This document shows, in pieces, positions 1-64,000 of a DNA stretch of 64,000 nucleotides (positions are counted from its first letter, which is position 1; each line of letters opens with the position of its first letter). The stretch is from an uncultured Bacilli bacterium (GTDB lineage: Bacteria; Bacillota_I; Bacilli_A; RF39; UBA660), in the NCBI GenBank assembly GCA_934141535.1, contig CAKPCH010000001.1, positions 79,341-143,340 on the forward strand, written 5' to 3'. The notes below the pieces were generated by a model. It was not told where the DNA came from. It searched no databases and saw only the letters and a list, made by a program, of their open reading frames with translations. The translations under genes were made by a program, and so were the position numbers.

Positions 1-716
1 AAGAAAAATATTAAATCTTTATTTTTAAATCTAACTCCACTACCTCCTACACTACCATGTAGAGTTTGAATCCATTTATTTGTTCTAATACTATAAACAA
101 CAAGTCCTTCACCTATTAAGAATGATTGAACATCTAATCTAGAGAAAGCATCAAAATATCCTTTAACTTTTTTACCTGATTGATTATAAGCAACATATTC
201 CCAAGTAACTCTTTTACCCTTGTTTTCATTCTCATCTTCATCACTAAAGTCAACTAACATAGTATTAGTATCAAATGCTTTCTTGTTTCTTATATTCTTA
301 ACAAGAGCAGCTCTATCTATTCTTTTTTTAATTGATTTTGGAATATTAACAAAAAGCGTTAAGAATGAGTTAATATAATCTCCTAATTTTTTCTTTTTAA
401 TTTTTATATTTTCATTCTTATAATTTTCAGTATTTATAGTAATATTTTTTTGTTTATTCTTTTTCTCTTTTAAGTCTTCTTTTTCTTTTAGTTTTTGGCT
501 CTCTTTTCTTAGTTTTTCTACATCAAGTTCTTTTGGTTTAAATAGTTTTAATATAAAAATTATAAGTGCCATAAATGGCCAAATAATTCCATAAAAAATA
601 TATTTTATTACATGATATACATACACTGATATTTTAGTAAATATATAAACGAAGCCAGTAGCTATATTTGATATAAAACTTAATATATTATCTAGTATTT
701 TCTTTATTAAATTCAT
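1..716 (-). CDS. hypothetical membrane protein; 5' part only, continues beyond the window start. It has an N-terminal TM segment and a K/E-rich linker.
   Basis: ATG is the reverse complement of cat at 714-716. The open frame runs to position 1 with no stop. Translation MNLIKKILDNILSFISNIATGFVYIF... shows a hydrophobic N-terminus. The upstream spacer is AT-rich. Confidence 0.4.
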   Translation of the reverse strand, partial: MNLIKKILDNILSFISNIATGFVYIFTKISVYVYHVIKYIFYGIIWPFMALIIFILKLFKPKELDVEKLRKESQKLKEKEDLKEKKNKQKNITINTENYKNENIKIKKKKLGDYINSFLTLFVNIPKSIKKRIDRAALVKNIRNKKAFDTNTMLVDFSDEDENENKGKRVTWEYVAYNQSGKKVKGYFDAFSRLDVQSFLIGEGLVVYSIRTNKWIQTLHGSVGGSGVRFKNKDLIFF

Positions 717-831
717 ATAAATACCTACTCCTCTTTATTCTATACAAATAAATTATAACATATTTTTATTAAATATAAAACTTTTTTTATTAAATTCATA
801 TAATATTTTAGAAAGTATATGGGAGGATATC

Positions 832-1233
832 ATGAATTATTATAACCCTTATTTCTATAATATACCAAGTATGGCTGGTAATGTAGGAAAAGTAGGATTA
901 TTTTCTAGATTATTTGGATCTAGCGGTATTACTTTAGGTGGAATTTTAAATGGGACACAAAAAGCACTTAACTTTGCTAATCAAGCTATTCCATTTGTAA
1001 AGCAAGTAAAACCCATGATTGGTAATGCCAAGACTATGTTTAAAGTTATGAATGAATTTAAGAAAACTGAAAGAGGAAAAAATACTACTGTTAATACTAG
1101 TAATACCAGCAATTTAAATACTAACACTAATACTAATTCTTATGTAAATAGAAGTTCTAATAATGAATCAAATGAAATTACTAGTCAAAATTATCAAAAA
1201 GAATACGAAGATGGTCCTACATTTTTCATGTAA
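832..1233 (+). CDS. small hypothetical protein with an Asn/Thr/Ser-rich C-terminal tail
   Basis: Strong RBS gggagga sits 7 nt before the ATG. The 133-codon ORF is followed by a hairpin and T-run. The product has a low-complexity tail NTSNTSNLNTNTNTNSYVNRSSNNESN. Confidence 0.45.
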   Translation: MNYYNPYFYNIPSMAGNVGKVGLFSRLFGSSGITLGGILNGTQKALNFANQAIPFVKQVKPMIGNAKTMFKVMNEFKKTERGKNTTVNTSNTSNLNTNTNTNSYVNRSSNNESNEITSQNYQKEYEDGPTFFM

Positions 1234-1268
1234 AAAAGTTGATTTATTTATGATCAACTTTTTTTATT
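1234..1268. terminator. bidirectional rho-independent terminator shared by the 832-1233 ORF and tdk
   Basis: 10-bp perfect stem aaaagttgat / atcaactttt at 1234-1243 and 1253-1262, with a 9-nt loop, then ttttt. The hairpin overlaps the tdk stop codon. Confidence 0.5.
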
Positions 1269-1837
1269 TTATATTTTAAAACTTTACTAACATAGCACTC
1301 ACCACATAATGGTTTATATGTAGCATCTATTCCATCGATTGCTACTTCTTTACCAGTAAATACAAATTCACCATTCTCTACTCTAGCATTAAATTTTGCC
1401 TTCTTACCACATGCACATATTGTAGCTAATTCTTCTATTTCATCCGCTTTTTCTAGTAGTGCTTTAGAACCTTCAAAAAGTTCTCCCTTAAAATTTGTTT
1501 TAAGTCCATAACATATTACTGGTACATCATATATTTTTGATATTAACCATAATTCATATATTTGACTCTCATTTAAAAATTGTACTTCATCTACTATTAT
1601 ACAAGTAATATCCTTTATATCTAATTTATTAGATACTAAATCCTGTGGTCCTAATAAAAGATCAACTTTTCTACTAATTCCTAATCTTGATACAACAGTA
1701 TCATCACCTTTTTTATCTATTAATGGTTTAATTAAAAATGGATGCATACCATTTATTTCATAATTGTGCGCTACTTGAAGAAGTGCTGTTGTTTTACCAC
1801 AAGTCATAGCGCCATATCTAAAATACATTTTTGCCAT
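1244..1837 (-). CDS. tdk: thymidine kinase
   Basis: P-loop YGAMTCGKTTALL, a C-terminal zinc-ribbon cysteine cluster (CACGK...CGEC), and a length of 197 aa are typical of Tdk. Confidence 0.9.
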   Translation of the reverse strand: MAKMYFRYGAMTCGKTTALLQVAHNYEINGMHPFLIKPLIDKKGDDTVVSRLGISRKVDLLLGPQDLVSNKLDIKDITCIIVDEVQFLNESQIYELWLISKIYDVPVICYGLKTNFKGELFEGSKALLEKADEIEELATICACGKKAKFNARVENGEFVFTGKEVAIDGIDATYKPLCGECYVSKVLKYKIKKVDHK

Positions 1838-1839
1838 AA

Positions 1840-2754
1840 TTACCTCCTAGCTCTTGGAAAACTTTTTAAATATATATTTCTAATTTTTTCATTTGTAAGA
1901 TGAGTATAAATTTGAGTAGTAGAAAGATTTTCATGTCCTAATAATTCTTGAACACTTCTAAGATCAGCACCATCTATTAACATATGTGTAGCAAACGTAT
2001 GCCTTAATACATGGGGTGATATTTTCATATCTATATTTGCTATAACAGCAGCATCATCTATTACTTTTCTTATTTCTCTATCACTTATTTTTTTACCAGT
2101 CTTACTTAATAATAAATAATTTAAATTATTAACATTTAATTTATTATAAGATTCTTTTAAATATAAATTAATTAAATTTAAACATCTATCTCCAAAATAC
2201 ACTATTCTTTCTTTATTACCTTTTCCAACTATCTTTATAGTTTTACCAGATATATCATTTAATTTAATATTTACTAATTCACTAACACGTATACCAGTAG
2301 AATATAAAAGTTCTAAAATTAATGAATTTCTAATACCTATATAATCATTAGAATAAGCATTTAATAACTTTTCAGTATCTTCAAAATTTAAATATTTTGG
2401 AAGCCTTTTTTCTAATTTAGGGTTTGATACTAAAACCATAGGATTATTATCTATTATATTATTTACTTTTAAATATTTAAAAAAACTTCTAAGAGAACTT
2501 ATATGTCTAGAAATAGTCCTATTGTTATAATCTAAATCATATAAATAATTTACATAAAGTCTTATATCTTGATATTCAACTGAATTAAAACTTTTTATAT
2601 TATTCTCATTTAAATACTGAAGAAATAAATCTAAATCACTTAAATATCCTTCATAAGTTAAATTAGAATAGTTTTTTTCATATTTAAGTTCATCTATAAA
2701 TTTTAATATATATTCTTTCATAACATCACAACTTAATTGTAGCACATTTCTCAT
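1840..2754 (-). CDS. site-specific tyrosine recombinase of the XerC/XerD family
   Basis: C-terminal catalytic motif ...HVLRHTFATHMLIDGADLRSVQELLGHENLSTTQIYTHL with R, H-x-x-R and Y. Length ~300 aa. Confidence 0.85.
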   Translation of the reverse strand: MRNVLQLSCDVMKEYILKFIDELKYEKNYSNLTYEGYLSDLDLFLQYLNENNIKSFNSVEYQDIRLYVNYLYDLDYNNRTISRHISSLRSFFKYLKVNNIIDNNPMVLVSNPKLEKRLPKYLNFEDTEKLLNAYSNDYIGIRNSLILELLYSTGIRVSELVNIKLNDISGKTIKIVGKGNKERIVYFGDRCLNLINLYLKESYNKLNVNNLNYLLLSKTGKKISDREIRKVIDDAAVIANIDMKISPHVLRHTFATHMLIDGADLRSVQELLGHENLSTTQIYTHLTNEKIRNIYLKSFPRARR

Positions 2755-2776
2755 TTTAAAGTAAACAAAAAGGAGA

Positions 2777-4018
2777 TTAATTATTTAAATCTCCTACTCC
2801 TGATGTAAATGAATTAACTAAATCATTAAATTTTAATAAATTGTTTGCTAAATCATTTTTATCAGATTCATATTTCATTTTATCAAGACTAAGTTGATTT
2901 CTCTCTTCATCAAGAGAATCTTTTTGTGCTCTTAAAGTATCTTCAATATGACTTAATTCTTCTCTTCTTTCATCATATGCAGATTGTACTTCTTTCTTTA
3001 TAGAATTAATTCTTTCTTGTTCTTCATTCTTATATTTTTCAAAATCTGCTTTTTCTTTTTCTAATGTTGCCTGTAAAGTTTTTAATGTACTAAGTCTTTT
3101 TTCAATTTCTTCTTTTTTCTCAGTTAATTTATTTAAAACTTCCTCTTTATATTTATTTATTTCATCAAATTGATTTTTTTTAGAATTTTCTATTTCTGAT
3201 TGTAATTTTTTTAATTCATTAAATCTAGAATCTATTTTATCTTTCATTTCAGTATTTTTTCTAAATATATCAGAAGCATCTTTTACATTTAAGTTAACTT
3301 TATCAAATAACTCATTTATGTCTGTACTTTCAAGTTTTTGTTCTTTATACTCAGTTAATTTATTTAATTCTTCTATTGGAGTATTAGACATTACAATTTT
3401 TGGTTCTTCTTTTATAATTGGTTCTTCAACCTTAGGTTCTTCTACTTTTACCTCTTTTATTTCAGGAACTTCTTTTTTTACTGGTTCTTCTTTTGGTTTC
3501 TCTGGTACTATAGGTGCTTCATTTACAACAGTTTGTTCTATTCTAAATGGATTATCTACAATCTCCTTTGCTTCTTCCTTAACCTCTTCTTTAACTGGAA
3601 TATGAGGAACTGGTTTTAATACTTCATTTACTAAAGATTCTTGAGTTTCGTTATTTAAAGTATTATTTATAGACTTATTTACTGGCTCATCATATTTTAC
3701 TTCATTATTTATTAAACCAAATGAATTATTATTTAAATCAACTACACTATCATCCTTAAAATCAGGATTATATAAATCATTTGTATATTCTATATTACCA
3801 AAAGGATTAAAGTTTGGATCAAAGCCATTATTATTAAAATTATTTGTATTATCACTAGTAGTATTTACTTCATTACCACTATTATCTGTTCCAAATAAAT
3901 CTTCATTTTCATAATTACTTTCACCAAGTCCACTTATAGTATCATACTTAAATCCATCACTAGCAACTTCTTCACTAGGTCCAAATCCATAAACTTCTGT
4001 ATCAAATTGATTTTTCAT
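2777..4018 (-). CDS. Lys/Glu-rich coiled-coil protein with an N-terminal N/D/F-rich low-complexity region and KEEP/VKEE-type imperfect repeats
   Basis: 413-aa ORF. The heptad-like K/E-rich C-terminal half is consistent with coiled coil. Repeats include EKPKEEPVKKEVPEIKEVKVEEPKVEEPIIKEEPKIV. Confidence 0.5.
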   Translation of the reverse strand: MKNQFDTEVYGFGPSEEVASDGFKYDTISGLGESNYENEDLFGTDNSGNEVNTTSDNTNNFNNNGFDPNFNPFGNIEYTNDLYNPDFKDDSVVDLNNNSFGLINNEVKYDEPVNKSINNTLNNETQESLVNEVLKPVPHIPVKEEVKEEAKEIVDNPFRIEQTVVNEAPIVPEKPKEEPVKKEVPEIKEVKVEEPKVEEPIIKEEPKIVMSNTPIEELNKLTEYKEQKLESTDINELFDKVNLNVKDASDIFRKNTEMKDKIDSRFNELKKLQSEIENSKKNQFDEINKYKEEVLNKLTEKKEEIEKRLSTLKTLQATLEKEKADFEKYKNEEQERINSIKKEVQSAYDERREELSHIEDTLRAQKDSLDEERNQLSLDKMKYESDKNDLANNLLKFNDLVNSFTSGVGDLNN

Positions 4019-4030
4019 TATAACACCTCT

Positions 4031-4663
4031 TTATTCTTTATTACTTTCTAATATTGGTTTAAAATTTGAATTAAATTGATTAATTATTAATTTAAATTTA
4101 TCATATTTATCTTCTAAATTTTTGTTTTCCAATTCTATTCTTCTATTCTCTAATTCTTTATATTGTTCAAAGTCTTTCTTTTCAGATTCAAGTATTTCAT
4201 TAGAACGTTTTATTTGTTGAAGTTCTAAAGCCTTATATTCATCAAATCTTTGTTTCTCTTCTTCTATTTTATTCTTTTTAATTTCTATTTCTTTTTTATT
4301 TAATTCCAACTCTTCTAAAGCATTATCCATATTCTTTTGAAAATTAGCTTCAGCTATAGAAAGTTGATTTTTTTGAGTAGTTATATAATCATCAAGCTCT
4401 TTTTCTCTTCTTTTTATGTCTGACATTTGTTCATTCATATAATTTTGAAATTCTTGTTTAGCTCTATCTAGTCTTTGCTTTTCTTCTTGTATAGATAAAT
4501 TTTCGCTAACATTAGCTTTTTTCTCTCTTACTAAATCAGCAATATAATTATTAACAGTATTAACATTATTTGATAAATTATCAAATAAACTATCTATTTC
4601 TTTATATTTATCTTCTTTAGTATTTGACTCTGTAAATAAAATTTCATCATTCACAAAAATCAC
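4031..4663 (-). CDS. coiled-coil protein (K/E/Q-rich), function unknown
   Basis: 210-aa ORF that is almost entirely heptad-like charged sequence. It sits directly upstream of the preceding coiled-coil gene. Confidence 0.5.
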   Translation of the reverse strand: MIFVNDEILFTESNTKEDKYKEIDSLFDNLSNNVNTVNNYIADLVREKKANVSENLSIQEEKQRLDRAKQEFQNYMNEQMSDIKRREKELDDYITTQKNQLSIAEANFQKNMDNALEELELNKKEIEIKKNKIEEEKQRFDEYKALELQQIKRSNEILESEKKDFEQYKELENRRIELENKNLEDKYDKFKLIINQFNSNFKPILESNKE

Positions 4664-4730
4664 CCTTTTATCTTTCTACTCTTTTAACATATAAATTGTA
4701 TCATTTTTTTTTATAAAAATCAATACAGTC

Positions 4731-6896
4731 TTATATTTTTCTAGGATTTAAATCAACATCTAAATTTACTTTATTATTACTCTTCATTTTATTTACTATA
4801 AATTGTAATTCTTTATAAACTTGATTTATATTTTTATATTTTAATATTATCTGCATATAATACTTATTATATATCTTAGGAATATTACATAAACTTGGTC
4901 CTAATATTGTTACATTACTAGTATTAGATTTTAAGTGCTGTACTATTTTTAAAGATTCTTCATTTAACATATTATAATCTATTGAAGATAATTTAATTAA
5001 ACAAAGATTATAATATGGAGGATAATTTAATTTTTTTCTAATTTTCATTTCTTCATTATAAAATCCTATATAATCATGATTTTTAGCAGATATTATACTA
5101 TAATGATCTTTATTAAAACATTGTATTATTACTCTTCCTTCTTTTTTAGATCTACCTGATCTTCCTGATACTTGATTTAAAAGATCAAAAGTACGTTCTC
5201 CACTTCTAAAATCTGGAATATTTAAAGTAGCATCTCCATTAACTACACCTACTAATGTTACATCACCAAAATCAAGTCCTTTAGCTATCATTTGTGTACC
5301 TATTAAAATATTATATTTTTTATTTTTAAAATCATTTATAATTCTTTCATGACTTCCTTTTGTTCTTGTTGTATCAATATCCATTCTAACTACTTTAGCC
5401 TTAGTAAATAATCTACTTACTTCTTCCTCTAATTTCTCTGTACCTAATCCTAAAGAACTTATATTAGATGATTTACAAGATGGACAACATTTAGGTTTAT
5501 ATGTCGTATAATTACAATAATGACAATTTAATTTATTTCCGTTTTTATGATAAGTTAAAGGTATATCACAATTTGGACATTTAAACACTTCACCACACTC
5601 TTTACAAGTTATAGTAGTTGAATAACCTCTTCTATTTAAAAGTAATATAACCTGTTCATCTTTATCAAGTCTATCATTAATTAAATCAATTAATTTACCT
5701 GACAATATTCTATTACCCTTTTTTATTTCATCTTTCATATCTACTATATCAATTAAAGGTAAAGTCTTATTAACCCTATTAGGAAGTTCTAAAAGTTCAT
5801 ATACACCAACACGAGCTCTTGTAAAACTTTCAATAGATGGTGTCGCACTACCAAATATTACAGGACAATTATAAGTACGTGCTCTTTTTAAAGCTATATC
5901 TATAGTATCATATCTAGGATTATTATCTTGTTTATAAGTATCTGAATGTTCTTCATCAAGTATTATTAATCCTATATTAGTAAGGGGCGCAAAAATCGCA
6001 CTTCTCGCACCTATTACAATACTTACTTCTTTTCTTAATATCTTTCTATATTCATCATACTTTTCTCCATCAGATAAACCACTATGCAATATAGCTATTG
6101 TACTTTTAAATCTAGATTTAAATATATTAACCATTTGTGGAGTTAAACTAATCTCTGGTACAAGAACAATAACTTCCTTACCTAACTTTAAAACAGAATC
6201 AATAATATGCATATAAACTTCAGTCTTACCACTACCAGTAACACCAAATAATAAAAATGGTTTAAATATATTTAAGTTACCACATACCCTATTAACTACA
6301 TTACTTTGTTCTTCATTTAAAATAACCTTTTTATCTTCACCATAATTATTATCATTTAATCTATAAGTCTCTTCTAATATAACCTTAACAACATTATTCT
6401 TTATTAAAGTATTTAAACTACCAATAGATATCTTAGATAATTCACTCTTTAATACATCACCATTACTTAATCTATCTATAATCTCTTTTTGATTATCATT
6501 CTTAGGTATATATGTATTATCAACTAAACTAATATAAGAAATATACTTTTTATTAACATTAAAATCTTTATGAGCCTTTAAAGCAGCAGGTAACATAGTT
6601 TGATAAGCACTTATTAAATTACACAAAGTCTTAGAACTTATATATTTACCAAGCTCTAACATTTCTTCATTTAATACAGGCTCTTCATCAATTACATCTA
6701 TTATACTTTTTACAGCATAATCAATATTATTATTAGTATTTATACCTAATATAAAGCCTTCTAATTTTTGCTTTCCAAAAGGCACTAATACTCTTTTACC
6801 TATTTTAATTTTATCTATTAAATCTTTATTAACTAAATAAGTAAAAGTCTTATCTATTTGTTTTGCTTTAAGTTCAACTAATACATCTATATACAT
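4731..6896 (-). CDS. priA: primosomal protein N' (replication restart helicase PriA)
   Basis: N-terminus MYIDVLVELK...RVLVPFGKQKLEGFILG, Walker A GVTGSGKTEVYM, DEEH box, and a Cys-rich zinc-binding insert (CKECG...CPNCD...CHYCN...CPSCK). The ORF track begins 17 codons upstream at 6947; an internal Met at 6896 matches the PriA N-terminus. Confidence 0.9.
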   Translation of the reverse strand: MYIDVLVELKAKQIDKTFTYLVNKDLIDKIKIGKRVLVPFGKQKLEGFILGINTNNNIDYAVKSIIDVIDEEPVLNEEMLELGKYISSKTLCNLISAYQTMLPAALKAHKDFNVNKKYISYISLVDNTYIPKNDNQKEIIDRLSNGDVLKSELSKISIGSLNTLIKNNVVKVILEETYRLNDNNYGEDKKVILNEEQSNVVNRVCGNLNIFKPFLLFGVTGSGKTEVYMHIIDSVLKLGKEVIVLVPEISLTPQMVNIFKSRFKSTIAILHSGLSDGEKYDEYRKILRKEVSIVIGARSAIFAPLTNIGLIILDEEHSDTYKQDNNPRYDTIDIALKRARTYNCPVIFGSATPSIESFTRARVGVYELLELPNRVNKTLPLIDIVDMKDEIKKGNRILSGKLIDLINDRLDKDEQVILLLNRRGYSTTITCKECGEVFKCPNCDIPLTYHKNGNKLNCHYCNYTTYKPKCCPSCKSSNISSLGLGTEKLEEEVSRLFTKAKVVRMDIDTTRTKGSHERIINDFKNKKYNILIGTQMIAKGLDFGDVTLVGVVNGDATLNIPDFRSGERTFDLLNQVSGRSGRSKKEGRVIIQCFNKDHYSIISAKNHDYIGFYNEEMKIRKKLNYPPYYNLCLIKLSSIDYNMLNEESLKIVQHLKSNTSNVTILGPSLCNIPKIYNKYYMQIILKYKNINQVYKELQFIVNKMKSNNKVNLDVDLNPRKI

Positions 6897-6959
6897 ATAT
6901 TTCACCATAATTATTATACTATATATTAATTTTTTAATAAACATCATTAATAAAAAAAG

Positions 6960-7713
6960 AACAAAATGTTCTTTTAAATGGTTCTATAATAAATATTAAA
7001 GATGAAAATATAAAATTTTATGAAAATTGTTTAGAAAATGTTAATATTAATGGAATTGATACTAAAATTTTTAAAGGTTATCTTAATTATAAACCATTTT
7101 ATTGTCCTAATTGTGGCGTTATTAATGAATCTAGTGATGATATTATTAAATGGGATTGGAAACTTAATTGTAAAGTTATTTTACCTAAAATTTTTAATTA
7201 TAATACTATCCTTATGTTAGATAAATAAAGATTTTATTGTAAACATTGCCACTGTACTTTTATTGCTGAATCTAATGAAATTAATAAGTACTGTAATATT
7301 TCTAATAATACTAAACTTTCTATTAATCTTGATTTAATGAATAAGATTAGTGAAAAAGATATTGCTTTTAGAAACAAAGATATTGATTTATTTATTAAAA
7401 TTATTTCTTCTAAACATAATAATATTTCAGATTATATGAAAACTACTCTTAAAACTTATAATGAATTTAAACCATTTATTATTAATTCGCTTAAATTTGA
7501 ATATAACAACGGACTTATTGAAGGAACAAATAACTTAATTAAATATATTAAAAGAATTGCTTCGATTTTAAATCTTTTTATCATTTCAAAATTAGAATTT
7601 TACTTATTATTGGTATTTATAAATATGCATAATAAAAAGGAAGTCCGAAGACCTCCTATCAATCTCATTTATCATTAGTTTTTGGTTCCGCCAACACTAT
7701 TTGACAAAGAGCC
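6960..7713 (+). mobile_element. ISL3-family insertion sequence remnant. The transposase is truncated and internally deleted, the right inverted repeat is present, and the left end is missing.
   Basis: Frame-2 translation gives an ISL3 transposase N-terminal zinc finger (KPFYCPNCG ... FYCKHCHC). This is followed almost directly by the ISL3 C-terminal signature FEYNNGLIEGTNNLIKYIKR. An in-frame TAA lies at 7226-7228. The terminal inverted repeat ggctctttgtcaaatagtgttggc is the reverse complement of 7690-7713. Confidence 0.65.
6962..7678 (+). pseudogene. ISL3-family transposase pseudogene: no start codon, an in-frame stop at 7226, and the DDE catalytic domain deleted
   Basis: Only ~235 codons remain of a family normally ~430 aa. 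The zinc-finger N-terminus and the extreme C-terminus are joined with the DDE core absent. Confidence 0.6.
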
Positions 7714-8002
7714 TGTTATCTACCCACTAAAATGTCTTAATGGTTAATTTTTACTCCCCACTGAATTATCTAGAGCCAATTTTATTTGCTCAAAGTGACT
7801 TCCCTCTTTCAAAAAAATCTAGTCACTAGTATTTTTTGTTTACAACAAAACATTCCACTGGAATATTTTGTTACTTGTTATTCTCACTTTATTTGTCTTT
7901 ATATTTTTATTATTTTTTCTATTATTTTAAATCCTATATCGTTTATTATATTATTTCTTCTATTGTTATTTATTCTTAATTTTTATTCTTTCTTTATAAC
8001 TC

Positions 8003-10717
8003 CTATTTTATCAAAGATGATGAGATTGTTATAACTGGACGGACACCAGGATCGCTCGCATAGCTGACGGCGCCGCAGCTCAAGCCGCCGCTACAGTGAA
8101 CAAACCACGCGTAGCTAGAGTCATCAGCATCAGGTGTTATTGTCCAATAACCATATACTCCTGATACTGGATGTGCTGTATCTATCAAATAATCATATAG
8201 CCATGTTGATAAACCTGAAATATATGAATTATTAAATGTTTTTCCAGAGGCAGTGGCTATTTGACTAGCACTTGGAAAACTCACTTCTACTCCTTCTTTA
8301 TTAAATATTTCCTTTATATGGCCTAAATAATCTTTTCCTGTTGGAGCATTTGAACCTGTTGCTGTTATATTTTTACATGTTGTGTTATCTGTTCCTCCAT
8401 CTGTACACCAAGCTAATCTATATGGTACATATGAATCTGTAAAATTTTCTTTCATGATTAAACTTACATTATCTTCTGAATTTCCAAGTACAAAGAATGT
8501 ATTACTATAACTATCTCCTACATCGCATGTATATTCATCTCCGTAATTAAAACTTCCACTTGGTACATTACCTGTTGTTGCTTCTGTTACTGGATTACAT
8601 ATTGGAGGTGCTACTAATGATGATTTAGGCACTTCTATTACTGGACGAACTCCATAGCTAGTACTACTAACATTACTTTTATTAAATTGGCCCAGAAAAT
8701 ATACATACCATGCATAATTTGTATTTGTACCAGCAGATGAAGAAGCTGTCCAATAGCCATACGTTCCATCAATATCGCCGTTATTTAAACAACCATAAGA
8801 TGTACAAGTTTTCATTGTTCTATCATATAGCCAACCATAACTACATCCTGTTGTATTACCATATTTACATGTATCACTTTGTCTCGTAAAATTTGTATCA
8901 AAAAAGTAATAATTAATAGTATTAGTAGCTTCATTAAAAGTTGAATAACCTGTAATTTTAGCTATTTCATTTGCCGTTATAAGTCTTGCATTAAAATTAG
9001 AATAATCTACTGTATAATTTGCTTGAGATGCTTGTGATGACTGATCAACAGTATAATTTGAAGGAGTATTAGTCCCCTTCCAACCGCTTGTATCTGTTTT
9101 AAGTTGCGTTAGTAACGTACTAGGTCCTGATCCAATACTTCCAGTTGAATTCCAAGCAATTTTTGCTGTTGTATTGTGATCCAATATTAAATTAATATTA
9201 TCTCCACCATCATCGTTAAATGCATAAAACTTCATACATCCTGATTTTACTCCTGTAGCGCTCTGTGATGCAGTATAATTCGTACAAACTTTTCCAGTAT
9301 CTACATTGAAATATACTACTTCTCCATTTGTGTAGTGTTTTGGTGCCTCTTTGATTATAATATCACCATTAACTCTCGGTACAGTCAATAGTTTAGTAGT
9401 CTCATCATATAGGTAATCCGTTCCTCTTGTTAATGCCACATCTCCCATAATAACTCTAGGAACAGATAAATTTATAGTTGCTGTATATTTATTACCTTCT
9501 ACCACTTCATTGATACAATCTGTACATGTCACTCCATCATATGTTACTTTAAATATTTGCTTATAGTTAAATTCTATATTAAAACTTTGTGGATCACTAG
9601 TTACTAAACTTTCGTCTATTCCATCTTTATATTTTATTGTTATATATATTTTTTTAGTTACACCATTTGTACAGTTATCATCATCACATACTGGCATTAC
9701 CTCACCATTATTATAGCCATCTATTGTATAATCTAAAACACTGTCAGATTTGAATGAAGATTTAGGAATTGTTATTACTGGACGGATTCCATTTTCAAGG
9801 CTTACAAAGTTAGCAGTCAAGGAACCATTCGAACCCATAATTCGTGCACCATAAGTGGCATTTTCAACAGGGGTAGATGTCCAATAACCAGTTACATCTG
9901 ATACTGGATGAATTGTTCCATCTAAATAATCATATAGCCATGTTGGTAACATCTCTTCTTCGTTCCCTCCCGCAGCATATAACTGATCATATGTTGGCAA
10001 CGTTATTTGTGTCTGAGATAAATTTGTCCAAGTTAATGTATAAGCTCTTAAAGCTTTATTTGCTGTTATTGGTCCTTTAGTATTATTACCATTGTCATAA
10101 TTTGTTCCTCCTGCTGCTATATAGTCTTCTTGTGTTACCCATGCAACTTTTGATTTGTCTGTTGATGATGCTGTAACTATATTACCATCACTTCCTACAT
10201 TTGCATTTAAAATTAAGCTTACATTATCACCAGAGTTTTCTACTACAAAGAATGTTTTAGGTGTACCATCTCCTACATCACATATGTATTCATCTCCTGG
10301 ATTATAATTACCATCAGGTAAATATCCTAATGTAGGATTTGTTACTGGAGTACATATTGGAGATTGTGTAAGTGCTCCCATTTTTACATTACCCAAGTTT
10401 GTTATATCTACTTCATATTTTACAGTTGAATTCTTATTTGGTAATACTATATCTCCAAATATATTAGATACGTTATATTCTTCAGTTCTTGCTATAGCGT
10501 TATTATCTGTAGAACTTACTCTAATACCAGTTAATCTTACTGTCTTATCTATTCTTATCATAGCTATATTTTTCATAACTAAACTTGCGCTAAATGAAGC
10601 AAATCCTATGGTTAAAGTTGTTACTAAAATAAAAATAGTAATAATTAACCCTTGGGTTAATTTCTTACTATTAATATTTTTGAAATTGTTAAAACCATAA
10701 TTGTCTTTTCTTTTCAT
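8003..10717 (-). CDS. large (904 aa) secreted/surface protein with a SipW-cognate-type signal peptide, an N-terminal TasA-like beta-module, Ig-like middle modules and three DUF1566/Fib_succ_major-like lectin-type modules each ending in G(V/I)RPVI
   Basis: N-terminus ...LTQGLIITIFILVTTLTIGFASFSASLVMKN has a charged n-region, an h-region and the AAF-like FASF motif. Repeated module ends are NGIRPVITIPKSSF, YGVRPVIEVPKSSL and PGVRPVITISSSLIK. The modules contain YWTSTP...AWYV hallmarks of the DUF1566 family. It is the last gene of the tasA-sipW-DUF5305 operon. Confidence 0.8.
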   Translation of the reverse strand: MKRKDNYGFNNFKNINSKKLTQGLIITIFILVTTLTIGFASFSASLVMKNIAMIRIDKTVRLTGIRVSSTDNNAIARTEEYNVSNIFGDIVLPNKNSTVKYEVDITNLGNVKMGALTQSPICTPVTNPTLGYLPDGNYNPGDEYICDVGDGTPKTFFVVENSGDNVSLILNANVGSDGNIVTASSTDKSKVAWVTQEDYIAAGGTNYDNGNNTKGPITANKALRAYTLTWTNLSQTQITLPTYDQLYAAGGNEEEMLPTWLYDYLDGTIHPVSDVTGYWTSTPVENATYGARIMGSNGSLTANFVSLENGIRPVITIPKSSFKSDSVLDYTIDGYNNGEVMPVCDDDNCTNGVTKKIYITIKYKDGIDESLVTSDPQSFNIEFNYKQIFKVTYDGVTCTDCINEVVEGNKYTATINLSVPRVIMGDVALTRGTDYLYDETTKLLTVPRVNGDIIIKEAPKHYTNGEVVYFNVDTGKVCTNYTASQSATGVKSGCMKFYAFNDDGGDNINLILDHNTTAKIAWNSTGSIGSGPSTLLTQLKTDTSGWKGTNTPSNYTVDQSSQASQANYTVDYSNFNARLITANEIAKITGYSTFNEATNTINYYFFDTNFTRQSDTCKYGNTTGCSYGWLYDRTMKTCTSYGCLNNGDIDGTYGYWTASSSAGTNTNYAWYVYFLGQFNKSNVSSTSYGVRPVIEVPKSSLVAPPICNPVTEATTGNVPSGSFNYGDEYTCDVGDSYSNTFFVLGNSEDNVSLIMKENFTDSYVPYRLAWCTDGGTDNTTCKNITATGSNAPTGKDYLGHIKEIFNKEGVEVSFPSASQIATASGKTFNNSYISGLSTWLYDYLIDTAHPVSGVYGYWTITPDADDSSYAWFVHCSGGLSCGAVSYASDPGVRPVITISSSLIK

Positions 10718-10727
10718 ATTTTATCAC

Positions 10728-11855
10728 CTATAAATCAACGCTTTTTACATAATATATATATAATACTTTACCATCCTTTACATAAAAGCAACATTTTTCA
10801 CTATTTATTTTAACATACATAATTGGTATTTTTAAATTATCTCTAACATCAAGTAATTCTTGAAATTTAGTAATCTTATATACGTCATGCTCTTTTAAAT
10901 CAGGTATACGATTAGTTTCAACTATTGTTCTATCATAATCATTTAATAATTTATTAACATAACTATTGTATTTATCTTTTTTTGGAAGTAATACTACTAA
11001 TAGTTTTATTAAATATATGAAACTTGCTAATCCTAATAATATTAATATTATGCCAGCTACAAAGAATGGTTTATTACCTATCATAGCACTTACAGTCTTT
11101 GTAGCACTACCATTTTTATTTGTATTTGATGCATCTATATTTATATTAATTTGTCTTGTTGAAAGTGGTATTGTTAAAGTAGATGAACTTGAATTGTTAT
11201 AATCTATACCAAATGCACTTTCTTTACCTAATGTATTTGTAATTAATTTAATAATTAATTTACTATCACAACTTACACCATATGTACTTTTAAATGTATT
11301 TGCTAAGTCATTATATTTATTATAATCAATTGCTATTGTTTTATCTAATGAATATCCACTAGCACTGTTTTCTAACCCTTTAACATTATCTTCTAATACA
11401 TAATCTTTTGTATATAGTATTTTACCTGAATTCCCTTCCGGAGTAATAACAAGGCTTGCTACTATTTTATAATCATGATTAATTGTAGATGTTCTATTTA
11501 CCATAAAATTATATTTAAATGTTACATTAATATAGTCAATTAAACTTGCTATATAAGTCATATTCTCATCCAAATATGGTGCTTCATAGAAGTCATTTGG
11601 TTTTAAATAAACTTTGTAACCTGTACTACTACTTTCTTGATAATTTACATAAACGTTCTTATTTCTATCTATTGATAAATTAATAAACATTACTGAGGTA
11701 ATTATCATGACTATAGTGAGAATTAAAGAGAAAGTAATTCTTGCGTTAAAGCTAATATATCTTTCTTTTTTCTTCTTTACAATTTTTTCAGTTACTTTCA
11801 CTTCTTCGTTATTAGTTTTCTCACTTTCTTTAATTATGTTTCCCTTTTTTTCCAT
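10728..11855 (-). CDS. DUF5305-like accessory membrane protein: an N-terminal TM anchor, a ~230-aa extracytoplasmic domain and a C-proximal TM
   Basis: 375 aa. TM helices at ~38-58 and ~268-290 (FFVAGIILILLGLASFIYLIKLLVVLL). Its position immediately downstream of sipW matches the sipW/tasA-associated DUF5305 genes of Clostridia. The family name is assigned from memory, not from a search. Confidence 0.55.
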   Translation of the reverse strand: MEKKGNIIKESEKTNNEEVKVTEKIVKKKKERYISFNARITFSLILTIVMIITSVMFINLSIDRNKNVYVNYQESSSTGYKVYLKPNDFYEAPYLDENMTYIASLIDYINVTFKYNFMVNRTSTINHDYKIVASLVITPEGNSGKILYTKDYVLEDNVKGLENSASGYSLDKTIAIDYNKYNDLANTFKSTYGVSCDSKLIIKLITNTLGKESAFGIDYNNSSSSTLTIPLSTRQININIDASNTNKNGSATKTVSAMIGNKPFFVAGIILILLGLASFIYLIKLLVVLLPKKDKYNSYVNKLLNDYDRTIVETNRIPDLKEHDVYKITKFQELLDVRDNLKIPIMYVKINSEKCCFYVKDGKVLYIYYVKSVDL

Positions 11856-11870
11856 CTTAATCTCTCCTTT

Positions 11871-13001
11871 TTACAATTCGCTTAGCATTACTGTTGGATA
11901 TCCTATAAAAGGTATTTGAACATTAACTATTCCCTTTATCATATCTTCAGTTATCTTATATCCATCTTGACTTGCATTAGCATCACCTTTAGTATAGAAA
12001 TAATGTTCACCATCTATATCAAGCACCTTAACAACTCTATGAACTATTACTTTATTTTCATACTCATAAGCAACTATGTCCCCTACTTTAATTTTATCGT
12101 AGTCTTTATCAATTTTCTTAATAATAACAACTGCTCCTCTATCAAATGTAGGACTCATTGATCCACTAGCAATCGCTACTGCTGTATATTTGAAATAACC
12201 ACTTGTAAAATAAGTAAGTACAACTACAAGTCCGAATAACAACGCATAAGAAATTATATTTATTTTATTATTACTTCTTGTCATTACCTCTTCGTTTAAT
12301 ACATCTTTAAATTCTCTTAATAATATTGTAAATAATATTATAGGAACTAACAAGTCAAATATTGACTTCATATATTCACTAAAGTTTGGAACTATAGGAA
12401 GTAAATAACTATATACACCAAGTACTAATCCAAGTAATAATGATGGCTTATAACCAGCATTTAAGCATATATACGTCTTACATAAATTACGTGCTATACT
12501 TGGAAGTAAATATAACCCAACAAACACTAATATGTTATATACTGAATCAAAATCAGCATAATATATAGTATTTGTTACATCAACAGTAATCAAAAGTATA
12601 GTCGTAAAAATTATTAATAATATATTTCCTTCGCTTTTCTGTAACAATTGATATCTTAAAAACTCACTTAATATTATAACTAATACTGTAGGAAGTATAA
12701 ACGTTGTAAATGATTTAAAAGTATAATAATTGTTATTATAAGCAAATCCTGAAAAGAAACCTATTATGTAATATATAACTAATACTATAATCAAATATAT
12801 TAATATTGATTTCATTACATTTGAACTGTTTTGGTGTTTATCTTTTTCAAAATTAAAATTAATTTTAAAAATGATAAGCGCTAAAACCATAAATAAAACA
12901 ATATAATAATTGCTTAGTATATTTTTAAAGAAACTGTTAAAAAGTAAAACTAAAAACAATGTTAATTCAATTATTAATATTTTCAAATAACTTTTTTTCA
13001 T
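11871..13001 (-). CDS. sipW: ER/archaeal-type signal peptidase I (SipW family, S26B) fused in-frame to an N-terminal ~240-aa polytopic (about 6-TM) membrane domain
   Basis: C-terminal 137 aa: MTRSNNKINIISYALLFGLVVVLTYF (TM), then SGSMSPT (catalytic Ser box), VGDIVAY, VHRV (catalytic His), TKGDAN and QIPFIGY. This is collinear with B. subtilis SipW. There is no stop codon between the membrane domain and the peptidase domain across 376 codons, in a genome where stops are frequent. Confidence 0.8.
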   Translation of the reverse strand: MKKSYLKILIIELTLFLVLLFNSFFKNILSNYYIVLFMVLALIIFKINFNFEKDKHQNSSNVMKSILIYLIIVLVIYYIIGFFSGFAYNNNYYTFKSFTTFILPTVLVIILSEFLRYQLLQKSEGNILLIIFTTILLITVDVTNTIYYADFDSVYNILVFVGLYLLPSIARNLCKTYICLNAGYKPSLLLGLVLGVYSYLLPIVPNFSEYMKSIFDLLVPIILFTILLREFKDVLNEEVMTRSNNKINIISYALLFGLVVVLTYFTSGYFKYTAVAIASGSMSPTFDRGAVVIIKKIDKDYDKIKVGDIVAYEYENKVIVHRVVKVLDIDGEHYFYTKGDANASQDGYKITEDMIKGIVNVQIPFIGYPTVMLSEL

Positions 13002-13028
13002 GTTTCACCTCTTAAACAATATTTAGAC

Positions 13029-13059
13029 TAGAGATAATAGACGAATTCTATTATCTCTA
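13029..13059. promoter_or_regulatory. intercistronic perfect 12-bp stem-loop between the TasA-like gene and sipW; candidate attenuator or mRNA-stability element
   Basis: tagagataatag (13029-13040) / ctattatctcta (13048-13059) with a 7-nt loop. No clean T-run follows on the coding (minus) strand. Confidence 0.4.
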
Positions 13060-13082
13060 ACCTAATTTTAGAAATTAATTTA

Positions 13083-13742
13083 TTAGTTAGCTGGAGTATC
13101 TGAAGTATATTTTAATTCAACACTACCAAAGTCAACTTTAACGTCACCATCAACGTCAACAGCATCACTTGCATAACTAATAGTAATAACTGCTTGACCA
13201 GCACCGTCAGTTTTAACTAATTTTTGTGCTTCAGCTTGAACTTTATTTAATTCAGTTGTAGCAGTAAATGTTTGTAATGATTCAGCAGCAGGTCCAACTT
13301 TTACAGTCATAGTAATTTTATCACAAGCAGCAGCCATTAAATCACTAGATACAGATGTCTTACCTTCAGTTACAACAGCAGTACATTTAGTTGTTGCTGG
13401 TGTAAATGTTACAGTTCTTAAATAAGCATCATAAGCACCTTGATTTAAAACTGGAATAGTCATAGTAACTGAATCACCTGGTTTAGATAATTGAGCTGTA
13501 ATAGCTGCTATAGTATTTGTTCCTTCAGCACCACTAGATAGTGTTACAGAACCTTTATCAGATGGACTTACTGATCCTGCTCCAAATAAAACTTTAAAGT
13601 TTTCTGAAGTTGGAGTTACAGTTGCCTCTGATTTAATAGTTAATGTACTAGAGAAAGCTGCAAAACCGATACTTAAACCTAATACTGAGATAACTAATGC
13701 TACTAAAGCTACTGTTTTACTATTTTGTTCTTGCATAAACAT
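13083..13742 (-). CDS. TasA/camelysin-family (peptidase M73-like) secreted fibre subunit with a SipW-cognate signal peptide
   Basis: N-terminus KTVALVALVISVLGLSIGFAAFSSTLTIKS matches the SipW-cognate class with an AAF motif. The core LSKPGDSVTMTIPVLNQGAYDAYL resembles the TasA segment LKPGDKLTKDFQFENNGSLAIKEVL. 219 aa. It is the first gene of the operon with sipW. Confidence 0.8.
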   Translation of the reverse strand: MFMQEQNSKTVALVALVISVLGLSIGFAAFSSTLTIKSEATVTPTSENFKVLFGAGSVSPSDKGSVTLSSGAEGTNTIAAITAQLSKPGDSVTMTIPVLNQGAYDAYLRTVTFTPATTKCTAVVTEGKTSVSSDLMAAACDKITMTVKVGPAAESLQTFTATTELNKVQAEAQKLVKTDGAGQAVITISYASDAVDVDGDVKVDFGSVELKYTSDTPAN

Positions 13743-13833
13743 TCCTTCCTTTCTAACATAATTTGTACATACGATGGAAACCCTTCTTATGTTACATTAA
13801 AATTATATATCAGATAGAAATAAATTTCAATGT

Positions 13834-13880
13834 TTTTTTACAATTTTTTTTACATTTTTTTTACATTATTATATTTTGAC
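13834..13880. promoter_or_regulatory. three direct TTTACA repeats spaced ~11-12 bp in the divergent intergenic region between the tasA-sipW operon and the VanY genes
   Basis: tttaca at 13837, 13849 and 13860, each followed by a T-run. They lie between two divergently transcribed gene sets. Confidence 0.3.
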
Positions 13881-13924
13881 TTTATAAATAAACAAAACTA
13901 TGGTAGAATAATAATGGTGATAAT

Positions 13925-14893
13925 ATGAAAAGAAAGATGAAAAAAAGACCTATATTTATTTTAATTTTTATAATTATATTTATAATTGTTGTAATAAGTT
14001 TTATAGTAAGAACTATTAATTATCATAAAACTTATGACTATAAGCTTGGAAAACAAGGTTTTAATAAAGAAGAAATAGTAGAACTAAAAAAACTAAAAGA
14101 TGATACATTAAACTATTTACTTACTATTACTTATAATAAAGATATAGTAAATATAATTAAAGAAAAATATTTCTTAGAAAAAAACTTAAGTAAATATATA
14201 ACTTATTTAGAAAAAAATAAAGATAAAGATATATCTGATATAATTTCTATTGTTAATGTGGGCGCAGATAATGATTTTTATACCAATACAAAGAAAACTG
14301 ATACTAATAAAGGTATACTTATGTTAACAAATAAGTATTATGGTTTAGATGAAACATATGATGATACAACTATGAAAGAAATAAGTTCTACTTATAGTTA
14401 TGGAAGTGATCAAATGTTAGTACCAGAAGCACTTAATGCATTTATTAATATGTTTAAAGCTGCAAAAAAAGAAAATCTAACATTAATTATAAACTCCTCA
14501 TATAGAAGTTATAAAGATCAAGATGAAGTTTATAATAAATATAAAGATACTAAAGGAGAAGAATATGCAGATTCAATAGCAGCCCGTCCTGGTTATTCAG
14601 AACATCAAACAGGACTTGCCATTGATATTCAAACATATGGTTCAAGAGCCGCTACATTTGAAGAATTCGATGAATTTAAATGGTTACAAAATAATGCTCA
14701 TAAATATGGTTTTATATTAAGATATCCTAAAGATAAAGAATATTTAACAGGTTACTCATATGAGTCATGGCATTATAGATATGTTGGAATTAGTGCTGCT
14801 ACATATATTAAAGAAAATAATATAACATTTGATGAATATTATGCATATTTTATAGAAGGTAAAGAAAATGAAAAAGAAACGACTAAAAATTAA
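13925..14893 (+). CDS. membrane-anchored D-alanyl-D-alanine carboxypeptidase, VanY/peptidase M15B family (paralog 1 of 3)
   Basis: N-terminal TM (PIFILIFIIIFIIVVISFIV). C-terminal M15B motifs ARPGYSEHQTGLAIDI and SWHYRYVG. RBS aatggtgataatATG. Confidence 0.8.
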   Translation: MKRKMKKRPIFILIFIIIFIIVVISFIVRTINYHKTYDYKLGKQGFNKEEIVELKKLKDDTLNYLLTITYNKDIVNIIKEKYFLEKNLSKYITYLEKNKDKDISDIISIVNVGADNDFYTNTKKTDTNKGILMLTNKYYGLDETYDDTTMKEISSTYSYGSDQMLVPEALNAFINMFKAAKKENLTLIINSSYRSYKDQDEVYNKYKDTKGEEYADSIAARPGYSEHQTGLAIDIQTYGSRAATFEEFDEFKWLQNNAHKYGFILRYPKDKEYLTGYSYESWHYRYVGISAATYIKENNITFDEYYAYFIEGKENEKETTKN

Positions 14894-16028
14894 AAAATTA
14901 ATATTATTTATACTTATAGTTTTAATAATACTTATATTATTAGTTTTATTTAATCATAAAAATAATAAAGATTTAAAATCTATTGGTTATAATGAACTAG
15001 AAATAAGTTCAATAGAAAAACTAACTAAATCAGAAATAAATGAAATAAGAAAATATAAATATAATAAAAATATAATATATATAATAGAAAGTGAAAACTA
15101 TAATCCAAATAAAATAAAATATTATTTAAAAGGAATTAATGAAAATAAAAAAATAGATTACTTAAAAATATTTAATTTAATAAATGATGATGAATTTAAA
15201 GAAAATAATTTTGATATATATTTAAATTTATTAAATAAATATGATAATTATAAAGGTATTTTAAAATATGTAAATGATTATTCTAGTAATAATATAAAGC
15301 TTGATAACACAACACTTTCATTTATAGAACAAGAATATTTTATTATAGATTACTTAGATAGATATATAAATTATTATAATGATAATAAAAATTTAGATTT
15401 TAAAGAAATAGTAACACGTGTTAATTCTAATCTAGATTATAAATTTTATGATGATTCTAAAGAAGCTGATTTATCTAAAGGAATGTATACTTTAGTAAAT
15501 AAATTCTATTATTTAGGCAAAGATTATGTACCAGATGATTTAGAAGTAATAGATGGTATATATGCAAGAGATAGTGCTAAAGCTGTTAAAGTTGCAGCTA
15601 CTACATTTAAAAAAATGGCTGATGATGCAAGGAATGAAGGCTTAACTATAAAAGTTACAACAGGATATAGAAGTTATAATTTTCAATCCACTTTATATAA
15701 TAACTATGTTAAAATAGATGGTGTAAAAGAAGCTGATACCTACTCTGCTCGACCTGGTTATTCAGAACATCAATTAGGATATTCACTAGATTTAACAAAT
15801 GCTAAAAACGTAGGATTTAGAGATTTTGATAAAACAAAAGAATATGAATGGTTAAGTAAAAATGCATATAAATATGGATTTATACAAAGATATCCTAAAG
15901 ACAAAGAATATTTAACAGGATATATGTATGAATCATGGCATTATAGATATGTTGGTGATGATATAGCAAAATATATCTATGAAAATAACTTAACATACGA
16001 AGAATATTATGCCTACTTTAAAAGATAG
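14868..16028 (+). CDS. membrane-anchored VanY/peptidase M15B family D,D-carboxypeptidase (paralog 2) with a long N/K-rich N-terminal extension
   Basis: SARPGYSEHQLGYSLDL and ESWHYRYVG motifs, and an N-terminal TM. The start overlaps the previous gene by 26 nt. Confidence 0.8.
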   Translation: MKKKRLKIKKLILFILIVLIILILLVLFNHKNNKDLKSIGYNELEISSIEKLTKSEINEIRKYKYNKNIIYIIESENYNPNKIKYYLKGINENKKIDYLKIFNLINDDEFKENNFDIYLNLLNKYDNYKGILKYVNDYSSNNIKLDNTTLSFIEQEYFIIDYLDRYINYYNDNKNLDFKEIVTRVNSNLDYKFYDDSKEADLSKGMYTLVNKFYYLGKDYVPDDLEVIDGIYARDSAKAVKVAATTFKKMADDARNEGLTIKVTTGYRSYNFQSTLYNNYVKIDGVKEADTYSARPGYSEHQLGYSLDLTNAKNVGFRDFDKTKEYEWLSKNAYKYGFIQRYPKDKEYLTGYMYESWHYRYVGDDIAKYIYENNLTYEEYYAYFKR

Positions 16029-16068
16029 TAAATGCTATCTTTTTTTCATATAATATAATGGTGATAAT

Positions 16069-16701
16069 ATGGAAAAAATAATTTATATAATATTATTATT
16101 AATATTAGAAAAAGATTTTTATACTAATATTAAAACAATAAAAAAAGTAGATTTAACTACTATAGTTAATAAAAATAATAAATTAGAAAAAAACTATGTT
16201 CCAGATAATCTAGAATACATAGATTTAAAATATTCTTGCAAAGATAAAATGCTTGTAAGTGTAGCACGTAAACAATTTGAAAAACTTGCTAAAGATGCTT
16301 CTATTGAAGGATATAATATAATAGCAGTTTCTGCTTATAGAAGTTATGATTATCAAGAAAAACTATATAATAATTATGTTCTTCTTAAAGGAAAATATAT
16401 GGCAGATGTAGCAAGTGCTAGAAGTGGACATTCAGAACATCAAACAGGCCTTGCTGTTGATGTTTCTGATATTACACTTGATTATGATAACTTTGAAAAA
16501 ACTAAAGAATTTACTTGGATGAAAAATAATGCATATAAATATGGATTTATACTAAGATACCCTAAAGCAAAATTTCATATTACAGGATTTAAATATGAGC
16601 CATGGCATTATAGATATGTTGGTAATGTTGTAGCACAAATAATACATAGTAAAAATATAACTCTAGAAGAATATGAAAAAGAGTTAAGAAATAACTCTTA
16701 A
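16069..16701 (+). CDS. VanY/peptidase M15B family D,D-carboxypeptidase (paralog 3, shortest)
   Basis: SARSGHSEHQTGLAVDV and EPWHYRYVG motifs. It uses the same aatggtgataatATG start context as paralog 1. Confidence 0.8.
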   Translation: MEKIIYIILLLILEKDFYTNIKTIKKVDLTTIVNKNNKLEKNYVPDNLEYIDLKYSCKDKMLVSVARKQFEKLAKDASIEGYNIIAVSAYRSYDYQEKLYNNYVLLKGKYMADVASARSGHSEHQTGLAVDVSDITLDYDNFEKTKEFTWMKNNAYKYGFILRYPKAKFHITGFKYEPWHYRYVGNVVAQIIHSKNITLEEYEKELRNNS

Positions 16702-17028
16702 CTCTATACCAACTACACCATATTTTTCTTGTTCTTCATTAGAATAATACTTTTCCATATCTTTAAAACCACCCTCTTCATTATTTTTATAGCCTAAAGA
16801 TACTAAATCAAAATTCTCATATAATTCACAAAAATCTTTAAAATAGTGTAAATCAATAACTTCAGCACATAAAACTTCTAAAGTATCTATATTAGTAAAC
16901 TCTATTATATCATTCTTTTTTATTAATTTTCTTTTTTCATCATTAAGTCTTAATTCTATTTTTTTACTACCACCTTTAATTAATAGAAAAGGCTCATTAT
17001 TTAATCTCATATAATGTTTATTTTTCAT
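16684..17028 (-). CDS. ASCH (PUA-like) domain protein
   Basis: 114 aa beginning ...FLLIKGGSKKIELRLNDEKRK, with ASCH-like beta-barrel spacing. Assignment rests on motif similarity only. Confidence 0.5.
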   Translation of the reverse strand: MKNKHYMRLNNEPFLLIKGGSKKIELRLNDEKRKLIKKNDIIEFTNIDTLEVLCAEVIDLHYFKDFCELYENFDLVSLGYKNNEEGGFKDMEKYYSNEEQEKYGVVGIELRVIS

Positions 17029-17398
17029 AATTCCATAATCCTAACTTTCCTTTTGCTTTTATAGGTTTAGAATATTTAAATACATCTTCTAATACAAAAG
17101 CATATTCTTCTTTATATCCGCTTTTAGCATACACTATATTATCAATATTTCTTAACTTTTTAGCTAACTTTTCATCTACTAATATACAATCCTTTATTGT
17201 TGCTTCACCTATTATATAACCCATTTTATAATCTAGATTATAATCTTTAAATCTATCTATATCACTTTTACTATATGATAATGAAGAATGTATTAGTATT
17301 CTACCTCTATAATTAGTTTTCCAACTTCTAAATTCATATTTTTTATAACCTTCTATTATTAAACTAGCAAAAGGCTCTTTTATACTTAATACTTTCAT
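17018..17398 (-). CDS. ASCH (PUA-like) domain protein, tandem to the previous one
   Basis: 126 aa. MKVLSIKEPFASLIIEGYKKYEFRSW is a typical ASCH N-terminus. Confidence 0.55.
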   Translation of the reverse strand: MKVLSIKEPFASLIIEGYKKYEFRSWKTNYRGRILIHSSLSYSKSDIDRFKDYNLDYKMGYIIGEATIKDCILVDEKLAKKLRNIDNIVYAKSGYKEEYAFVLEDVFKYSKPIKAKGKLGLWNYEK

Positions 17399-17401
17399 AT
17401 G

Positions 17402-18319
17402 TTAAAATCCTCTTGAGGCGCCTCCACCACCAGATGAACCACCGCCTCCACTAAATCCACCTGATGAAAATCCACTACTTCCTCCACTAAAGAATCCACC
17501 AGTATACATTGAATCTGACGTTTTAATAAGCCCAGATATAAATAAAATAGGGTTAAATGGGAAAATGAGTGTTATTAAATTTATATTATTGGAAGACATT
17601 CCAAATATAAATAATATTATATATATAATAATATAAGATAAAATAGATAAAACTTTTACCTTACCAAAAGTATACTTTCTAATTAAATATCCAAATAATA
17701 AACCAATTAAAGCACCTATAATAGCTAGTGCAAATGAACTATCACTACTTGTACTAGGTACTGCTTCATTATAAGGAATATCTAAATTATTTAATTTAAC
17801 TATTTCAGAATAAAAAGCATCATATCCATTTTTTATTCCTTCATCAAATTTATCTTCTTTTAAATAAGGAATAATATATTCATCTATTAATCTACCAGTT
17901 TTACCATCTGGAAGAATACCTTCTAATCCATACCCTACTTCTACTCTAAACTTTCTATCTTCATATGAAAGTAATAATAAAAGTCCATTATTTTTAGAAC
18001 TATCCCCTATTTTAAAGTTTCTAAACAATTGTAAAGAATAATCTTCTATAGATAAACCTTCTAAATTTTTTACTGTAACAACTACTATTTGAGTACCATC
18101 TGCACTTTCAATTTTTTGACTCTGATTAATTATATAATTTTTAGTATCACTACTTAATATATTAGCATAATCATTAACATAAAAATCATTAGTAGGACTT
18201 ACTATAGCACTTACTTTAACTATAAATAATACATTAAATAAAATAAGAAGGATTAAATAATTTTTAATCCTATTCAAACGAAACATTTGGAACCTCATTA
18301 GCAGTACTCTTTGATTCAA
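17402..18319 (-). CDS. TPM-domain (YgcG/DUF477-type phosphatase-like) membrane protein with a Gly-rich C-terminal tail
   Basis: Signal/TM at the N-terminus. TPM core YVNDYANILS...IVVVTV...LLLLSYEDRKFRVEVGYGLEG. C-terminal TM and GGFSGGGGSSGGGG tail. It sits downstream of LemA, the classic LemA-TPM pair. Confidence 0.7.
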   Translation of the reverse strand: MNQRVLLMRFQMFRLNRIKNYLILLILFNVLFIVKVSAIVSPTNDFYVNDYANILSSDTKNYIINQSQKIESADGTQIVVVTVKNLEGLSIEDYSLQLFRNFKIGDSSKNNGLLLLLSYEDRKFRVEVGYGLEGILPDGKTGRLIDEYIIPYLKEDKFDEGIKNGYDAFYSEIVKLNNLDIPYNEAVPSTSSDSSFALAIIGALIGLLFGYLIRKYTFGKVKVLSILSYIIIYIILFIFGMSSNNINLITLIFPFNPILFISGLIKTSDSMYTGGFFSGGSSGFSSGGFSGGGGSSGGGGASRGF

Positions 18320-18836
18320 AATATGTTTTATCAGTAAAATTAAACATACGCGCTACTATATTTTTTGGAAAACTTTTAATAGTTTTATTATAATCACTAA
18401 CAGCATCATTATAATCTTTACGTGCTACAGCTATTCTATTCTCAGTTCCTGCAAGTTCATCTTGTAAATTTATAAAATTAGTATTAGCCTTTAAATCAGG
18501 ATAATTTTCTACTATAACATATAACCCGTTAATAGCACTCGTTAACTCATCATTAGCTTTTGCCATATCTTCTACAGTACTAGCTTTTGTTAAGTTTTCA
18601 CGTGCTCTAGTAATACTATTTATAACATTTTCTTCATGTGTTACATATCCTTTTACTGTATTAACTAAGTTTGGAATTAAGTCAGCTCTTCTTTCTAATT
18701 GAACAGAAATATCAGATAATTTTTGACTAACTGTCTCATCCTTACTCATAATAGAGTTATAAACTCCTCCTAACATCATAACAAATATAAGGAAAATTCC
18801 TAATAAAACTGCAATAACTTTTACTCCTTTACTCAT
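18270..18836 (-). CDS. lemA: LemA family membrane protein
   Basis: N-terminal TM followed by the conserved LemA core QLERRADLIPNLVNTVKGY...ENRIAVARKDYNDAV. Confidence 0.8.
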   Translation of the reverse strand: MSKGVKVIAVLLGIFLIFVMMLGGVYNSIMSKDETVSQKLSDISVQLERRADLIPNLVNTVKGYVTHEENVINSITRARENLTKASTVEDMAKANDELTSAINGLYVIVENYPDLKANTNFINLQDELAGTENRIAVARKDYNDAVSDYNKTIKSFPKNIVARMFNFTDKTYFESKSTANEVPNVSFE

Positions 18837-18887
18837 TCTATCACCTCATGTTTATGATATCATATTAATACTTTTTTTACAATATAT

Positions 18888-19880
18888 TTATAAAATTACT
18901 CCAAATATAATAGCAAGCATACTAGCAAGTACTCCTACTAAACAAAATATTTTAACTATTGATCTTTCACTATATCCTTTATATTCAAAAGCATGATGAA
19001 TAGGAGTTATTGAAAATAATCTTTTATGTGTTAATTTATAATAAAATCTTTGTATTAAACAAGTTAATGTTTCTATAACAAATACAATACCTATTAATAT
19101 TAATAATACTTCATGACGAGTTAATATTGCAATACCACCCATAGTAGCACCGAGTGCTAAAGAACCTGTATCTCCCATAAATACTTTAGCAGGATTTAAA
19201 TTAAACATTAAAAATCCTATTAAAGATCCACATAAAGAAAAACAAAAGAGTGCTACTTCTTCATAACCTTCAAGCCATCCTGTATTATAACTAATTATAC
19301 CAAGAGTTAAGAATGCTATAAATGAAAGACTACCAGCAAGTCCATCTAATCCATCTGTTATATTTACTGCATTTGAACTAGATACAAGTACAAGTAAAAT
19401 AAAAAGTCCATAAAACCATCCTATATCAACTTTTATACCTAGTGTATGTACCCAAAGAAGTGGCTCATTACCACTTCTCATAAATAAATAAAAGAATATA
19501 ACAGCAATCACTACTTGCATAAAAAACTTGGAATTTTCACTTAATCCTGCATTATTATGTCTTTTTATTATTAAAAAGTCATCTATAAATCCAATTAGAG
19601 AATAAAATATAAATGTTAAAATAACTATTAAAATAGTATCATTAAACTTTATCTTATTAAACAAAATCATAAATAACATACAAAATAATGTAGGTATTAT
19701 AAATATTAATCCCCCCATAGTAGGAGTACCTTGTTTATTTTTATGTCTTTCTTCTAAATATGTACTAAGTCTTTGACCTGCTTTTAATTTTCTTAAAATT
19801 GGTAAAAGTATAAATCCTACACATATAGATAGTATTAAACTTAACATCATAACAAGTACTGCTTTAGTAAGTAGTATCAT
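18888..19880 (-). CDS. mraY: phospho-N-acetylmuramoyl-pentapeptide transferase
   Basis: TPTMGGL, IGFIDD, NITDGLDGLA, VFMGDTGSLALG and PIHHAFEYKG motifs. About 10 TM segments. 330 aa. Confidence 0.85.
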   Translation of the reverse strand: MILLTKAVLVMMLSLILSICVGFILLPILRKLKAGQRLSTYLEERHKNKQGTPTMGGLIFIIPTLFCMLFMILFNKIKFNDTILIVILTFIFYSLIGFIDDFLIIKRHNNAGLSENSKFFMQVVIAVIFFYLFMRSGNEPLLWVHTLGIKVDIGWFYGLFILLVLVSSSNAVNITDGLDGLAGSLSFIAFLTLGIISYNTGWLEGYEEVALFCFSLCGSLIGFLMFNLNPAKVFMGDTGSLALGATMGGIAILTRHEVLLILIGIVFVIETLTCLIQRFYYKLTHKRLFSITPIHHAFEYKGYSERSIVKIFCLVGVLASMLAIIFGVIL

Positions 19881-19929
19881 ATTATCCCTCTAATTAAGTT
19901 TATGAAGAATATAAAAAAAAAGAAGATAA

Positions 19930-21231
19930 TTATTTAATAAAATTATTTTTTCTTTTTCTTATAATAGTTATAAATATAGTTAAAGAAAGTAATAAAATTA
20001 TAATATGTGCTGTTATGTTATCAAGAGTATTTGGATTTGTTATATTCTTAGAAACATTTTTTATTAATGTATCTTGGTATGCTAAAGCAAAAGTAGAAAA
20101 TTTATTTGTTTTAAATGATATTGTGTCATCTTCATTTAAATTAACATCTAATATATCACTTACATTATTATGAAGTCTTATAATAGAATACTTTCTAGTA
20201 TAACCATCTTCCAATTCTTCTATGCCACTAGTATCTAAAGTTACTAATATATCTTTATTACTTGAATCTTCATAACTTATTAAATTCTCTTTTATAAAAT
20301 TACCTAAAGAAATATCATAATAAGAAAATATTTTATATTTAGAATTAATAGAATTTTTTATTAATTCTAAATCACTCTTTGGTATTTCTTTTTCTACTTT
20401 ATTCTTAATTATTAATTCCTTAGATAATTCTTCTTTAGAACACACATAAAAATCTTTATCTAATATTTTATATAGTTTTAATGCTTTATCATTTATATAT
20501 TCTTCTATATTAGAACTATATACTCCACCATTTATATTTAAATTAGGTTTTAAAGATTCTTCTATATTAAATTTACCTTCATGATTAATATTATTTATAG
20601 TAATTAAAGTTTTAGAATCTTTACTACCATCACTAGTCATTTCTATATCACCTTTTATAGTACCTAATGTAGATATAGTAACATTAGCACCATTCTTATA
20701 CTCTTCACTTGGCCACCAATATGCATCTAAAGCTACTTTAGGGGAATAAATATTAGTTTTACCTATAATATTTATTACACCACTATTATTTGATAAAGCA
20801 TACTTACAAGACTTAGATAAAGTACAATCAAGAGTCATATTTTCTAATGTTAAATTCGAATAGTTTTGTATTAATATTTTAGCATTCTTATCTGCTATTA
20901 AAGATCCGTTTTTTAATGTAATGTTAGAATTCTCTTGTAATAGTATATTACTTTCTATACTATATGCACTATCTAAAACTACTGTATGATTATCAAAATC
21001 AATAATAATATTTTTAGGTGAAGTACTAAGTATTTTAAATCCCGGAGTTTGTAATGTATCATTTATAACTTTAATTGTTACTAAGGAGTTATCTTTTATA
21101 TCCTCTATTGCTTCTTCAAACGTCTTATATTTTTTATCATCTATTTGAAGTAAATCTGGAAGTGCACTCACCCTATTTGTTAAAACAAAAAGCAAACTGA
21201 AAAAAAACAATAAAATATTAATTTTTTTCAC
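19930..21231 (-). CDS. hypothetical secreted protein with a C-terminal membrane anchor; possibly a beta-helix fold
   Basis: Cleavable signal peptide (LLFVLTNRVSA). Repetitive N-x-T/S-rich body. C-terminal hydrophobic segment followed by RKRKNNFIK. Confidence 0.5.
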   Translation of the reverse strand: MKKINILLFFFSLLFVLTNRVSALPDLLQIDDKKYKTFEEAIEDIKDNSLVTIKVINDTLQTPGFKILSTSPKNIIIDFDNHTVVLDSAYSIESNILLQENSNITLKNGSLIADKNAKILIQNYSNLTLENMTLDCTLSKSCKYALSNNSGVINIIGKTNIYSPKVALDAYWWPSEEYKNGANVTISTLGTIKGDIEMTSDGSKDSKTLITINNINHEGKFNIEESLKPNLNINGGVYSSNIEEYINDKALKLYKILDKDFYVCSKEELSKELIIKNKVEKEIPKSDLELIKNSINSKYKIFSYYDISLGNFIKENLISYEDSSNKDILVTLDTSGIEELEDGYTRKYSIIRLHNNVSDILDVNLNEDDTISFKTNKFSTFALAYQDTLIKNVSKNITNPNTLDNITAHIIILLLSLTIFITIIRKRKNNFIK

Positions 21232-21335
21232 ATTCTCTTATCTCCTTTGTATAACAATTAAATCATAAGCAAATATCTAAGTCAAGCAATATCTATATAA
21301 TCGACAAAACATAAGAAAAGTAGTCAAAAAAAGTG

Positions 21336-22241
21336 CTACAAATTATTAATAGCACTCTTTATTACATTTATTGAATTTATAATTTTTTTTGTTTCTATAT
21401 CGTTAAATGGTACAAATATTTTTCCCTTTACACCATATTTATTAACTATAGCAGGAGTTGAAATATATATATCATTTTCAAAATCATATGAAGATACTGA
21501 AAGTATTATATTTTCATCACCTAATATAGCTTCAGTAATTCTAACTAAACACATACCAATACCATAGTATGTAGCACCTTTTTTCTTTATTATTTCATAA
21601 GCAGAATTTCTTACATCTTCTTCAATTTGTTCCATTTCTTGTTTAGTTAAATAAGAACTAATACGTTTTAAAGCTATATTAGCATTACTCCAAGCAACAA
21701 ACTCTGAATCTCCATGTTCTCCTAATACATATGCATTTATGTCTTTAGGACTAATACCTACTTTTTCACTTATTATATATTTTAAACGTGCTGTATCTAA
21801 TGTAGTACCACTTCCAAGTACTTTATTTGGTGAAAGATTAGAATATTTATAAGTTAAATATGTCATTATATCTAAAGGATTAGTAGCAACTAAAAATATA
21901 CCATCAAAACCACTATTCATAACATTATCTACTATTGATTTAAATATTTTACTATTTTTATGTATTAAATCCATTCTAGTTTCACCAACATTTTGGTTAG
22001 CACCTGCTGCTATTACAACTATTTTAGCATTCTTACAATCACTATACTCTCCTATTCTTATATTAATTTTAGAAGGACTATATGCAAGACAATGATTTAA
22101 ATCCATTACCTCCCCTTCTAATACTGTTTTATTTATATCTATTAAAACTAATTCATTTACATAAGTTTTTTGATTAAGTAAAGCATAACAATAACTCATT
22201 CCAACATTACCACAACCAATTACAACTACTTTATTATTCAT
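21336..22241 (-). CDS. ldh: L-lactate dehydrogenase
   Basis: Rossmann motif VVVIGCGNVGMSY, catalytic His context GEHGDS, and 301 aa of LDH/MDH superfamily with LDH-like substrate residues. Confidence 0.85.
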   Translation of the reverse strand: MNNKVVVIGCGNVGMSYCYALLNQKTYVNELVLIDINKTVLEGEVMDLNHCLAYSPSKINIRIGEYSDCKNAKIVVIAAGANQNVGETRMDLIHKNSKIFKSIVDNVMNSGFDGIFLVATNPLDIMTYLTYKYSNLSPNKVLGSGTTLDTARLKYIISEKVGISPKDINAYVLGEHGDSEFVAWSNANIALKRISSYLTKQEMEQIEEDVRNSAYEIIKKKGATYYGIGMCLVRITEAILGDENIILSVSSYDFENDIYISTPAIVNKYGVKGKIFVPFNDIETKKIINSINVIKSAINNL

Positions 22242-22249
22242 ATTACCAC

Positions 22250-22948
22250 CTATTCTACATAATTATTAATTGATACGTTTAAAGAATATCCCTCAATAGT
22301 TAGTAAATCACTAAAAACAATATTATCATCAGCAATTACTATTAAATTTAAAGTGTTATAACTATCATTAACATAGTCAACAAAGTAATTTATTATTTCA
22401 ACTGAAATTGTAGTATCTGAATTCTTTAGATTAATTGTTTTATTTTGTTCAACATATTTTTCGAGTCTTTTTATTTCACTCTCTGTTCCCACAAAAGATA
22501 CATTAATACCATTATAATTTTTATTTTTAAATAAAATACTACTAAATTTTATATCCTTTTCATCAAGCGATTGTAACAATATATAAGAATTACTCTTCGT
22601 ACTCTCTACTGATAAAGATACAGCATTTTGAATTTCGCCTTTAGAATTAACAAATTCAAAAATTTTATTAGAAAGTTTTGATGGAGTTTCAAAATCTGTT
22701 ATAATAACTAGTCCCCTATCACTTATTCTACTATATGAATTTATATTTAATACTAATTCACTATTATAATATTGCTTTTCAATATTTAATATTTCTTCTT
22801 TTGTCAACTCATCTTCTTTTGTTAATTTATCTTCAATTGTATCTTCTTTTTTTGTACATCCAATAACTAGTCCTAGCATCAATAATGCACAAGTTAAACT
22901 TAAAGCTATTTTTCTTTTGTTGAATAAATATTTTATTTTCTTTTTCAT
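22250..22948 (-). CDS. hypothetical lipoprotein
   Basis: Signal peptide ending in the lipobox LVIGC. 232 aa. No recognisable catalytic motif. Confidence 0.5.
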   Translation of the reverse strand: MKKKIKYLFNKRKIALSLTCALLMLGLVIGCTKKEDTIEDKLTKEDELTKEEILNIEKQYYNSELVLNINSYSRISDRGLVIITDFETPSKLSNKIFEFVNSKGEIQNAVSLSVESTKSNSYILLQSLDEKDIKFSSILFKNKNYNGINVSFVGTESEIKRLEKYVEQNKTINLKNSDTTISVEIINYFVDYVNDSYNTLNLIVIADDNIVFSDLLTIEGYSLNVSINNYVE

Positions 22949-23230
22949 ATTTTCCTCTTTTCTTTAATTTATAAGGATCCACCACAGTAAAGTCAAAATA
23001 AAGATAATGTGTTAGAAAATGCAATATTCCTTGAACTGATTGCAAATCTCCTCTAAATTGTTCACATATGACAACCCTATTATAATTATACAATAACAAA
23101 TGATAAAAGAAAACAGTCTTTGTTATTTTTTTAATTATCTTTTGAATACTTTGATTTTAAAAATAACAAAAAAACATACTAAAGCAAATAACTTTAATAT
23201 GTTATATTTACATTTTTATTATATATCTTA

Positions 23231-25135
23231 TTAATTTAATAATAATCTTATTGTTTCTCCCTCATAAACATATTCATTAGGATTTATTGATTGATATGTT
23301 ATAACTTCTCCACTACCACTATATTCTACTTTAAATTTTTTTAAATAAGTAAGAGCTTCTTTTATACTCATACCAACTACATTAGGTACTTGTGCATATT
23401 GTTTATCTAAATACATATATTCTCTTTCTATTTCATTTTCTCTTTTCTCTATATTTAATATACTAATACAACTTTCAAGAACTGACTTTGCTATAGGAGC
23501 TGCTATAGTTCCTCCAAATTGTGTTATTCCTTTAGCATTATCTACTGCTATATATACTATTACTTGAGGATCATCTGCTGGCATAAAACCTATAAAACTA
23601 GTTATATAATTACCACTCATATAAACTCCATCTTTTACTTTTTGTGCTGTACCTGTTTTACCTCCTACTCTATATCCTGCTATATATGCATTATGACCTG
23701 TACCTCTAGCAACTACTGATTCTAATGCATATCTTACTTTTTGACTTGTATCATCGCTTATTACTTTTCTAACTACTTTAGGAGTATTCTCTAATATTAC
23801 ACTATTAGTTTCTGGTTCATTTAAACTTTTAACTATATAAGGTTTATAAAGTATTCCACCATTAATAGCTGCGCTAACAGCAGTTATTTGTTGTATAGGA
23901 GTTACTGATACTCCTTGACCAAAAGCTGTTGTAGCAAGCTCTAAATCTCCTATTTTATCTTTATCAAATATAATACCACTTGCTTCTCCATTTAAATCTA
24001 TGCCTGTCTTTTTACCAAACCCAAATAAATCTATATAATTAAATAACTTATCTTTACCAAGTTTTAAACCTAAATTAACAAAACCTGGATTACAAGAGTT
24101 TTCTACTACATTTAAATATGTTTCATCACCATGTCCTCCATGTTTCCAACAATGTAGTGTAGCACCCCCTACTTTTATAGAACCTGAGTCAAAAAAATGA
24201 TCATTTTCTAAATCTACAGTTTTTTCTTCTAAAGAAGCTGCTAATGTTATTATTTTAAAAGTACTACCAGGTTCATATGTCATCCAGATTGGTAGATTTC
24301 TATTTATTTGTTCAGTTGTATATTCTTGATATTTACTAGGACTAAAGTTAGGATAAGAAGAGAGCGCTAAAACTTCTCCTGTTTTAGGATCCATAACTAT
24401 ACCTAATGCTTGATCTGGATTATATTTTTTATATGCATTATCTAATTCTCTTTCTAATGCTTCTTGTATATCATAATTAATTGTAAGGGTCATATTAACT
24501 CCACTTTGTGGTTGTTCATATACTTGTGTCATAGATAAACTATTTCCTTTAGCATCACTAAAATATTTAATTGACCCATCACTCCCTGTCAAATAATTAT
24601 TGTATATAAGTTCTAATCCACTTAATCCTTGATTATCTATTCCAACAAAACCTAAAGTATGTGATAAGAGTTTATCTGATGGATAATATCTTTTAGCCTC
24701 TTTTACTAAATATACCCCATCTAATCTTAACTCATTTATTTTATCTGCAATCTCATAACTTAAATTTCTACCTTCTGGATGTACTCTTTCTATTGAAGTT
24801 TTCTTTGATACGTGATTATACATATCATTATAATCTACATTTAAAATATCAGATAACTTACGTGCTGTAGATTCTTTATCCTTAATTTGATTTGGTATTA
24901 AAATTAATGAAGTTGTTGTTATATTACTAGCAAGTTCTACACCATTTCTATCATAAATAATTCCTCTATTAGCAGCAAGAGGCAAATTTCTACTCCAAAG
25001 ATTTGTAGCATACTTATTTAACTTTTTATAATCTATTACTTGTATATAAAATACTTTACCTATAATAATTACAAATAAGATTATAGTTACTAATATAATT
25101 ATTTTAATTCTTGTATGTATATTTTTAAAGAACAT
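23231..25135 (-). CDS. class B penicillin-binding protein (SpoVD/FtsI-like) with a C-terminal PASTA domain
   Basis: N-terminal TM, then transpeptidase motifs STFK, SCN and KTGTA. A C-terminal PASTA-like segment VPNVVGMSIKEAL follows. Confidence 0.85.
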   Translation of the reverse strand: MFFKNIHTRIKIIILVTIILFVIIIGKVFYIQVIDYKKLNKYATNLWSRNLPLAANRGIIYDRNGVELASNITTTSLILIPNQIKDKESTARKLSDILNVDYNDMYNHVSKKTSIERVHPEGRNLSYEIADKINELRLDGVYLVKEAKRYYPSDKLLSHTLGFVGIDNQGLSGLELIYNNYLTGSDGSIKYFSDAKGNSLSMTQVYEQPQSGVNMTLTINYDIQEALERELDNAYKKYNPDQALGIVMDPKTGEVLALSSYPNFSPSKYQEYTTEQINRNLPIWMTYEPGSTFKIITLAASLEEKTVDLENDHFFDSGSIKVGGATLHCWKHGGHGDETYLNVVENSCNPGFVNLGLKLGKDKLFNYIDLFGFGKKTGIDLNGEASGIIFDKDKIGDLELATTAFGQGVSVTPIQQITAVSAAINGGILYKPYIVKSLNEPETNSVILENTPKVVRKVISDDTSQKVRYALESVVARGTGHNAYIAGYRVGGKTGTAQKVKDGVYMSGNYITSFIGFMPADDPQVIVYIAVDNAKGITQFGGTIAAPIAKSVLESCISILNIEKRENEIEREYMYLDKQYAQVPNVVGMSIKEALTYLKKFKVEYSGSGEVITYQSINPNEYVYEGETIRLLLN

Positions 25136-25240
25136 AGTATCACCAATTAAATTTATGATAAAAAAAAATATTAATTAAAAAATTAAATATTTTTTTATCT
25201 TTTATATATAGTTTTAAAAATTCAGATGTCATCATATCAT

Positions 25241-25972
25241 TTATTTAGATATCTTTATCATTTCGTCATCTTTACAAATTAAATTAATATTACCATTTTT
25301 TATTTTATAGCACTCTCCATATAAATATATATAATTTGAATCTTCTAGTATGTAAGAACCATCTGGTATTGCATATATATCTCTATTACAAGATTCTTTA
25401 ATAATTGCTTCACGTTGAATTTTTTCATTCAAAGTATTAGTATTGTTTAATCTGAAATGTGGCTCAATATTAATACTAGTTAAACCTAATCCTTGTAAGT
25501 TAGAAGAATTAACTAAATCTTCCTTACATTCTGGACTATTAAACACATTTAAAGCGGCATTGATTGATCCTGCACTGATGCCAACAATAACACTATTCAC
25601 TTTTTTTATATGTTCTTTTAATTGAATTTCATTAAAAAATTTGTTTTGTACAAAAGTATCACCACCACAAAGAAATATTAAATCACTATTTTTCAAAATA
25701 TTACACACGTCAATTTTATTTCTATTATCTAAAACCAAATATTCATTGAAATCAATCCCAGATAAATTTAATGCTTTTTTATCTAAATCTAAAAATAAAT
25801 CATTTTGTTCATAATTAGTAGGATTACTAGCTATTAAAACAAATTTTTTATTATTTTTTATATACTTTTTTAAATTTTCTAAAAATTTGTTTTGCTCGAA
25901 AAAATTTGTAGCATACTTTTGACCGTTTTCTTTTTTTACTCCACCAATATTGCTCGTTAAAAATAGAGTCAT
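25241..25972 (-). CDS. peptidase S51 family (dipeptidase E-like)
   Basis: LIFLCGGDTF...VIVGISAGS...EPHF matches the PepE GGNTF / SAG / His arrangement. Confidence 0.6.
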   Translation of the reverse strand: MTLFLTSNIGGVKKENGQKYATNFFEQNKFLENLKKYIKNNKKFVLIASNPTNYEQNDLFLDLDKKALNLSGIDFNEYLVLDNRNKIDVCNILKNSDLIFLCGGDTFVQNKFFNEIQLKEHIKKVNSVIVGISAGSINAALNVFNSPECKEDLVNSSNLQGLGLTSINIEPHFRLNNTNTLNEKIQREAIIKESCNRDIYAIPDGSYILEDSNYIYLYGECYKIKNGNINLICKDDEMIKISK

Positions 25973-26023
25973 TAAAATAACCTCCTATAATAATTAAAAT
26001 TCACTTATATCCATCATAACAAA

Positions 26024-26953
26024 TTAATTTGTATTTTCTATATGTTCTATTATTTCTTTAAACTGAGTATCGTAAGGAATTGGAATAGAAATTTTATCTA
26101 ATACTCTAATTATCATATCATCTAATTCTATAAAAACACATAAATGTTTTATTAATTCATCATTAATTGTTGGATCTAATTTTTTATATTCTTCTAATAT
26201 AGATTGATATTCTTCTTCGTTTTCACAAACTTCCATTCTTAAAAATGCCAAATCCCACTCTTTTATACCATATCTTGCTCCACCAGGATCTATCACAGCA
26301 GATAATGAATATAATCCGTTATTTTCATTAATTAAAATATTATTAGGATTTAAATCATACCACACTAATTGAGGGTGCAAATTATTTTCTATTTTTTTTA
26401 TTTTTTCTATACAGTTTTGTCCTTTTTCAAGCATAATATCTATATATTTCTTATCAATCGTATTTTTAACGCTATCTTCAAATCTTAATAATTCTGATTT
26501 TAAATAATCACAGAATGTTTCATGTTCAAATACTTCGTTATCAGTTATCCAACCATACTTAGTTTTTACTTTTATATTATGAATATCAAATAAACATTGC
26601 GCTAAATCTTTTGATATAGATTTTATAGAAAAGTTTTTATCTTCTTTTCTAATATCTGAAAGCATTTTGCCTGTTTTATATTCTGTTATTAACCAAGTTT
26701 TATCACTTTCAATCCCAAAATTTAAAGCTTTAGGTATAAAACTTGTTTTTACATTAGAATGAATTAAATTTGTAATATCATATTTTTTCTTTGCTTGATA
26801 CATAGAACTTTCTCTATACTCTTGGTAAATTATATCATCTTTACCTGTTAGGTGTTCAGTTTTACATCTCAAACCGCCAGATAATTCTATTTTTTTATAT
26901 TCATTGTTATTATGATATGGTTCTTGTGTTACTTCATAATTTAAATTCTTCAT
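26024..26953 (-). CDS. phosphotransferase (APH/choline-kinase-like) family protein
   Basis: Catalytic-loop-like YDLNPNNILIN and DFG-like VIDPGGARYG segments. 309 aa. Confidence 0.55.
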   Translation of the reverse strand: MKNLNYEVTQEPYHNNNEYKKIELSGGLRCKTEHLTGKDDIIYQEYRESSMYQAKKKYDITNLIHSNVKTSFIPKALNFGIESDKTWLITEYKTGKMLSDIRKEDKNFSIKSISKDLAQCLFDIHNIKVKTKYGWITDNEVFEHETFCDYLKSELLRFEDSVKNTIDKKYIDIMLEKGQNCIEKIKKIENNLHPQLVWYDLNPNNILINENNGLYSLSAVIDPGGARYGIKEWDLAFLRMEVCENEEEYQSILEEYKKLDPTINDELIKHLCVFIELDDMIIRVLDKISIPIPYDTQFKEIIEHIENTN

Positions 26954-27083
26954 TTTATACCTCCATTTTAAATATAAATATTAATTAAATACTATCTTAA
27001 TTTTTTTTGATTGTCAATATTCTTTTGCTTTCTCTAATTTTTTTATATAAATATGTAAAATTAAAAGTTGATTAAATCAACTT

Positions 27084-29444
27084 TTAATTTGGCTTTATAT
27101 TTCCTAGTAATATTTCTAAACTAGAATTTTTATCTATATTATTACCTTCAGTTATACTTTGACTTACCACATAACCATATCCATCAAATGTACAACTAAT
27201 ACCTACAATTTCACAATATTTTGAAACTTCATATTTAGACCAGTTATAAAAATTAGGAATTGTTATATTTGTACCATTTGTTAAAAGGAATACTTTATCT
27301 CCTACTACTACACTAGTTTTTTGTTTAGGATATTGTTTAATAATTTTATCTCCATCTCCAATTAGTACAACATTTATATTATTTTGTTCTAAACTAGATA
27401 TTACTTCATCTTTATTTTTATTAATATATGAAGATAGAGTAATAGATGTATCTACTTCTTCTTTAGTAGAACTACTATTCATAGCTTTATACTTAGATAT
27501 GTTTTTTATTAATTCTTTTAATGGTGTTGATAATACTAAGTTTGAATTACTACTTGGTTGTTTTGTTGCAGCATATATTATTATTTCTGGATCTTCTTTT
27601 GGATACATAAGAGCTACTGATAATATATAATCATTATCTCCTGTTAAATATCTACCATTTTCAAATATTTGAGCAGTACCTGTTTTACCTATTAAATCAA
27701 ATCCTTCTAAATAATACCTAGAACCTGTTGGACTATCGGATGCTACTACACTTTCCATTAGATCTTTAATTTTATCAACTGTTGATGAACTAACAATATT
27801 TTCTTTCTTTTTTATTTCTGTTATATTTTCTTCTTTTGTATTTTTATTTACTATTTTACTTATTATATGAGGTTTTACTAATGTACCGTTATTAGCAATT
27901 ATAGTGAGTGCTTGAAGTTGTTGTATAGCTGTTGTTGATATTCCTTGACCAAATCCAGCTGACATTAATTCTATCTCATATTTAAAATCTAATTTACCTT
28001 TTTCTTCATTAGATAATTCTATTCCTGTTTTTTTACCAAATCCATATTTTTCTAGACAACTTCTCATACTTTTAGAAGATAAATAATCTTTAATTATATT
28101 TATAATACCTACATTTGACGAATAAGTAAATCCACTATTATAAGTAAGATAACCCCAACCATTTTTATCCCAGTCATGAATTTTAGTACCATCAGAAAAT
28201 TCATAATTACCACTTAAATATGTTTTTTCTCCATCATAATTACCTGTTTCTATAGCACACATATATGTATATATTTTCATAACACTACCAGGTTCATATG
28301 TATAAGATACAAGTGGATTTTGATAACTCATATCACTAGATAAACTATTTGGATTATAAGATGGTGTTGTAGCACTTGCTAAAATAGCACCACTTTTAGC
28401 ATCCATTACTCCTAATATAGTCCATTTTGGATCATAATTATTTTTTATATCTTCAACAGCACTTTCAGCAAATCTTTGTATATTAGAATCTATAGTTAAA
28501 TATATGTCATTACCATCTACTGCTTCTATTCTCTCTTCTTTAGTATCTGGTATTTTATATCCATATTTGTCTTGTTGATATTTTATATATCCATCTACAC
28601 CTTGTAAAATATTTTCAAATTTACTTTCTATTCCAAGTTCTCCTACTATTGTACTATCAATTGTATTAACTTTATTTAAACTAGATACATTAATAAATAT
28701 AGTAGCTAAAGTATCTTCATTTGTTTTTATATATAATAAACTTGTACCTTCTTTTTTGCTTGTAATTACTTTATCATTTACTTTAACTATTTTATCATCA
28801 CTTATTGTTATTGTTACATTTGTATAATTATTAAAGAAGTTTTTATAATAGTTATATAAATCATATGATTCATTTACTCTTAAATTAATTCTTGTATATT
28901 GTTTAGCATACCCTACTATATATGAAGCAAAACTACCATTAGGATAATATCTTTTTACTGTTTCTGTAAAAGATATACCAGGTAGTCCTAAATCTTCTAT
29001 AGCTAGTTTTGTAAGCTCAGTTAGATTTCTACCTATATTTCCAAATTCTACTTGTTTAGAATTTTTATTTAAACGTTCTAATATATAATCATAATTTTCT
29101 TCACCTAAAACAGTTGATAATTTAGATGCAGTATACTCTTTATCTACTACATGTTTTGGATCGTTTTCATCTATAGTTCTTGATGAATCTAGATAAGCTA
29201 TTAAAGTATAAGAAGAAATATTTTGCGCTAAAACGTTACCTAATGCATCATATATTGTTCCTCTTTGTGCAGTAAGTGTTGATGTTACTGTATTTCTTGT
29301 AAGTGCAAATTTTTGTATATTTATACCATATACTTTTTTAGATAAACTTATATAACAAAATTGTAAAAATAGAATTGCTATTACGATAAAAAATATTATA
29401 AAGCATATTACTGGAGCATTCCATTTTGTATCTTGATTTTTCAT
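27084..29444 (-). CDS. class B penicillin-binding protein (PBP2B/FtsI-like) with C-terminal PASTA domains
   Basis: TM anchor, SVMK/SSN/KTGTA transpeptidase motifs, and two PASTA-like repeats at the C-terminus. It sits immediately downstream of ftsL in the dcw cluster. Confidence 0.85.
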   Translation of the reverse strand: MKNQDTKWNAPVICFIIFFIVIAILFLQFCYISLSKKVYGINIQKFALTRNTVTSTLTAQRGTIYDALGNVLAQNISSYTLIAYLDSSRTIDENDPKHVVDKEYTASKLSTVLGEENYDYILERLNKNSKQVEFGNIGRNLTELTKLAIEDLGLPGISFTETVKRYYPNGSFASYIVGYAKQYTRINLRVNESYDLYNYYKNFFNNYTNVTITISDDKIVKVNDKVITSKKEGTSLLYIKTNEDTLATIFINVSSLNKVNTIDSTIVGELGIESKFENILQGVDGYIKYQQDKYGYKIPDTKEERIEAVDGNDIYLTIDSNIQRFAESAVEDIKNNYDPKWTILGVMDAKSGAILASATTPSYNPNSLSSDMSYQNPLVSYTYEPGSVMKIYTYMCAIETGNYDGEKTYLSGNYEFSDGTKIHDWDKNGWGYLTYNSGFTYSSNVGIINIIKDYLSSKSMRSCLEKYGFGKKTGIELSNEEKGKLDFKYEIELMSAGFGQGISTTAIQQLQALTIIANNGTLVKPHIISKIVNKNTKEENITEIKKKENIVSSSTVDKIKDLMESVVASDSPTGSRYYLEGFDLIGKTGTAQIFENGRYLTGDNDYILSVALMYPKEDPEIIIYAATKQPSSNSNLVLSTPLKELIKNISKYKAMNSSSTKEEVDTSITLSSYINKNKDEVISSLEQNNINVVLIGDGDKIIKQYPKQKTSVVVGDKVFLLTNGTNITIPNFYNWSKYEVSKYCEIVGISCTFDGYGYVVSQSITEGNNIDKNSSLEILLGNIKPN

Positions 29445-29499
29445 AACTCACCTACCATTATATAAATATTATAACATAAAAAATATGCCGAAGCATATT

Positions 29500-29790
29500 T
29501 TATTTTACTACTATTATATTTTCATTATTATATGCAAGGCCCATATCTTTTAAAACCCCGTTTAATTTTTCGTATGATGTAAGTTCATTAACTTGCATAA
29601 CTAGGCTTTGATTTTTCTTTTCTTGATTTTCTATTTTATATGAAATTTTTTCTATATCCATTTTTAGATTACTGATACTTGCGCTTGAAAAGACTTTTAT
29701 TACAACAGTTAAAACTACACACATAACGCCTAGTGTATAAAGCATTTTTTCTCCTCTTGTAAATTTAACTATTTTTTTAGTCTTTCTCAT
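29500..29790 (-). CDS. ftsL: cell division protein FtsL
   Basis: 96 aa with a single TM and a short coiled-coil. It lies between rsmH and the PBP gene, as in dcw clusters. Confidence 0.6.
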   Translation of the reverse strand: MRKTKKIVKFTRGEKMLYTLGVMCVVLTVVIKVFSSASISNLKMDIEKISYKIENQEKKNQSLVMQVNELTSYEKLNGVLKDMGLAYNNENIIVVK

Positions 29791-29794
29791 AATT

Positions 29795-30703
29795 TCACCT
29801 AATTCTCTCTATTATTCTTAATTTAGCACTCCTAGCTCTATTATTGTTTTCTATTTCTTCTTTACTAGGATTAATTGTTTTAATAACCTTATATTTTGGT
29901 AAATATTCTTCTGGTATAACGGGTAAATGTTTTAATGTAGAATCTACTTCACTAACACTTTTAAATACTTCTTTACATATTTTATCTTCTAAAGAATGAA
30001 ATGTTATAACGCATATTCTTCCATTTACATTTAAAAGTTCTAATGATTGTTTTAAACTTTTTTCAAATACGTTTAATTCATCATTTACTTCAATTCGTAT
30101 AGCTTGAAATATTTTACGGGCTGGATGTTTTTCACGTCTATATTTTAAAGGAACATTTGCTTTAATTACTTCTACTAGTTCTAAAGTTGTATTGATTGGT
30201 CTTGATTTTATTATTCCTTTTGCAATACTACTAGAATACTTTTCTTCACCATACTTATAAAATATATTAACTAATTCTTCATAACTATAATTGTTAACTA
30301 CTTTATAAGCATCTAGTGGATTATTTTGATCCATCCTCATATCTAATCTTGCATCTTGATGAAAACTAAAGCCTCTATAATCTTCATCTAATTGTGGACT
30401 AGAAACTCCAAGATCATAAAGAATGCCATCTACTTTATATATATTTCTTTTATTTAATTCTTCAGTTATATTAACAAAATTACTGTTAATAATAGAATAA
30501 TTAGTACCAATACTACTTAATTTTTTAGAACTACTTTCTATGGCTTCTAAATCTTGATCAAAGGCGAATAAAAACCCACTTTTTATTCTTTTTAATATCT
30601 CACTGCTATGACCTGCATATCCAAGTGTGCAATCAACTATAACACTATTATCTTTTAAGTTTAGGTTTTCTATACTTTCATTTAATAATACTGATTTATG
30701 CAT
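29795..30703 (-). CDS. rsmH: 16S rRNA (cytosine1402-N4)-methyltransferase
   Basis: HKSVLLNE...[11 protein letters not shown] and [10 protein letters not shown] motifs. The gene follows mraZ. Confidence 0.9.
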
Positions 30704-31127
30704 TCATACCTCTAAATAAATTATCAGCTATATCTGACATATTTTCTTCATTAGAATTAATAAATTCACCCCAACGCTCTTTACTCCATATTTCAAGTCT
30801 TTCATCTACACCTATTATAATACAATCTTTTTTTAGGTCCGCAAATTGAATTAATGGATTAGGAATATTTATTCTTCCTTGCTTATCGTATTCACATACT
30901 GTAGCGCCTGATAAAAATATTCTCATAAACTGACGTTTATCTTTGGTGTCTGGTAAATCTTTATATTTACTTATAATAGTATCCCAAGCATTTTTTGGGT
31001 AAAGGAATAAACATCCATCAAGTCCTCTAGTTACGATAAAGTTTTCACCTAAATCATCTCTAACTTTTGATGGAACAATGATTCTACCTTTTGTATCTAT
31101 ACTATGATGATACTCCCCCATAAACAT
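30696..31127 (-). CDS. mraZ: transcriptional regulator MraZ
   Basis: [21 protein letters not shown] with two DXXXR-containing halves. The start was moved to the internal Met at 31127, which is preceded by the RBS ggtgggtga. The ORF track begins at 31172. Confidence 0.85.
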
Positions 31128-31481
31128 AAGAATCACCCACCTTTTACCACTTTCTTGCACCTTGTACCACAATTATATCTTTTTTCTTTATATTTGTAAA
31201 TACCTTTTTAAAAAAAAGTAATAAAAAAAAGCACAATTATGTGCTATTTTGACAATGTAATTGCTAAAGAATCAGTTGTAAACTCTTTTACCTTATTATT
31301 TAAATAAGTTGTCATTAAAAGAACTATTGCTATACCTACTAAAAATATAAATAAATATACAAAAGCCAAATCTAAATTCCTAAACAAAATATTTTTCTTT
31401 TCTTTTACTTGTTCCATATTACCCTCTCAATATCATATACTATATTTATAATAGCACACTTCTAACGTTTTTTCAAACATT

Positions 31482-32120
31482 TTATAATAATTCACTTCTA
31501 GAAATTACAAATACTTTATTATTAGTATAGAATGCATAAAAAACATCTTCTAATGATAGATTTTTATTTTTTAATATATTTAAAATCCAATTATAATCTT
31601 TATTAATCTCTTTTAATACTTCATAATCTATTGCTCCATCTAGTATGAGTGGTAATGGATAATCTGAATCATCTTTAAATACTGATAGATCTCCATTATT
31701 TTCTAATACTGCATATTTAACTTTATCTATACTTTTTACTCCTTGTAGTCTTAATTGTGTTAATAAATCATCAAGCGAATATCTAAGTTTTGACATTTCT
31801 GTAAAATTTAATTTACCATTCTTTATTATTATTGTAGGTTTACCATCTATTAAATCTCTTATTCTTTCATTTTTTAGTGTTATATAACTTATTAACATTT
31901 GAACTAATACAAGTACAAGTATTGGTACTACAGATATTAATATGTTAGAGTCTTTAGATTCTATTGAGAGCGCTATTAATTCTGCTATTAATATTGATAC
32001 AATTAAATCTACTATACTTAATTGCCCTACTTCTTTCTTACCCATTAATCTATATACAAATATAACAAAAAAATACATAAATATAGTTTTTAATACTAAT
32101 ATAAGATACATAGATATCAC
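31482..32120 (-). CDS. DUF421 (YetF-like) membrane protein
   Basis: N-terminal TMs with RLMGKKEVGQLSIVDLIVSILIAELIA, the hallmark of the DUF421 family. Confidence 0.65.
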   Translation of the reverse strand: MISMYLILVLKTIFMYFFVIFVYRLMGKKEVGQLSIVDLIVSILIAELIALSIESKDSNILISVVPILVLVLVQMLISYITLKNERIRDLIDGKPTIIIKNGKLNFTEMSKLRYSLDDLLTQLRLQGVKSIDKVKYAVLENNGDLSVFKDDSDYPLPLILDGAIDYEVLKEINKDYNWILNILKNKNLSLEDVFYAFYTNNKVFVISRSELL

Positions 32121-32172
32121 CTACTTTATAATGAACATAAGCATATTTTTTTATACAAAAGAATAATAATTA

Positions 32173-32553
32173 ATGGGTGATATATTGATATATATTAAAA
32201 ATTTAGGTATTTCTATCATAAGAACTATTATATCTATTATTTCTTTTACATTTTTTATAACTATATTAAGTTACTTTAATATTTTAAATGATAAAATATG
32301 TTCTATATTCAAAATATTAATACCTGTTATATCTCTTTTTATAGGTGGATTTTATATGGGTAAAAAAAGTAGGAATAAAGGATATTTAGAAGGATTAAAA
32401 TTTGGATTAATTTTTTGTCTTTTATTAATTATTTTTAATTTAATTGTTTTTGGTTTTACTTTTGAAATTAAATATATTTTATTTTATATAATAATTATAA
32501 TCTCTTCTACATTAGGAAGTATGATAGGAATAAATAAAGCAAAAAGGAATTAG
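32173..32553 (+). CDS. small integral membrane protein (4 predicted TMs)
   Basis: The 126-aa ORF is almost entirely hydrophobic. It is convergent with secDF. Confidence 0.4.
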   Translation: MGDILIYIKNLGISIIRTIISIISFTFFITILSYFNILNDKICSIFKILIPVISLFIGGFYMGKKSRNKGYLEGLKFGLIFCLLLIIFNLIVFGFTFEIKYILFYIIIIISSTLGSMIGINKAKRN

Positions 32554-34856
32554 CAATTAATTCCTTTTACTTTTAATTCTTCTTTTTCTTTTTTGTTATC
32601 ATCATACCAATGTTTATTAGGATCTTTTCCTATACTTTTCTTTTCTATACTCATCCATATTTGACTTGATATAAATAAACTTGAGAAAGTACCACATAAT
32701 AGTCCTATTAAAAGTGCTATATTAAAGTTATTTATTTCATGTGAACCTAATATAATTAAACTAACTACTGGGAATAATGTTGTTATTGTTGTTATAAGAC
32801 AACGATTAATAGTTTGATTTAAACTTATATTTACTATATCTTTTAAATCATCATATTTTTTAATTTTATTTTTATATAGTAATTTTTTATTTTCTCTTAT
32901 TCTATCAAATATAACTATTGTATTATTTATTGAATAACCTATTATTGAAAGTATAGCTGCAATAAACATACTATCTACTTCAAGTCTTAATAAAGCAAAG
33001 CCAATAATTACCATTAAACAATCATGTACAAGCGCTATTATAGCACTCATTCCATAACTAAATTTAAATCTTATAGTTATATAAATAATCATACCAATAC
33101 ATGCATATATTAAAGCTTTAATAGCATTTCTTGTAATATCTTTTTTAACTTGATTAGAAATAGCTCCAACACTTGTAGTAGCATCATATGCTTCATTAAA
33201 ATAATTTTCTACTTTAGTAGTTTCTTCATTATTTAGAACATCTTTAATAGTTATATATGCTGTTGTACTATCTATCATTTCTATTTTTTCTGTTTTATAA
33301 TTTAATTCTGATAAATCTTTTTGTATATCTTTTTCATTTAATTTACTATTAGAATTAATTTCAATAGTAGATCCACCTTTAAAATCAATTCCAAAATTTA
33401 ATCCTTTATTATAGATGAATATACCACTTACTATTATAATTAAACTTACTATTATAAATGTTAATTTTTTATATTTTACAAAATCAAGTTTTCTTTCTTT
33501 TTTAGATTCTTTATAATTAATAAATAATCTTGTATGTCCTTCAAAAATAGAAGTATTTACTAATAATTTTAACATATATCTATTTAGATATACCATAACT
33601 ATAAATGTTACTATAATACTTATAATTAACATAGTAGCAAATCCTTTAACGCTACTTTGACCAAATATAAATAATATTATGGCTGCTATTAATGTAGTTA
33701 TATTAGCATCTAATATTGATATAAAAGATTCTTTACTACCAAGAGAATATGCTGTTTTTAAACTTACTCCTCTTTTTAACTCTTCTTTTATACGAGCAAA
33801 ACTAATTACTGCAGAGTCAACTGCCATTCCTATACCAATAACAAGAGCAGCAATTCCTTGTAAAGTAAGTCTTCCACCTATTAAATTAAATATTAATAAA
33901 GTTAAGAAAGTGTATGCTAAAATACTAACACTTGCTACTATACCACTTATATTGTATAAAGCAATTAGTAAAAGTGCGATTGCTGTTATACCAACAATAC
34001 CTGCTACAAATGTTTTTGAAAGTGAATTTTCACCAAATGAAGCGCTTACAGTTTTTGAAGATATTTCTATTAACTTAGTAGGCATACTACCACTATTTAT
34101 TAAATCTACTAAATTTTGTGCTTCTTCTTTTGTGAATTTACCTTGAATAATTACGTCACTAGCAAACCCTTGTGATACTCCTGCATAAGATAAACAGTTA
34201 GAATTAGCTAAATCTCCACAAGCATGGAAACTAGATTCACCTGATTCATTAGTTTCATAATATCCATAATACTTACCCTTGTGCTCTAATGTTGTACCTT
34301 CTTTATAATCTAACCATATAGTTATATAATTATTTTCCATTTCACTAACTTTTTTAGTTTGTTTATAAAATTCATCATAATCTTTAACACTTAAAGAAAT
34401 ATAATATCCTTTAGAAGCATCATATCCTACACTAGCTTTACCACTATTTAAGACATCACTATTCATAAGTAAATTACCTTCTGTATCTCTAAATGTAAGA
34501 TTAGCTGTTGTACTAATAGTTTTTCTTGCCTCATCTATATTGTCAACACCTGCCATTGTAACACGTATATTATTACCCTCTATAGATATTTCAGGCTCAC
34601 TAACTCCTAATACATTAATTCTTTTTTCTATAATTTTATATGTACTGTTAACCATATCAGTAGTAACATCTTCGTCATTAATACTATCAACTTGATATAA
34701 AACCTCAAACCCACCTTGTAAATCCAATCCATAATTTAAATTTTTGATTGAATAAAAAACACCTACTATTGAAATTAATAATACAAAAACCAACATTAAT
34801 ATTGATTTAGTTAAACTAGTTTTTTTGTTTTCTTTTTTATTTGCCATACTAATCAT
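32550..34856 (-). CDS. secDF: fused protein-export membrane protein SecDF
   Basis: SecD start GLDLQGGFEVLYQV followed by SecF start GIDFKGGSTIEI. 12 TM segments. 768 aa. Confidence 0.9.
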   Translation of the reverse strand: MISMANKKENKKTSLTKSILMLVFVLLISIVGVFYSIKNLNYGLDLQGGFEVLYQVDSINDEDVTTDMVNSTYKIIEKRINVLGVSEPEISIEGNNIRVTMAGVDNIDEARKTISTTANLTFRDTEGNLLMNSDVLNSGKASVGYDASKGYYISLSVKDYDEFYKQTKKVSEMENNYITIWLDYKEGTTLEHKGKYYGYYETNESGESSFHACGDLANSNCLSYAGVSQGFASDVIIQGKFTKEEAQNLVDLINSGSMPTKLIEISSKTVSASFGENSLSKTFVAGIVGITAIALLLIALYNISGIVASVSILAYTFLTLLIFNLIGGRLTLQGIAALVIGIGMAVDSAVISFARIKEELKRGVSLKTAYSLGSKESFISILDANITTLIAAIILFIFGQSSVKGFATMLIISIIVTFIVMVYLNRYMLKLLVNTSIFEGHTRLFINYKESKKERKLDFVKYKKLTFIIVSLIIIVSGIFIYNKGLNFGIDFKGGSTIEINSNSKLNEKDIQKDLSELNYKTEKIEMIDSTTAYITIKDVLNNEETTKVENYFNEAYDATTSVGAISNQVKKDITRNAIKALIYACIGMIIYITIRFKFSYGMSAIIALVHDCLMVIIGFALLRLEVDSMFIAAILSIIGYSINNTIVIFDRIRENKKLLYKNKIKKYDDLKDIVNISLNQTINRCLITTITTLFPVVSLIILGSHEINNFNIALLIGLLCGTFSSLFISSQIWMSIEKKSIGKDPNKHWYDDNKKEKEELKVKGINC

Positions 34857-35136
34857 CTACTTTCATATTTTCTAAATTAGGTTTTATTACTTTTTTCCTT
34901 ATTTCTTCTTTTACATAATTATCAATTAAATCATTATCTAAATTTAAAATATCATCTACCATTTGATAAAGAAGTAAATTATTTGCTTTCTCCCATTTAT
35001 TAATCTTCAAATAATTCCATATATCTTCTTTCTTTATATAATCTAAATCATATTTTTTTAACTCATTTAACTTGGTGTTTAAGGCTGGAGTAAGTCTTTC
35101 ATATAACTCTTTAATACTAGAAAATTCTATATCCAT
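34849..35136 (-). CDS. post-transcriptional regulator (ComN/YrzD-like)
   Basis: 95 aa with WNYLKINKWEK...LYQMVDDILNL. It sits immediately upstream of secDF, as in Bacillus. Confidence 0.5.
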   Translation of the reverse strand: MDIEFSSIKELYERLTPALNTKLNELKKYDLDYIKKEDIWNYLKINKWEKANNLLLYQMVDDILNLDNDLIDNYVKEEIRKKVIKPNLENMKVDD

Positions 35137-35272
35137 AAAATTACCTCCTAATATTTTTAATCAATACATATATATTATATATGAAAACAAATATTTTTTA
35201 AATGTTTTTTGTTAATTTTTTTAAATTTAATAGTTTGTACATTTTTTATTTATTATTGAATAAAATTTTAAT

Positions 35273-36568
35273 ATGAAAAATAAATTTATTAAATCTACTC
35301 TAATTTTAATTATTGGAGGATTCTTTACAAAATTACTTGGAATGGTTATAAAAATAGTTTTAACACGTTTAGTTGGAACTACTGGTATTGGTCTTTATTC
35401 TATGATAATGCCTACTTTCTTACTTCTAATTAATATTTCTCAATTAGGTCTACCTACAGCTTTAAATGTCTTAATATCAAGTGATAAATATAATACCAAA
35501 AATTTAGTATTTACTTCTATTATAATATCTCTTACAATTAATTTAATTATATTTTTATTATTACTTTTTACTAGTAATTATCTAAGTATAAATATGTTAA
35601 ATGATGAAAGGCTTAGATTTGGACTACTTTCTATTGGATTTGTATTACCTTTTATTACAGTATCTAATTGTCTTAGAAGTTATTTTTTTGCTAAAGAAAG
35701 AATGTGGCCTCATGTAATTACTAATATAATAGAAGATCTAGTTAAACTAATATTAATTGTAGTTGGTTCACCATTCTTTCTTAGTAAAGGTTTTGAATAC
35801 TTAGTAGCTTATATAATACTCACAAATATAGCATCAGAATTATCAAGTATAATAATATTTTTATTCTTAATACCTAATTTTAAATGCAGTAAAAAAGATC
35901 TTACTCCAAATAAAAAAAATATAAAATCTCTACTTCAAATAGCCATACCAACTACAGGTAGTAGATTAATAGGCTCTATTGGTTATTTCTTAGAACCCAT
36001 TATAATAACTTATGTATTATTAAAAATAGGATATACAAATAACTTTATAGTAAATGAATATGGAATAATAAATGGATACGTTATGCAACTGGTACTACTA
36101 CCATCATTCTTTACAAGTGCTATATCACAATCCCTAATACCTTTAGTATCTAAAAATTATACAAATAATAATTTCAATAACATTAAAAGAAAAATAAGAC
36201 AAGCAATTATTTTCTCTTGTCTTATAGGTATACCTGCTACTATTGCTTTTGAATTATTTCCAGATTTATTATTAAAATTATTATTTAATACAGATAAAGG
36301 AGTAACTTATATAAAAGTAATTGCGCCTATTTGTCTTCTTCATTATATACAATCCCCAATATCAAGCAGTCTTCAAGCTATGAATAAAGCACGTATCTCT
36401 ATGTTAGGTACATTACTTGGTATGATAATTAGAACAGTTAGTCTATTTATATTTTCATATCTTCATATAGGACTTTGGAGTTTAATAATTGCTACTAGTA
36501 TTAATATTGTTTTTGTTACTGTTTTTGATTTTATAAATGTTAAAAGAATATTAAAAAAATGTCATTAA
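35273..36568 (+). CDS. MOP-superfamily polysaccharide/lipid-II flippase-like protein (SpoVB family)
   Basis: N-terminus KSTLILIIGGFFTKLLGMVIKIVLTRLVG. Multi-TM. Located next to comN-secDF. Confidence 0.65.
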   Translation: MKNKFIKSTLILIIGGFFTKLLGMVIKIVLTRLVGTTGIGLYSMIMPTFLLLINISQLGLPTALNVLISSDKYNTKNLVFTSIIISLTINLIIFLLLLFTSNYLSINMLNDERLRFGLLSIGFVLPFITVSNCLRSYFFAKERMWPHVITNIIEDLVKLILIVVGSPFFLSKGFEYLVAYIILTNIASELSSIIIFLFLIPNFKCSKKDLTPNKKNIKSLLQIAIPTTGSRLIGSIGYFLEPIIITYVLLKIGYTNNFIVNEYGIINGYVMQLVLLPSFFTSAISQSLIPLVSKNYTNNNFNNIKRKIRQAIIFSCLIGIPATIAFELFPDLLLKLLFNTDKGVTYIKVIAPICLLHYIQSPISSSLQAMNKARISMLGTLLGMIIRTVSLFIFSYLHIGLWSLIIATSINIVFVTVFDFINVKRILKKCH

Positions 36569-36584
36569 CTTTGACATTTTTTTA
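36557..36584 (+). terminator. rho-independent terminator after the SpoVB-like gene
   Basis: Stem aaatgtca / tgacattt with a 7-nt loop, then ttttttt. Confidence 0.45.
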
Positions 36585-36622
36585 TTGTATTTATTTTTTG
36601 ATAATAATTTTAGATTAAATTT

Positions 36623-36952
36623 TTACTTTGATTCAACAACCTTTTCAAGAAAGATCTTTTCTTCAAAAGCACCACGCTTTTTCACTTTTTTATCTGCAAT
36701 TGTTATGACATCGTTTAAGGCTTTGTTTTCTAAACTTGCTAATGCTCTAATTACTTCTAACATATCAGCTAATTCTTCTACACGATCATCTCCTATTGCT
36801 TCAATTACTTCTTTGTACTCTTCATATAATTTCTTTTCTAATTCTTTTTTATATTCATTTTCATCTAATATTCTTACAAAAGGTGTTTCACCTGTTGCTT
36901 TTATTATGTTTGGTATTTTATCTCTTACTAATTTATTATATATTCTTTCCAT
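36623..36952 (-). CDS. MazG-like nucleoside triphosphate pyrophosphohydrolase (small all-alpha NTP-PPase)
   Basis: MERIYNKLVRDKIPNII...EEYKEVIEA...EELADMLEVIRALA with an EExxE/D metal-binding pattern. Confidence 0.55.
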   Translation of the reverse strand: MERIYNKLVRDKIPNIIKATGETPFVRILDENEYKKELEKKLYEEYKEVIEAIGDDRVEELADMLEVIRALASLENKALNDVITIADKKVKKRGAFEEKIFLEKVVESK

Positions 36953-37033
36953 TCTTAATTCTCCTTACTTAATAATTTTTTAATACGAATTGTTTATAAA
37001 AGCACATAAAAATCCCTTTTATAGGGAATGTTA

Positions 37034-37174
37034 TTTGACATTAATAGAAATATAGGAGTTTCTTATATCCTTATTTCTTTCATCATACTTTTTAGTACTT
37101 ATAGAACTTATAATTGTAAATCCTAAAACCACTACTAAAAACATAACCATTCCTTTACTTTTAACTAATTCCAT
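37034..37174 (-). CDS. unannotated small single-TM peptide (47 aa)
   Basis: rc ATG at 37172-37174 preceded by gaaagaaggtaa. Product MELVKSKGMVMFLVVVLGFTIISSISTKKYDERNKDIRNSYISINVK. Absent from the ORF track because it is shorter than 60 aa. Confidence 0.25.
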
Positions 37175-37206
37175 ACTATTACCTTCTTTCTGAAATTATC
37201 ATATCA

Positions 37207-37220
37207 CGAACATTTATTCG
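37207..37220. promoter_or_regulatory. LexA (Cheo/SOS) box upstream of lexA
   Basis: CGAACATTTATTCG compared with the Gram-positive consensus CGAACnnnnGTTCG (one mismatch). It lies ~90 bp upstream of the lexA start. Confidence 0.5.
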
Positions 37221-37306
37221 TGTCAACACTTTTTTATAAAAAATAAAACATTTGTTTGACATATGTAAATAATTATGTTAAACTATAAATGTTGGGAGGA
37301 ATAAAA

Positions 37307-37924
37307 ATGGAGAAATTAACAAAAAGACAAAGTGATGCTCTTGATTTTATAAAATCTTATATAGTAGCGCACGGTTATCCACCTACTGTAAGAGAAATAG
37401 CGCAATCTATTGGTGTATCTTCACCTGCTACTGTGCAAGCACACCTTGATTGTTTAGCTAGTAAAGGATATATTAAAAAAGGTAATAATAAAAATAGAAC
37501 TATAGAACTTATGGTAGATAATGAATATTTAAATAAGAATGAAGATGTTGTAGAGGTACCTTTGCTTGGTAAAATTACTGCTGGAAATCCTATTGAAGCA
37601 ATTGAAAATCCAGATGAGTTCTTTTCACTTCCTGCATATTTGATTCCTAAAGATAAGGAAGTATTTACTTTACATGTTAGTGGAGATTCTATGATTAATG
37701 CTGGAATACTTGATGGAGATATAGTTATTGTAGAAAGAAGAAATACTGCTAGAAATGGTGAAATTGTTGTAGCAATGACAGAAGAAAATGAAGTTACTTT
37801 AAAAACTTTTTATAAAGAGAATGGACATTTTAGATTACAACCTGAAAATGATACTATGGATCCATTTATATTTGATAATGTTTTTATTCTTGGTAAAGCT
37901 ATAGGATTATATAGAAAAATATAA
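37307..37924 (+). CDS. lexA: SOS repressor LexA
   Basis: N-terminal wHTH LTKRQSDALDFIKSYIVAHGYPPTVREIAQ. Ala-Gly cleavage site context. S24 peptidase Ser (GDSM) and Lys. Start set at MEKLTK, which follows the RBS gggagga. Confidence 0.9.
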   Translation: MEKLTKRQSDALDFIKSYIVAHGYPPTVREIAQSIGVSSPATVQAHLDCLASKGYIKKGNNKNRTIELMVDNEYLNKNEDVVEVPLLGKITAGNPIEAIENPDEFFSLPAYLIPKDKEVFTLHVSGDSMINAGILDGDIVIVERRNTARNGEIVVAMTEENEVTLKTFYKENGHFRLQPENDTMDPFIFDNVFILGKAIGLYRKI

Positions 37925-37950
37925 GAGTTCGTTTGAACTCTTATTTTTTT
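37923..37950. terminator. bidirectional terminator shared by lexA and rdgB
   Basis: aagagttc-gttt-gaactctt perfect 8-bp stem followed by attttttt. Confidence 0.5.
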
Positions 37951-38525
37951 AACTCTTCTTTTATTTGTATGAGTGCTCTATATCTATGTGATACTTTATT
38001 TTTATCTAAAGAAGATGCAAGACCAAAAGTTGTATTTAAATCATCTGATAAGAATATACAATCATATCCAAATGAAGTATCACCTAACTCTTCTTCTATT
38101 ATCTTACCATATGTTTTTCCCTCTTTATAACAATAAGTATCATCTATATGATATAAAACCATTACGCATATAAAATATGCAGACTTATCTTTATCTTTTA
38201 ATTCACTTATTAATTTTTTTCTATTTAAAGCATCATCATGTTCTTTAGCATATCTAGCACTATATACCCCAGGTTCTAGGTTGATGCCTAAACAACATAA
38301 TCCACTATCATCTGCAAGAACATCATAATCCATATTATTTTCTTTTAAATAGTGACTTACTGTACGTGCTTTTATTAAGGCATTTTCTAAGAATGTAGAA
38401 CCTGTTTCTTCTATATCTTCATCATAACCAATATCTTTAAGTGTAAGTATTTCTACATTATCAAGTATCTCTTTTATTTCTTTTACTTTATGTTTATTAT
38501 TTGAAGCTAAAACTATTTTTTTCAT
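37941..38525 (-). CDS. rdgB: non-canonical purine NTP pyrophosphatase (RdgB/Ham1 family)
   Basis: IVLASNNKHKVKE...TFLENALIKA...DDSGLCCLGINLEPGVYSARYA signature. Confidence 0.85.
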   Translation of the reverse strand: MKKIVLASNNKHKVKEIKEILDNVEILTLKDIGYDEDIEETGSTFLENALIKARTVSHYLKENNMDYDVLADDSGLCCLGINLEPGVYSARYAKEHDDALNRKKLISELKDKDKSAYFICVMVLYHIDDTYCYKEGKTYGKIIEEELGDTSFGYDCIFLSDDLNTTFGLASSLDKNKVSHRYRALIQIKEELKK

Positions 38526-38534
38526 ATATCCTCC

Positions 38535-39422
38535 CTAATATAATTTACTTGGGTATTCTTTATTTTTTATCATTTCATTTATACAATCTACTAATTCTTT
38601 TTTATCTTCTTTATAAGTAACACCATGCCATACAGCACTCGTGTCTATAACTCTTACTTTTAAAGAATCTTTTTTTATTCTTTCAAATACTACATCTGGT
38701 ATTAAGTATTCACATTTTTCAAGATTATCTTTATTTTTATTAAAGAAATCTATAAAATGTTTATCTAAATAATCTATCATATCACTTCTAAAGCAAAACA
38801 TATTCATTGATACTAAATCATCAAATGAACAATAAAAAGAATCGCGACCATCTAGTGGTTCTACTAGTACTTTATCATTTTCTTTAGTCATACTAGCTTC
38901 TATTAAGTTAACTAAATAATTATCTTTTTGTTCACAATATCCTCTTTTTACAGATCCATTATCTGTTAATGTATTACCTACTCTATATCCTATCATAGCA
39001 TAATCTGTTGTATCTTCTTTTAAGAAATTAGCAGCTTTAATATATGCATCTCTTCCATAAAAATCATCTGCATTTATAATAGCAAATGGTTCATTTACTA
39101 CTCCTTTACAACTAAGTATTGCATGTCCTGTACCTAAAGGTTTTACTCTATCACTTGGAAGTTTAACATTATCTGGTATATTTTTTATATCTTGAAATAC
39201 ATATTCTACATCTATTTTTCCTTCTATTCTACTACCAATAGTACTTTTAAATATTTCATAATTTTCTTCTTTTATTATAAAAACTACTTTTGTAAATCCA
39301 GCTTTAATAGCATCATAAATAGAATAATCTATTATAAACTCTCCATTAGGTCCTACTGGTTCTATTTGTTTTAGCCCTCCAAATCTACTTCCCATTCCTG
39401 CAGCCATAATTACTAATGTCAT
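38535..39422 (-). CDS. sugar-phosphate nucleotidyltransferase (NTP_transferase fold) family protein
   Basis: N-terminal IMAAGMGSRFGGLKQ glycine-rich NTP-binding loop. 295 aa. Confidence 0.55.
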   Translation of the reverse strand: MTLVIMAAGMGSRFGGLKQIEPVGPNGEFIIDYSIYDAIKAGFTKVVFIIKEENYEIFKSTIGSRIEGKIDVEYVFQDIKNIPDNVKLPSDRVKPLGTGHAILSCKGVVNEPFAIINADDFYGRDAYIKAANFLKEDTTDYAMIGYRVGNTLTDNGSVKRGYCEQKDNYLVNLIEASMTKENDKVLVEPLDGRDSFYCSFDDLVSMNMFCFRSDMIDYLDKHFIDFFNKNKDNLEKCEYLIPDVVFERIKKDSLKVRVIDTSAVWHGVTYKEDKKELVDCINEMIKNKEYPSKLY

Positions 39423-40279
39423 AAATTCCCTCCTCTTAACATTTTATATGGTTTTAAATAATTATCTTCCTTTTCATATATAGCTATTACTTCATTATTT
39501 AGTGTAAATATTATTTTATCTTCATTATAAATATTAGGTACTTTAGCACCATTTAAAATTTTCTTTTTTATGCTTTCATCTATTTCTATTTTTTTATAAT
39601 CAAATATATCTTCTATATTTATTAAGTCTGTATCTTTAATACTTGAAAGTTTACAAGATTGATCAATACTAAATCTTCCTTGTCTTGTTCTTCTTAAATC
39701 AGTCATAATACCATATGTTTCAAGAGATGTTGCAATATCTCTTATTAAACTTCTTATATATGTACCTTTTGATACTGTGCATTTAAATGTAAATATTGTA
39801 TGGTTATCTATATATTTTATATCTTCTAGTAACTCTATATCTTTTATATTTACTTCTCTTTTTGGAAGAGGTACATCTATATTTTCTCTTGCATATTCAT
39901 ATAATTTTTTACCATTTATTTTTATTGCTGAATATTTTGGCACTTCTTGAAGATATTTACCTTTAAATTTATTTAATGTATTAATTATTTCATCTTTTGA
40001 TTTTAAAGAAATTATATCATTTAATACATTACCTGTATTATCTAGAGTATCTGTTTGTATTCCTAAAGTTGCGCATGCTTCATACTCTTTATCATTACTT
40101 GTTAAAATATCAACCAGTTTTGTAGCACTCCCAACACATACTATAAGTACTCCTGTAGCAAGTGGATCAAGTGTACCTGTATGACCTACTTTTCTAGTCT
40201 TAAATTTCTTTTGTATTTCATTTACTACATCTCTGCTTGTAACACCTTTTGGTTTATCTATTATAAATATACCATTCAT
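39419..40279 (-). CDS. truB: tRNA pseudouridine(55) synthase
   Basis: GIFIIDKPKG...VGHTGTLDPLATGVL catalytic Asp motif. Start moved to the internal Met at 40279 (RBS aggtggt); the ORF track starts at 40324. Confidence 0.9.
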   Translation of the reverse strand: MNGIFIIDKPKGVTSRDVVNEIQKKFKTRKVGHTGTLDPLATGVLIVCVGSATKLVDILTSNDKEYEACATLGIQTDTLDNTGNVLNDIISLKSKDEIINTLNKFKGKYLQEVPKYSAIKINGKKLYEYARENIDVPLPKREVNIKDIELLEDIKYIDNHTIFTFKCTVSKGTYIRSLIRDIATSLETYGIMTDLRRTRQGRFSIDQSCKLSSIKDTDLINIEDIFDYKKIEIDESIKKKILNGAKVPNIYNEDKIIFTLNNEVIAIYEKEDNYLKPYKMLRGGNL

Positions 40280-40339
40280 CTTACCACCTATATTCATTAT
40301 ACAAAAGAAGTTTTCTATAGTCAAATAAAAAGAAAGTTT

Positions 40340-40759
40340 TTATCTAACTTTCTTCTTTTCACTATCAAATAAAATTATATTGTTTATATCGTTTCTATCT
40401 AAATAATATTTATCATTTCCTTTTATATTTAGTATTTCATTAAGTGGTATTATTATATAATCTTCTTCACTAGAAGATATTACATCTAAATCAAAAGTTA
40501 AAAACTGTTCCTTAGTTAATATTAGTTTATTATTAATAACATTATAATATTTTTTTGTTTCTTTTATTAATTGATTTTTACCTATATTTACTATTTCTGT
40601 ATCACTTATAAATTCACGTGCTACACAAGTATTTTTAGTTTTTTTATTAAAAATATAATTAACATTACTATTTTTATCTATTACTAGAATTCCAAGAGGT
40701 ATTTCTTCAAATGATTCATAACTTCTTAATATTTTATCTTGCATTATATCACCCAACAA
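40340..40759 (-). CDS. hypothetical protein (139 aa)
   Basis: ORF with no recognisable motif, lying between polA and truB. Confidence 0.35.
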   Translation of the reverse strand: MLGDIMQDKILRSYESFEEIPLGILVIDKNSNVNYIFNKKTKNTCVAREFISDTEIVNIGKNQLIKETKKYYNVINNKLILTKEQFLTFDLDVISSSEEDYIIIPLNEILNIKGNDKYYLDRNDINNIILFDSEKKKVR

Positions 40760-40792
40760 GTATTATAACAATTTTTTTAAATTTGTCAATTT

Positions 40793-43360
40793 TTATTTTG
40801 CTTCATACCAATCATTTCCATATTCTATATCTATTTCAAGTGGTACTTCAAGTTTAACAACGTTTTCCATCACATCTTTCATTAATTTACAAACTATATC
40901 AAATTCATCTTTTTTACAATCTATAACAAGTTCATCGTGTACTTGAACTAGTATTTTACTTTGTAAATTATTTTTATTAAATTCATCATATAATCTTACC
41001 ATAGCAAGTTTTATTATATCTGCTGCTGTTCCTTGTATTGGAGTATTTAGAGCCATTCTCTCTGCTCCACTTCGTATCATATAGTTTTTATTTTCTAACT
41101 CAGGTATTGTACGTATTCTATTAAACATAGTTTTTACATATCCTTTAGCATGTGCTTCTTTTATACATTTATCTTGATATGCTTTTATACCAGGATAGGT
41201 TTCATAATACTGATTAATAAATTTTGATGCTTCTTTTGCATTTATATTAAGATTTTCACCTAATCCATAACCACTAATACCATAAAGAATACCAAAGTTA
41301 ACTGCTTTAGCAACTCTTCTTTCATCTTTAGTTACTGCTTCTACTTCACAATTAAATATATCACTTGCTGTCTTAGTATGAATATCAATACCGTGTAAAA
41401 AGGCATCTTTCATAGATTTTACATCAGCAAAGCATGAAAATATTCTAAGCTCTATTTGTGAATAATCAGCACTCACTATTATAGAATTTTCGCTTGGTAT
41501 AAATGCTTTTCTTATTAATCTACCATATGGATTTCTAATAGGAATATTTTGAAGATTAGGTTCTATACTAGAAAGTCTACCTGTACGAGTTAATGTTTGT
41601 GTATATATTGTATGTATTTTATTATCTTCAAATATATATGATTTTAATCCTTCTATATATGTAGAATATAATTTAGTTAAAAGTCTATATTCTAAAATTT
41701 GATCTATTATAGGATGTTTATCTTTTAATTTCATAAGTACATCTGCTGCTGTTGAATAACCTGTTTTACCTTTTTTACCATGTGGCAAGTTTAATTTTTC
41801 AAATAATATATCACCTAACTGTGTAGGAGATGATATATTAAATTGTTCACCAGCATAATTATAAATGGTTTTACTAATTAATTCTATTTTTATTTTTATA
41901 TCTTCACCCATATCAGTTAATTGAGCCTCATCTACTAAAAATCCAGTATATTCCATATCAGCAAGTACTCTACTTAATGGAAGTTCTATGTTGTTAAATA
42001 AATCATACATTTCTTTATTCTTTAATTCTTCTTCTAAAGAATTTTTAGTATCATATATAAATTTTGCTTTTTTAACTATTACTTCTTCTATATTTGTTCT
42101 ATCCTTTAATATATTAGTATAAAATGGTAATTCAAAATTTAATTGATTTGAAAGGTATGCTATATCATCTTTTAAATTATATTCAAGCAGGTAGGCAGCT
42201 AATGATGTATCAAATACTACATTTGGAATCATTAAATTTTTCTTTTTTAAAGATACTATAACTTTTTTATAGTCATATGTATATATATCTATGTTTTTTA
42301 AAAAGTCAGTATTATTTAAATCATCACCAGATATATAAATAGAATTATCTTTATTATATACACCCATACCAATTATATTTGCTTTATGATAATTAATATC
42401 ATCTACCTCTAAATAAATAGCGCAACTATCATCTATTTTTATTTCATTAATATCTTTTACTTTTTTATAACTAAATTGTTCTACTTCTTTATGAGTAGGT
42501 TCTTCTATATTTTTTAAAAATGAATAAAACTCTAAATTTTCATATATTTCTTTAAGATTAGATTTAGGTCCTAAATACTTAATATCATCTATATTAATTG
42601 TAAGTGGAACTTCTCTATATATAGTAGCTATACCGTAACTCATATAAGCATTAGGTTTATCTAATACAAGCTTATCATGAACACTTCCCTTTATTTTATC
42701 TATATTTTCATATATACCATCTAATGTTTTATATGTATGAAGAAGTTTTAAAGCAGTTTTTTCACCTATACCCTTAACACCTGGTATATTATCTGAAGAA
42801 TCTCCCATAAGGGATTTTAAATCTATTATATTTATAGGATCTATTCCCCATTCTTCTTTAAAGCTTTCTAAGTTATATCTAATATAATCTTTGCTTTTTA
42901 ATAATTTCATTTCTACTTGAGGAGAAATTAATTGAAGTAAATCTTTATCACTACTAATTATTAATCCTTCATAATCATCATCTGGTATATCACAATATTT
43001 AGCAAACGTTCCAATAATATCATCTGCTTCATAATTATCTATTTCATAATACTTTATACCCATAGCATCTAACATTTCTTTAGCAACCGGAAATTGAAGT
43101 TTTAATTCATCAGGTGTTTCTATTCTTCCCTGTTTATAAAAATCATATTTTTCATGTCTAAATGTTTTACCTTTATCAAAAGCAACTATCATATATTCTG
43201 GATTTTCTTCATGTACTATTTTATTTATCATATTAGCAAATCCAAATAGTGCATTTGTAGGAAATCCTTTACTATTTTTCATAAAATTTCCAGTATATGC
43301 TGTAGCATAATAACTTCTAAATAACAAGTTATTTCCATCTACCATTATTATTTTTTTCAT
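40793..43360 (-). CDS. polA: DNA polymerase I
   Basis: 5'-3' exonuclease N-terminus (GNNLLFRSYYA). Family A polymerase motifs RRVAKAVNFGILYGIS and VHDELVID. 855 aa. Confidence 0.9.
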   Translation of the reverse strand: MKKIIMVDGNNLLFRSYYATAYTGNFMKNSKGFPTNALFGFANMINKIVHEENPEYMIVAFDKGKTFRHEKYDFYKQGRIETPDELKLQFPVAKEMLDAMGIKYYEIDNYEADDIIGTFAKYCDIPDDDYEGLIISSDKDLLQLISPQVEMKLLKSKDYIRYNLESFKEEWGIDPINIIDLKSLMGDSSDNIPGVKGIGEKTALKLLHTYKTLDGIYENIDKIKGSVHDKLVLDKPNAYMSYGIATIYREVPLTINIDDIKYLGPKSNLKEIYENLEFYSFLKNIEEPTHKEVEQFSYKKVKDINEIKIDDSCAIYLEVDDINYHKANIIGMGVYNKDNSIYISGDDLNNTDFLKNIDIYTYDYKKVIVSLKKKNLMIPNVVFDTSLAAYLLEYNLKDDIAYLSNQLNFELPFYTNILKDRTNIEEVIVKKAKFIYDTKNSLEEELKNKEMYDLFNNIELPLSRVLADMEYTGFLVDEAQLTDMGEDIKIKIELISKTIYNYAGEQFNISSPTQLGDILFEKLNLPHGKKGKTGYSTAADVLMKLKDKHPIIDQILEYRLLTKLYSTYIEGLKSYIFEDNKIHTIYTQTLTRTGRLSSIEPNLQNIPIRNPYGRLIRKAFIPSENSIIVSADYSQIELRIFSCFADVKSMKDAFLHGIDIHTKTASDIFNCEVEAVTKDERRVAKAVNFGILYGISGYGLGENLNINAKEASKFINQYYETYPGIKAYQDKCIKEAHAKGYVKTMFNRIRTIPELENKNYMIRSGAERMALNTPIQGTAADIIKLAMVRLYDEFNKNNLQSKILVQVHDELVIDCKKDEFDIVCKLMKDVMENVVKLEVPLEIDIEYGNDWYEAK

Positions 43361-43418
43361 AACATCACCATTATTATTTTACCATGAAAAAACACATTAT
43401 TTCTAATATGTTTTAATT

Positions 43419-44132
43419 TTATATATATTTTTTTAATTTTTTAACTTTTGGTTTTAATGTTTTTTGCTCTTTTAATAATAATTCTAAGTCTAATTGTTCT
43501 AATACATTATGAAAGTCATATAAATTATCATTTGTTATATTTGTATAAAATTTATTTATTAAATTATCTTTATTTAGTGGTTCTCCATCTTCTATTAATC
43601 TTTTCATAAATATTACTGGAAAACCATAAAGATATTCAAGGCAAAGTGCCATAGCAGATTGATTAGACCATATAAAATCATTTATACAATCATCAGCAAT
43701 CAATGAATCTATATCACATAGTTTTATATCATCTGTTTTAGGATTTAATAATATATTACCACAATGATAATCCATATAAGTTAATCCATTATCAACAAGC
43801 ATATTAAAAATATCTATTACTTTATGACAATCTTTAATCTTTAGCTTTATATCCCTTTTTGAAAACTTAGCTAAACTTTTATAATTATCATAAAATTTAA
43901 AAGAATATCCAATAGCAAATCCTTCTTGCATTATAAAATCTTTTATTTTTATTAAATTATCATAATTGCACTCTGAAATATAATTTATTACTTCTATTCT
44001 ATTTTGATCAAAGAAAAATGGTAATTTATATATTATATTATTATGATAATATAATATACTACTATTATTTGTATCTCTTGGTTTATATCTTTTAAACTTC
44101 ACCACTTCTTCATAATCTATTTTATTTAACAT
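43419..44132 (-). CDS. small protein-kinase-like fold protein (CotS/Kdo-kinase-like), function unknown
   Basis: Catalytic-loop-like YMDYHCGNILLN followed by CDIDS (DFG-like). 237 aa. Confidence 0.4.
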   Translation of the reverse strand: MLNKIDYEEVVKFKRYKPRDTNNSSILYYHNNIIYKLPFFFDQNRIEVINYISECNYDNLIKIKDFIMQEGFAIGYSFKFYDNYKSLAKFSKRDIKLKIKDCHKVIDIFNMLVDNGLTYMDYHCGNILLNPKTDDIKLCDIDSLIADDCINDFIWSNQSAMALCLEYLYGFPVIFMKRLIEDGEPLNKDNLINKFYTNITNDNLYDFHNVLEQLDLELLLKEQKTLKPKVKKLKKYI

Positions 44133-44206
44133 TTTATCACCAGTTCAAGTATTATAACACGTTTTTTAATTTATATCAAAAAAGATGTATTAAAATTTAT
44201 ACATCT

Positions 44207-45478
44207 TTACTTTATAACTGATTTAGATAATGTTATTACTGGACGGATACCAAATTTATTTGAAAGTCCAACGTTATAATAATCTATATTGCTATTATTA
44301 CCAACATACCATGCACCAATAGTAACTGTATGTGGAGTACTAGTCCAATATCCATCTACACCTGTTACTGAATGTAAAGCTCCAGATAAATAATCAGTTA
44401 ACCATTTTTGTTCTAAAGTTGGATAGTCTAAATAATTCTTTCCATCAGCGGTTGCTATTTGACTAGCACTTGGAAAACTCACTTCTACTCCTTCTTTATT
44501 AAATATTTCTTTTATATGCCCTAAATAATCTTTTCCTGTTGGAGCACTACTTCCTGTTGTACTTATATTTTTACAAGTTGTGTTATCATCTTCACCATCT
44601 GTACACCAGGAAAGTGTTGTTGGTATATATGAATCTGTATAGTTTTCTTTCATGATTAAACTTACTGTATCTGTATTATTTTCTAGCACAAAGAATGTAT
44701 TTGTGTAACTATCTCCTACTTGGCATGTATATTCATCTCCGTAGTTAAAACTTCCAGTAGGTACGTTTCCTGTTGTGGCAGTAGTTACTCCTGTACAGAT
44801 TGGTTCAGAAGGTAGTGTTGGCATTCCACTTAAACTTGTTGATCCATATGTTAAATAAATACTACCAAATTTTATTGTAAATGGGCCATCGGCTATTGCT
44901 GAACCACTTGTATATTCTATTGTTATTTTTACTAATTCACTATTACTTTTCTTTAATACATGATTTGTTATATTTAGAGTTGTATCAGTATAAGAAGTAC
45001 TTAATACTGTTGTTGTTACTTTTATTCCATTACATGCTGATTCTACCATTGAAGAACTAGTACCTTCTCCAGCTACACATTCTTTAAATACTGACTTACC
45101 ACTAATATTATTAAATACTACACTACTTAAATATGCATCATAACTTCCTTCATTTCTTGCATAAAATGTATACTCTACTTTTTCTCCAGGTGCAGTAAAT
45201 GAAGCACTTAAATTTTTAATTGTTGGATTACCACTATTATCTATTATTGGTGTTCCAGCTTGTGCATTCCCTGTTTTTGTTACACTTACATTAGTTGTTG
45301 AAAGTGATGTACTACTACTTGAAAATACTACTTTAAAATTTCCTGAATCTGGTGTAATTGTCGCATTACTTTTTACTGTTAGAGAACTAGAAAAAGCTGC
45401 AAAAGCTATACTTAAACCTAATACGCTTATTATAGTTATTATTAATATTAATGTTGTATTTTTTTTATTATATCCCAT
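44207..45478 (-). CDS. TasA/camelysin-like protein with a SipW-cognate signal peptide and one C-terminal DUF1566/Fib_succ_major-like module
   Basis: N-terminus TLILIITIISVLGLSIAFAAFSSSLTVKS. TasA-like core FTAPGEKVEYTFYARNEGSYDAYL. The C-terminal ~200 aa are near-identical in design to the modules of the giant paralogs (CTGVTTATTGNVPTGSFNYGDEYTC ... YWTSTP ... GIRPVITLSKSVIK). Confidence 0.75.
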   Translation of the reverse strand: MGYNKKNTTLILIITIISVLGLSIAFAAFSSSLTVKSNATITPDSGNFKVVFSSSSTSLSTTNVSVTKTGNAQAGTPIIDNSGNPTIKNLSASFTAPGEKVEYTFYARNEGSYDAYLSSVVFNNISGKSVFKECVAGEGTSSSMVESACNGIKVTTTVLSTSYTDTTLNITNHVLKKSNSELVKITIEYTSGSAIADGPFTIKFGSIYLTYGSTSLSGMPTLPSEPICTGVTTATTGNVPTGSFNYGDEYTCQVGDSYTNTFFVLENNTDTVSLIMKENYTDSYIPTTLSWCTDGEDDNTTCKNISTTGSSAPTGKDYLGHIKEIFNKEGVEVSFPSASQIATADGKNYLDYPTLEQKWLTDYLSGALHSVTGVDGYWTSTPHTVTIGAWYVGNNSNIDYYNVGLSNKFGIRPVITLSKSVIK

Positions 45479-45640
45479 ATACTTCCTACCCTTCTTTTAT
45501 AGTTTACCACATATTACTATTTTTTTACATTCATTAATAGTATATATGTGCTTTGACTACTCTTCATTATATAACTATCATATCGCAAAAAAAACAAGTA
45601 ATATTTTTGAAAATTAAAAAATTATTTCTTGCTTTTATCA
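45479..45640. promoter_or_regulatory. conserved upstream leader cassette (copy 1 of 4) of the SipW-substrate paralog family
   Basis: Shares ...acccttcttttatagtttaccacatattactatttttttacattcatta... and ...caagtaatatttttg.aaatta with the regions at 54668-54810 and 60824-60960. Confidence 0.4.
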
Positions 45641-45644
45641 CTCT

Positions 45645-48600
45645 TTATTTATGATCTAGTTCAACTAAATTATCATCTAATATAGAATAGAGATATATAT
45701 TTACTTTTTTACCACTTATATTACTTATATAATTTTTATAACCATTAAGTTGTTTTATATAAGCATCATCTACTATATTTTTAGTTTTATAATCTATTAA
45801 CATTATATAATCATCATATTCTAACATAAGATCTATAAAACCATGTTTTATATCATTATTATCATTAAATATAAATTCATATTCTTTATAACAATTAATA
45901 TAATTTTTATCTATATGTTTTAGAAATTTAAGTACGAATACATTATCTGTATTGTTAAAGTCTTCAGTTTCAAATATATAATGAAGCTTTACTCCCTCTT
46001 TCATATTATCTATTTCATTTAAAGTCAATAATTTATTACTATCTTTAGAAAATCTAGTTTGATTTATTATTTCATAATTAATATTATTATATTTATGTTC
46101 TATTTTAATTGAACTTTCTTTTATTTCTTTTTTATAATTATATTTTTTTATTTTATTATAATCTTTTGTAAGTTTTACTTCATTAAAATCTATTTGTTTT
46201 ATATATGGTTCTAATACTGGTTTTATAGAGTTTAACATATCACTTATTCTTTTGTATTCTAATCTGTTTTGATCTGGTACTAAGTGTGTGAATGATTCTA
46301 CCTTATCGTCAAATGGAAGTAATATTATTATTTTTTCTTTAGCACGTGTAAGTGCGACATAAAATAAACGTATTTTTTCACTTATATTATCCCTTATATT
46401 TTTATTTATTAATAAATCTTTTAGTATTGTATTTTTAACTCCTTCTTTTACATATGGAGTAATTATATTAAAACTATCATCTACTAAGAATAAAGATTTT
46501 ATATCTTCATCATTATTTTTTTTAGATAATCCAGAAAAATAACAAATATTATATTCTAACCCTTTACTTTTATGTATATTTAATATTTTAACACTATTAA
46601 CATCTCCACTATTTAATGAATACTCTATTACTTCTTTTTCACTCATTTTATTTAAATATTCACTAAACATTAATGGAGTATAACCTATTTTTGATAGATT
46701 AACACTTAAATCTTTTAAATATTCTATTTTTATTTCACTTTCTTTTATAGAAGATGTAGTTGTTATTTTTTCATAATAATTAAATTTATTTATTATTTCA
46801 TTTAATAAATCTAAATTAGAAAGTTCATCTATATTTATACTTTTACATATTTTAAATAATTCTGTATCATAAAACTTATTACTTTTTAATATATCAAATA
46901 TTTCTTCATCTGATATTTTATTTAAAAATGATCTAGAGCAACTAGTAAAGTAATATTTAAATTCTTGATCTAATTCATTATTATTTATTTTTATTATTAA
47001 ATTTATGAAGTTTTTTATAACTGTTATATCATTACCACTTGTTAATTTTTCATTTTTTATTTGTGATAATGGTATACCTACATATTCAAATATTTTTTTA
47101 TATAAATCAAAACTAGTACCACGATCCATTATTATAGCAAAGTCTTTATACATAGAGTCTCTTAATGTATTTGTTTTCTTATCTACTACCTGATATTTGT
47201 TATCTATTTTTTGTTTTATATCATATGCTATTGTAAATGCTTCTATTTCATCTGTTGTAAATTCTTTTAGATCTTCTTTATTATATGTTAATATATCCAT
47301 AGAGTTATCATGAAGAGTTTTTAAATGTTCTATATAACTAGTATTACCAAAATTCATTCTATGAGATTTACTATATTCTGCATCTCCTACATTATTATCC
47401 ATTATTAAATCAAATATTAAATTTATATTATCTAATACTTCTTTTCTACTTCTAAAGTTTTTTAATAAATCTATTTTTATACCACCCTTATTAATAGAAT
47501 AATCATCATATTTATTTCTAAATATATAAGGATTAGCATGTCTAAATCTATATATTGATTGTTTTATATCTCCTACCATATAAACATTATTAGAGGCTAT
47601 TAAATTAATAAATTCTTCTTGTATATCACTAGTATCTTGATATTCATCTACCATGATTTCATCAAATGAATTTTTTAATTCTTCTTGTATATCTTTATTA
47701 TTTTTTATAACTTTAATAGCCATATGTGCGATATCTTGAAATGTATATAAGTTTTTATCTATTTTATATTTATTAAATCTTTCATCATAAAGATTTATTA
47801 TTTTACAAATAGCTCTTATATAAGGTTTAATAGATAATAGAGATTCTTTTATTTCTTCACTATTTTCAAATCTAGTTAATTCTTTTAAAGTTTTTACTTT
47901 TTTTACAATTATATCTTTATATGTAGCAGCATCTTCACTACAGTTTTTATTTTTTCTTGGACTACCTATTATATTTAAACTAGATTTTATATCTTCATAA
48001 GAGTTAGATTCTAGTAAGTTTTCTATATTTAATGTAGTAATATATTTTTCATCTGTTAAACTAATTAAAGTTTTATATGGATCTTTTATTTCTTCTTTTT
48101 TAGTTATTATAAGTTTATAATACTCATTTATATAATTATTTATATTTTCTTCATTAAAAAATATAGTTTCATAATTTTTTAAATATTCTTGTTTATTTGG
48201 TAATAAATCTAATTTTTTTGATATTTCTTTTACTATCTCTTTTATTTTATCATCTGTTTTTGTACAAAAGTCTCCTACTAATTTTTTAAAGTCAGGATCA
48301 TTATACATTGATAAAAAAACTTCATCTATTATTTCATCTGTTTTTGATACTTCTATTGAAGAATCCATAATTGATATATCTTTAGGTATTTTAAGTAAAT
48401 AGTGATATTTTTTTACTACTGAAAGTGCGAATGAGTCAAATGTTGTAATATAACTTGAATCTATATAATCTAGTTGTTCTTTTAATCCAGCCTTTTTTAT
48501 AGCTTGTCTAATTCTATCTTTCATTTCACCAGCTGCCATATTTGTAAAAGTTAATATTAATAGTCTATTAATGTTTTGACCATTAATAAGTTTTCTTATT

Positions 48601-48707
48601 GTACGTTCTGTAAGAACTGCTGTTTTACCACTTCCAGCTCCTGCAGAAACTATTATATTGGTACCTGTTTTAGTTATTGCTTCTTCTTGTTCTTTTGTAA
48701 AACCCAT
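45645..48707 (-). CDS. addA: AddA-like ATP-dependent helicase/nuclease: UvrD-family helicase with a C-terminal PD-(D/E)XK nuclease. Compact at 1020 aa.
   Basis: N-terminus FTKEQEEAITKTG...AGAGSGKTAVL (UvrD motif I) and motif II DEYQDT. The C-terminus FIDLMLEY...DYKT is nuclease-like. Confidence 0.65.
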   Translation of the reverse strand: MGFTKEQEEAITKTGTNIIVSAGAGSGKTAVLTERTIRKLINGQNINRLLILTFTNMAAGEMKDRIRQAIKKAGLKEQLDYIDSSYITTFDSFALSVVKKYHYLLKIPKDISIMDSSIEVSKTDEIIDEVFLSMYNDPDFKKLVGDFCTKTDDKIKEIVKEISKKLDLLPNKQEYLKNYETIFFNEENINNYINEYYKLIITKKEEIKDPYKTLISLTDEKYITTLNIENLLESNSYEDIKSSLNIIGSPRKNKNCSEDAATYKDIIVKKVKTLKELTRFENSEEIKESLLSIKPYIRAICKIINLYDERFNKYKIDKNLYTFQDIAHMAIKVIKNNKDIQEELKNSFDEIMVDEYQDTSDIQEEFINLIASNNVYMVGDIKQSIYRFRHANPYIFRNKYDDYSINKGGIKIDLLKNFRSRKEVLDNINLIFDLIMDNNVGDAEYSKSHRMNFGNTSYIEHLKTLHDNSMDILTYNKEDLKEFTTDEIEAFTIAYDIKQKIDNKYQVVDKKTNTLRDSMYKDFAIIMDRGTSFDLYKKIFEYVGIPLSQIKNEKLTSGNDITVIKNFINLIIKINNNELDQEFKYYFTSCSRSFLNKISDEEIFDILKSNKFYDTELFKICKSINIDELSNLDLLNEIINKFNYYEKITTTSSIKESEIKIEYLKDLSVNLSKIGYTPLMFSEYLNKMSEKEVIEYSLNSGDVNSVKILNIHKSKGLEYNICYFSGLSKKNNDEDIKSLFLVDDSFNIITPYVKEGVKNTILKDLLINKNIRDNISEKIRLFYVALTRAKEKIIILLPFDDKVESFTHLVPDQNRLEYKRISDMLNSIKPVLEPYIKQIDFNEVKLTKDYNKIKKYNYKKEIKESSIKIEHKYNNINYEIINQTRFSKDSNKLLTLNEIDNMKEGVKLHYIFETEDFNNTDNVFVLKFLKHIDKNYINCYKEYEFIFNDNNDIKHGFIDLMLEYDDYIMLIDYKTKNIVDDAYIKQLNGYKNYISNISGKKVNIYLYSILDDNLVELDHK

Positions 48708-48721
48708 AATCCACTTCCTTT

Positions 48722-51022
48722 TTAAATATCATCATGTTCTACTATTTTTACATAATTAGATTCATTCATAAAACACAAGTCTTTAAAGTTACAAAATTCA
48801 CATCCTATATTTGTTTTATCAAATTTTGGATTTATATCAAATTTAGAATCTAATATATTTTTTAATGTTTCTTTTATTTTAGAACTTGTTAAATTAATTA
48901 AGTCATTAATTTCATCATCACTTAACATATTCTTTAAACTATTAGAACTAAATGAACCATCATTATTAACTTTAATACCATTTATAACTTTACTATCCAT
49001 ATAATTATAATCAAATTGTTCTAAAATTTCTTTATTTGTATTACTATAACCTATAAGTTTTAAACTCTTTTGTTTTTCTTCTTCACTCATATTATCAAGC
49101 ATTATATTTTGCATATAAAATCCTGCAAATTTAATATTATTAAAAATAGAGTGCGCTAAAAACATATATACTGGAAGTTGTAATCCTATACCATATTCTT
49201 TATATTTTAAGCTAGGTTTTTTTATATAAGTTTTATAATCTATAATAGAAGCTATTATATCTTCTTTATCTTTTTTATACATTATTTTATCTATAAAGCC
49301 TATAAAATTTATATTATCAATTAATGGTACACATATATTTTTTTCAGTTTCTATTATATTTAATTTTGAATATTTATTTTGTTCTTTAATAGTATTAATT
49401 AAATAATTTATATTATCTATTGTTCTTTTTATAAAAAACTCTTCATCACTTTTTAATACTATTTCATTAGCACTTAAATATTTATAAACTTCTTCTTCTA
49501 CATTTATAGTATTGTTAGTAGAAAGTTCTAATATATGATGATATATATTTCCAAGTAAAACACTAAATTTATTTATATCTGTTTTTAAATTTAATATTTT
49601 TTCTATATAAAATCTAAAAGCACACCTATTATAATCATCCATTGTAGAAAATGATAAATTAAATGTTTTTAATGATTTAATATAAGTGTTTAATTTTTTT
49701 TTATTTAAACCTGTAAATGATGATGTATAAGTATTGTACTTAACTTCATAATTAGAATTTAAAATACTTAATTTATCAGACTTCTCACCATATTTAATTA
49801 AATTATCAAGTAATTTAGAAAGGGTTAAAATATTTGATAAATCACTATAACTCACTTTTAAATCTATATTTATTTTATTTACTTCACTATCTAATTCTTC
49901 TATTAAACTAGATGGATAGAATGTATTAAAATCAGTTTTTAATTTATATGTTATTATTAAGTTTTTTATATTTTTTATAGATCTTAAAGTTTGTTCTTTT
50001 TCTTTTTTATTTAAATCTACTGTATTATCTAAATAACTAGGTTTAATACTATCATTTATATAATCTTCATCCTTCTTTAATATAGGTATTATTCCTTGAT
50101 TAAATCCTAACATAAATACATATTCATCATCAACAATATAATTTTTATAATCTATTACTTCCACTTCATTAGTATATTTAATATGTTCTATATAAGTATT
50201 ATTTAAATCATTAAATATTAAAGTCTTTAAATCATTTATATCAGTACACCATATATATTTATTACATATATCTACTATTTTTTTATAACTTGTAGTATTA
50301 TTATATTCTTTTATATTTTCTAAAGATTCCTCTATACCTAAATCTAAACTATTAAAAAATTTATTACCTATTATAGTTGATATAACAGGAATATTTTTAT
50401 GCTTATTTATTTTTAAATTATAAAAGCTAAATATTTTTTCTATTATATTTATATAATCTTCGCTAATGTTAGTAAGCTTAATTTTAGAAATATCAATACC
50501 TCTATCTATTAATTTAGAAATAGAATAAGCAACGAATTCAACTTCTTCTTCTATAGTTTGTGCTTCAAATATTTTAGGTGTATAGTTATTATTTTCTTTG
50601 TTTATTATTTTATAATCTATATTACTTAATAAATATTTTTCAAACTTATTTAAATCATAATTATATATAATTATATCTTTTTCTTTAATATATTTTTTAA
50701 ATCTAGTATTAAATATTAATAATTTATTTTCTATTAATTCATTTTTTAAGTTAACTAAAAAATCTAATTTTTTATTATTATATTTTTTATTTTCTATATA
50801 TATTAAATTATCTAAATATTCTTTAGCAACCTCATATTTTAAGTTATATTTTTTTATTACATAAAGAATACTTTTTTCATCATAATCAAAATATAAGTTT
50901 TTTATAAACTCATTAATAGTAAAAAATTTAATGTTTACTAATTGTTTTAAATTTTTTAATATTTGTATTTTTGATTCATTAGATGAAATTATTATTGTAT
51001 TATTTTTTATAATATTTTGCAT
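48722..51022 (-). CDS. addB: AddB-like nuclease subunit (PD-(D/E)XK nuclease with a C-terminal Fe-S cysteine motif). Compact at 766 aa.
   Basis: C-terminal IDKIMYKKD...IIDYKTY (nuclease) and CAFRF...GCEFCNFKDLC four-Cys motif as in AddB. It is adjacent to the addA-like gene and co-oriented with it. Confidence 0.6.
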   Translation of the reverse strand: MQNIIKNNTIIISSNESKIQILKNLKQLVNIKFFTINEFIKNLYFDYDEKSILYVIKKYNLKYEVAKEYLDNLIYIENKKYNNKKLDFLVNLKNELIENKLLIFNTRFKKYIKEKDIIIYNYDLNKFEKYLLSNIDYKIINKENNNYTPKIFEAQTIEEEVEFVAYSISKLIDRGIDISKIKLTNISEDYINIIEKIFSFYNLKINKHKNIPVISTIIGNKFFNSLDLGIEESLENIKEYNNTTSYKKIVDICNKYIWCTDINDLKTLIFNDLNNTYIEHIKYTNEVEVIDYKNYIVDDEYVFMLGFNQGIIPILKKDEDYINDSIKPSYLDNTVDLNKKEKEQTLRSIKNIKNLIITYKLKTDFNTFYPSSLIEELDSEVNKINIDLKVSYSDLSNILTLSKLLDNLIKYGEKSDKLSILNSNYEVKYNTYTSSFTGLNKKKLNTYIKSLKTFNLSFSTMDDYNRCAFRFYIEKILNLKTDINKFSVLLGNIYHHILELSTNNTINVEEEVYKYLSANEIVLKSDEEFFIKRTIDNINYLINTIKEQNKYSKLNIIETEKNICVPLIDNINFIGFIDKIMYKKDKEDIIASIIDYKTYIKKPSLKYKEYGIGLQLPVYMFLAHSIFNNIKFAGFYMQNIMLDNMSEEEKQKSLKLIGYSNTNKEILEQFDYNYMDSKVINGIKVNNDGSFSSNSLKNMLSDDEINDLINLTSSKIKETLKNILDSKFDINPKFDKTNIGCEFCNFKDLCFMNESNYVKIVEHDDI

Positions 51023-51104
51023 ATTACCACCTATATCAATTTTATCAAAAACGAGGTTCTAAGTCTATATATAAATAAAAAGCAAAAGTTTTTTCTTTTG
51101 CTTT

Positions 51105-52538
51105 TTAATAAATTATTTCTATTTTTGATGGAGCATTTGTAGTATTTACTGTTAATATTGTTGTATTTTGTATTTTTGATAATTTTGGTAAATCTACTAA
51201 TTCTTCTGTTCCGCTACTTCTTATAACTTTTCCAAGCTCATAATCTATATAGTCTCCATTCATTAATGGTGAATTCAAACTTACTTTATAACTGATTGGT
51301 TCTACATATGCTTCGTATGCTGTTGGGGTTGTACCTTCTTCTATTTGGAATGTAGAGAATTTTGCTATATCACTTGAAGTAAGCACTAATGTCTGACCTT
51401 TTTTTACAAAATAATCATATCCATCCTCTACAGTAAATGTTGATGATGGTTGTAATTTATCTACTGTTATATATGAAAGAAATGTAAAAGCTGTACTATC
51501 TATTTTATAAAAATATATATATTCTGGAACACTAGAACTATTCTTTAATGTCGCACTTATTACATATTGTTTACCTGGTGTTAATTTATCCGTATATACT
51601 CTTGCTTTAGATTGTGTTGATGAAAATGGATAATCTGTTGTAACTAGTTTTGATGTATTAAAGAAATCTATTTTATTTTTACCACTAAGTGTTAATGGTA
51701 TTTCGTATTTCCCTGTACTGGAATTCAAATCTCCTACTCCACTACTACTTCCATATATTCTATATCCATCTATATAACTTATACTATCATCAACTTTTAT
51801 TTCATTTGTGGTTGATGACAATACTGTTCCAGTTGGTAATGTTGGTGTTCCGCTTAAATTTGTTGAGCCATATGTTAAATATATCTTACCAAATTTTATT
51901 GTAAATGGACCATCTGCTACACTTGAGCCACTTGTATATTCTATTGTTACTTTTACTAATTCACTATTATTCTTTTTTAATACATGATTTGTTATATTTA
52001 GTGTTGTGTCTGTATATGATGTACTTAATACTGTGGTTGTTACCTTTATTCCGTTACAAGCACTTGCTACTAAAGATGATGTTGTACCAGTACCTGCTAT
52101 ACATTCTTTAAATGATGTTTTTCCTTTAATATTATCAAATACTATACTACTTAAATATGCATCGTAACTACCTACGTTTCTTGCGTAAAATGTATACTCT
52201 ATCTTTTCACCAGGTGACGTGAAAGTTGCTTTTAATCCACTTATAGATGGATTACCATCATTATTTATTGTTGGTGTTTCAGCACTCGCATTTCCAGTTT
52301 TCGTTATGCTTACACCAGTTGTTGCAAGTGATGTACTGCTACTTGAAAATACTACTTTAAACTCTCCTGAATCCGGTGTAATAGTCGCATTACTTTTTAC
52401 CGTTAAAGTACTTGAAAAAGCTGCAAATACAATAGATAGTCCAAGCACTGAAATAAGTGTTATTACAAGAGCTAAATTTATATTTCTTTTATTATAATAT
52501 CCCATAGTACTTCCTACCCTTCTTTTATATTTTACCAC
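51105..52538 (-). CDS. TasA/camelysin-like protein with a SipW-cognate signal peptide and a distinct ~260-aa C-terminal domain (no DUF1566 module)
   Basis: N-terminus NLALVITLISVLGLSIVFAAFSSTLTVKS. The TasA-like core is almost identical to the 44207-45478 paralog up to ...TIKFGKIYLTYGSTNLSG, then diverges. Confidence 0.75.
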   Translation of the reverse strand: MVKYKRRVGSTMGYYNKRNINLALVITLISVLGLSIVFAAFSSTLTVKSNATITPDSGEFKVVFSSSSTSLATTGVSITKTGNASAETPTINNDGNPSISGLKATFTSPGEKIEYTFYARNVGSYDAYLSSIVFDNIKGKTSFKECIAGTGTTSSLVASACNGIKVTTTVLSTSYTDTTLNITNHVLKKNNSELVKVTIEYTSGSSVADGPFTIKFGKIYLTYGSTNLSGTPTLPTGTVLSSTTNEIKVDDSISYIDGYRIYGSSSGVGDLNSSTGKYEIPLTLSGKNKIDFFNTSKLVTTDYPFSSTQSKARVYTDKLTPGKQYVISATLKNSSSVPEYIYFYKIDSTAFTFLSYITVDKLQPSSTFTVEDGYDYFVKKGQTLVLTSSDIAKFSTFQIEEGTTPTAYEAYVEPISYKVSLNSPLMNGDYIDYELGKVIRSSGTEELVDLPKLSKIQNTTILTVNTTNAPSKIEIIY

Positions 52539-52639
52539 ATATTTATAATTTATTACAACAATTATTAGAATGAAAAACTTAACTAATTCATTAAAAGAGT
52601 TAAGTTTTTATTTTTTTGTTATAATATACCATATATTTT
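52539..52639. promoter_or_regulatory. upstream leader of the 51105-52538 paralog; only the proximal ~45 bp is shared with the family cassette
   Basis: cttcctacccttcttttatattttaccacatat matches the proximal part of the cassette; the distal part diverges. Confidence 0.3.
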
Positions 52640-54667
52640 TTAATTTAATTCTGATTTAGGAATTGTTATAACTGGACGAATGCCATCATAGTTGGCATCG
52701 ACATCTTGACTATATAATGACCCATCACCTGTCACATCATAAGCTCTCGCATAATTTCCAGTAGAATCCTCAGAATACATAGAATATGAAATGGTCCAAT
52801 AACCAAATACTTCTGATACTGGATGAGTTGCTTCCTCTAAATAATCATGTAGCCATGTTGGTAAATTTTCTAACAAATCATCATTGTCAACATCAACAGT
52901 TAAACCTAAAGCATTTGCTATCTGATCTGCTGTTGGTAATGTTATTTGAGATATATTTGTCCAAGCCGATGTATATTCTTTCAATGCATTAGTAACTGTT
53001 ATTGGTCCTTTATTAGTTCTAATATATCTATTCCAATCACTTTCTGTCCCTCCGGCAGCTATATAATCTTCCTTTGTTACCCATGAAACTGTTGATAGAT
53101 TCGTTGAAGATGATGTTACTGCTTTACCATCTATTCCTACATTTGCATTCATTATTAAACTTACATTATCTCCTGAAGTTTCTAGTACAAAAAATGTTTT
53201 TGAGTCACCATCGCCCACATCACATGTATATTCATCTCCATAAGCATAATTTCCTGTTGGAACACTACCTGTAGTTGCGGTTGTTACTGCTTTACATATA
53301 TAATTTGAACCTTCACTAATTGTGATATCCCCATTAACATTAGGTATTGTTAACAATTTAGTAGCTTCATCATATGTATAATCTATATCTTTTGTTAATA
53401 TTATATCTCCCATAACAATACTTGGAGTACTTGAATTTATAGTTGCTGTATATGTATTACCTTCTATCGATTCTGTATTACAATTAGTACAAGTTATTCC
53501 ATCGTATGTTACTTTAAATATTTGTTTGTAATCAAATCCTATATTAAAAGTTTGTGGTTCACTAGTTACTAAACTGTCACTTATTCCATCTTTATATTTT
53601 ATTGTTACATATATCTTTTTAGTTGCACCATTTGTGCAGTTGTCACCATCACATACTGGTATTGCTTCACCATTACTATAACCATCTATTGTGTAATTTA
53701 AACTAGTATCTGCTCCAAATGCTGATTTAGATATTTTTATTACTGGACGAACACCGTAACTTCTAGAATCACTGACGGAGGGGGTGCCGCCGTTCAAATA
53801 GCCGTTATAGTGAACAATCCACGCGCTGCGAGAGAAATTACCAGGCGTTATTGTCCAATAGCCACTTACGCCTGTTACTGGATGGGTTGTTTTATCTAAA
53901 TAATCATATAGCCATGTTGGAAAACTAGAACTTTTATTTCCTGCTGCTTTATATATTTGAGCTTTTGCAGGAAAACTTACTTCTACTCCAGATTTATTAA
54001 ATATACTTTTTATATGTCCTAAATAATCTTTACCATCAGGAGCATTACTTCCAGTTGCGGTTATATTTTTACAAGTTTTATGACTGGAACCACCATCTGT
54101 ACACCAAGCTGTTGTTTTAGGTACATAAGAATCTGTATAGTTTTCTTTCATAATTAAACTTACTGTATCTGTATTATTTTCTAGCACAAAGAATGTATTT
54201 GTATAACTATCTCCTACTTTGCATTTATATTCATCTCCATAATTAAAACTTCCAGTTGGTACATTGCCTGTTGTAGCTGTAGTCACTGCTGTACAGATTG
54301 AAGAGTGTGTAACTGGAGGAAGTGCTCCCATTTTTACATTACCCAAATTTGTTATATCTACTTCATATTTTACATATGAATCTTTACTTGGTAATACTAC
54401 ATCTCCAAATATATTAGATACGTTATATTCTTCAGTTCTTGATATAGCACCTCCATTTGTAGAATTTACTTTTATACCAGTTAATCTTACTGTTTTATCT
54501 ACTCTTATCATAGCTATATTTTTCATAACTAAGTTTGAACTAAATGAAGCAAATCCTATAGTTAAACTTGTTACTAATATAGCACATATTACTATTAAAT
54601 ATTTTGAGATCTTTTTTCTCTTTATAAAACTAAAATTATTAAATCCATAATTATTTTTATGCCTCAT
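52640..54667 (-). CDS. large (675 aa) SipW-cognate-signal-peptide surface protein with two DUF1566-like modules and Ig-like middle modules
   Basis: N-terminus YLIVICAILVTSLTIGFASFSSNLVMKN. The N-terminal module is shared with the other giant paralogs (VDKTVRLTGIKVNST...VKYEVDITNLGNVKMGAL). Module ends YGVRPVIKISKSAF and DGIRPVITIPKSELN. Confidence 0.8.
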   Translation of the reverse strand: MRHKNNYGFNNFSFIKRKKISKYLIVICAILVTSLTIGFASFSSNLVMKNIAMIRVDKTVRLTGIKVNSTNGGAISRTEEYNVSNIFGDVVLPSKDSYVKYEVDITNLGNVKMGALPPVTHSSICTAVTTATTGNVPTGSFNYGDEYKCKVGDSYTNTFFVLENNTDTVSLIMKENYTDSYVPKTTAWCTDGGSSHKTCKNITATGSNAPDGKDYLGHIKSIFNKSGVEVSFPAKAQIYKAAGNKSSSFPTWLYDYLDKTTHPVTGVSGYWTITPGNFSRSAWIVHYNGYLNGGTPSVSDSRSYGVRPVIKISKSAFGADTSLNYTIDGYSNGEAIPVCDGDNCTNGATKKIYVTIKYKDGISDSLVTSEPQTFNIGFDYKQIFKVTYDGITCTNCNTESIEGNTYTATINSSTPSIVMGDIILTKDIDYTYDEATKLLTIPNVNGDITISEGSNYICKAVTTATTGSVPTGNYAYGDEYTCDVGDGDSKTFFVLETSGDNVSLIMNANVGIDGKAVTSSSTNLSTVSWVTKEDYIAAGGTESDWNRYIRTNKGPITVTNALKEYTSAWTNISQITLPTADQIANALGLTVDVDNDDLLENLPTWLHDYLEEATHPVSEVFGYWTISYSMYSEDSTGNYARAYDVTGDGSLYSQDVDANYDGIRPVITIPKSELN

Positions 54668-54810
54668 ATTTAATTCATACCCTTCTTATATAGTTTACCA
54701 CATATTACTATTTTTTACATTCATTATTGTTATATTTATATAAAAATATTCTTCATTATATTATTATCTTATCACACACAAAAAAACAAGTAATATTTTT
54801 GTAAATTACC
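54668..54810. promoter_or_regulatory. conserved upstream leader cassette (copy 3)
   Basis: Near-identical to 60824-60960 over ~130 bp. It includes the AT-rich near-palindrome atatttatataaaaatat and a -10-like tataat. Confidence 0.4.
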
Positions 54811-54833
54811 CGTTTTTTTACATTTAGTTGTTA

Positions 54834-55778
54834 CTATTTAATTAATTTTTTCTCTTGACTTAATTCTTTTTCAAATTTTTTTACACAACTACCATACTTA
54901 AAAGTTTCAAATGGTATTCCTAATATTCTTAACATTTCTTTATCATTTACTTTAGCATAATTCATATTAAAACAATCTAACAATTCTTCATAATCATTAC
55001 TTTTGTATTTACTATAAAAATATAAACATAATAAATCACTCATAAATTGCTTATACTTATAATCAAAAATTAATTTATCTATGGTTGATATATTATCTGA
55101 TAAATAAGAATCTAAGCTATCATTTAAAATAGAATGATTTAATATTATCTCATTAATAATATTCACTTTTTCATTAAAGGATTTTTCTTTAAAACCATTT
55201 TTTCTTAAATAATCTATAAATTGTAATTCTAAGAATGAAGAAAAACTTTCCATAAAACATGTAGAATAATAATCTGTTTGTTTATACCCATTTAAGTTTT
55301 GAAAAGCATGTCCTAATTCATGTATTAATGTAAGTTTTTTATCGAATGCTGTAGCATCATTTATTATAATATAATTCTTTAACAGACTCTTTATATAAAC
55401 TGTACTTCCACATATATTTTCATCTATAGTAGTATAAATAATATTATGTTTTTTCATCTTAGTATAAAGTTCAAATAAAGGTATATTAGTTGTTATCAAA
55501 AAATCTATAAATATTTCATCTAATACTTTAGAACTTATTCTTTTACTTAGTTTTACTTTTTTGTTTGTATTTTTAAGAAATTTATTATGAGTCATAATAT
55601 CTAAAATTGATTCTTTATTTAAATAATTAGAAGTAAAACCTATACGTTTTTCGACTAATTCTTTTGATGTATTTGTTATAACTTTTTTATCCTTATTTAA
55701 GGAATATAATATATCTTGATCTGTCGTTAAATCTGATAATTTGGAAAGTGTTATTAAGTCATTCTTTTTGGTATTCAT
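54834..55778 (-). CDS. putative zinc metallopeptidase (HExxH motif), family unassigned
   Basis: LTLIHELGHAF with a downstream Glu-containing segment. 314 aa. No signal peptide. Confidence 0.4.
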   Translation of the reverse strand: MNTKKNDLITLSKLSDLTTDQDILYSLNKDKKVITNTSKELVEKRIGFTSNYLNKESILDIMTHNKFLKNTNKKVKLSKRISSKVLDEIFIDFLITTNIPLFELYTKMKKHNIIYTTIDENICGSTVYIKSLLKNYIIINDATAFDKKLTLIHELGHAFQNLNGYKQTDYYSTCFMESFSSFLELQFIDYLRKNGFKEKSFNEKVNIINEIILNHSILNDSLDSYLSDNISTIDKLIFDYKYKQFMSDLLCLYFYSKYKSNDYEELLDCFNMNYAKVNDKEMLRILGIPFETFKYGSCVKKFEKELSQEKKLIK

Positions 55779-55835
55779 ATTATACCCCCCAATACGTACT
55801 TAATATAATACAACAATAAGAAAAAAAAGGCAAGT

Positions 55836-56735
55836 TTACTTGCGTAAGTTCTTGCTAATCATTTGTAGGTTTACAGTTAACTGTTCTATTCTAGAAATAA
55901 TTCTTCTTGCCTTAACTTCATCTACTCCATTTTTAGAATTTGATAAGTGACATTCTAATTCTTTCATATTTAAATTAGAAGTAAAAAATGTAGTTAAATT
56001 ATTATCCATTCTATATTGAAGTAATGGACATAATATTTCATCTCTATTATAAGCAGTAAGTCCTTCAGCACCTATATCATCTATTAAAAGTAGTGGTACT
56101 TTTTTTACATAATCAAATTTTTCTTTAAAATCATCATAGAAAGCTTGTCTTAAAAACTCTGGCCAAAATATAATACAGCTTTTAAAATTTTTAAGTGCTA
56201 ATTCATTAAATATAGCTGCTATTAAATAAGTTTTACCACATCCAAAATTACCGTGCAAATAAAGTCCTTTACAAGGTTTATGTGCTTCATAATCATCTAA
56301 GAAATCCATTAAATAGTTTATTACTTCAAATCTATTTTTATCTGTTTTATATATATTATTAAGAGAAGCATCTTTTACATATTCTGGAGTATTAAAATAT
56401 TTTATATTATCTAAATATTTATTTTTATTATCAAGTGCTTCTTTATATCTACAAGGTTTATAAGTAAAATTAATATTACCATTAACATTAATAGGTAAAT
56501 AACAAAATCCTTCTATTTTATTTTTACAATCTAATAAACATGAACAATTTTTACAATTTTTATATTCTTTACTACACTCTTCTATTACACTAGTATATTT
56601 TTTTAATATAGAAGAATCTAATTTAGTACTATTAACTATTTCTTTAAAGTCTTTATCTTTTAATGCTTCATTATATTCTTTATCTAAATCATATATATTA
56701 TTATTTATATCTAAATCTTCAGTTATATTATGCAT
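55836..56735 (-). CDS. dnaI: primosomal helicase loader DnaI (AAA+ ATPase)
   Basis: N-terminal Cys-rich zinc module (CKNCSCLLDCKN...C). Walker A GNFGCGKTYL. Walker B LLIDDIG. Length and gene order with dnaB fit. Confidence 0.8.
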   Translation of the reverse strand: MHNITEDLDINNNIYDLDKEYNEALKDKDFKEIVNSTKLDSSILKKYTSVIEECSKEYKNCKNCSCLLDCKNKIEGFCYLPINVNGNINFTYKPCRYKEALDNKNKYLDNIKYFNTPEYVKDASLNNIYKTDKNRFEVINYLMDFLDDYEAHKPCKGLYLHGNFGCGKTYLIAAIFNELALKNFKSCIIFWPEFLRQAFYDDFKEKFDYVKKVPLLLIDDIGAEGLTAYNRDEILCPLLQYRMDNNLTTFFTSNLNMKELECHLSNSKNGVDEVKARRIISRIEQLTVNLQMISKNLRK

Positions 56736-56738
56736 AAG

Positions 56739-58013
56739 CTAACCTCTTTTCATACGACTTTCTAACTTTCTTATTTCTTCTTCATTAGCAATATCTTCTT
56801 TTATTTCTTTATTAAACCAATCAGGTGTTATTGATGATTTTTTATTTACTTTTACTGTAACATTTTTCTTTTTCTTATATTCATCTTCAGCTATTTTCAT
56901 AGCATCCTCAACAGTTTCAATACCACTCTTACTCCATTGTGAAGCAATTACTTCTACAAATGATTTAATTAGTTTATTATTATTAATTTTTAATACATAA
57001 TCAATTAATACATTAACAACACCAGGTTTAAGATTAAGATCTATAAGCAAATAAGAAATAATAGCTAAATCTGAACTTGTAGGATTAGAATTTTTATATT
57101 TACTACTTATAAAATCATAAGGACTTGTAGTTTCAAACATGTGTATTATTCTTGATCTATTTGATGTATCTAAATTTTCTTTTCTTAAATATTCTGGTTG
57201 ATTTTTATATATTATACTAGGTAATTTACCTAAGTTATCAAATCTATAGTATTTATTAGCATTCTCTTGTAATAATTTTTTATCTATAGTATGTTTATCA
57301 CTTATAGAATTTCTAATAAGTTCTACCATATCATCATTATCATAATTATAAATGTATGCTATTTTATATAAAAAATCTTTTGTTTCTCTAGTTAGTGATT
57401 TTTTATTTAACATTTCATCACTTATAAATTCTAATATAGTATTTATATCTATCTTAGATAGTATTTCTAATTTTCTATAATTAGATTTTTTTATATCATA
57501 TATTAAGTTTTCATTAATAGGCTCACTCGAAAAAGCAAATACATCACTAAATCTACTAGTTATATCTTCATATTCTCTTAAATTAATTTTTGGTATTTTA
57601 AAGAAACCAATAATTCTATCATATTCTAATTTTCCAACAGCATTAAGGAGTGCTATATTAAGAGCTGGATTGTTTATAAACTCTGATGCACTAATAGGAG
57701 AATATAATTCATATACAAAACTATTAATATTACCTTTTTTTACATATGTTTTAATTAAACCTATTGCTTCTAATTTTACTCTAGCATCCATAAGTTCATT
57801 ATTACTTATCATCATATCTCTAAGTATATGATGATGTGTCCATTCATTAGATAATAATTCCATTTTATCTAAATAAGACCATAATGTATAATATAGACTT
57901 ATTGCTTGTGAACCAATTATTGGTTGATATAAAAGAAATAATAAATTTCTATCTTTATCGCTTAATGTTGTTTTATTTACTACAATAAATGTATCTGCAG
58001 GAAGTATAACCAT
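56739..58013 (-). CDS. dnaB: replication initiation/membrane attachment protein DnaB (Firmicute helicase co-loader, DnaD-like domains)
   Basis: N-terminus LLYQPIIGSQAISLYYTLWSYLD...THHHILRDMMISNNELMDARVKLEAIGLIKTY aligns with B. subtilis DnaB. Confidence 0.7.
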   Translation of the reverse strand: MVILPADTFIVVNKTTLSDKDRNLLFLLYQPIIGSQAISLYYTLWSYLDKMELLSNEWTHHHILRDMMISNNELMDARVKLEAIGLIKTYVKKGNINSFVYELYSPISASEFINNPALNIALLNAVGKLEYDRIIGFFKIPKINLREYEDITSRFSDVFAFSSEPINENLIYDIKKSNYRKLEILSKIDINTILEFISDEMLNKKSLTRETKDFLYKIAYIYNYDNDDMVELIRNSISDKHTIDKKLLQENANKYYRFDNLGKLPSIIYKNQPEYLRKENLDTSNRSRIIHMFETTSPYDFISSKYKNSNPTSSDLAIISYLLIDLNLKPGVVNVLIDYVLKINNNKLIKSFVEVIASQWSKSGIETVEDAMKIAEDEYKKKKNVTVKVNKKSSITPDWFNKEIKEDIANEEEIRKLESRMKRG

Positions 58014-58108
58014 ATTATCACCAACTTACATGTCTATTTTAACATATTTAATAATTAAATAAAATAAAAACTATTAATATAAATTAAAAAAGCAAGGTTA
58101 GACCTTAC

Positions 58109-60823
58109 TTAATTTATTAAATCTTTTGAAATAGTTATTACTGGACGGACACCATACTCGCTAGAATCGTTAACGTTAGAATAATACAAAATATTAGAAT
58201 TATCACCACTCCATGCAACGTTATTAATAGCAGCATTAGGCGTTGTTGTCCAATAGCCATATACTCCTGATACTGGATGTGCTGTATCTATTAAATAATC
58301 AGATAACCATTCTGGTAAACCTCTAATATAATTTTCATCGTCAAATGACTTACTAGAAGCAGTGGCTATTTGACTAGCACTTGGAAAACTCACTTCTACT
58401 CCTTCTATATTAAATATACTTTTTATATGACCTAAATAGTCTTTTCCAGTAAGAGCATTAGATCCAGTCGCTGTTATATTTTTGCAAGTTGTATTATCTT
58501 CTCCTCCATCTATGCACCATGCCAAAGTTTTTGGGACATATGAATCTGTGAAATTTTCTTTCATGATTAAACTTACTGTATCACTAGAATTTTCTAATAC
58601 AAAGAATGTATTGCTATAGTTGTCGCCTACCCGACAAGTGTATTCATCTCCATAATTATAACTTCCACTCGGTACATTGCCTATTATTGCTTCTGTTACT
58701 GCTTTACATCCATATTCTTGAGGTGCTACTACTGACCTAGGTACTTCTATTACTGGACGTAAGCCTATACTACCACCATATATATCATAAGTAGACATTG
58801 AATAATCTGTCATTACTGTATACACTGAATTAGTATCTAATACAAACTGTGTAGCGGTCCAATAGCCTAGATCTGAAGTTCCAGATAACCATTGATAATT
58901 ACAGCCTGTTGTAATATCAGTTTCAGTTTCTTCATCATATTTGCAAGTATCACTTGGTTCAGATGTATTAGTATCAAAATAGAATACTCCTTCTTCATCT
59001 GTAGATACATCAAAAGATGTATTACCAGTAATTCTAGCTACTTCTTCTGCTGTTATTAATCTTGCTTTATATCCTGTATAATCTATTGTATAATTAGGAT
59101 GACTATAATTTGTTGGAGTTAATGTACCTTTCCAAGACGATGTGTCAGTTTTTAATTGATCTAATAAAGAGGTAGGACCATTTGTAACATCATCACTATC
59201 ATTCCAATCTATAAGTTGCGTGGTATTATGATCTAATATCAGATTGACTTTATCTCCACCATCATCATTGAAAACATAAAATTTCATACATCCTGATTTT
59301 ACTTCTGTTTCACTTTGAGATTCAGTGTAATCTGTACAAACTTTTCCAGTATCTACATTAAAATATACAATTTGGCCATTAGAAATTTTTCCAGTGTCTT
59401 CTTTGACCTCTTCTTTAATTGTAATATCGCCATTAACATTAGGGATTGTTAATAGTTTAGTGGTTTCATCATATGTATAGTCAGTATCTTTTGTTAATAA
59501 TGTATAACCCATTGTTACTCTAGGATTTGTTAAACTAATAGTTGAAGTATAAGTATTGCCTTCTACTACTTCACTTATACAATCTGTACAAGTTACTCCA
59601 TCATATGTTACTGTAAATATTTGCTTATAATCAAACCCTATATTAAAACTTTGTGGTTCACTAGTTACTAAACTTTCATCTATTCCATCTTTGTATTTAA
59701 TTGTTACATATATTTTTTTAGTTACACCATTTGTGCAGTTATCACCATCACATACTGGTATTACATCACTTTTATTATAATCATCTATTGTATAATCTAA
59801 ATTATTATTTAAGCCAAACTGTAATTTTGATAAAGTTATAACTGGGCGTACTCCAATACCAAGATCACTAGCTACAGTACTTCCATATCCTAAATGTTCT
59901 GTCGAAATAGTTCCATTTTCAACACAATATGCATAAGTTTTTGAAGCATCTAATAATTTAGAAGTCCAATAACCTAAGACCTCATCAACAACATGTTTAT
60001 TTTCAAACGCAGAATCATATGCTGTATAATCATATAGCCATATTGGTAAACCTGACATTTTATCGCCTGCTGCTGTAGATACTTGATCTCTTGTTGGCAG
60101 TGTTATTTGAGATGATGATATATTTGTCCAAGTTGATGTATATTCTCTCAATGTTTTATTTGCTGTTAATGGGCTCATATTAATATTTTCATTCCATTCA
60201 CTTTCTGTTCCTCCTGCAGCCAGATAATCTTCTTTCGTTAACCAAAATACCTTTGATTTATTTGTTGAAGATGATGTTACCATTTTTCCATCTGTTCCTA
60301 CATTTGAATTCATTATTAAACTTACTGTATCTCCTTTGTTTTCTAATACAAAGAATGTTTTTTCTTCACCATCTCCTACATCACAAATATATTCGTCACC
60401 AACTACAAATTTTCCTTCTGGTACATTACCAGTTGTTGCTGTAGTGGCTGGCATGCATATTTGATTAGAAGTAAGAGCACCCATTTTTACATTACCCAAG
60501 TTTGTTATATCAACTTCATATTTTACATATGAATCTTTACTCGGTAATACTACATCTCCAAATATATTAGATACGTTATATTCTTCAGTTCTTGATATAG
60601 AATTGCCACTTGTAGAATTTACACTAATTCCTGTTAATCTTACTGTCTTATCTACTCTTATCACAGCTATACTTTTCATAACTAGGTTAGCACTCGATGC
60701 AGCAAATCCTATAGTTAAACTTGTTACTAATATAGCACATATTACTATTAAATATTTTGAGATCTTTTTTCTTTTTATAAAACTAAAATTATTAAATCCA
60801 TAATTATTTTTTCTATGCCTCAT
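58109..60823 (-). CDS. large (904 aa) SipW-cognate-signal-peptide surface protein with three DUF1566-like modules; mosaic paralog of 8003-10717 and 52640-54667
   Basis: N-terminus YLIVICAILVTSLTIGFAASSANLVMKS. Module ends IGVRPVITLSKLQF, IGLRPVIEVPRSVV and YGVRPVITISKDLIN. The middle module YFNVDTGKVCTDYTESQSETEVKSGCMKFYVFNDDGGD is shared with the 8003-10717 paralog. Confidence 0.8.
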   Translation of the reverse strand: MRHRKNNYGFNNFSFIKRKKISKYLIVICAILVTSLTIGFAASSANLVMKSIAVIRVDKTVRLTGISVNSTSGNSISRTEEYNVSNIFGDVVLPSKDSYVKYEVDITNLGNVKMGALTSNQICMPATTATTGNVPEGKFVVGDEYICDVGDGEEKTFFVLENKGDTVSLIMNSNVGTDGKMVTSSSTNKSKVFWLTKEDYLAAGGTESEWNENINMSPLTANKTLREYTSTWTNISSSQITLPTRDQVSTAAGDKMSGLPIWLYDYTAYDSAFENKHVVDEVLGYWTSKLLDASKTYAYCVENGTISTEHLGYGSTVASDLGIGVRPVITLSKLQFGLNNNLDYTIDDYNKSDVIPVCDGDNCTNGVTKKIYVTIKYKDGIDESLVTSEPQSFNIGFDYKQIFTVTYDGVTCTDCISEVVEGNTYTSTISLTNPRVTMGYTLLTKDTDYTYDETTKLLTIPNVNGDITIKEEVKEDTGKISNGQIVYFNVDTGKVCTDYTESQSETEVKSGCMKFYVFNDDGGDKVNLILDHNTTQLIDWNDSDDVTNGPTSLLDQLKTDTSSWKGTLTPTNYSHPNYTIDYTGYKARLITAEEVARITGNTSFDVSTDEEGVFYFDTNTSEPSDTCKYDEETETDITTGCNYQWLSGTSDLGYWTATQFVLDTNSVYTVMTDYSMSTYDIYGGSIGLRPVIEVPRSVVAPQEYGCKAVTEAIIGNVPSGSYNYGDEYTCRVGDNYSNTFFVLENSSDTVSLIMKENFTDSYVPKTLAWCIDGGEDNTTCKNITATGSNALTGKDYLGHIKSIFNIEGVEVSFPSASQIATASSKSFDDENYIRGLPEWLSDYLIDTAHPVSGVYGYWTTTPNAAINNVAWSGDNSNILYYSNVNDSSEYGVRPVITISKDLIN

Positions 60824-60960
60824 ATTTAATTCATACCCTTCTTTTATAGTTTACCACAAAATACCATATTTTTACATTCATTATTGTTATATTTATATAA
60901 AAATATTCTTCATTATACTATAATATAATAACAAAAAAAGAAAAAACAAGTAGTTTTTAA
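60824..60960. promoter_or_regulatory. conserved upstream leader cassette (copy 4)
   Basis: See the entry for 54668-54810; the two are near-identical over ~130 bp. Confidence 0.4.
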
Positions 60961-60971
60961 GAAAAATAATT

Positions 60972-61757
60972 TTATTCATTTTGTACATTAGTAATAAGAC
61001 TAGGTGTTTTTAAATAACCTCCCATATAATAACTAGGTACATTACCTTCTATTATTTTCATAATTATAGGAGTACTAAGAGTAATTGTTGTTATACTAGA
61101 TGTTACTGGTAATAATATTTTAACATCAGTACTCATAGTTATATTAACAGTTATTAATGCATTATTTATTCCATAATCTTTTATATCTGTTTCAAGTCTA
61201 CATATAATATTTCCAATTGGGCTTATCCTAACTGGTATTTTAGGAAGTATATTAGCAAGTAAAAAATTATTAAATATAACTCCACTAGGTAATTCATATA
61301 TAATACCTCTATTTAAATTTTCTTTAGAATAATTTGATAAAGATGATTCTGGTAAATCTAGTTTACCCATATCACCATTTTCTAAGTATCTTAAATTCTC
61401 TTCTACTTTTCTTGTAGCAATCACTAATATATCATTAACTACTTTAGAATTAAAATCTATACTTCTTATATTACCATTATCATCTTTTTGGGTTATAAAT
61501 AGTTCATCCATAGTTGTGTTGTTAGCAATCTCTTTTGTTATTGTACTACTAATAATGAGTGTTACTATTTTTTTAGTTTCTATTTCAGAATAACTCTCTA
61601 ATATTGGAAGTGCTCTTTCATTAAATATTTGAAATATATATATGATTGCTATTACAATAAATATAATAATTATTATTATTTTGTTTATTATTTTATTTTT
61701 TTTTACTTTTCTTCTTCTTAAATGCATTCTTTTCATACTTAATAATATGAATAACAT
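60972..61757 (-). CDS. yunB: sporulation protein YunB
   Basis: N-terminal TM. The conserved YunB C-terminal region ...VRISPIGNIICRLETDIKDYGINNALITVNITMS matches the Spore_YunB family. Confidence 0.65.
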   Translation of the reverse strand: MLFILLSMKRMHLRRRKVKKNKIINKIIIIIIFIVIAIIYIFQIFNERALPILESYSEIETKKIVTLIISSTITKEIANNTTMDELFITQKDDNGNIRSIDFNSKVVNDILVIATRKVEENLRYLENGDMGKLDLPESSLSNYSKENLNRGIIYELPSGVIFNNFLLANILPKIPVRISPIGNIICRLETDIKDYGINNALITVNITMSTDVKILLPVTSSITTITLSTPIIMKIIEGNVPSYYMGGYLKTPSLITNVQNE

Positions 61758-61791
61758 TTAGTTTTTAATCAATAATATTAATGGTGATAAT

Positions 61792-62241
61792 ATGATTAAT
61801 GAAGTTATTAGTAAAAATATTATATATATAGATAAAAACAATTCTATTAAAGATGCTTCTATTTTAATGAAAAAGAATAATATTGGTTTTCTACCTATTA
61901 AAGATGATAATAAATATATTGGAGTTATTACTGATAGAGATATATGTCTTAGTCTTAGTAGTATTAAAAGTATTGATGATAAAGTAACTGATTATATGAC
62001 TAAAGATATTATATATATAAATTATAGTTTTACTTTTGATGAAGCTTTAGATACTATGGCTCATTTTAAAGTTAAAAGATTATTGGTAAAAGAAAAAGAT
62101 AATGTTATTGGCATATTATCTTTATCTGATATTATTAAATATTATAGTTCAAATAAAATTATTAATACTATTAAAACTATTTTTTATATTCATGATAGTA
62201 TAAATTATAATAGTAGTGAAATAGATGAATTTTATCTTTAA
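61792..62241 (+). CDS. CBS-domain pair protein
   Basis: Two CBS motifs (VIS...IIYIDKNNSIKDASILMKKNNIGFLPI and VTDYMTKDIIYI...HFKVKRLLV). 149 aa. Confidence 0.7.
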   Translation: MINEVISKNIIYIDKNNSIKDASILMKKNNIGFLPIKDDNKYIGVITDRDICLSLSSIKSIDDKVTDYMTKDIIYINYSFTFDEALDTMAHFKVKRLLVKEKDNVIGILSLSDIIKYYSSNKIINTIKTIFYIHDSINYNSSEIDEFYL

Positions 62242-63872
62242 TTATTATTTTTTGTTATACCTGATTCTAAAGTATCGATAATATAGTAATATTCTATTTT
62301 ATCATCTTTAGAATTTTTATTTTCAAAAGTTAAGTAAATACCTTCTTTATTATCTTTAGATTTTTTACCTGATAAGTTCTCATTAAATTCATATTTACTA
62401 TCTAATGTATCTTTAAAAGCTACTAATTCTTTATCATTAAAATTTACTATTTTTACTATATTTTTATCAAGTACTGCTATATATTTATCATATAGTCCTA
62501 ATAATTTAGTATAAGTTTTACTTCTTTGTATTAGATTTGAATCATAGTCATATGTTTCAAATCCTTTAGAACTCATTAAATATATATAATCATCTAAGAA
62601 CATCATTTTCGTATATTCTATATCTTGAAATAATTGTTTACCATTACTATTATATACTTTAAATTTATTTATATCTGTTGTATATGTAGTTATATATACT
62701 ATATTGTTTTTAGGACTCTCTATAAAGTTACTTATTTTATTATCTATTTTATAACTTATATTACCTGTTTTTAGATTAATAAAGTTATTAGTATTATTAT
62801 TTCTTAATACTAAATATCCATATTTATACATGATAGATGGAGTAAAATTAATATTTTCTTCTAATAATTCTCCTTTTATATTTTTAAATGTTTTTTTAGA
62901 ACTTATACTATATAAGTTTTTTGTATTATCTTTAAAAATAATACCATAAAGTACTGAATTATAGCTTAATAAGTTTTTATCTTCCATATTAAATGGTCCA
63001 AATTCTTTTTTACTATCATAGTCATATAAGTAATATTCATTGTTTTCTTTTACTATTACTCTATTTTCATATGCTCTTTCTAATGTACATTCATGACACA
63101 TAATAGTTTTATATAAAGTTCCTTCTTCATTACTTGAATAATAATTATTATTTACATATATATCTATTTTAGTACTTTCTTTTATTTCTTGTTTTTCTCC
63201 ATATGTATATTTAACTTTTTTATTATCTATTACACATTTATTTAAATAAACTTTAGAATCACTATATAACTCTTCTTCTTCACATTTTATTTCATGTTTT
63301 TTATAGTCTAATAATTTATTTATTTCTTCAATAGATGGTACTTCATCTTTTTCTTTTAAATATTCTTTTAAAGTACTTTTTAATGCATCTCCATATTCAT
63401 TTAATATTTTTTCATAATCTACTACTACTGGTTCTTCTTGTTTATCTTTTTTATTAAATAGTAAGAAAAGTCCTACTAAAGATATAAGTAATAATATAAT
63501 TATTGAGATTATTATTATTAACTTAGTTTTATTTTTTTTAGGGTTTTTACTTTCTTCTTTTACTTCTTCCTCTTTTATATTTTCTTTTTCTAGAGTTTCA
63601 TATTCTTCTTTATTTTTTTCTTCTCTTGTTAATTCATTAACAGGTAATTCATTATTATTTACTGTATTATTAATTATTATATCTTTATTTATATCATTTA
63701 TATCATATAGTACTTTAGTATCATCCATATCACTAAATGATTGTTGACTTTCTATTAATTTTTTTAATTCATTTAATTCACTTCTTGAAGATATTTTTTT
63801 TATTTCATCTTCACATGACTTACAAAAAATTTTATCATCTTCTATTTGTTTTCCACAATTCTTACAAGTCAT
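62238..63872 (-). CDS. zinc-ribbon / single-TM protein with a large extracytoplasmic domain (anti-sigma-factor-like topology), function unknown
   Basis: N-terminus MTCKNCGKQIEDDKIFCKSCEDE (C-x2-C...C-x2-C). TM KLIIIISIIILLLISLVGLFLLF at ~115-137. ~400-aa C-terminal domain. Confidence 0.5.
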   Translation of the reverse strand: MTCKNCGKQIEDDKIFCKSCEDEIKKISSRSELNELKKLIESQQSFSDMDDTKVLYDINDINKDIIINNTVNNNELPVNELTREEKNKEEYETLEKENIKEEEVKEESKNPKKNKTKLIIIISIIILLLISLVGLFLLFNKKDKQEEPVVVDYEKILNEYGDALKSTLKEYLKEKDEVPSIEEINKLLDYKKHEIKCEEEELYSDSKVYLNKCVIDNKKVKYTYGEKQEIKESTKIDIYVNNNYYSSNEEGTLYKTIMCHECTLERAYENRVIVKENNEYYLYDYDSKKEFGPFNMEDKNLLSYNSVLYGIIFKDNTKNLYSISSKKTFKNIKGELLEENINFTPSIMYKYGYLVLRNNNTNNFINLKTGNISYKIDNKISNFIESPKNNIVYITTYTTDINKFKVYNSNGKQLFQDIEYTKMMFLDDYIYLMSSKGFETYDYDSNLIQRSKTYTKLLGLYDKYIAVLDKNIVKIVNFNDKELVAFKDTLDSKYEFNENLSGKKSKDNKEGIYLTFENKNSKDDKIEYYYIIDTLESGITKNNN

Positions 63873-64000
63873 AATATCCTCCTTTATTTTCTTTCTTTAT
63901 TATATCACACTTAATTAAAAATATGAATATATAAAAAGAAAATGACTTATGTCATTTTAAAGTATTATACAAAGTATAAAAAATGCTATTCCAAGAAATA

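Follow-up and report, generated by a model that had tools for sequence, protein, structure and literature searches.

The gene at 52640-54667 raises the question of why the tip of one of its protein modules is written largely in GC-rich codons, although the window (the whole stretch of 64,000 nucleotides that was analysed) has an overall content of 24% G+C. An earlier note on this DNA had read the patch, like a similar one in the paralogous gene at 8003-10717, as the work of a diversity-generating retroelement (DGR), in which a reverse transcriptase (RT) copies a template repeat (TR) into a variable region (VR). The two patches are called VR2 and VR1, respectively, and their coordinates are collected together with those of the other features in Table 1.

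Table 1. Features of the window that bear on the origin of the GC-rich module tips.
Feature	Position	Strand	Description	Basis
Gene 52640-54667	52640..54667	minus	675-aa secreted or surface protein; two DUF6273/DUF1566-like modules	ORF and translation
VR2, tip of module 1 of gene 52640-54667	53753..53851	minus	codons 273-305, ITPGNFSRSAWIVHYNGYLNGGTPSVSDSRSYG	
Template-frame part of VR2	53774..53836	minus		codon alignment to VR1-family sequences and the L022, L090 and L095 template repeats
3' third of VR2	53756..53773	minus	agt gat tct aga agt tac; A/T-ending, host-like codons	
3' boundary of VR2	53743..53755	minus	ggtgttcgtccag, encodes G-V-R-P-V	
Tip of module 2 of gene 52640-54667	52682..52792	minus	mild GC3 excess	
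VR1, tip of the C-terminal module of gene 8003-10717	8045..8140	minus	GC 0.57, GC3 0.56	
Recombination/gene-conversion tract	8048..8300	minus	source of VR1 in the 904-aa gene; donor, a 425-aa paralog elsewhere on the chromosome	
SipW/archaeal-type signal peptidase I	11871..13001	minus		TIGR02228 (E=5e-27) and Peptidase_S26
Single-module 423-aa paralog	44207..45478	minus	AT-rich ordinary tip, 44249-44341	
Three-module paralog 58109-60823	58109..60823	minus	ordinary AT-rich codons in first and middle tips	

The product of the gene starts with a long hydrophobic N-terminal signal (MRHKNNYGFNNF...TIGFASFSS), and the module that carries VR2 is internal to the protein rather than C-terminal, with the VR ending four codons before the last strand of the module (RPVI). 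The tip has a GC content of 0.51 and a GC3 of 0.55, against a GC3 of 0.13 for the whole gene, and 18 of its 33 codons end in G or C, where 2.9 would be expected (P<5e-6). In this comparison, which had been proposed in the earlier note and which took in all nine module tips of the window, the expected numbers were computed from each tip's own amino-acid sequence and the background codon usage. When the 60-mers of the window (mean GC 0.243, sd 0.074) are ranked by GC content, the two patches take first and third place, with 0.68 and 0.58; the second most GC-rich 60-mer belongs to an unrelated Gly-rich tail.

The tips of the paralogs at 58109-60823 and 44207-45478 had been taken for non-diversified copies, a label that turned out to be too clean. 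The weaker patch that had been noticed in module 2 of the same gene is real though mild (9 of 37 codons end in G or C, 3.1 expected, P=0.0008), and its strain alleles read DANY, DTNY and DTDY. Ordinary AT-rich codons are indeed used at the tip of the single-module paralog (3 G/C-ending codons, 2.9 expected) and in the first and middle tips of the three-module paralog, but not in the C-terminal tip of the latter (58151-58246), where 8 codons end in G or C and 3.0 would be expected (P=0.003). In total, a mild GC3 excess is seen in three tips besides VR1 and VR2, as expected of old VRs that drift back to the composition of the host.

At the level of single codons, the template-frame part of VR2 consists of GC-rich, C-ending codons, tct cgc agc gcg tgg att gtt cac tat aac ggc tat ttg aac ggc ggc acc ccc tcc gtc. 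The earlier quotations of this sequence, from gcg through agt gat (minus strand, 53840 to 53770), and of the 8003-10717 paralog, gcg tgg ttt gtt cac tgt agc ggc ggc ttg agc tgc ggc gcc gtc agc tat, are accurate, and a recount gave the same eight differences in the nine codons after cac, five of which are A in VR2 and G in VR1. The codon-by-codon alignment of the two holds up to acc/gcc, beyond which a two-codon indel and then divergence follow. The cac codon itself does not belong to the conserved 5' flank, to which it had been assigned, as it is replaced by GGC, AGC or TAC in other alleles; CAC recurs in four of eight VRs, which is more in line with shared ancestry or selection than with independent mutagenesis.

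The adenine pattern was tested with templates from other species, those of L022, L090 and L095, which served as stand-ins. In a core of 48 nt, VR1 and VR2 differ at 11 columns, 10 of which are template-A columns (p=1.2e-4). The bias that had been described as A versus G is better put as any base at template-A positions. Within the same core, VR2 mismatches the template at 10 of 19 template-A columns and at 4 of 29 non-A columns. In the VR1 family (VR1 of the window, L001, L004 and the L092 VR of protein P0033), all 18 variable columns are template-A columns (18/18, Fisher p=2.6e-12), and they are distributed 9/9/0 over the codon positions, with none at third positions. For the strain alleles of VR2 alone, four of five differences fall on template-A columns (p=0.07); these differences sit within a block of ordinary divergence that runs on downstream, so that they could come from recombination. 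When a profile of related templates was run against the window with nhmmer, only VR2 and VR1 matched strongly, with VR2 as the best match (53833-53743, E=5e-7). At its third codon positions, the 3' third of VR2 does not follow the template frame, as judged against the VR1-family frame ACC GTC NNC NNT NCG NNC NNT NNT GGT, and we infer that this departure explains the low variability of VR2.

DGR cassettes with RT, TR and VR are present in four related gut Bacilli (L022, L090, L093 and L095), with bAvd recorded in all but L022, and the modules that they target are of the same family as those of the window patches. Their templates have the frame GCN TGG AAT GTN AAC TAT NAC GGN AAC TTG AAC AAC AAC, which is common to the window patches, and their TR-VR substitutions at template adenines and elsewhere number 19 and 0 in L093, 21 and 1 in L095, 16 and 5 in L090, and 13 and 7 in L022. 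In all four, TR and VR are alike up to GGYGTYCGYCCAG, after which the TR continues with ATTYC and the VR with TTATMAC. The ggtgttcgtccag motif at 53755-53743 corresponds to this 3' end of the TR/VR homology (a possible IMH-like boundary); however, it closes all nine modules of the window, diversified or not, and is therefore also simply a coding constraint. The chromosomal bAvd-RT DGRs upstream of ParA-ParB (L090/L091, L093/L094 and L095/L096) and the DGR of L022 resemble the window in template family, GGYGTYCGYCCAG boundary, target module family and genome composition, but differ in that their targets are adjacent pilin-like (N_methyl) proteins, in that the VR is C-terminal, and in that a small hairpin lies downstream. 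None of them is the cognate element, because their templates mismatch fixed positions of the window VRs. An unrelated viral contig with 50% G+C carries a similar template and RT, so that the template frame is generic to this class of DGRs. It may be added that the DGR of L022 is decaying and that a further relative, L097, has an empty DGR site, found through a ParB search.

The nature of the target agrees with that of known DGRs. Pfam DUF6273 (PF19789) is found on the middle module of gene 8003-10717 (E=6e-11, above the cut-off), where Lcl_C remains sub-threshold; the VR2-type module is below Pfam thresholds and the VR2 protein has no Pfam match. An AlphaFold model of the VR1 module (pLDDT 95.7) retrieved DUF6273 and DUF1566 proteins from BFVD with Foldseek (E down to 2.5e-5, probability 1.0), and a sequence search of the PDB gave nothing significant. 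As modelled, the VR-bearing module matches the DUF6273/DUF1566 (C-type-lectin-like) fold class, and DUF1566 is a published class of DGR targets, remote targets and multi-target chromosomal DGRs being known as well (PMC5758913). A signal peptidase gene (11871-13001) lies in the same string of genes as the VR1 gene, which, together with the shape of their signal peptides, suggests that the module proteins are exported and processed.

The machinery itself was sought in several ways. Within the 64-kb window, no RT was found by a scan for YxDD/IGNxxSQ motifs or with an HMM of 110 DGR RTs on six-frame ORFs of at least 50 aa, no template repeat or second copy of a VR by blastn-short with both VRs or by nhmmer with the template profile, and no Avd. 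A degenerate VR/TR pattern and template-specific patterns each gave 0 matches in the genome, viral and metagenome contig collections, and viral contigs yielded no member of the module family. Three RT clusters (P0220, P0144 and P0174) were rejected as the RT of this species, as they are real DGRs but belong to other species and have templates that do not fit; a candidate next to ParB, at a conserved site upstream of ParA-ParB, proved to be an empty site of another species. Paralog contexts of the same species (L087 and L092) hold further VRs and no RT. The chromosome of the species carries VRs of one frame at dispersed sites, namely VR1 of the window, L087 and three or four in L092.

We consider it probable that VR2 is a VR at an exposed module tip that was written by a DGR, and that recombination between paralogs moves blocks of this kind. 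An RT would have copied an A-rich template repeat, made up mostly of AAC/AAT codons between GC-rich fixed codons (GCG TGG .. GTT .. GGC .. TTG .. ACC GTC), bases would have been misincorporated opposite template adenines, and the resulting cDNA would have replaced the module tip, the outcome being a GC-rich island, in a gene of 24% G+C, of NNC/NNT codons whose third positions stay fixed. RT, Avd and template, all outside the window, would either be encoded elsewhere in the genome and act in trans or have been lost. At present VR2 would be a remote target that is rewritten rarely or no more, because it is near-invariant, host codons have taken over in its 3' third and no hairpin follows it. By a second process, shown for VR1, homologous recombination between paralogous modules shifts VR-bearing blocks across genes and strains. 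The attribution to a DGR in the earlier note is upheld in part: the VR signature, the match to the template profile and the fold class of the target support it, whereas RT and template are absent from the window, VR2 is not hypervariable and its 3' third is off frame.

The variation among strains bears directly on whether VR2 is still being rewritten. Orthologs of the gene in 16 human-gut metagenome sequences are 96-100% identical, and VR2 has only three alleles among them, which differ between strains at 1-6 of the 99 nt of the tip, the background outside the tip being about 2% and the flanks of VR2 being 98-100% conserved. VR2 is therefore not hypervariable among near-identical strains; across the family, by contrast, the tips at this position vary strongly and their flanks are conserved. 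In DNA folding of the 60 nt past the boundary, no hairpin was found downstream of VR2 (z=+0.7) or VR1 (z=+0.25), against z=-1.2 to -2.0 for the VRs of L090, L093 and L095.

VR2 might instead be an actively diversified remote target of a DGR elsewhere in the genome, its few alleles being due to consensus assemblies and selection. The VRs of one frame in VR1, L087 and L092, scattered as in multi-target DGRs (PMC5758913), would fit such a system, as would the VR1 differences between L001 and L004, which fall on template-A positions only, and the quite different tips that P0008 and P0007, more distant homologs of the VR2 gene, carry on conserved flanks. Active diversification is nevertheless unlikely, as an identical VR2 allele is shared by strains whose copies of the gene differ outside the tip and the allele of L006/L007 is one nucleotide away from that of the window in the tip; the off-frame 3' third, the absence of a downstream hairpin and the failure to find an RT, both in the 64-kb window and in searches for the species, argue in the same direction.

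It should be noted that some of the differences between alleles at these loci stem from block recombination or gene conversion between paralogs and not from fresh retro-mutagenesis, and that block recombination is the variation actually seen among the sampled strains. The window and L001 have no differences over 2400 nt and 50 in the last 300 nt, window positions 8377-7951 are 100% identical to L087, and the reciprocal chimera is known as well (P0026). An assembly chimera is an unlikely cause of the mosaic, as the identical flanks, at 77 and 104 nt, do not reach the k=141 given in the MEGAHIT contig names (k141_...) and independent samples contain reciprocal chimeras.

Recombination might even be the only process at work, with paralogous cassettes exchanging blocks by gene conversion and the DGR pattern being the inherited trace of a long-lost element. 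The block of at least 250 nt with VR1 that is identical at two paralogous loci and mosaic against another strain, its known reciprocal chimera, the clustered divergence in which the VR2 allele differences lie, the change of module composition from strain to strain at one locus, and the empty site of L097 and decaying DGR of L022 would all be in accordance with this. However, it accounts for the spread of blocks and not for how NNC codons with unvarying third positions arose; the persistence of a strong GC3 island, not yet back at the host composition (genome GC3 0.13), argues for fairly recent writing, and L001 and L004 differ at template-A sites only within one type of block. We regard recombination alone as a distinctly improbable explanation. 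A horizontally acquired GC-rich segment, or selection on amino acids or codons, without a retroelement is already largely refuted and very improbable indeed, in spite of the GC-rich patch in an AT-rich genome and its abundant Gly, Ser and Asn, as the island spans about 65-100 nt and stops at the module tip instead of extending beyond it, as the earlier note had proposed for such a segment, its conserved flanks are host-like, the GC3 excess survives conditioning on the amino-acid sequence, the differences track template-adenine columns of real DGRs, and a search of phage records gave no near match.

A two-tier system might be envisaged, if only tentatively and with some doubt, in which an unseen or intermittent DGR writes new tips into one or a few modules and recombination among the many paralogous modules spreads, swaps and fixes them in surface proteins of different architecture, internal modules like that of VR2 included. 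If this were true, orphan VRs far from an RT would persist as a library of reusable cassettes, even in strains from which the DGR has been lost.

Targeted mutagenesis by DGRs is already known, and the mechanism proposed for VR2 is not a new one. In DGR targets of the DUF1566 type (CLec2, 'category d'), for example LdtA of Legionella pneumophila or that of the Bacteroides phage Bacuni_F1 (Wu et al. 2018, PMC5758913; Hedzet et al. 2021, PMC8143477), the VR is likewise located at a DUF1566/DUF6273-like tip ending in G-V/I-R-P-V, and the AAC/AAT frame of the template, the adenine-specific variation, the fixed third positions and the exported or surface target are shared with VR2. The deduced template can be aligned to the region between avd and RT of Bacuni_F1, the target of which is a DUF1566 protein. 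VR2 differs from these targets in that RT, Avd and template are not found within 64 kb, that the module carrying it, one of two in the protein, is internal, that its host is an uncultured gut member of the Bacilli with 24% G+C, and that it is near-invariant among strains. The DGR of Treponema denticola, which has TvpA and seven remote targets (cited in PMC5758913), is similar in that VRs of one frame occur at several chromosomal sites distant from the RT, but its targets are of the FGE-sulfatase type of CLec and its RT and template are known, unlike those sought here. In antigenic variation by gene conversion, as in the pilin system pilE/pilS and in vlsE, tip-bearing blocks are also copied between paralogous loci via short identical flanks; the partners in the present case, however, look like full-length, expressed genes rather than silent cassettes, and the diversity within the block is DGR-like.

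The patch marks the predicted ligand-binding tips in a so far unannotated family of large surface proteins from a poorly known lineage of uncultured human-gut Bacilli. A DGR target can apparently be recognized from composition and codon pattern alone, even when no RT lies within 64 kb, which would be useful for the annotation of fragmented metagenome-assembled genomes. The near-static VR, the decayed tips and the transfer of blocks between paralogs together offer a concrete case of how diversity written by a DGR may be kept, shared and lost after writing. In this analysis, the lineage was met almost only in ENA metagenome assemblies, including those of Hadza and Nepal gut samples.

The GC-rich patch at the first module tip of gene 52640-54667 (VR2) is confirmed. 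The window has a G+C content of 24.3% (standard deviation over 60-nt sliding windows 0.074), and the patch contains one of its three most GC-rich 60-mers (see table). The second most GC-rich 60-mer (17407-17466) lies in a gene for a TPM-domain protein (17402-18319), where it encodes a Gly-rich C-terminal tail, and is unrelated to the patches. Four paralogous genes of the window contain nine modules, each closed by G-[VIL]-R-P-V-I, and when all nine tips were set side by side codon by codon, as the earlier note had suggested, third-position GC (GC3) was strongly raised only in VR2 and in VR1, its counterpart in paralog 8003-10717. When the amino-acid sequence of the tip itself is taken into account together with codon usage in 39 other ORFs, VR2 has 18 G/C-ending codons out of 33 where 2.9 are expected (P<5e-6), and VR1 shows the same excess. 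A mild excess (8-9 versus about 3 expected, P 0.0008-0.003) was found at the tips 58151-58246, 52682-52792 and 9788-9877, which may be old variable regions (VRs) on their way back to host composition, and none at the remaining four. The "third, weaker patch" proposed at 52700-52760, within the tip 52682-52792, stands. The description of the tips in 58109-60823 and 44207-45478 as ordinary and AT-rich holds for all of them except 58151-58246 in gene 58109-60823.

Features of the window and of related loci (TR, template repeat)
Feature	Position	Context	Value
VR2 gene	52640-54667	minus strand	675 aa
VR2 tip	53753-53851	module 1 of VR2 gene	GC3 0.55
VR1 tip	8045-8140	gene 8003-10717	GC3 0.56
Seven remaining module tips			GC3 0.03-0.27
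Module genes taken whole			GC3 0.09-0.15
Highest-GC 60-mer in window	8037-8096		0.68
60-mer among three highest-GC	53774-53833		0.58
Mosaic C-terminal block including VR1	8048-8300 (identical tract 7951-8377)	gene 8003-10717	904 aa
VR-type tips, L092 (Hadza NODE_107)	11150-11251, 17115-17216, 18280-18381, 19302-19409	another stretch of same species' chromosome	
DGR cassette, L090/L091	9275-11300 (L090)	just upstream of ParA-ParB	TR-to-VR substitutions: 16 at template A, 5 elsewhere
DGR cassette, L093/L094	5960-7882 (L093)	just upstream of ParA-ParB	TR-to-VR substitutions: 19 at template A, 0 elsewhere
DGR cassette, L095/L096	5281-7400 (L095)	just upstream of ParA-ParB	TR-to-VR substitutions: 21 at template A, 1 elsewhere
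DGR, apparently decaying, L022	9152-13037		TR-to-VR substitutions: 13 at template A, 7 elsewhere

The minus-strand sequence from 53840 to 53770 and that of the patch in the paralog read exactly as had been quoted, and a recount reproduced the eight differences in nine codons, five of them A versus G. However, "cac", taken for conserved flank, is a variable codon, and the codon-by-codon alignment of VR1 and VR2 is sound up to acc/gcc but is broken beyond by a two-codon indel. CAC (His) recurs at the template-AAC position after GTT in four of eight VRs of the species (window 53812-53814 and 8090-8092; L092), which exceeds independent adenine mutagenesis and would indicate selection or shared ancestry.

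The earlier note attributed the patch to a diversity-generating retroelement (DGR), and this origin is well supported and probable; the evidence does not extend to membership in an active DGR system. The window contains neither a reverse transcriptase (RT) nor a template, and searches for those of the species retrieved neither. In place of the cognate template, template-A columns were defined from the templates L022, L090 and L095, which belong to other species, in a gap-free 48-nt core with 19 A and 29 other columns. In the VR1 family (window VR1, its counterparts in L001 and L004, and the L092 VR of protein P0033), all 18 variable columns are template-A columns (Fisher p=2.6e-12), and the variation falls 9/9/0 on codon positions 1/2/3. 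In the comparison originally made, window VR1 versus VR2, 10 of 11 differing columns lie on template A (p=1.2e-4); for VR2 strain alleles alone the figure is four of five (p=0.07), and VR2 mismatches the template consensus at 10/19 A and 4/29 non-A columns. The template deduced from VR1 alleles aligns with the avd-RT interval of Bacteroides phage Bacuni_F1, whose published DGR targets a DUF1566 protein (PMC8143477), and a viral contig of 50% G+C carries a similar template beside an RT, so the frame is generic to this DGR class.

A module profile retrieved 79 loci, at no more than 48% identity, from uncultured "Bacilli"/"Tenericutes" gut MAGs in species-representative collections from which the window species itself is absent; a DGR-type RT adjoins the module gene in two of them (L022, L062). 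Three more cassettes, each with bAvd, RT, TR and VR, were found by tracing the RT family into ENA contigs. The ParA-ParB site they occupy is empty in a further species (L097, 7144-10011), where FtsH lies directly beside ParA. In these cassettes an ORF of 139-141 aa, which weakly matches MutS_I, is followed by bAvd, RT and TR, and the target is pilin-like (N_methyl). The DGR in L022 appears to have decayed: two ORFs share what would be one RT, the template falls 18 nt short of the VR, and seven mismatches lie at positions other than adenines; 53-nt direct repeats of 96% identity (9152-9204, 12985-13037) lie at both ends of the cassette. TR-to-VR substitutions in the DGRs of these related Bacilli are adenine-specific, and their templates (...TCT AAC AAC GCT TGG AAY GTN AAC TAT NAY GGN AAC YTG AAC AAC AAC ... 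GGY GTY CGY CCA G|ATTYC) follow the same frame as the window patches and have A where the patches have variable bases.

The window itself has the gene content of an ordinary low-GC Firmicute chromosome, with genes for thymidine kinase, a XerC/D-like recombinase, PriA, VanY (three), MraY, LDH, PBP, PolA, AddAB, DnaB_2/DnaI and YunB. The three VanY-type D-Ala-D-Ala carboxypeptidase genes stand in a row (13925-16701). No RT was detected in the 64 kb by motif scan or by an HMM of 110 DGR RTs run against all six-frame ORFs of at least 50 aa, and no template-like copy of either patch by blastn-short; an nhmmer profile of template repeats matched only VR2 (E=5e-7), VR1 (E=2e-6) and, weakly, two further tips. 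Pattern scans and contig look-ups did not retrieve the RT and template of the species.

Three expected DGR features were missing from the VR2 copy: a nearby RT, a hairpin after the VR boundary (present in L090, L093 and L095) and hypervariability among strains. Orthologs of the VR2 protein with 96-100% identity occur in ENA human-gut metagenomes, some Hadza and some Nepal. The ortholog cluster has 16 members and only three tip alleles (IVHYNGYLNGGTP, ..GGTT and LVHYSGYLNGTTT), and strains that differ elsewhere have a tip in common. Between strains, 1 to 6 of the 99 nt of the tip differ, versus about 2% outside it, and these differences sit within a block of ordinary divergence that runs on downstream. 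In its 3' third (agt gat tct aga agt tac), VR2 has host-like codons and is off the frame kept in VR1-type VRs. This copy is probably not, or only rarely, being diversified at present. More distant homologs (P0008, P0007, P0002 and P0003) have very different first-module tips on conserved flanks, so the position has been rewritten in the course of the family's evolution. VR2 is best classed as a remote target of a DGR, its rewriting probably ended, in a new host lineage. Remote targets are documented, and DUF1566-type proteins are among the main DGR target classes (Wu et al. 2018, PMC5758913).

The middle module of paralog 8003-10717 matches Pfam DUF6273 and, below threshold, Lcl_C (DUF1566). 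AlphaFold predicts the structure of the VR1 module with high confidence (pLDDT 95.7), and the model matches phage DUF6273 and DUF1566 proteins; the sole match in PDB searches, a Thomasclavelia ramosa IgA peptidase, was marginal. The module proteins have long hydrophobic N-terminal signals, and a SipW/archaeal-type signal peptidase is encoded in the gene string of the VR1 gene; thus, they are predicted to be exported.

The side result of greatest interest is the transfer of blocks between paralogs. The VR1 gene does not differ from its L001 allele over 2400 nt, whereas the final 300 nt contain 50 differences; window 8377-7951 shows 100% identity with the 3' block of a paralog of 425 aa encoded elsewhere on the chromosome (L087 6893-8170, beside PGK). 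Stretches of 77 and 104 nt shared without a mismatch by the two genes flank the block and contain the crossovers, and the reciprocal chimera (P0026) is present in other strains. Mosaic and chimera together point to gene conversion that carries VR blocks from paralog to paralog. VR-type patches also occur in other modules and genes of other strains (L005 4735; L006 2406; four in L092). Two of the L092 tips are in 425-aa proteins and two in pilin-like N_methyl proteins, with no RT within 10 kb. Module composition at a single locus differs from strain to strain: upstream of DnaB_2/DnaI, a module protein of 904, 887 or 1118 aa is encoded (window 58109-60823, L005 3895-6558, L006 1581-4937), entire modules having been swapped or added. 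Taken together, the mosaic VR1, the patches in other genes and the shifting composition indicate that much of the strain-to-strain variation is block exchange between paralogs, on top of tips with a DGR signature. Between the VR1 gene and priA, the other strains L001 (6043-6384) and L004 (6090-6386) carry an ISL3-family transposase fragment; the window counterpart of this spacer is 1 kb long (6948-8002).
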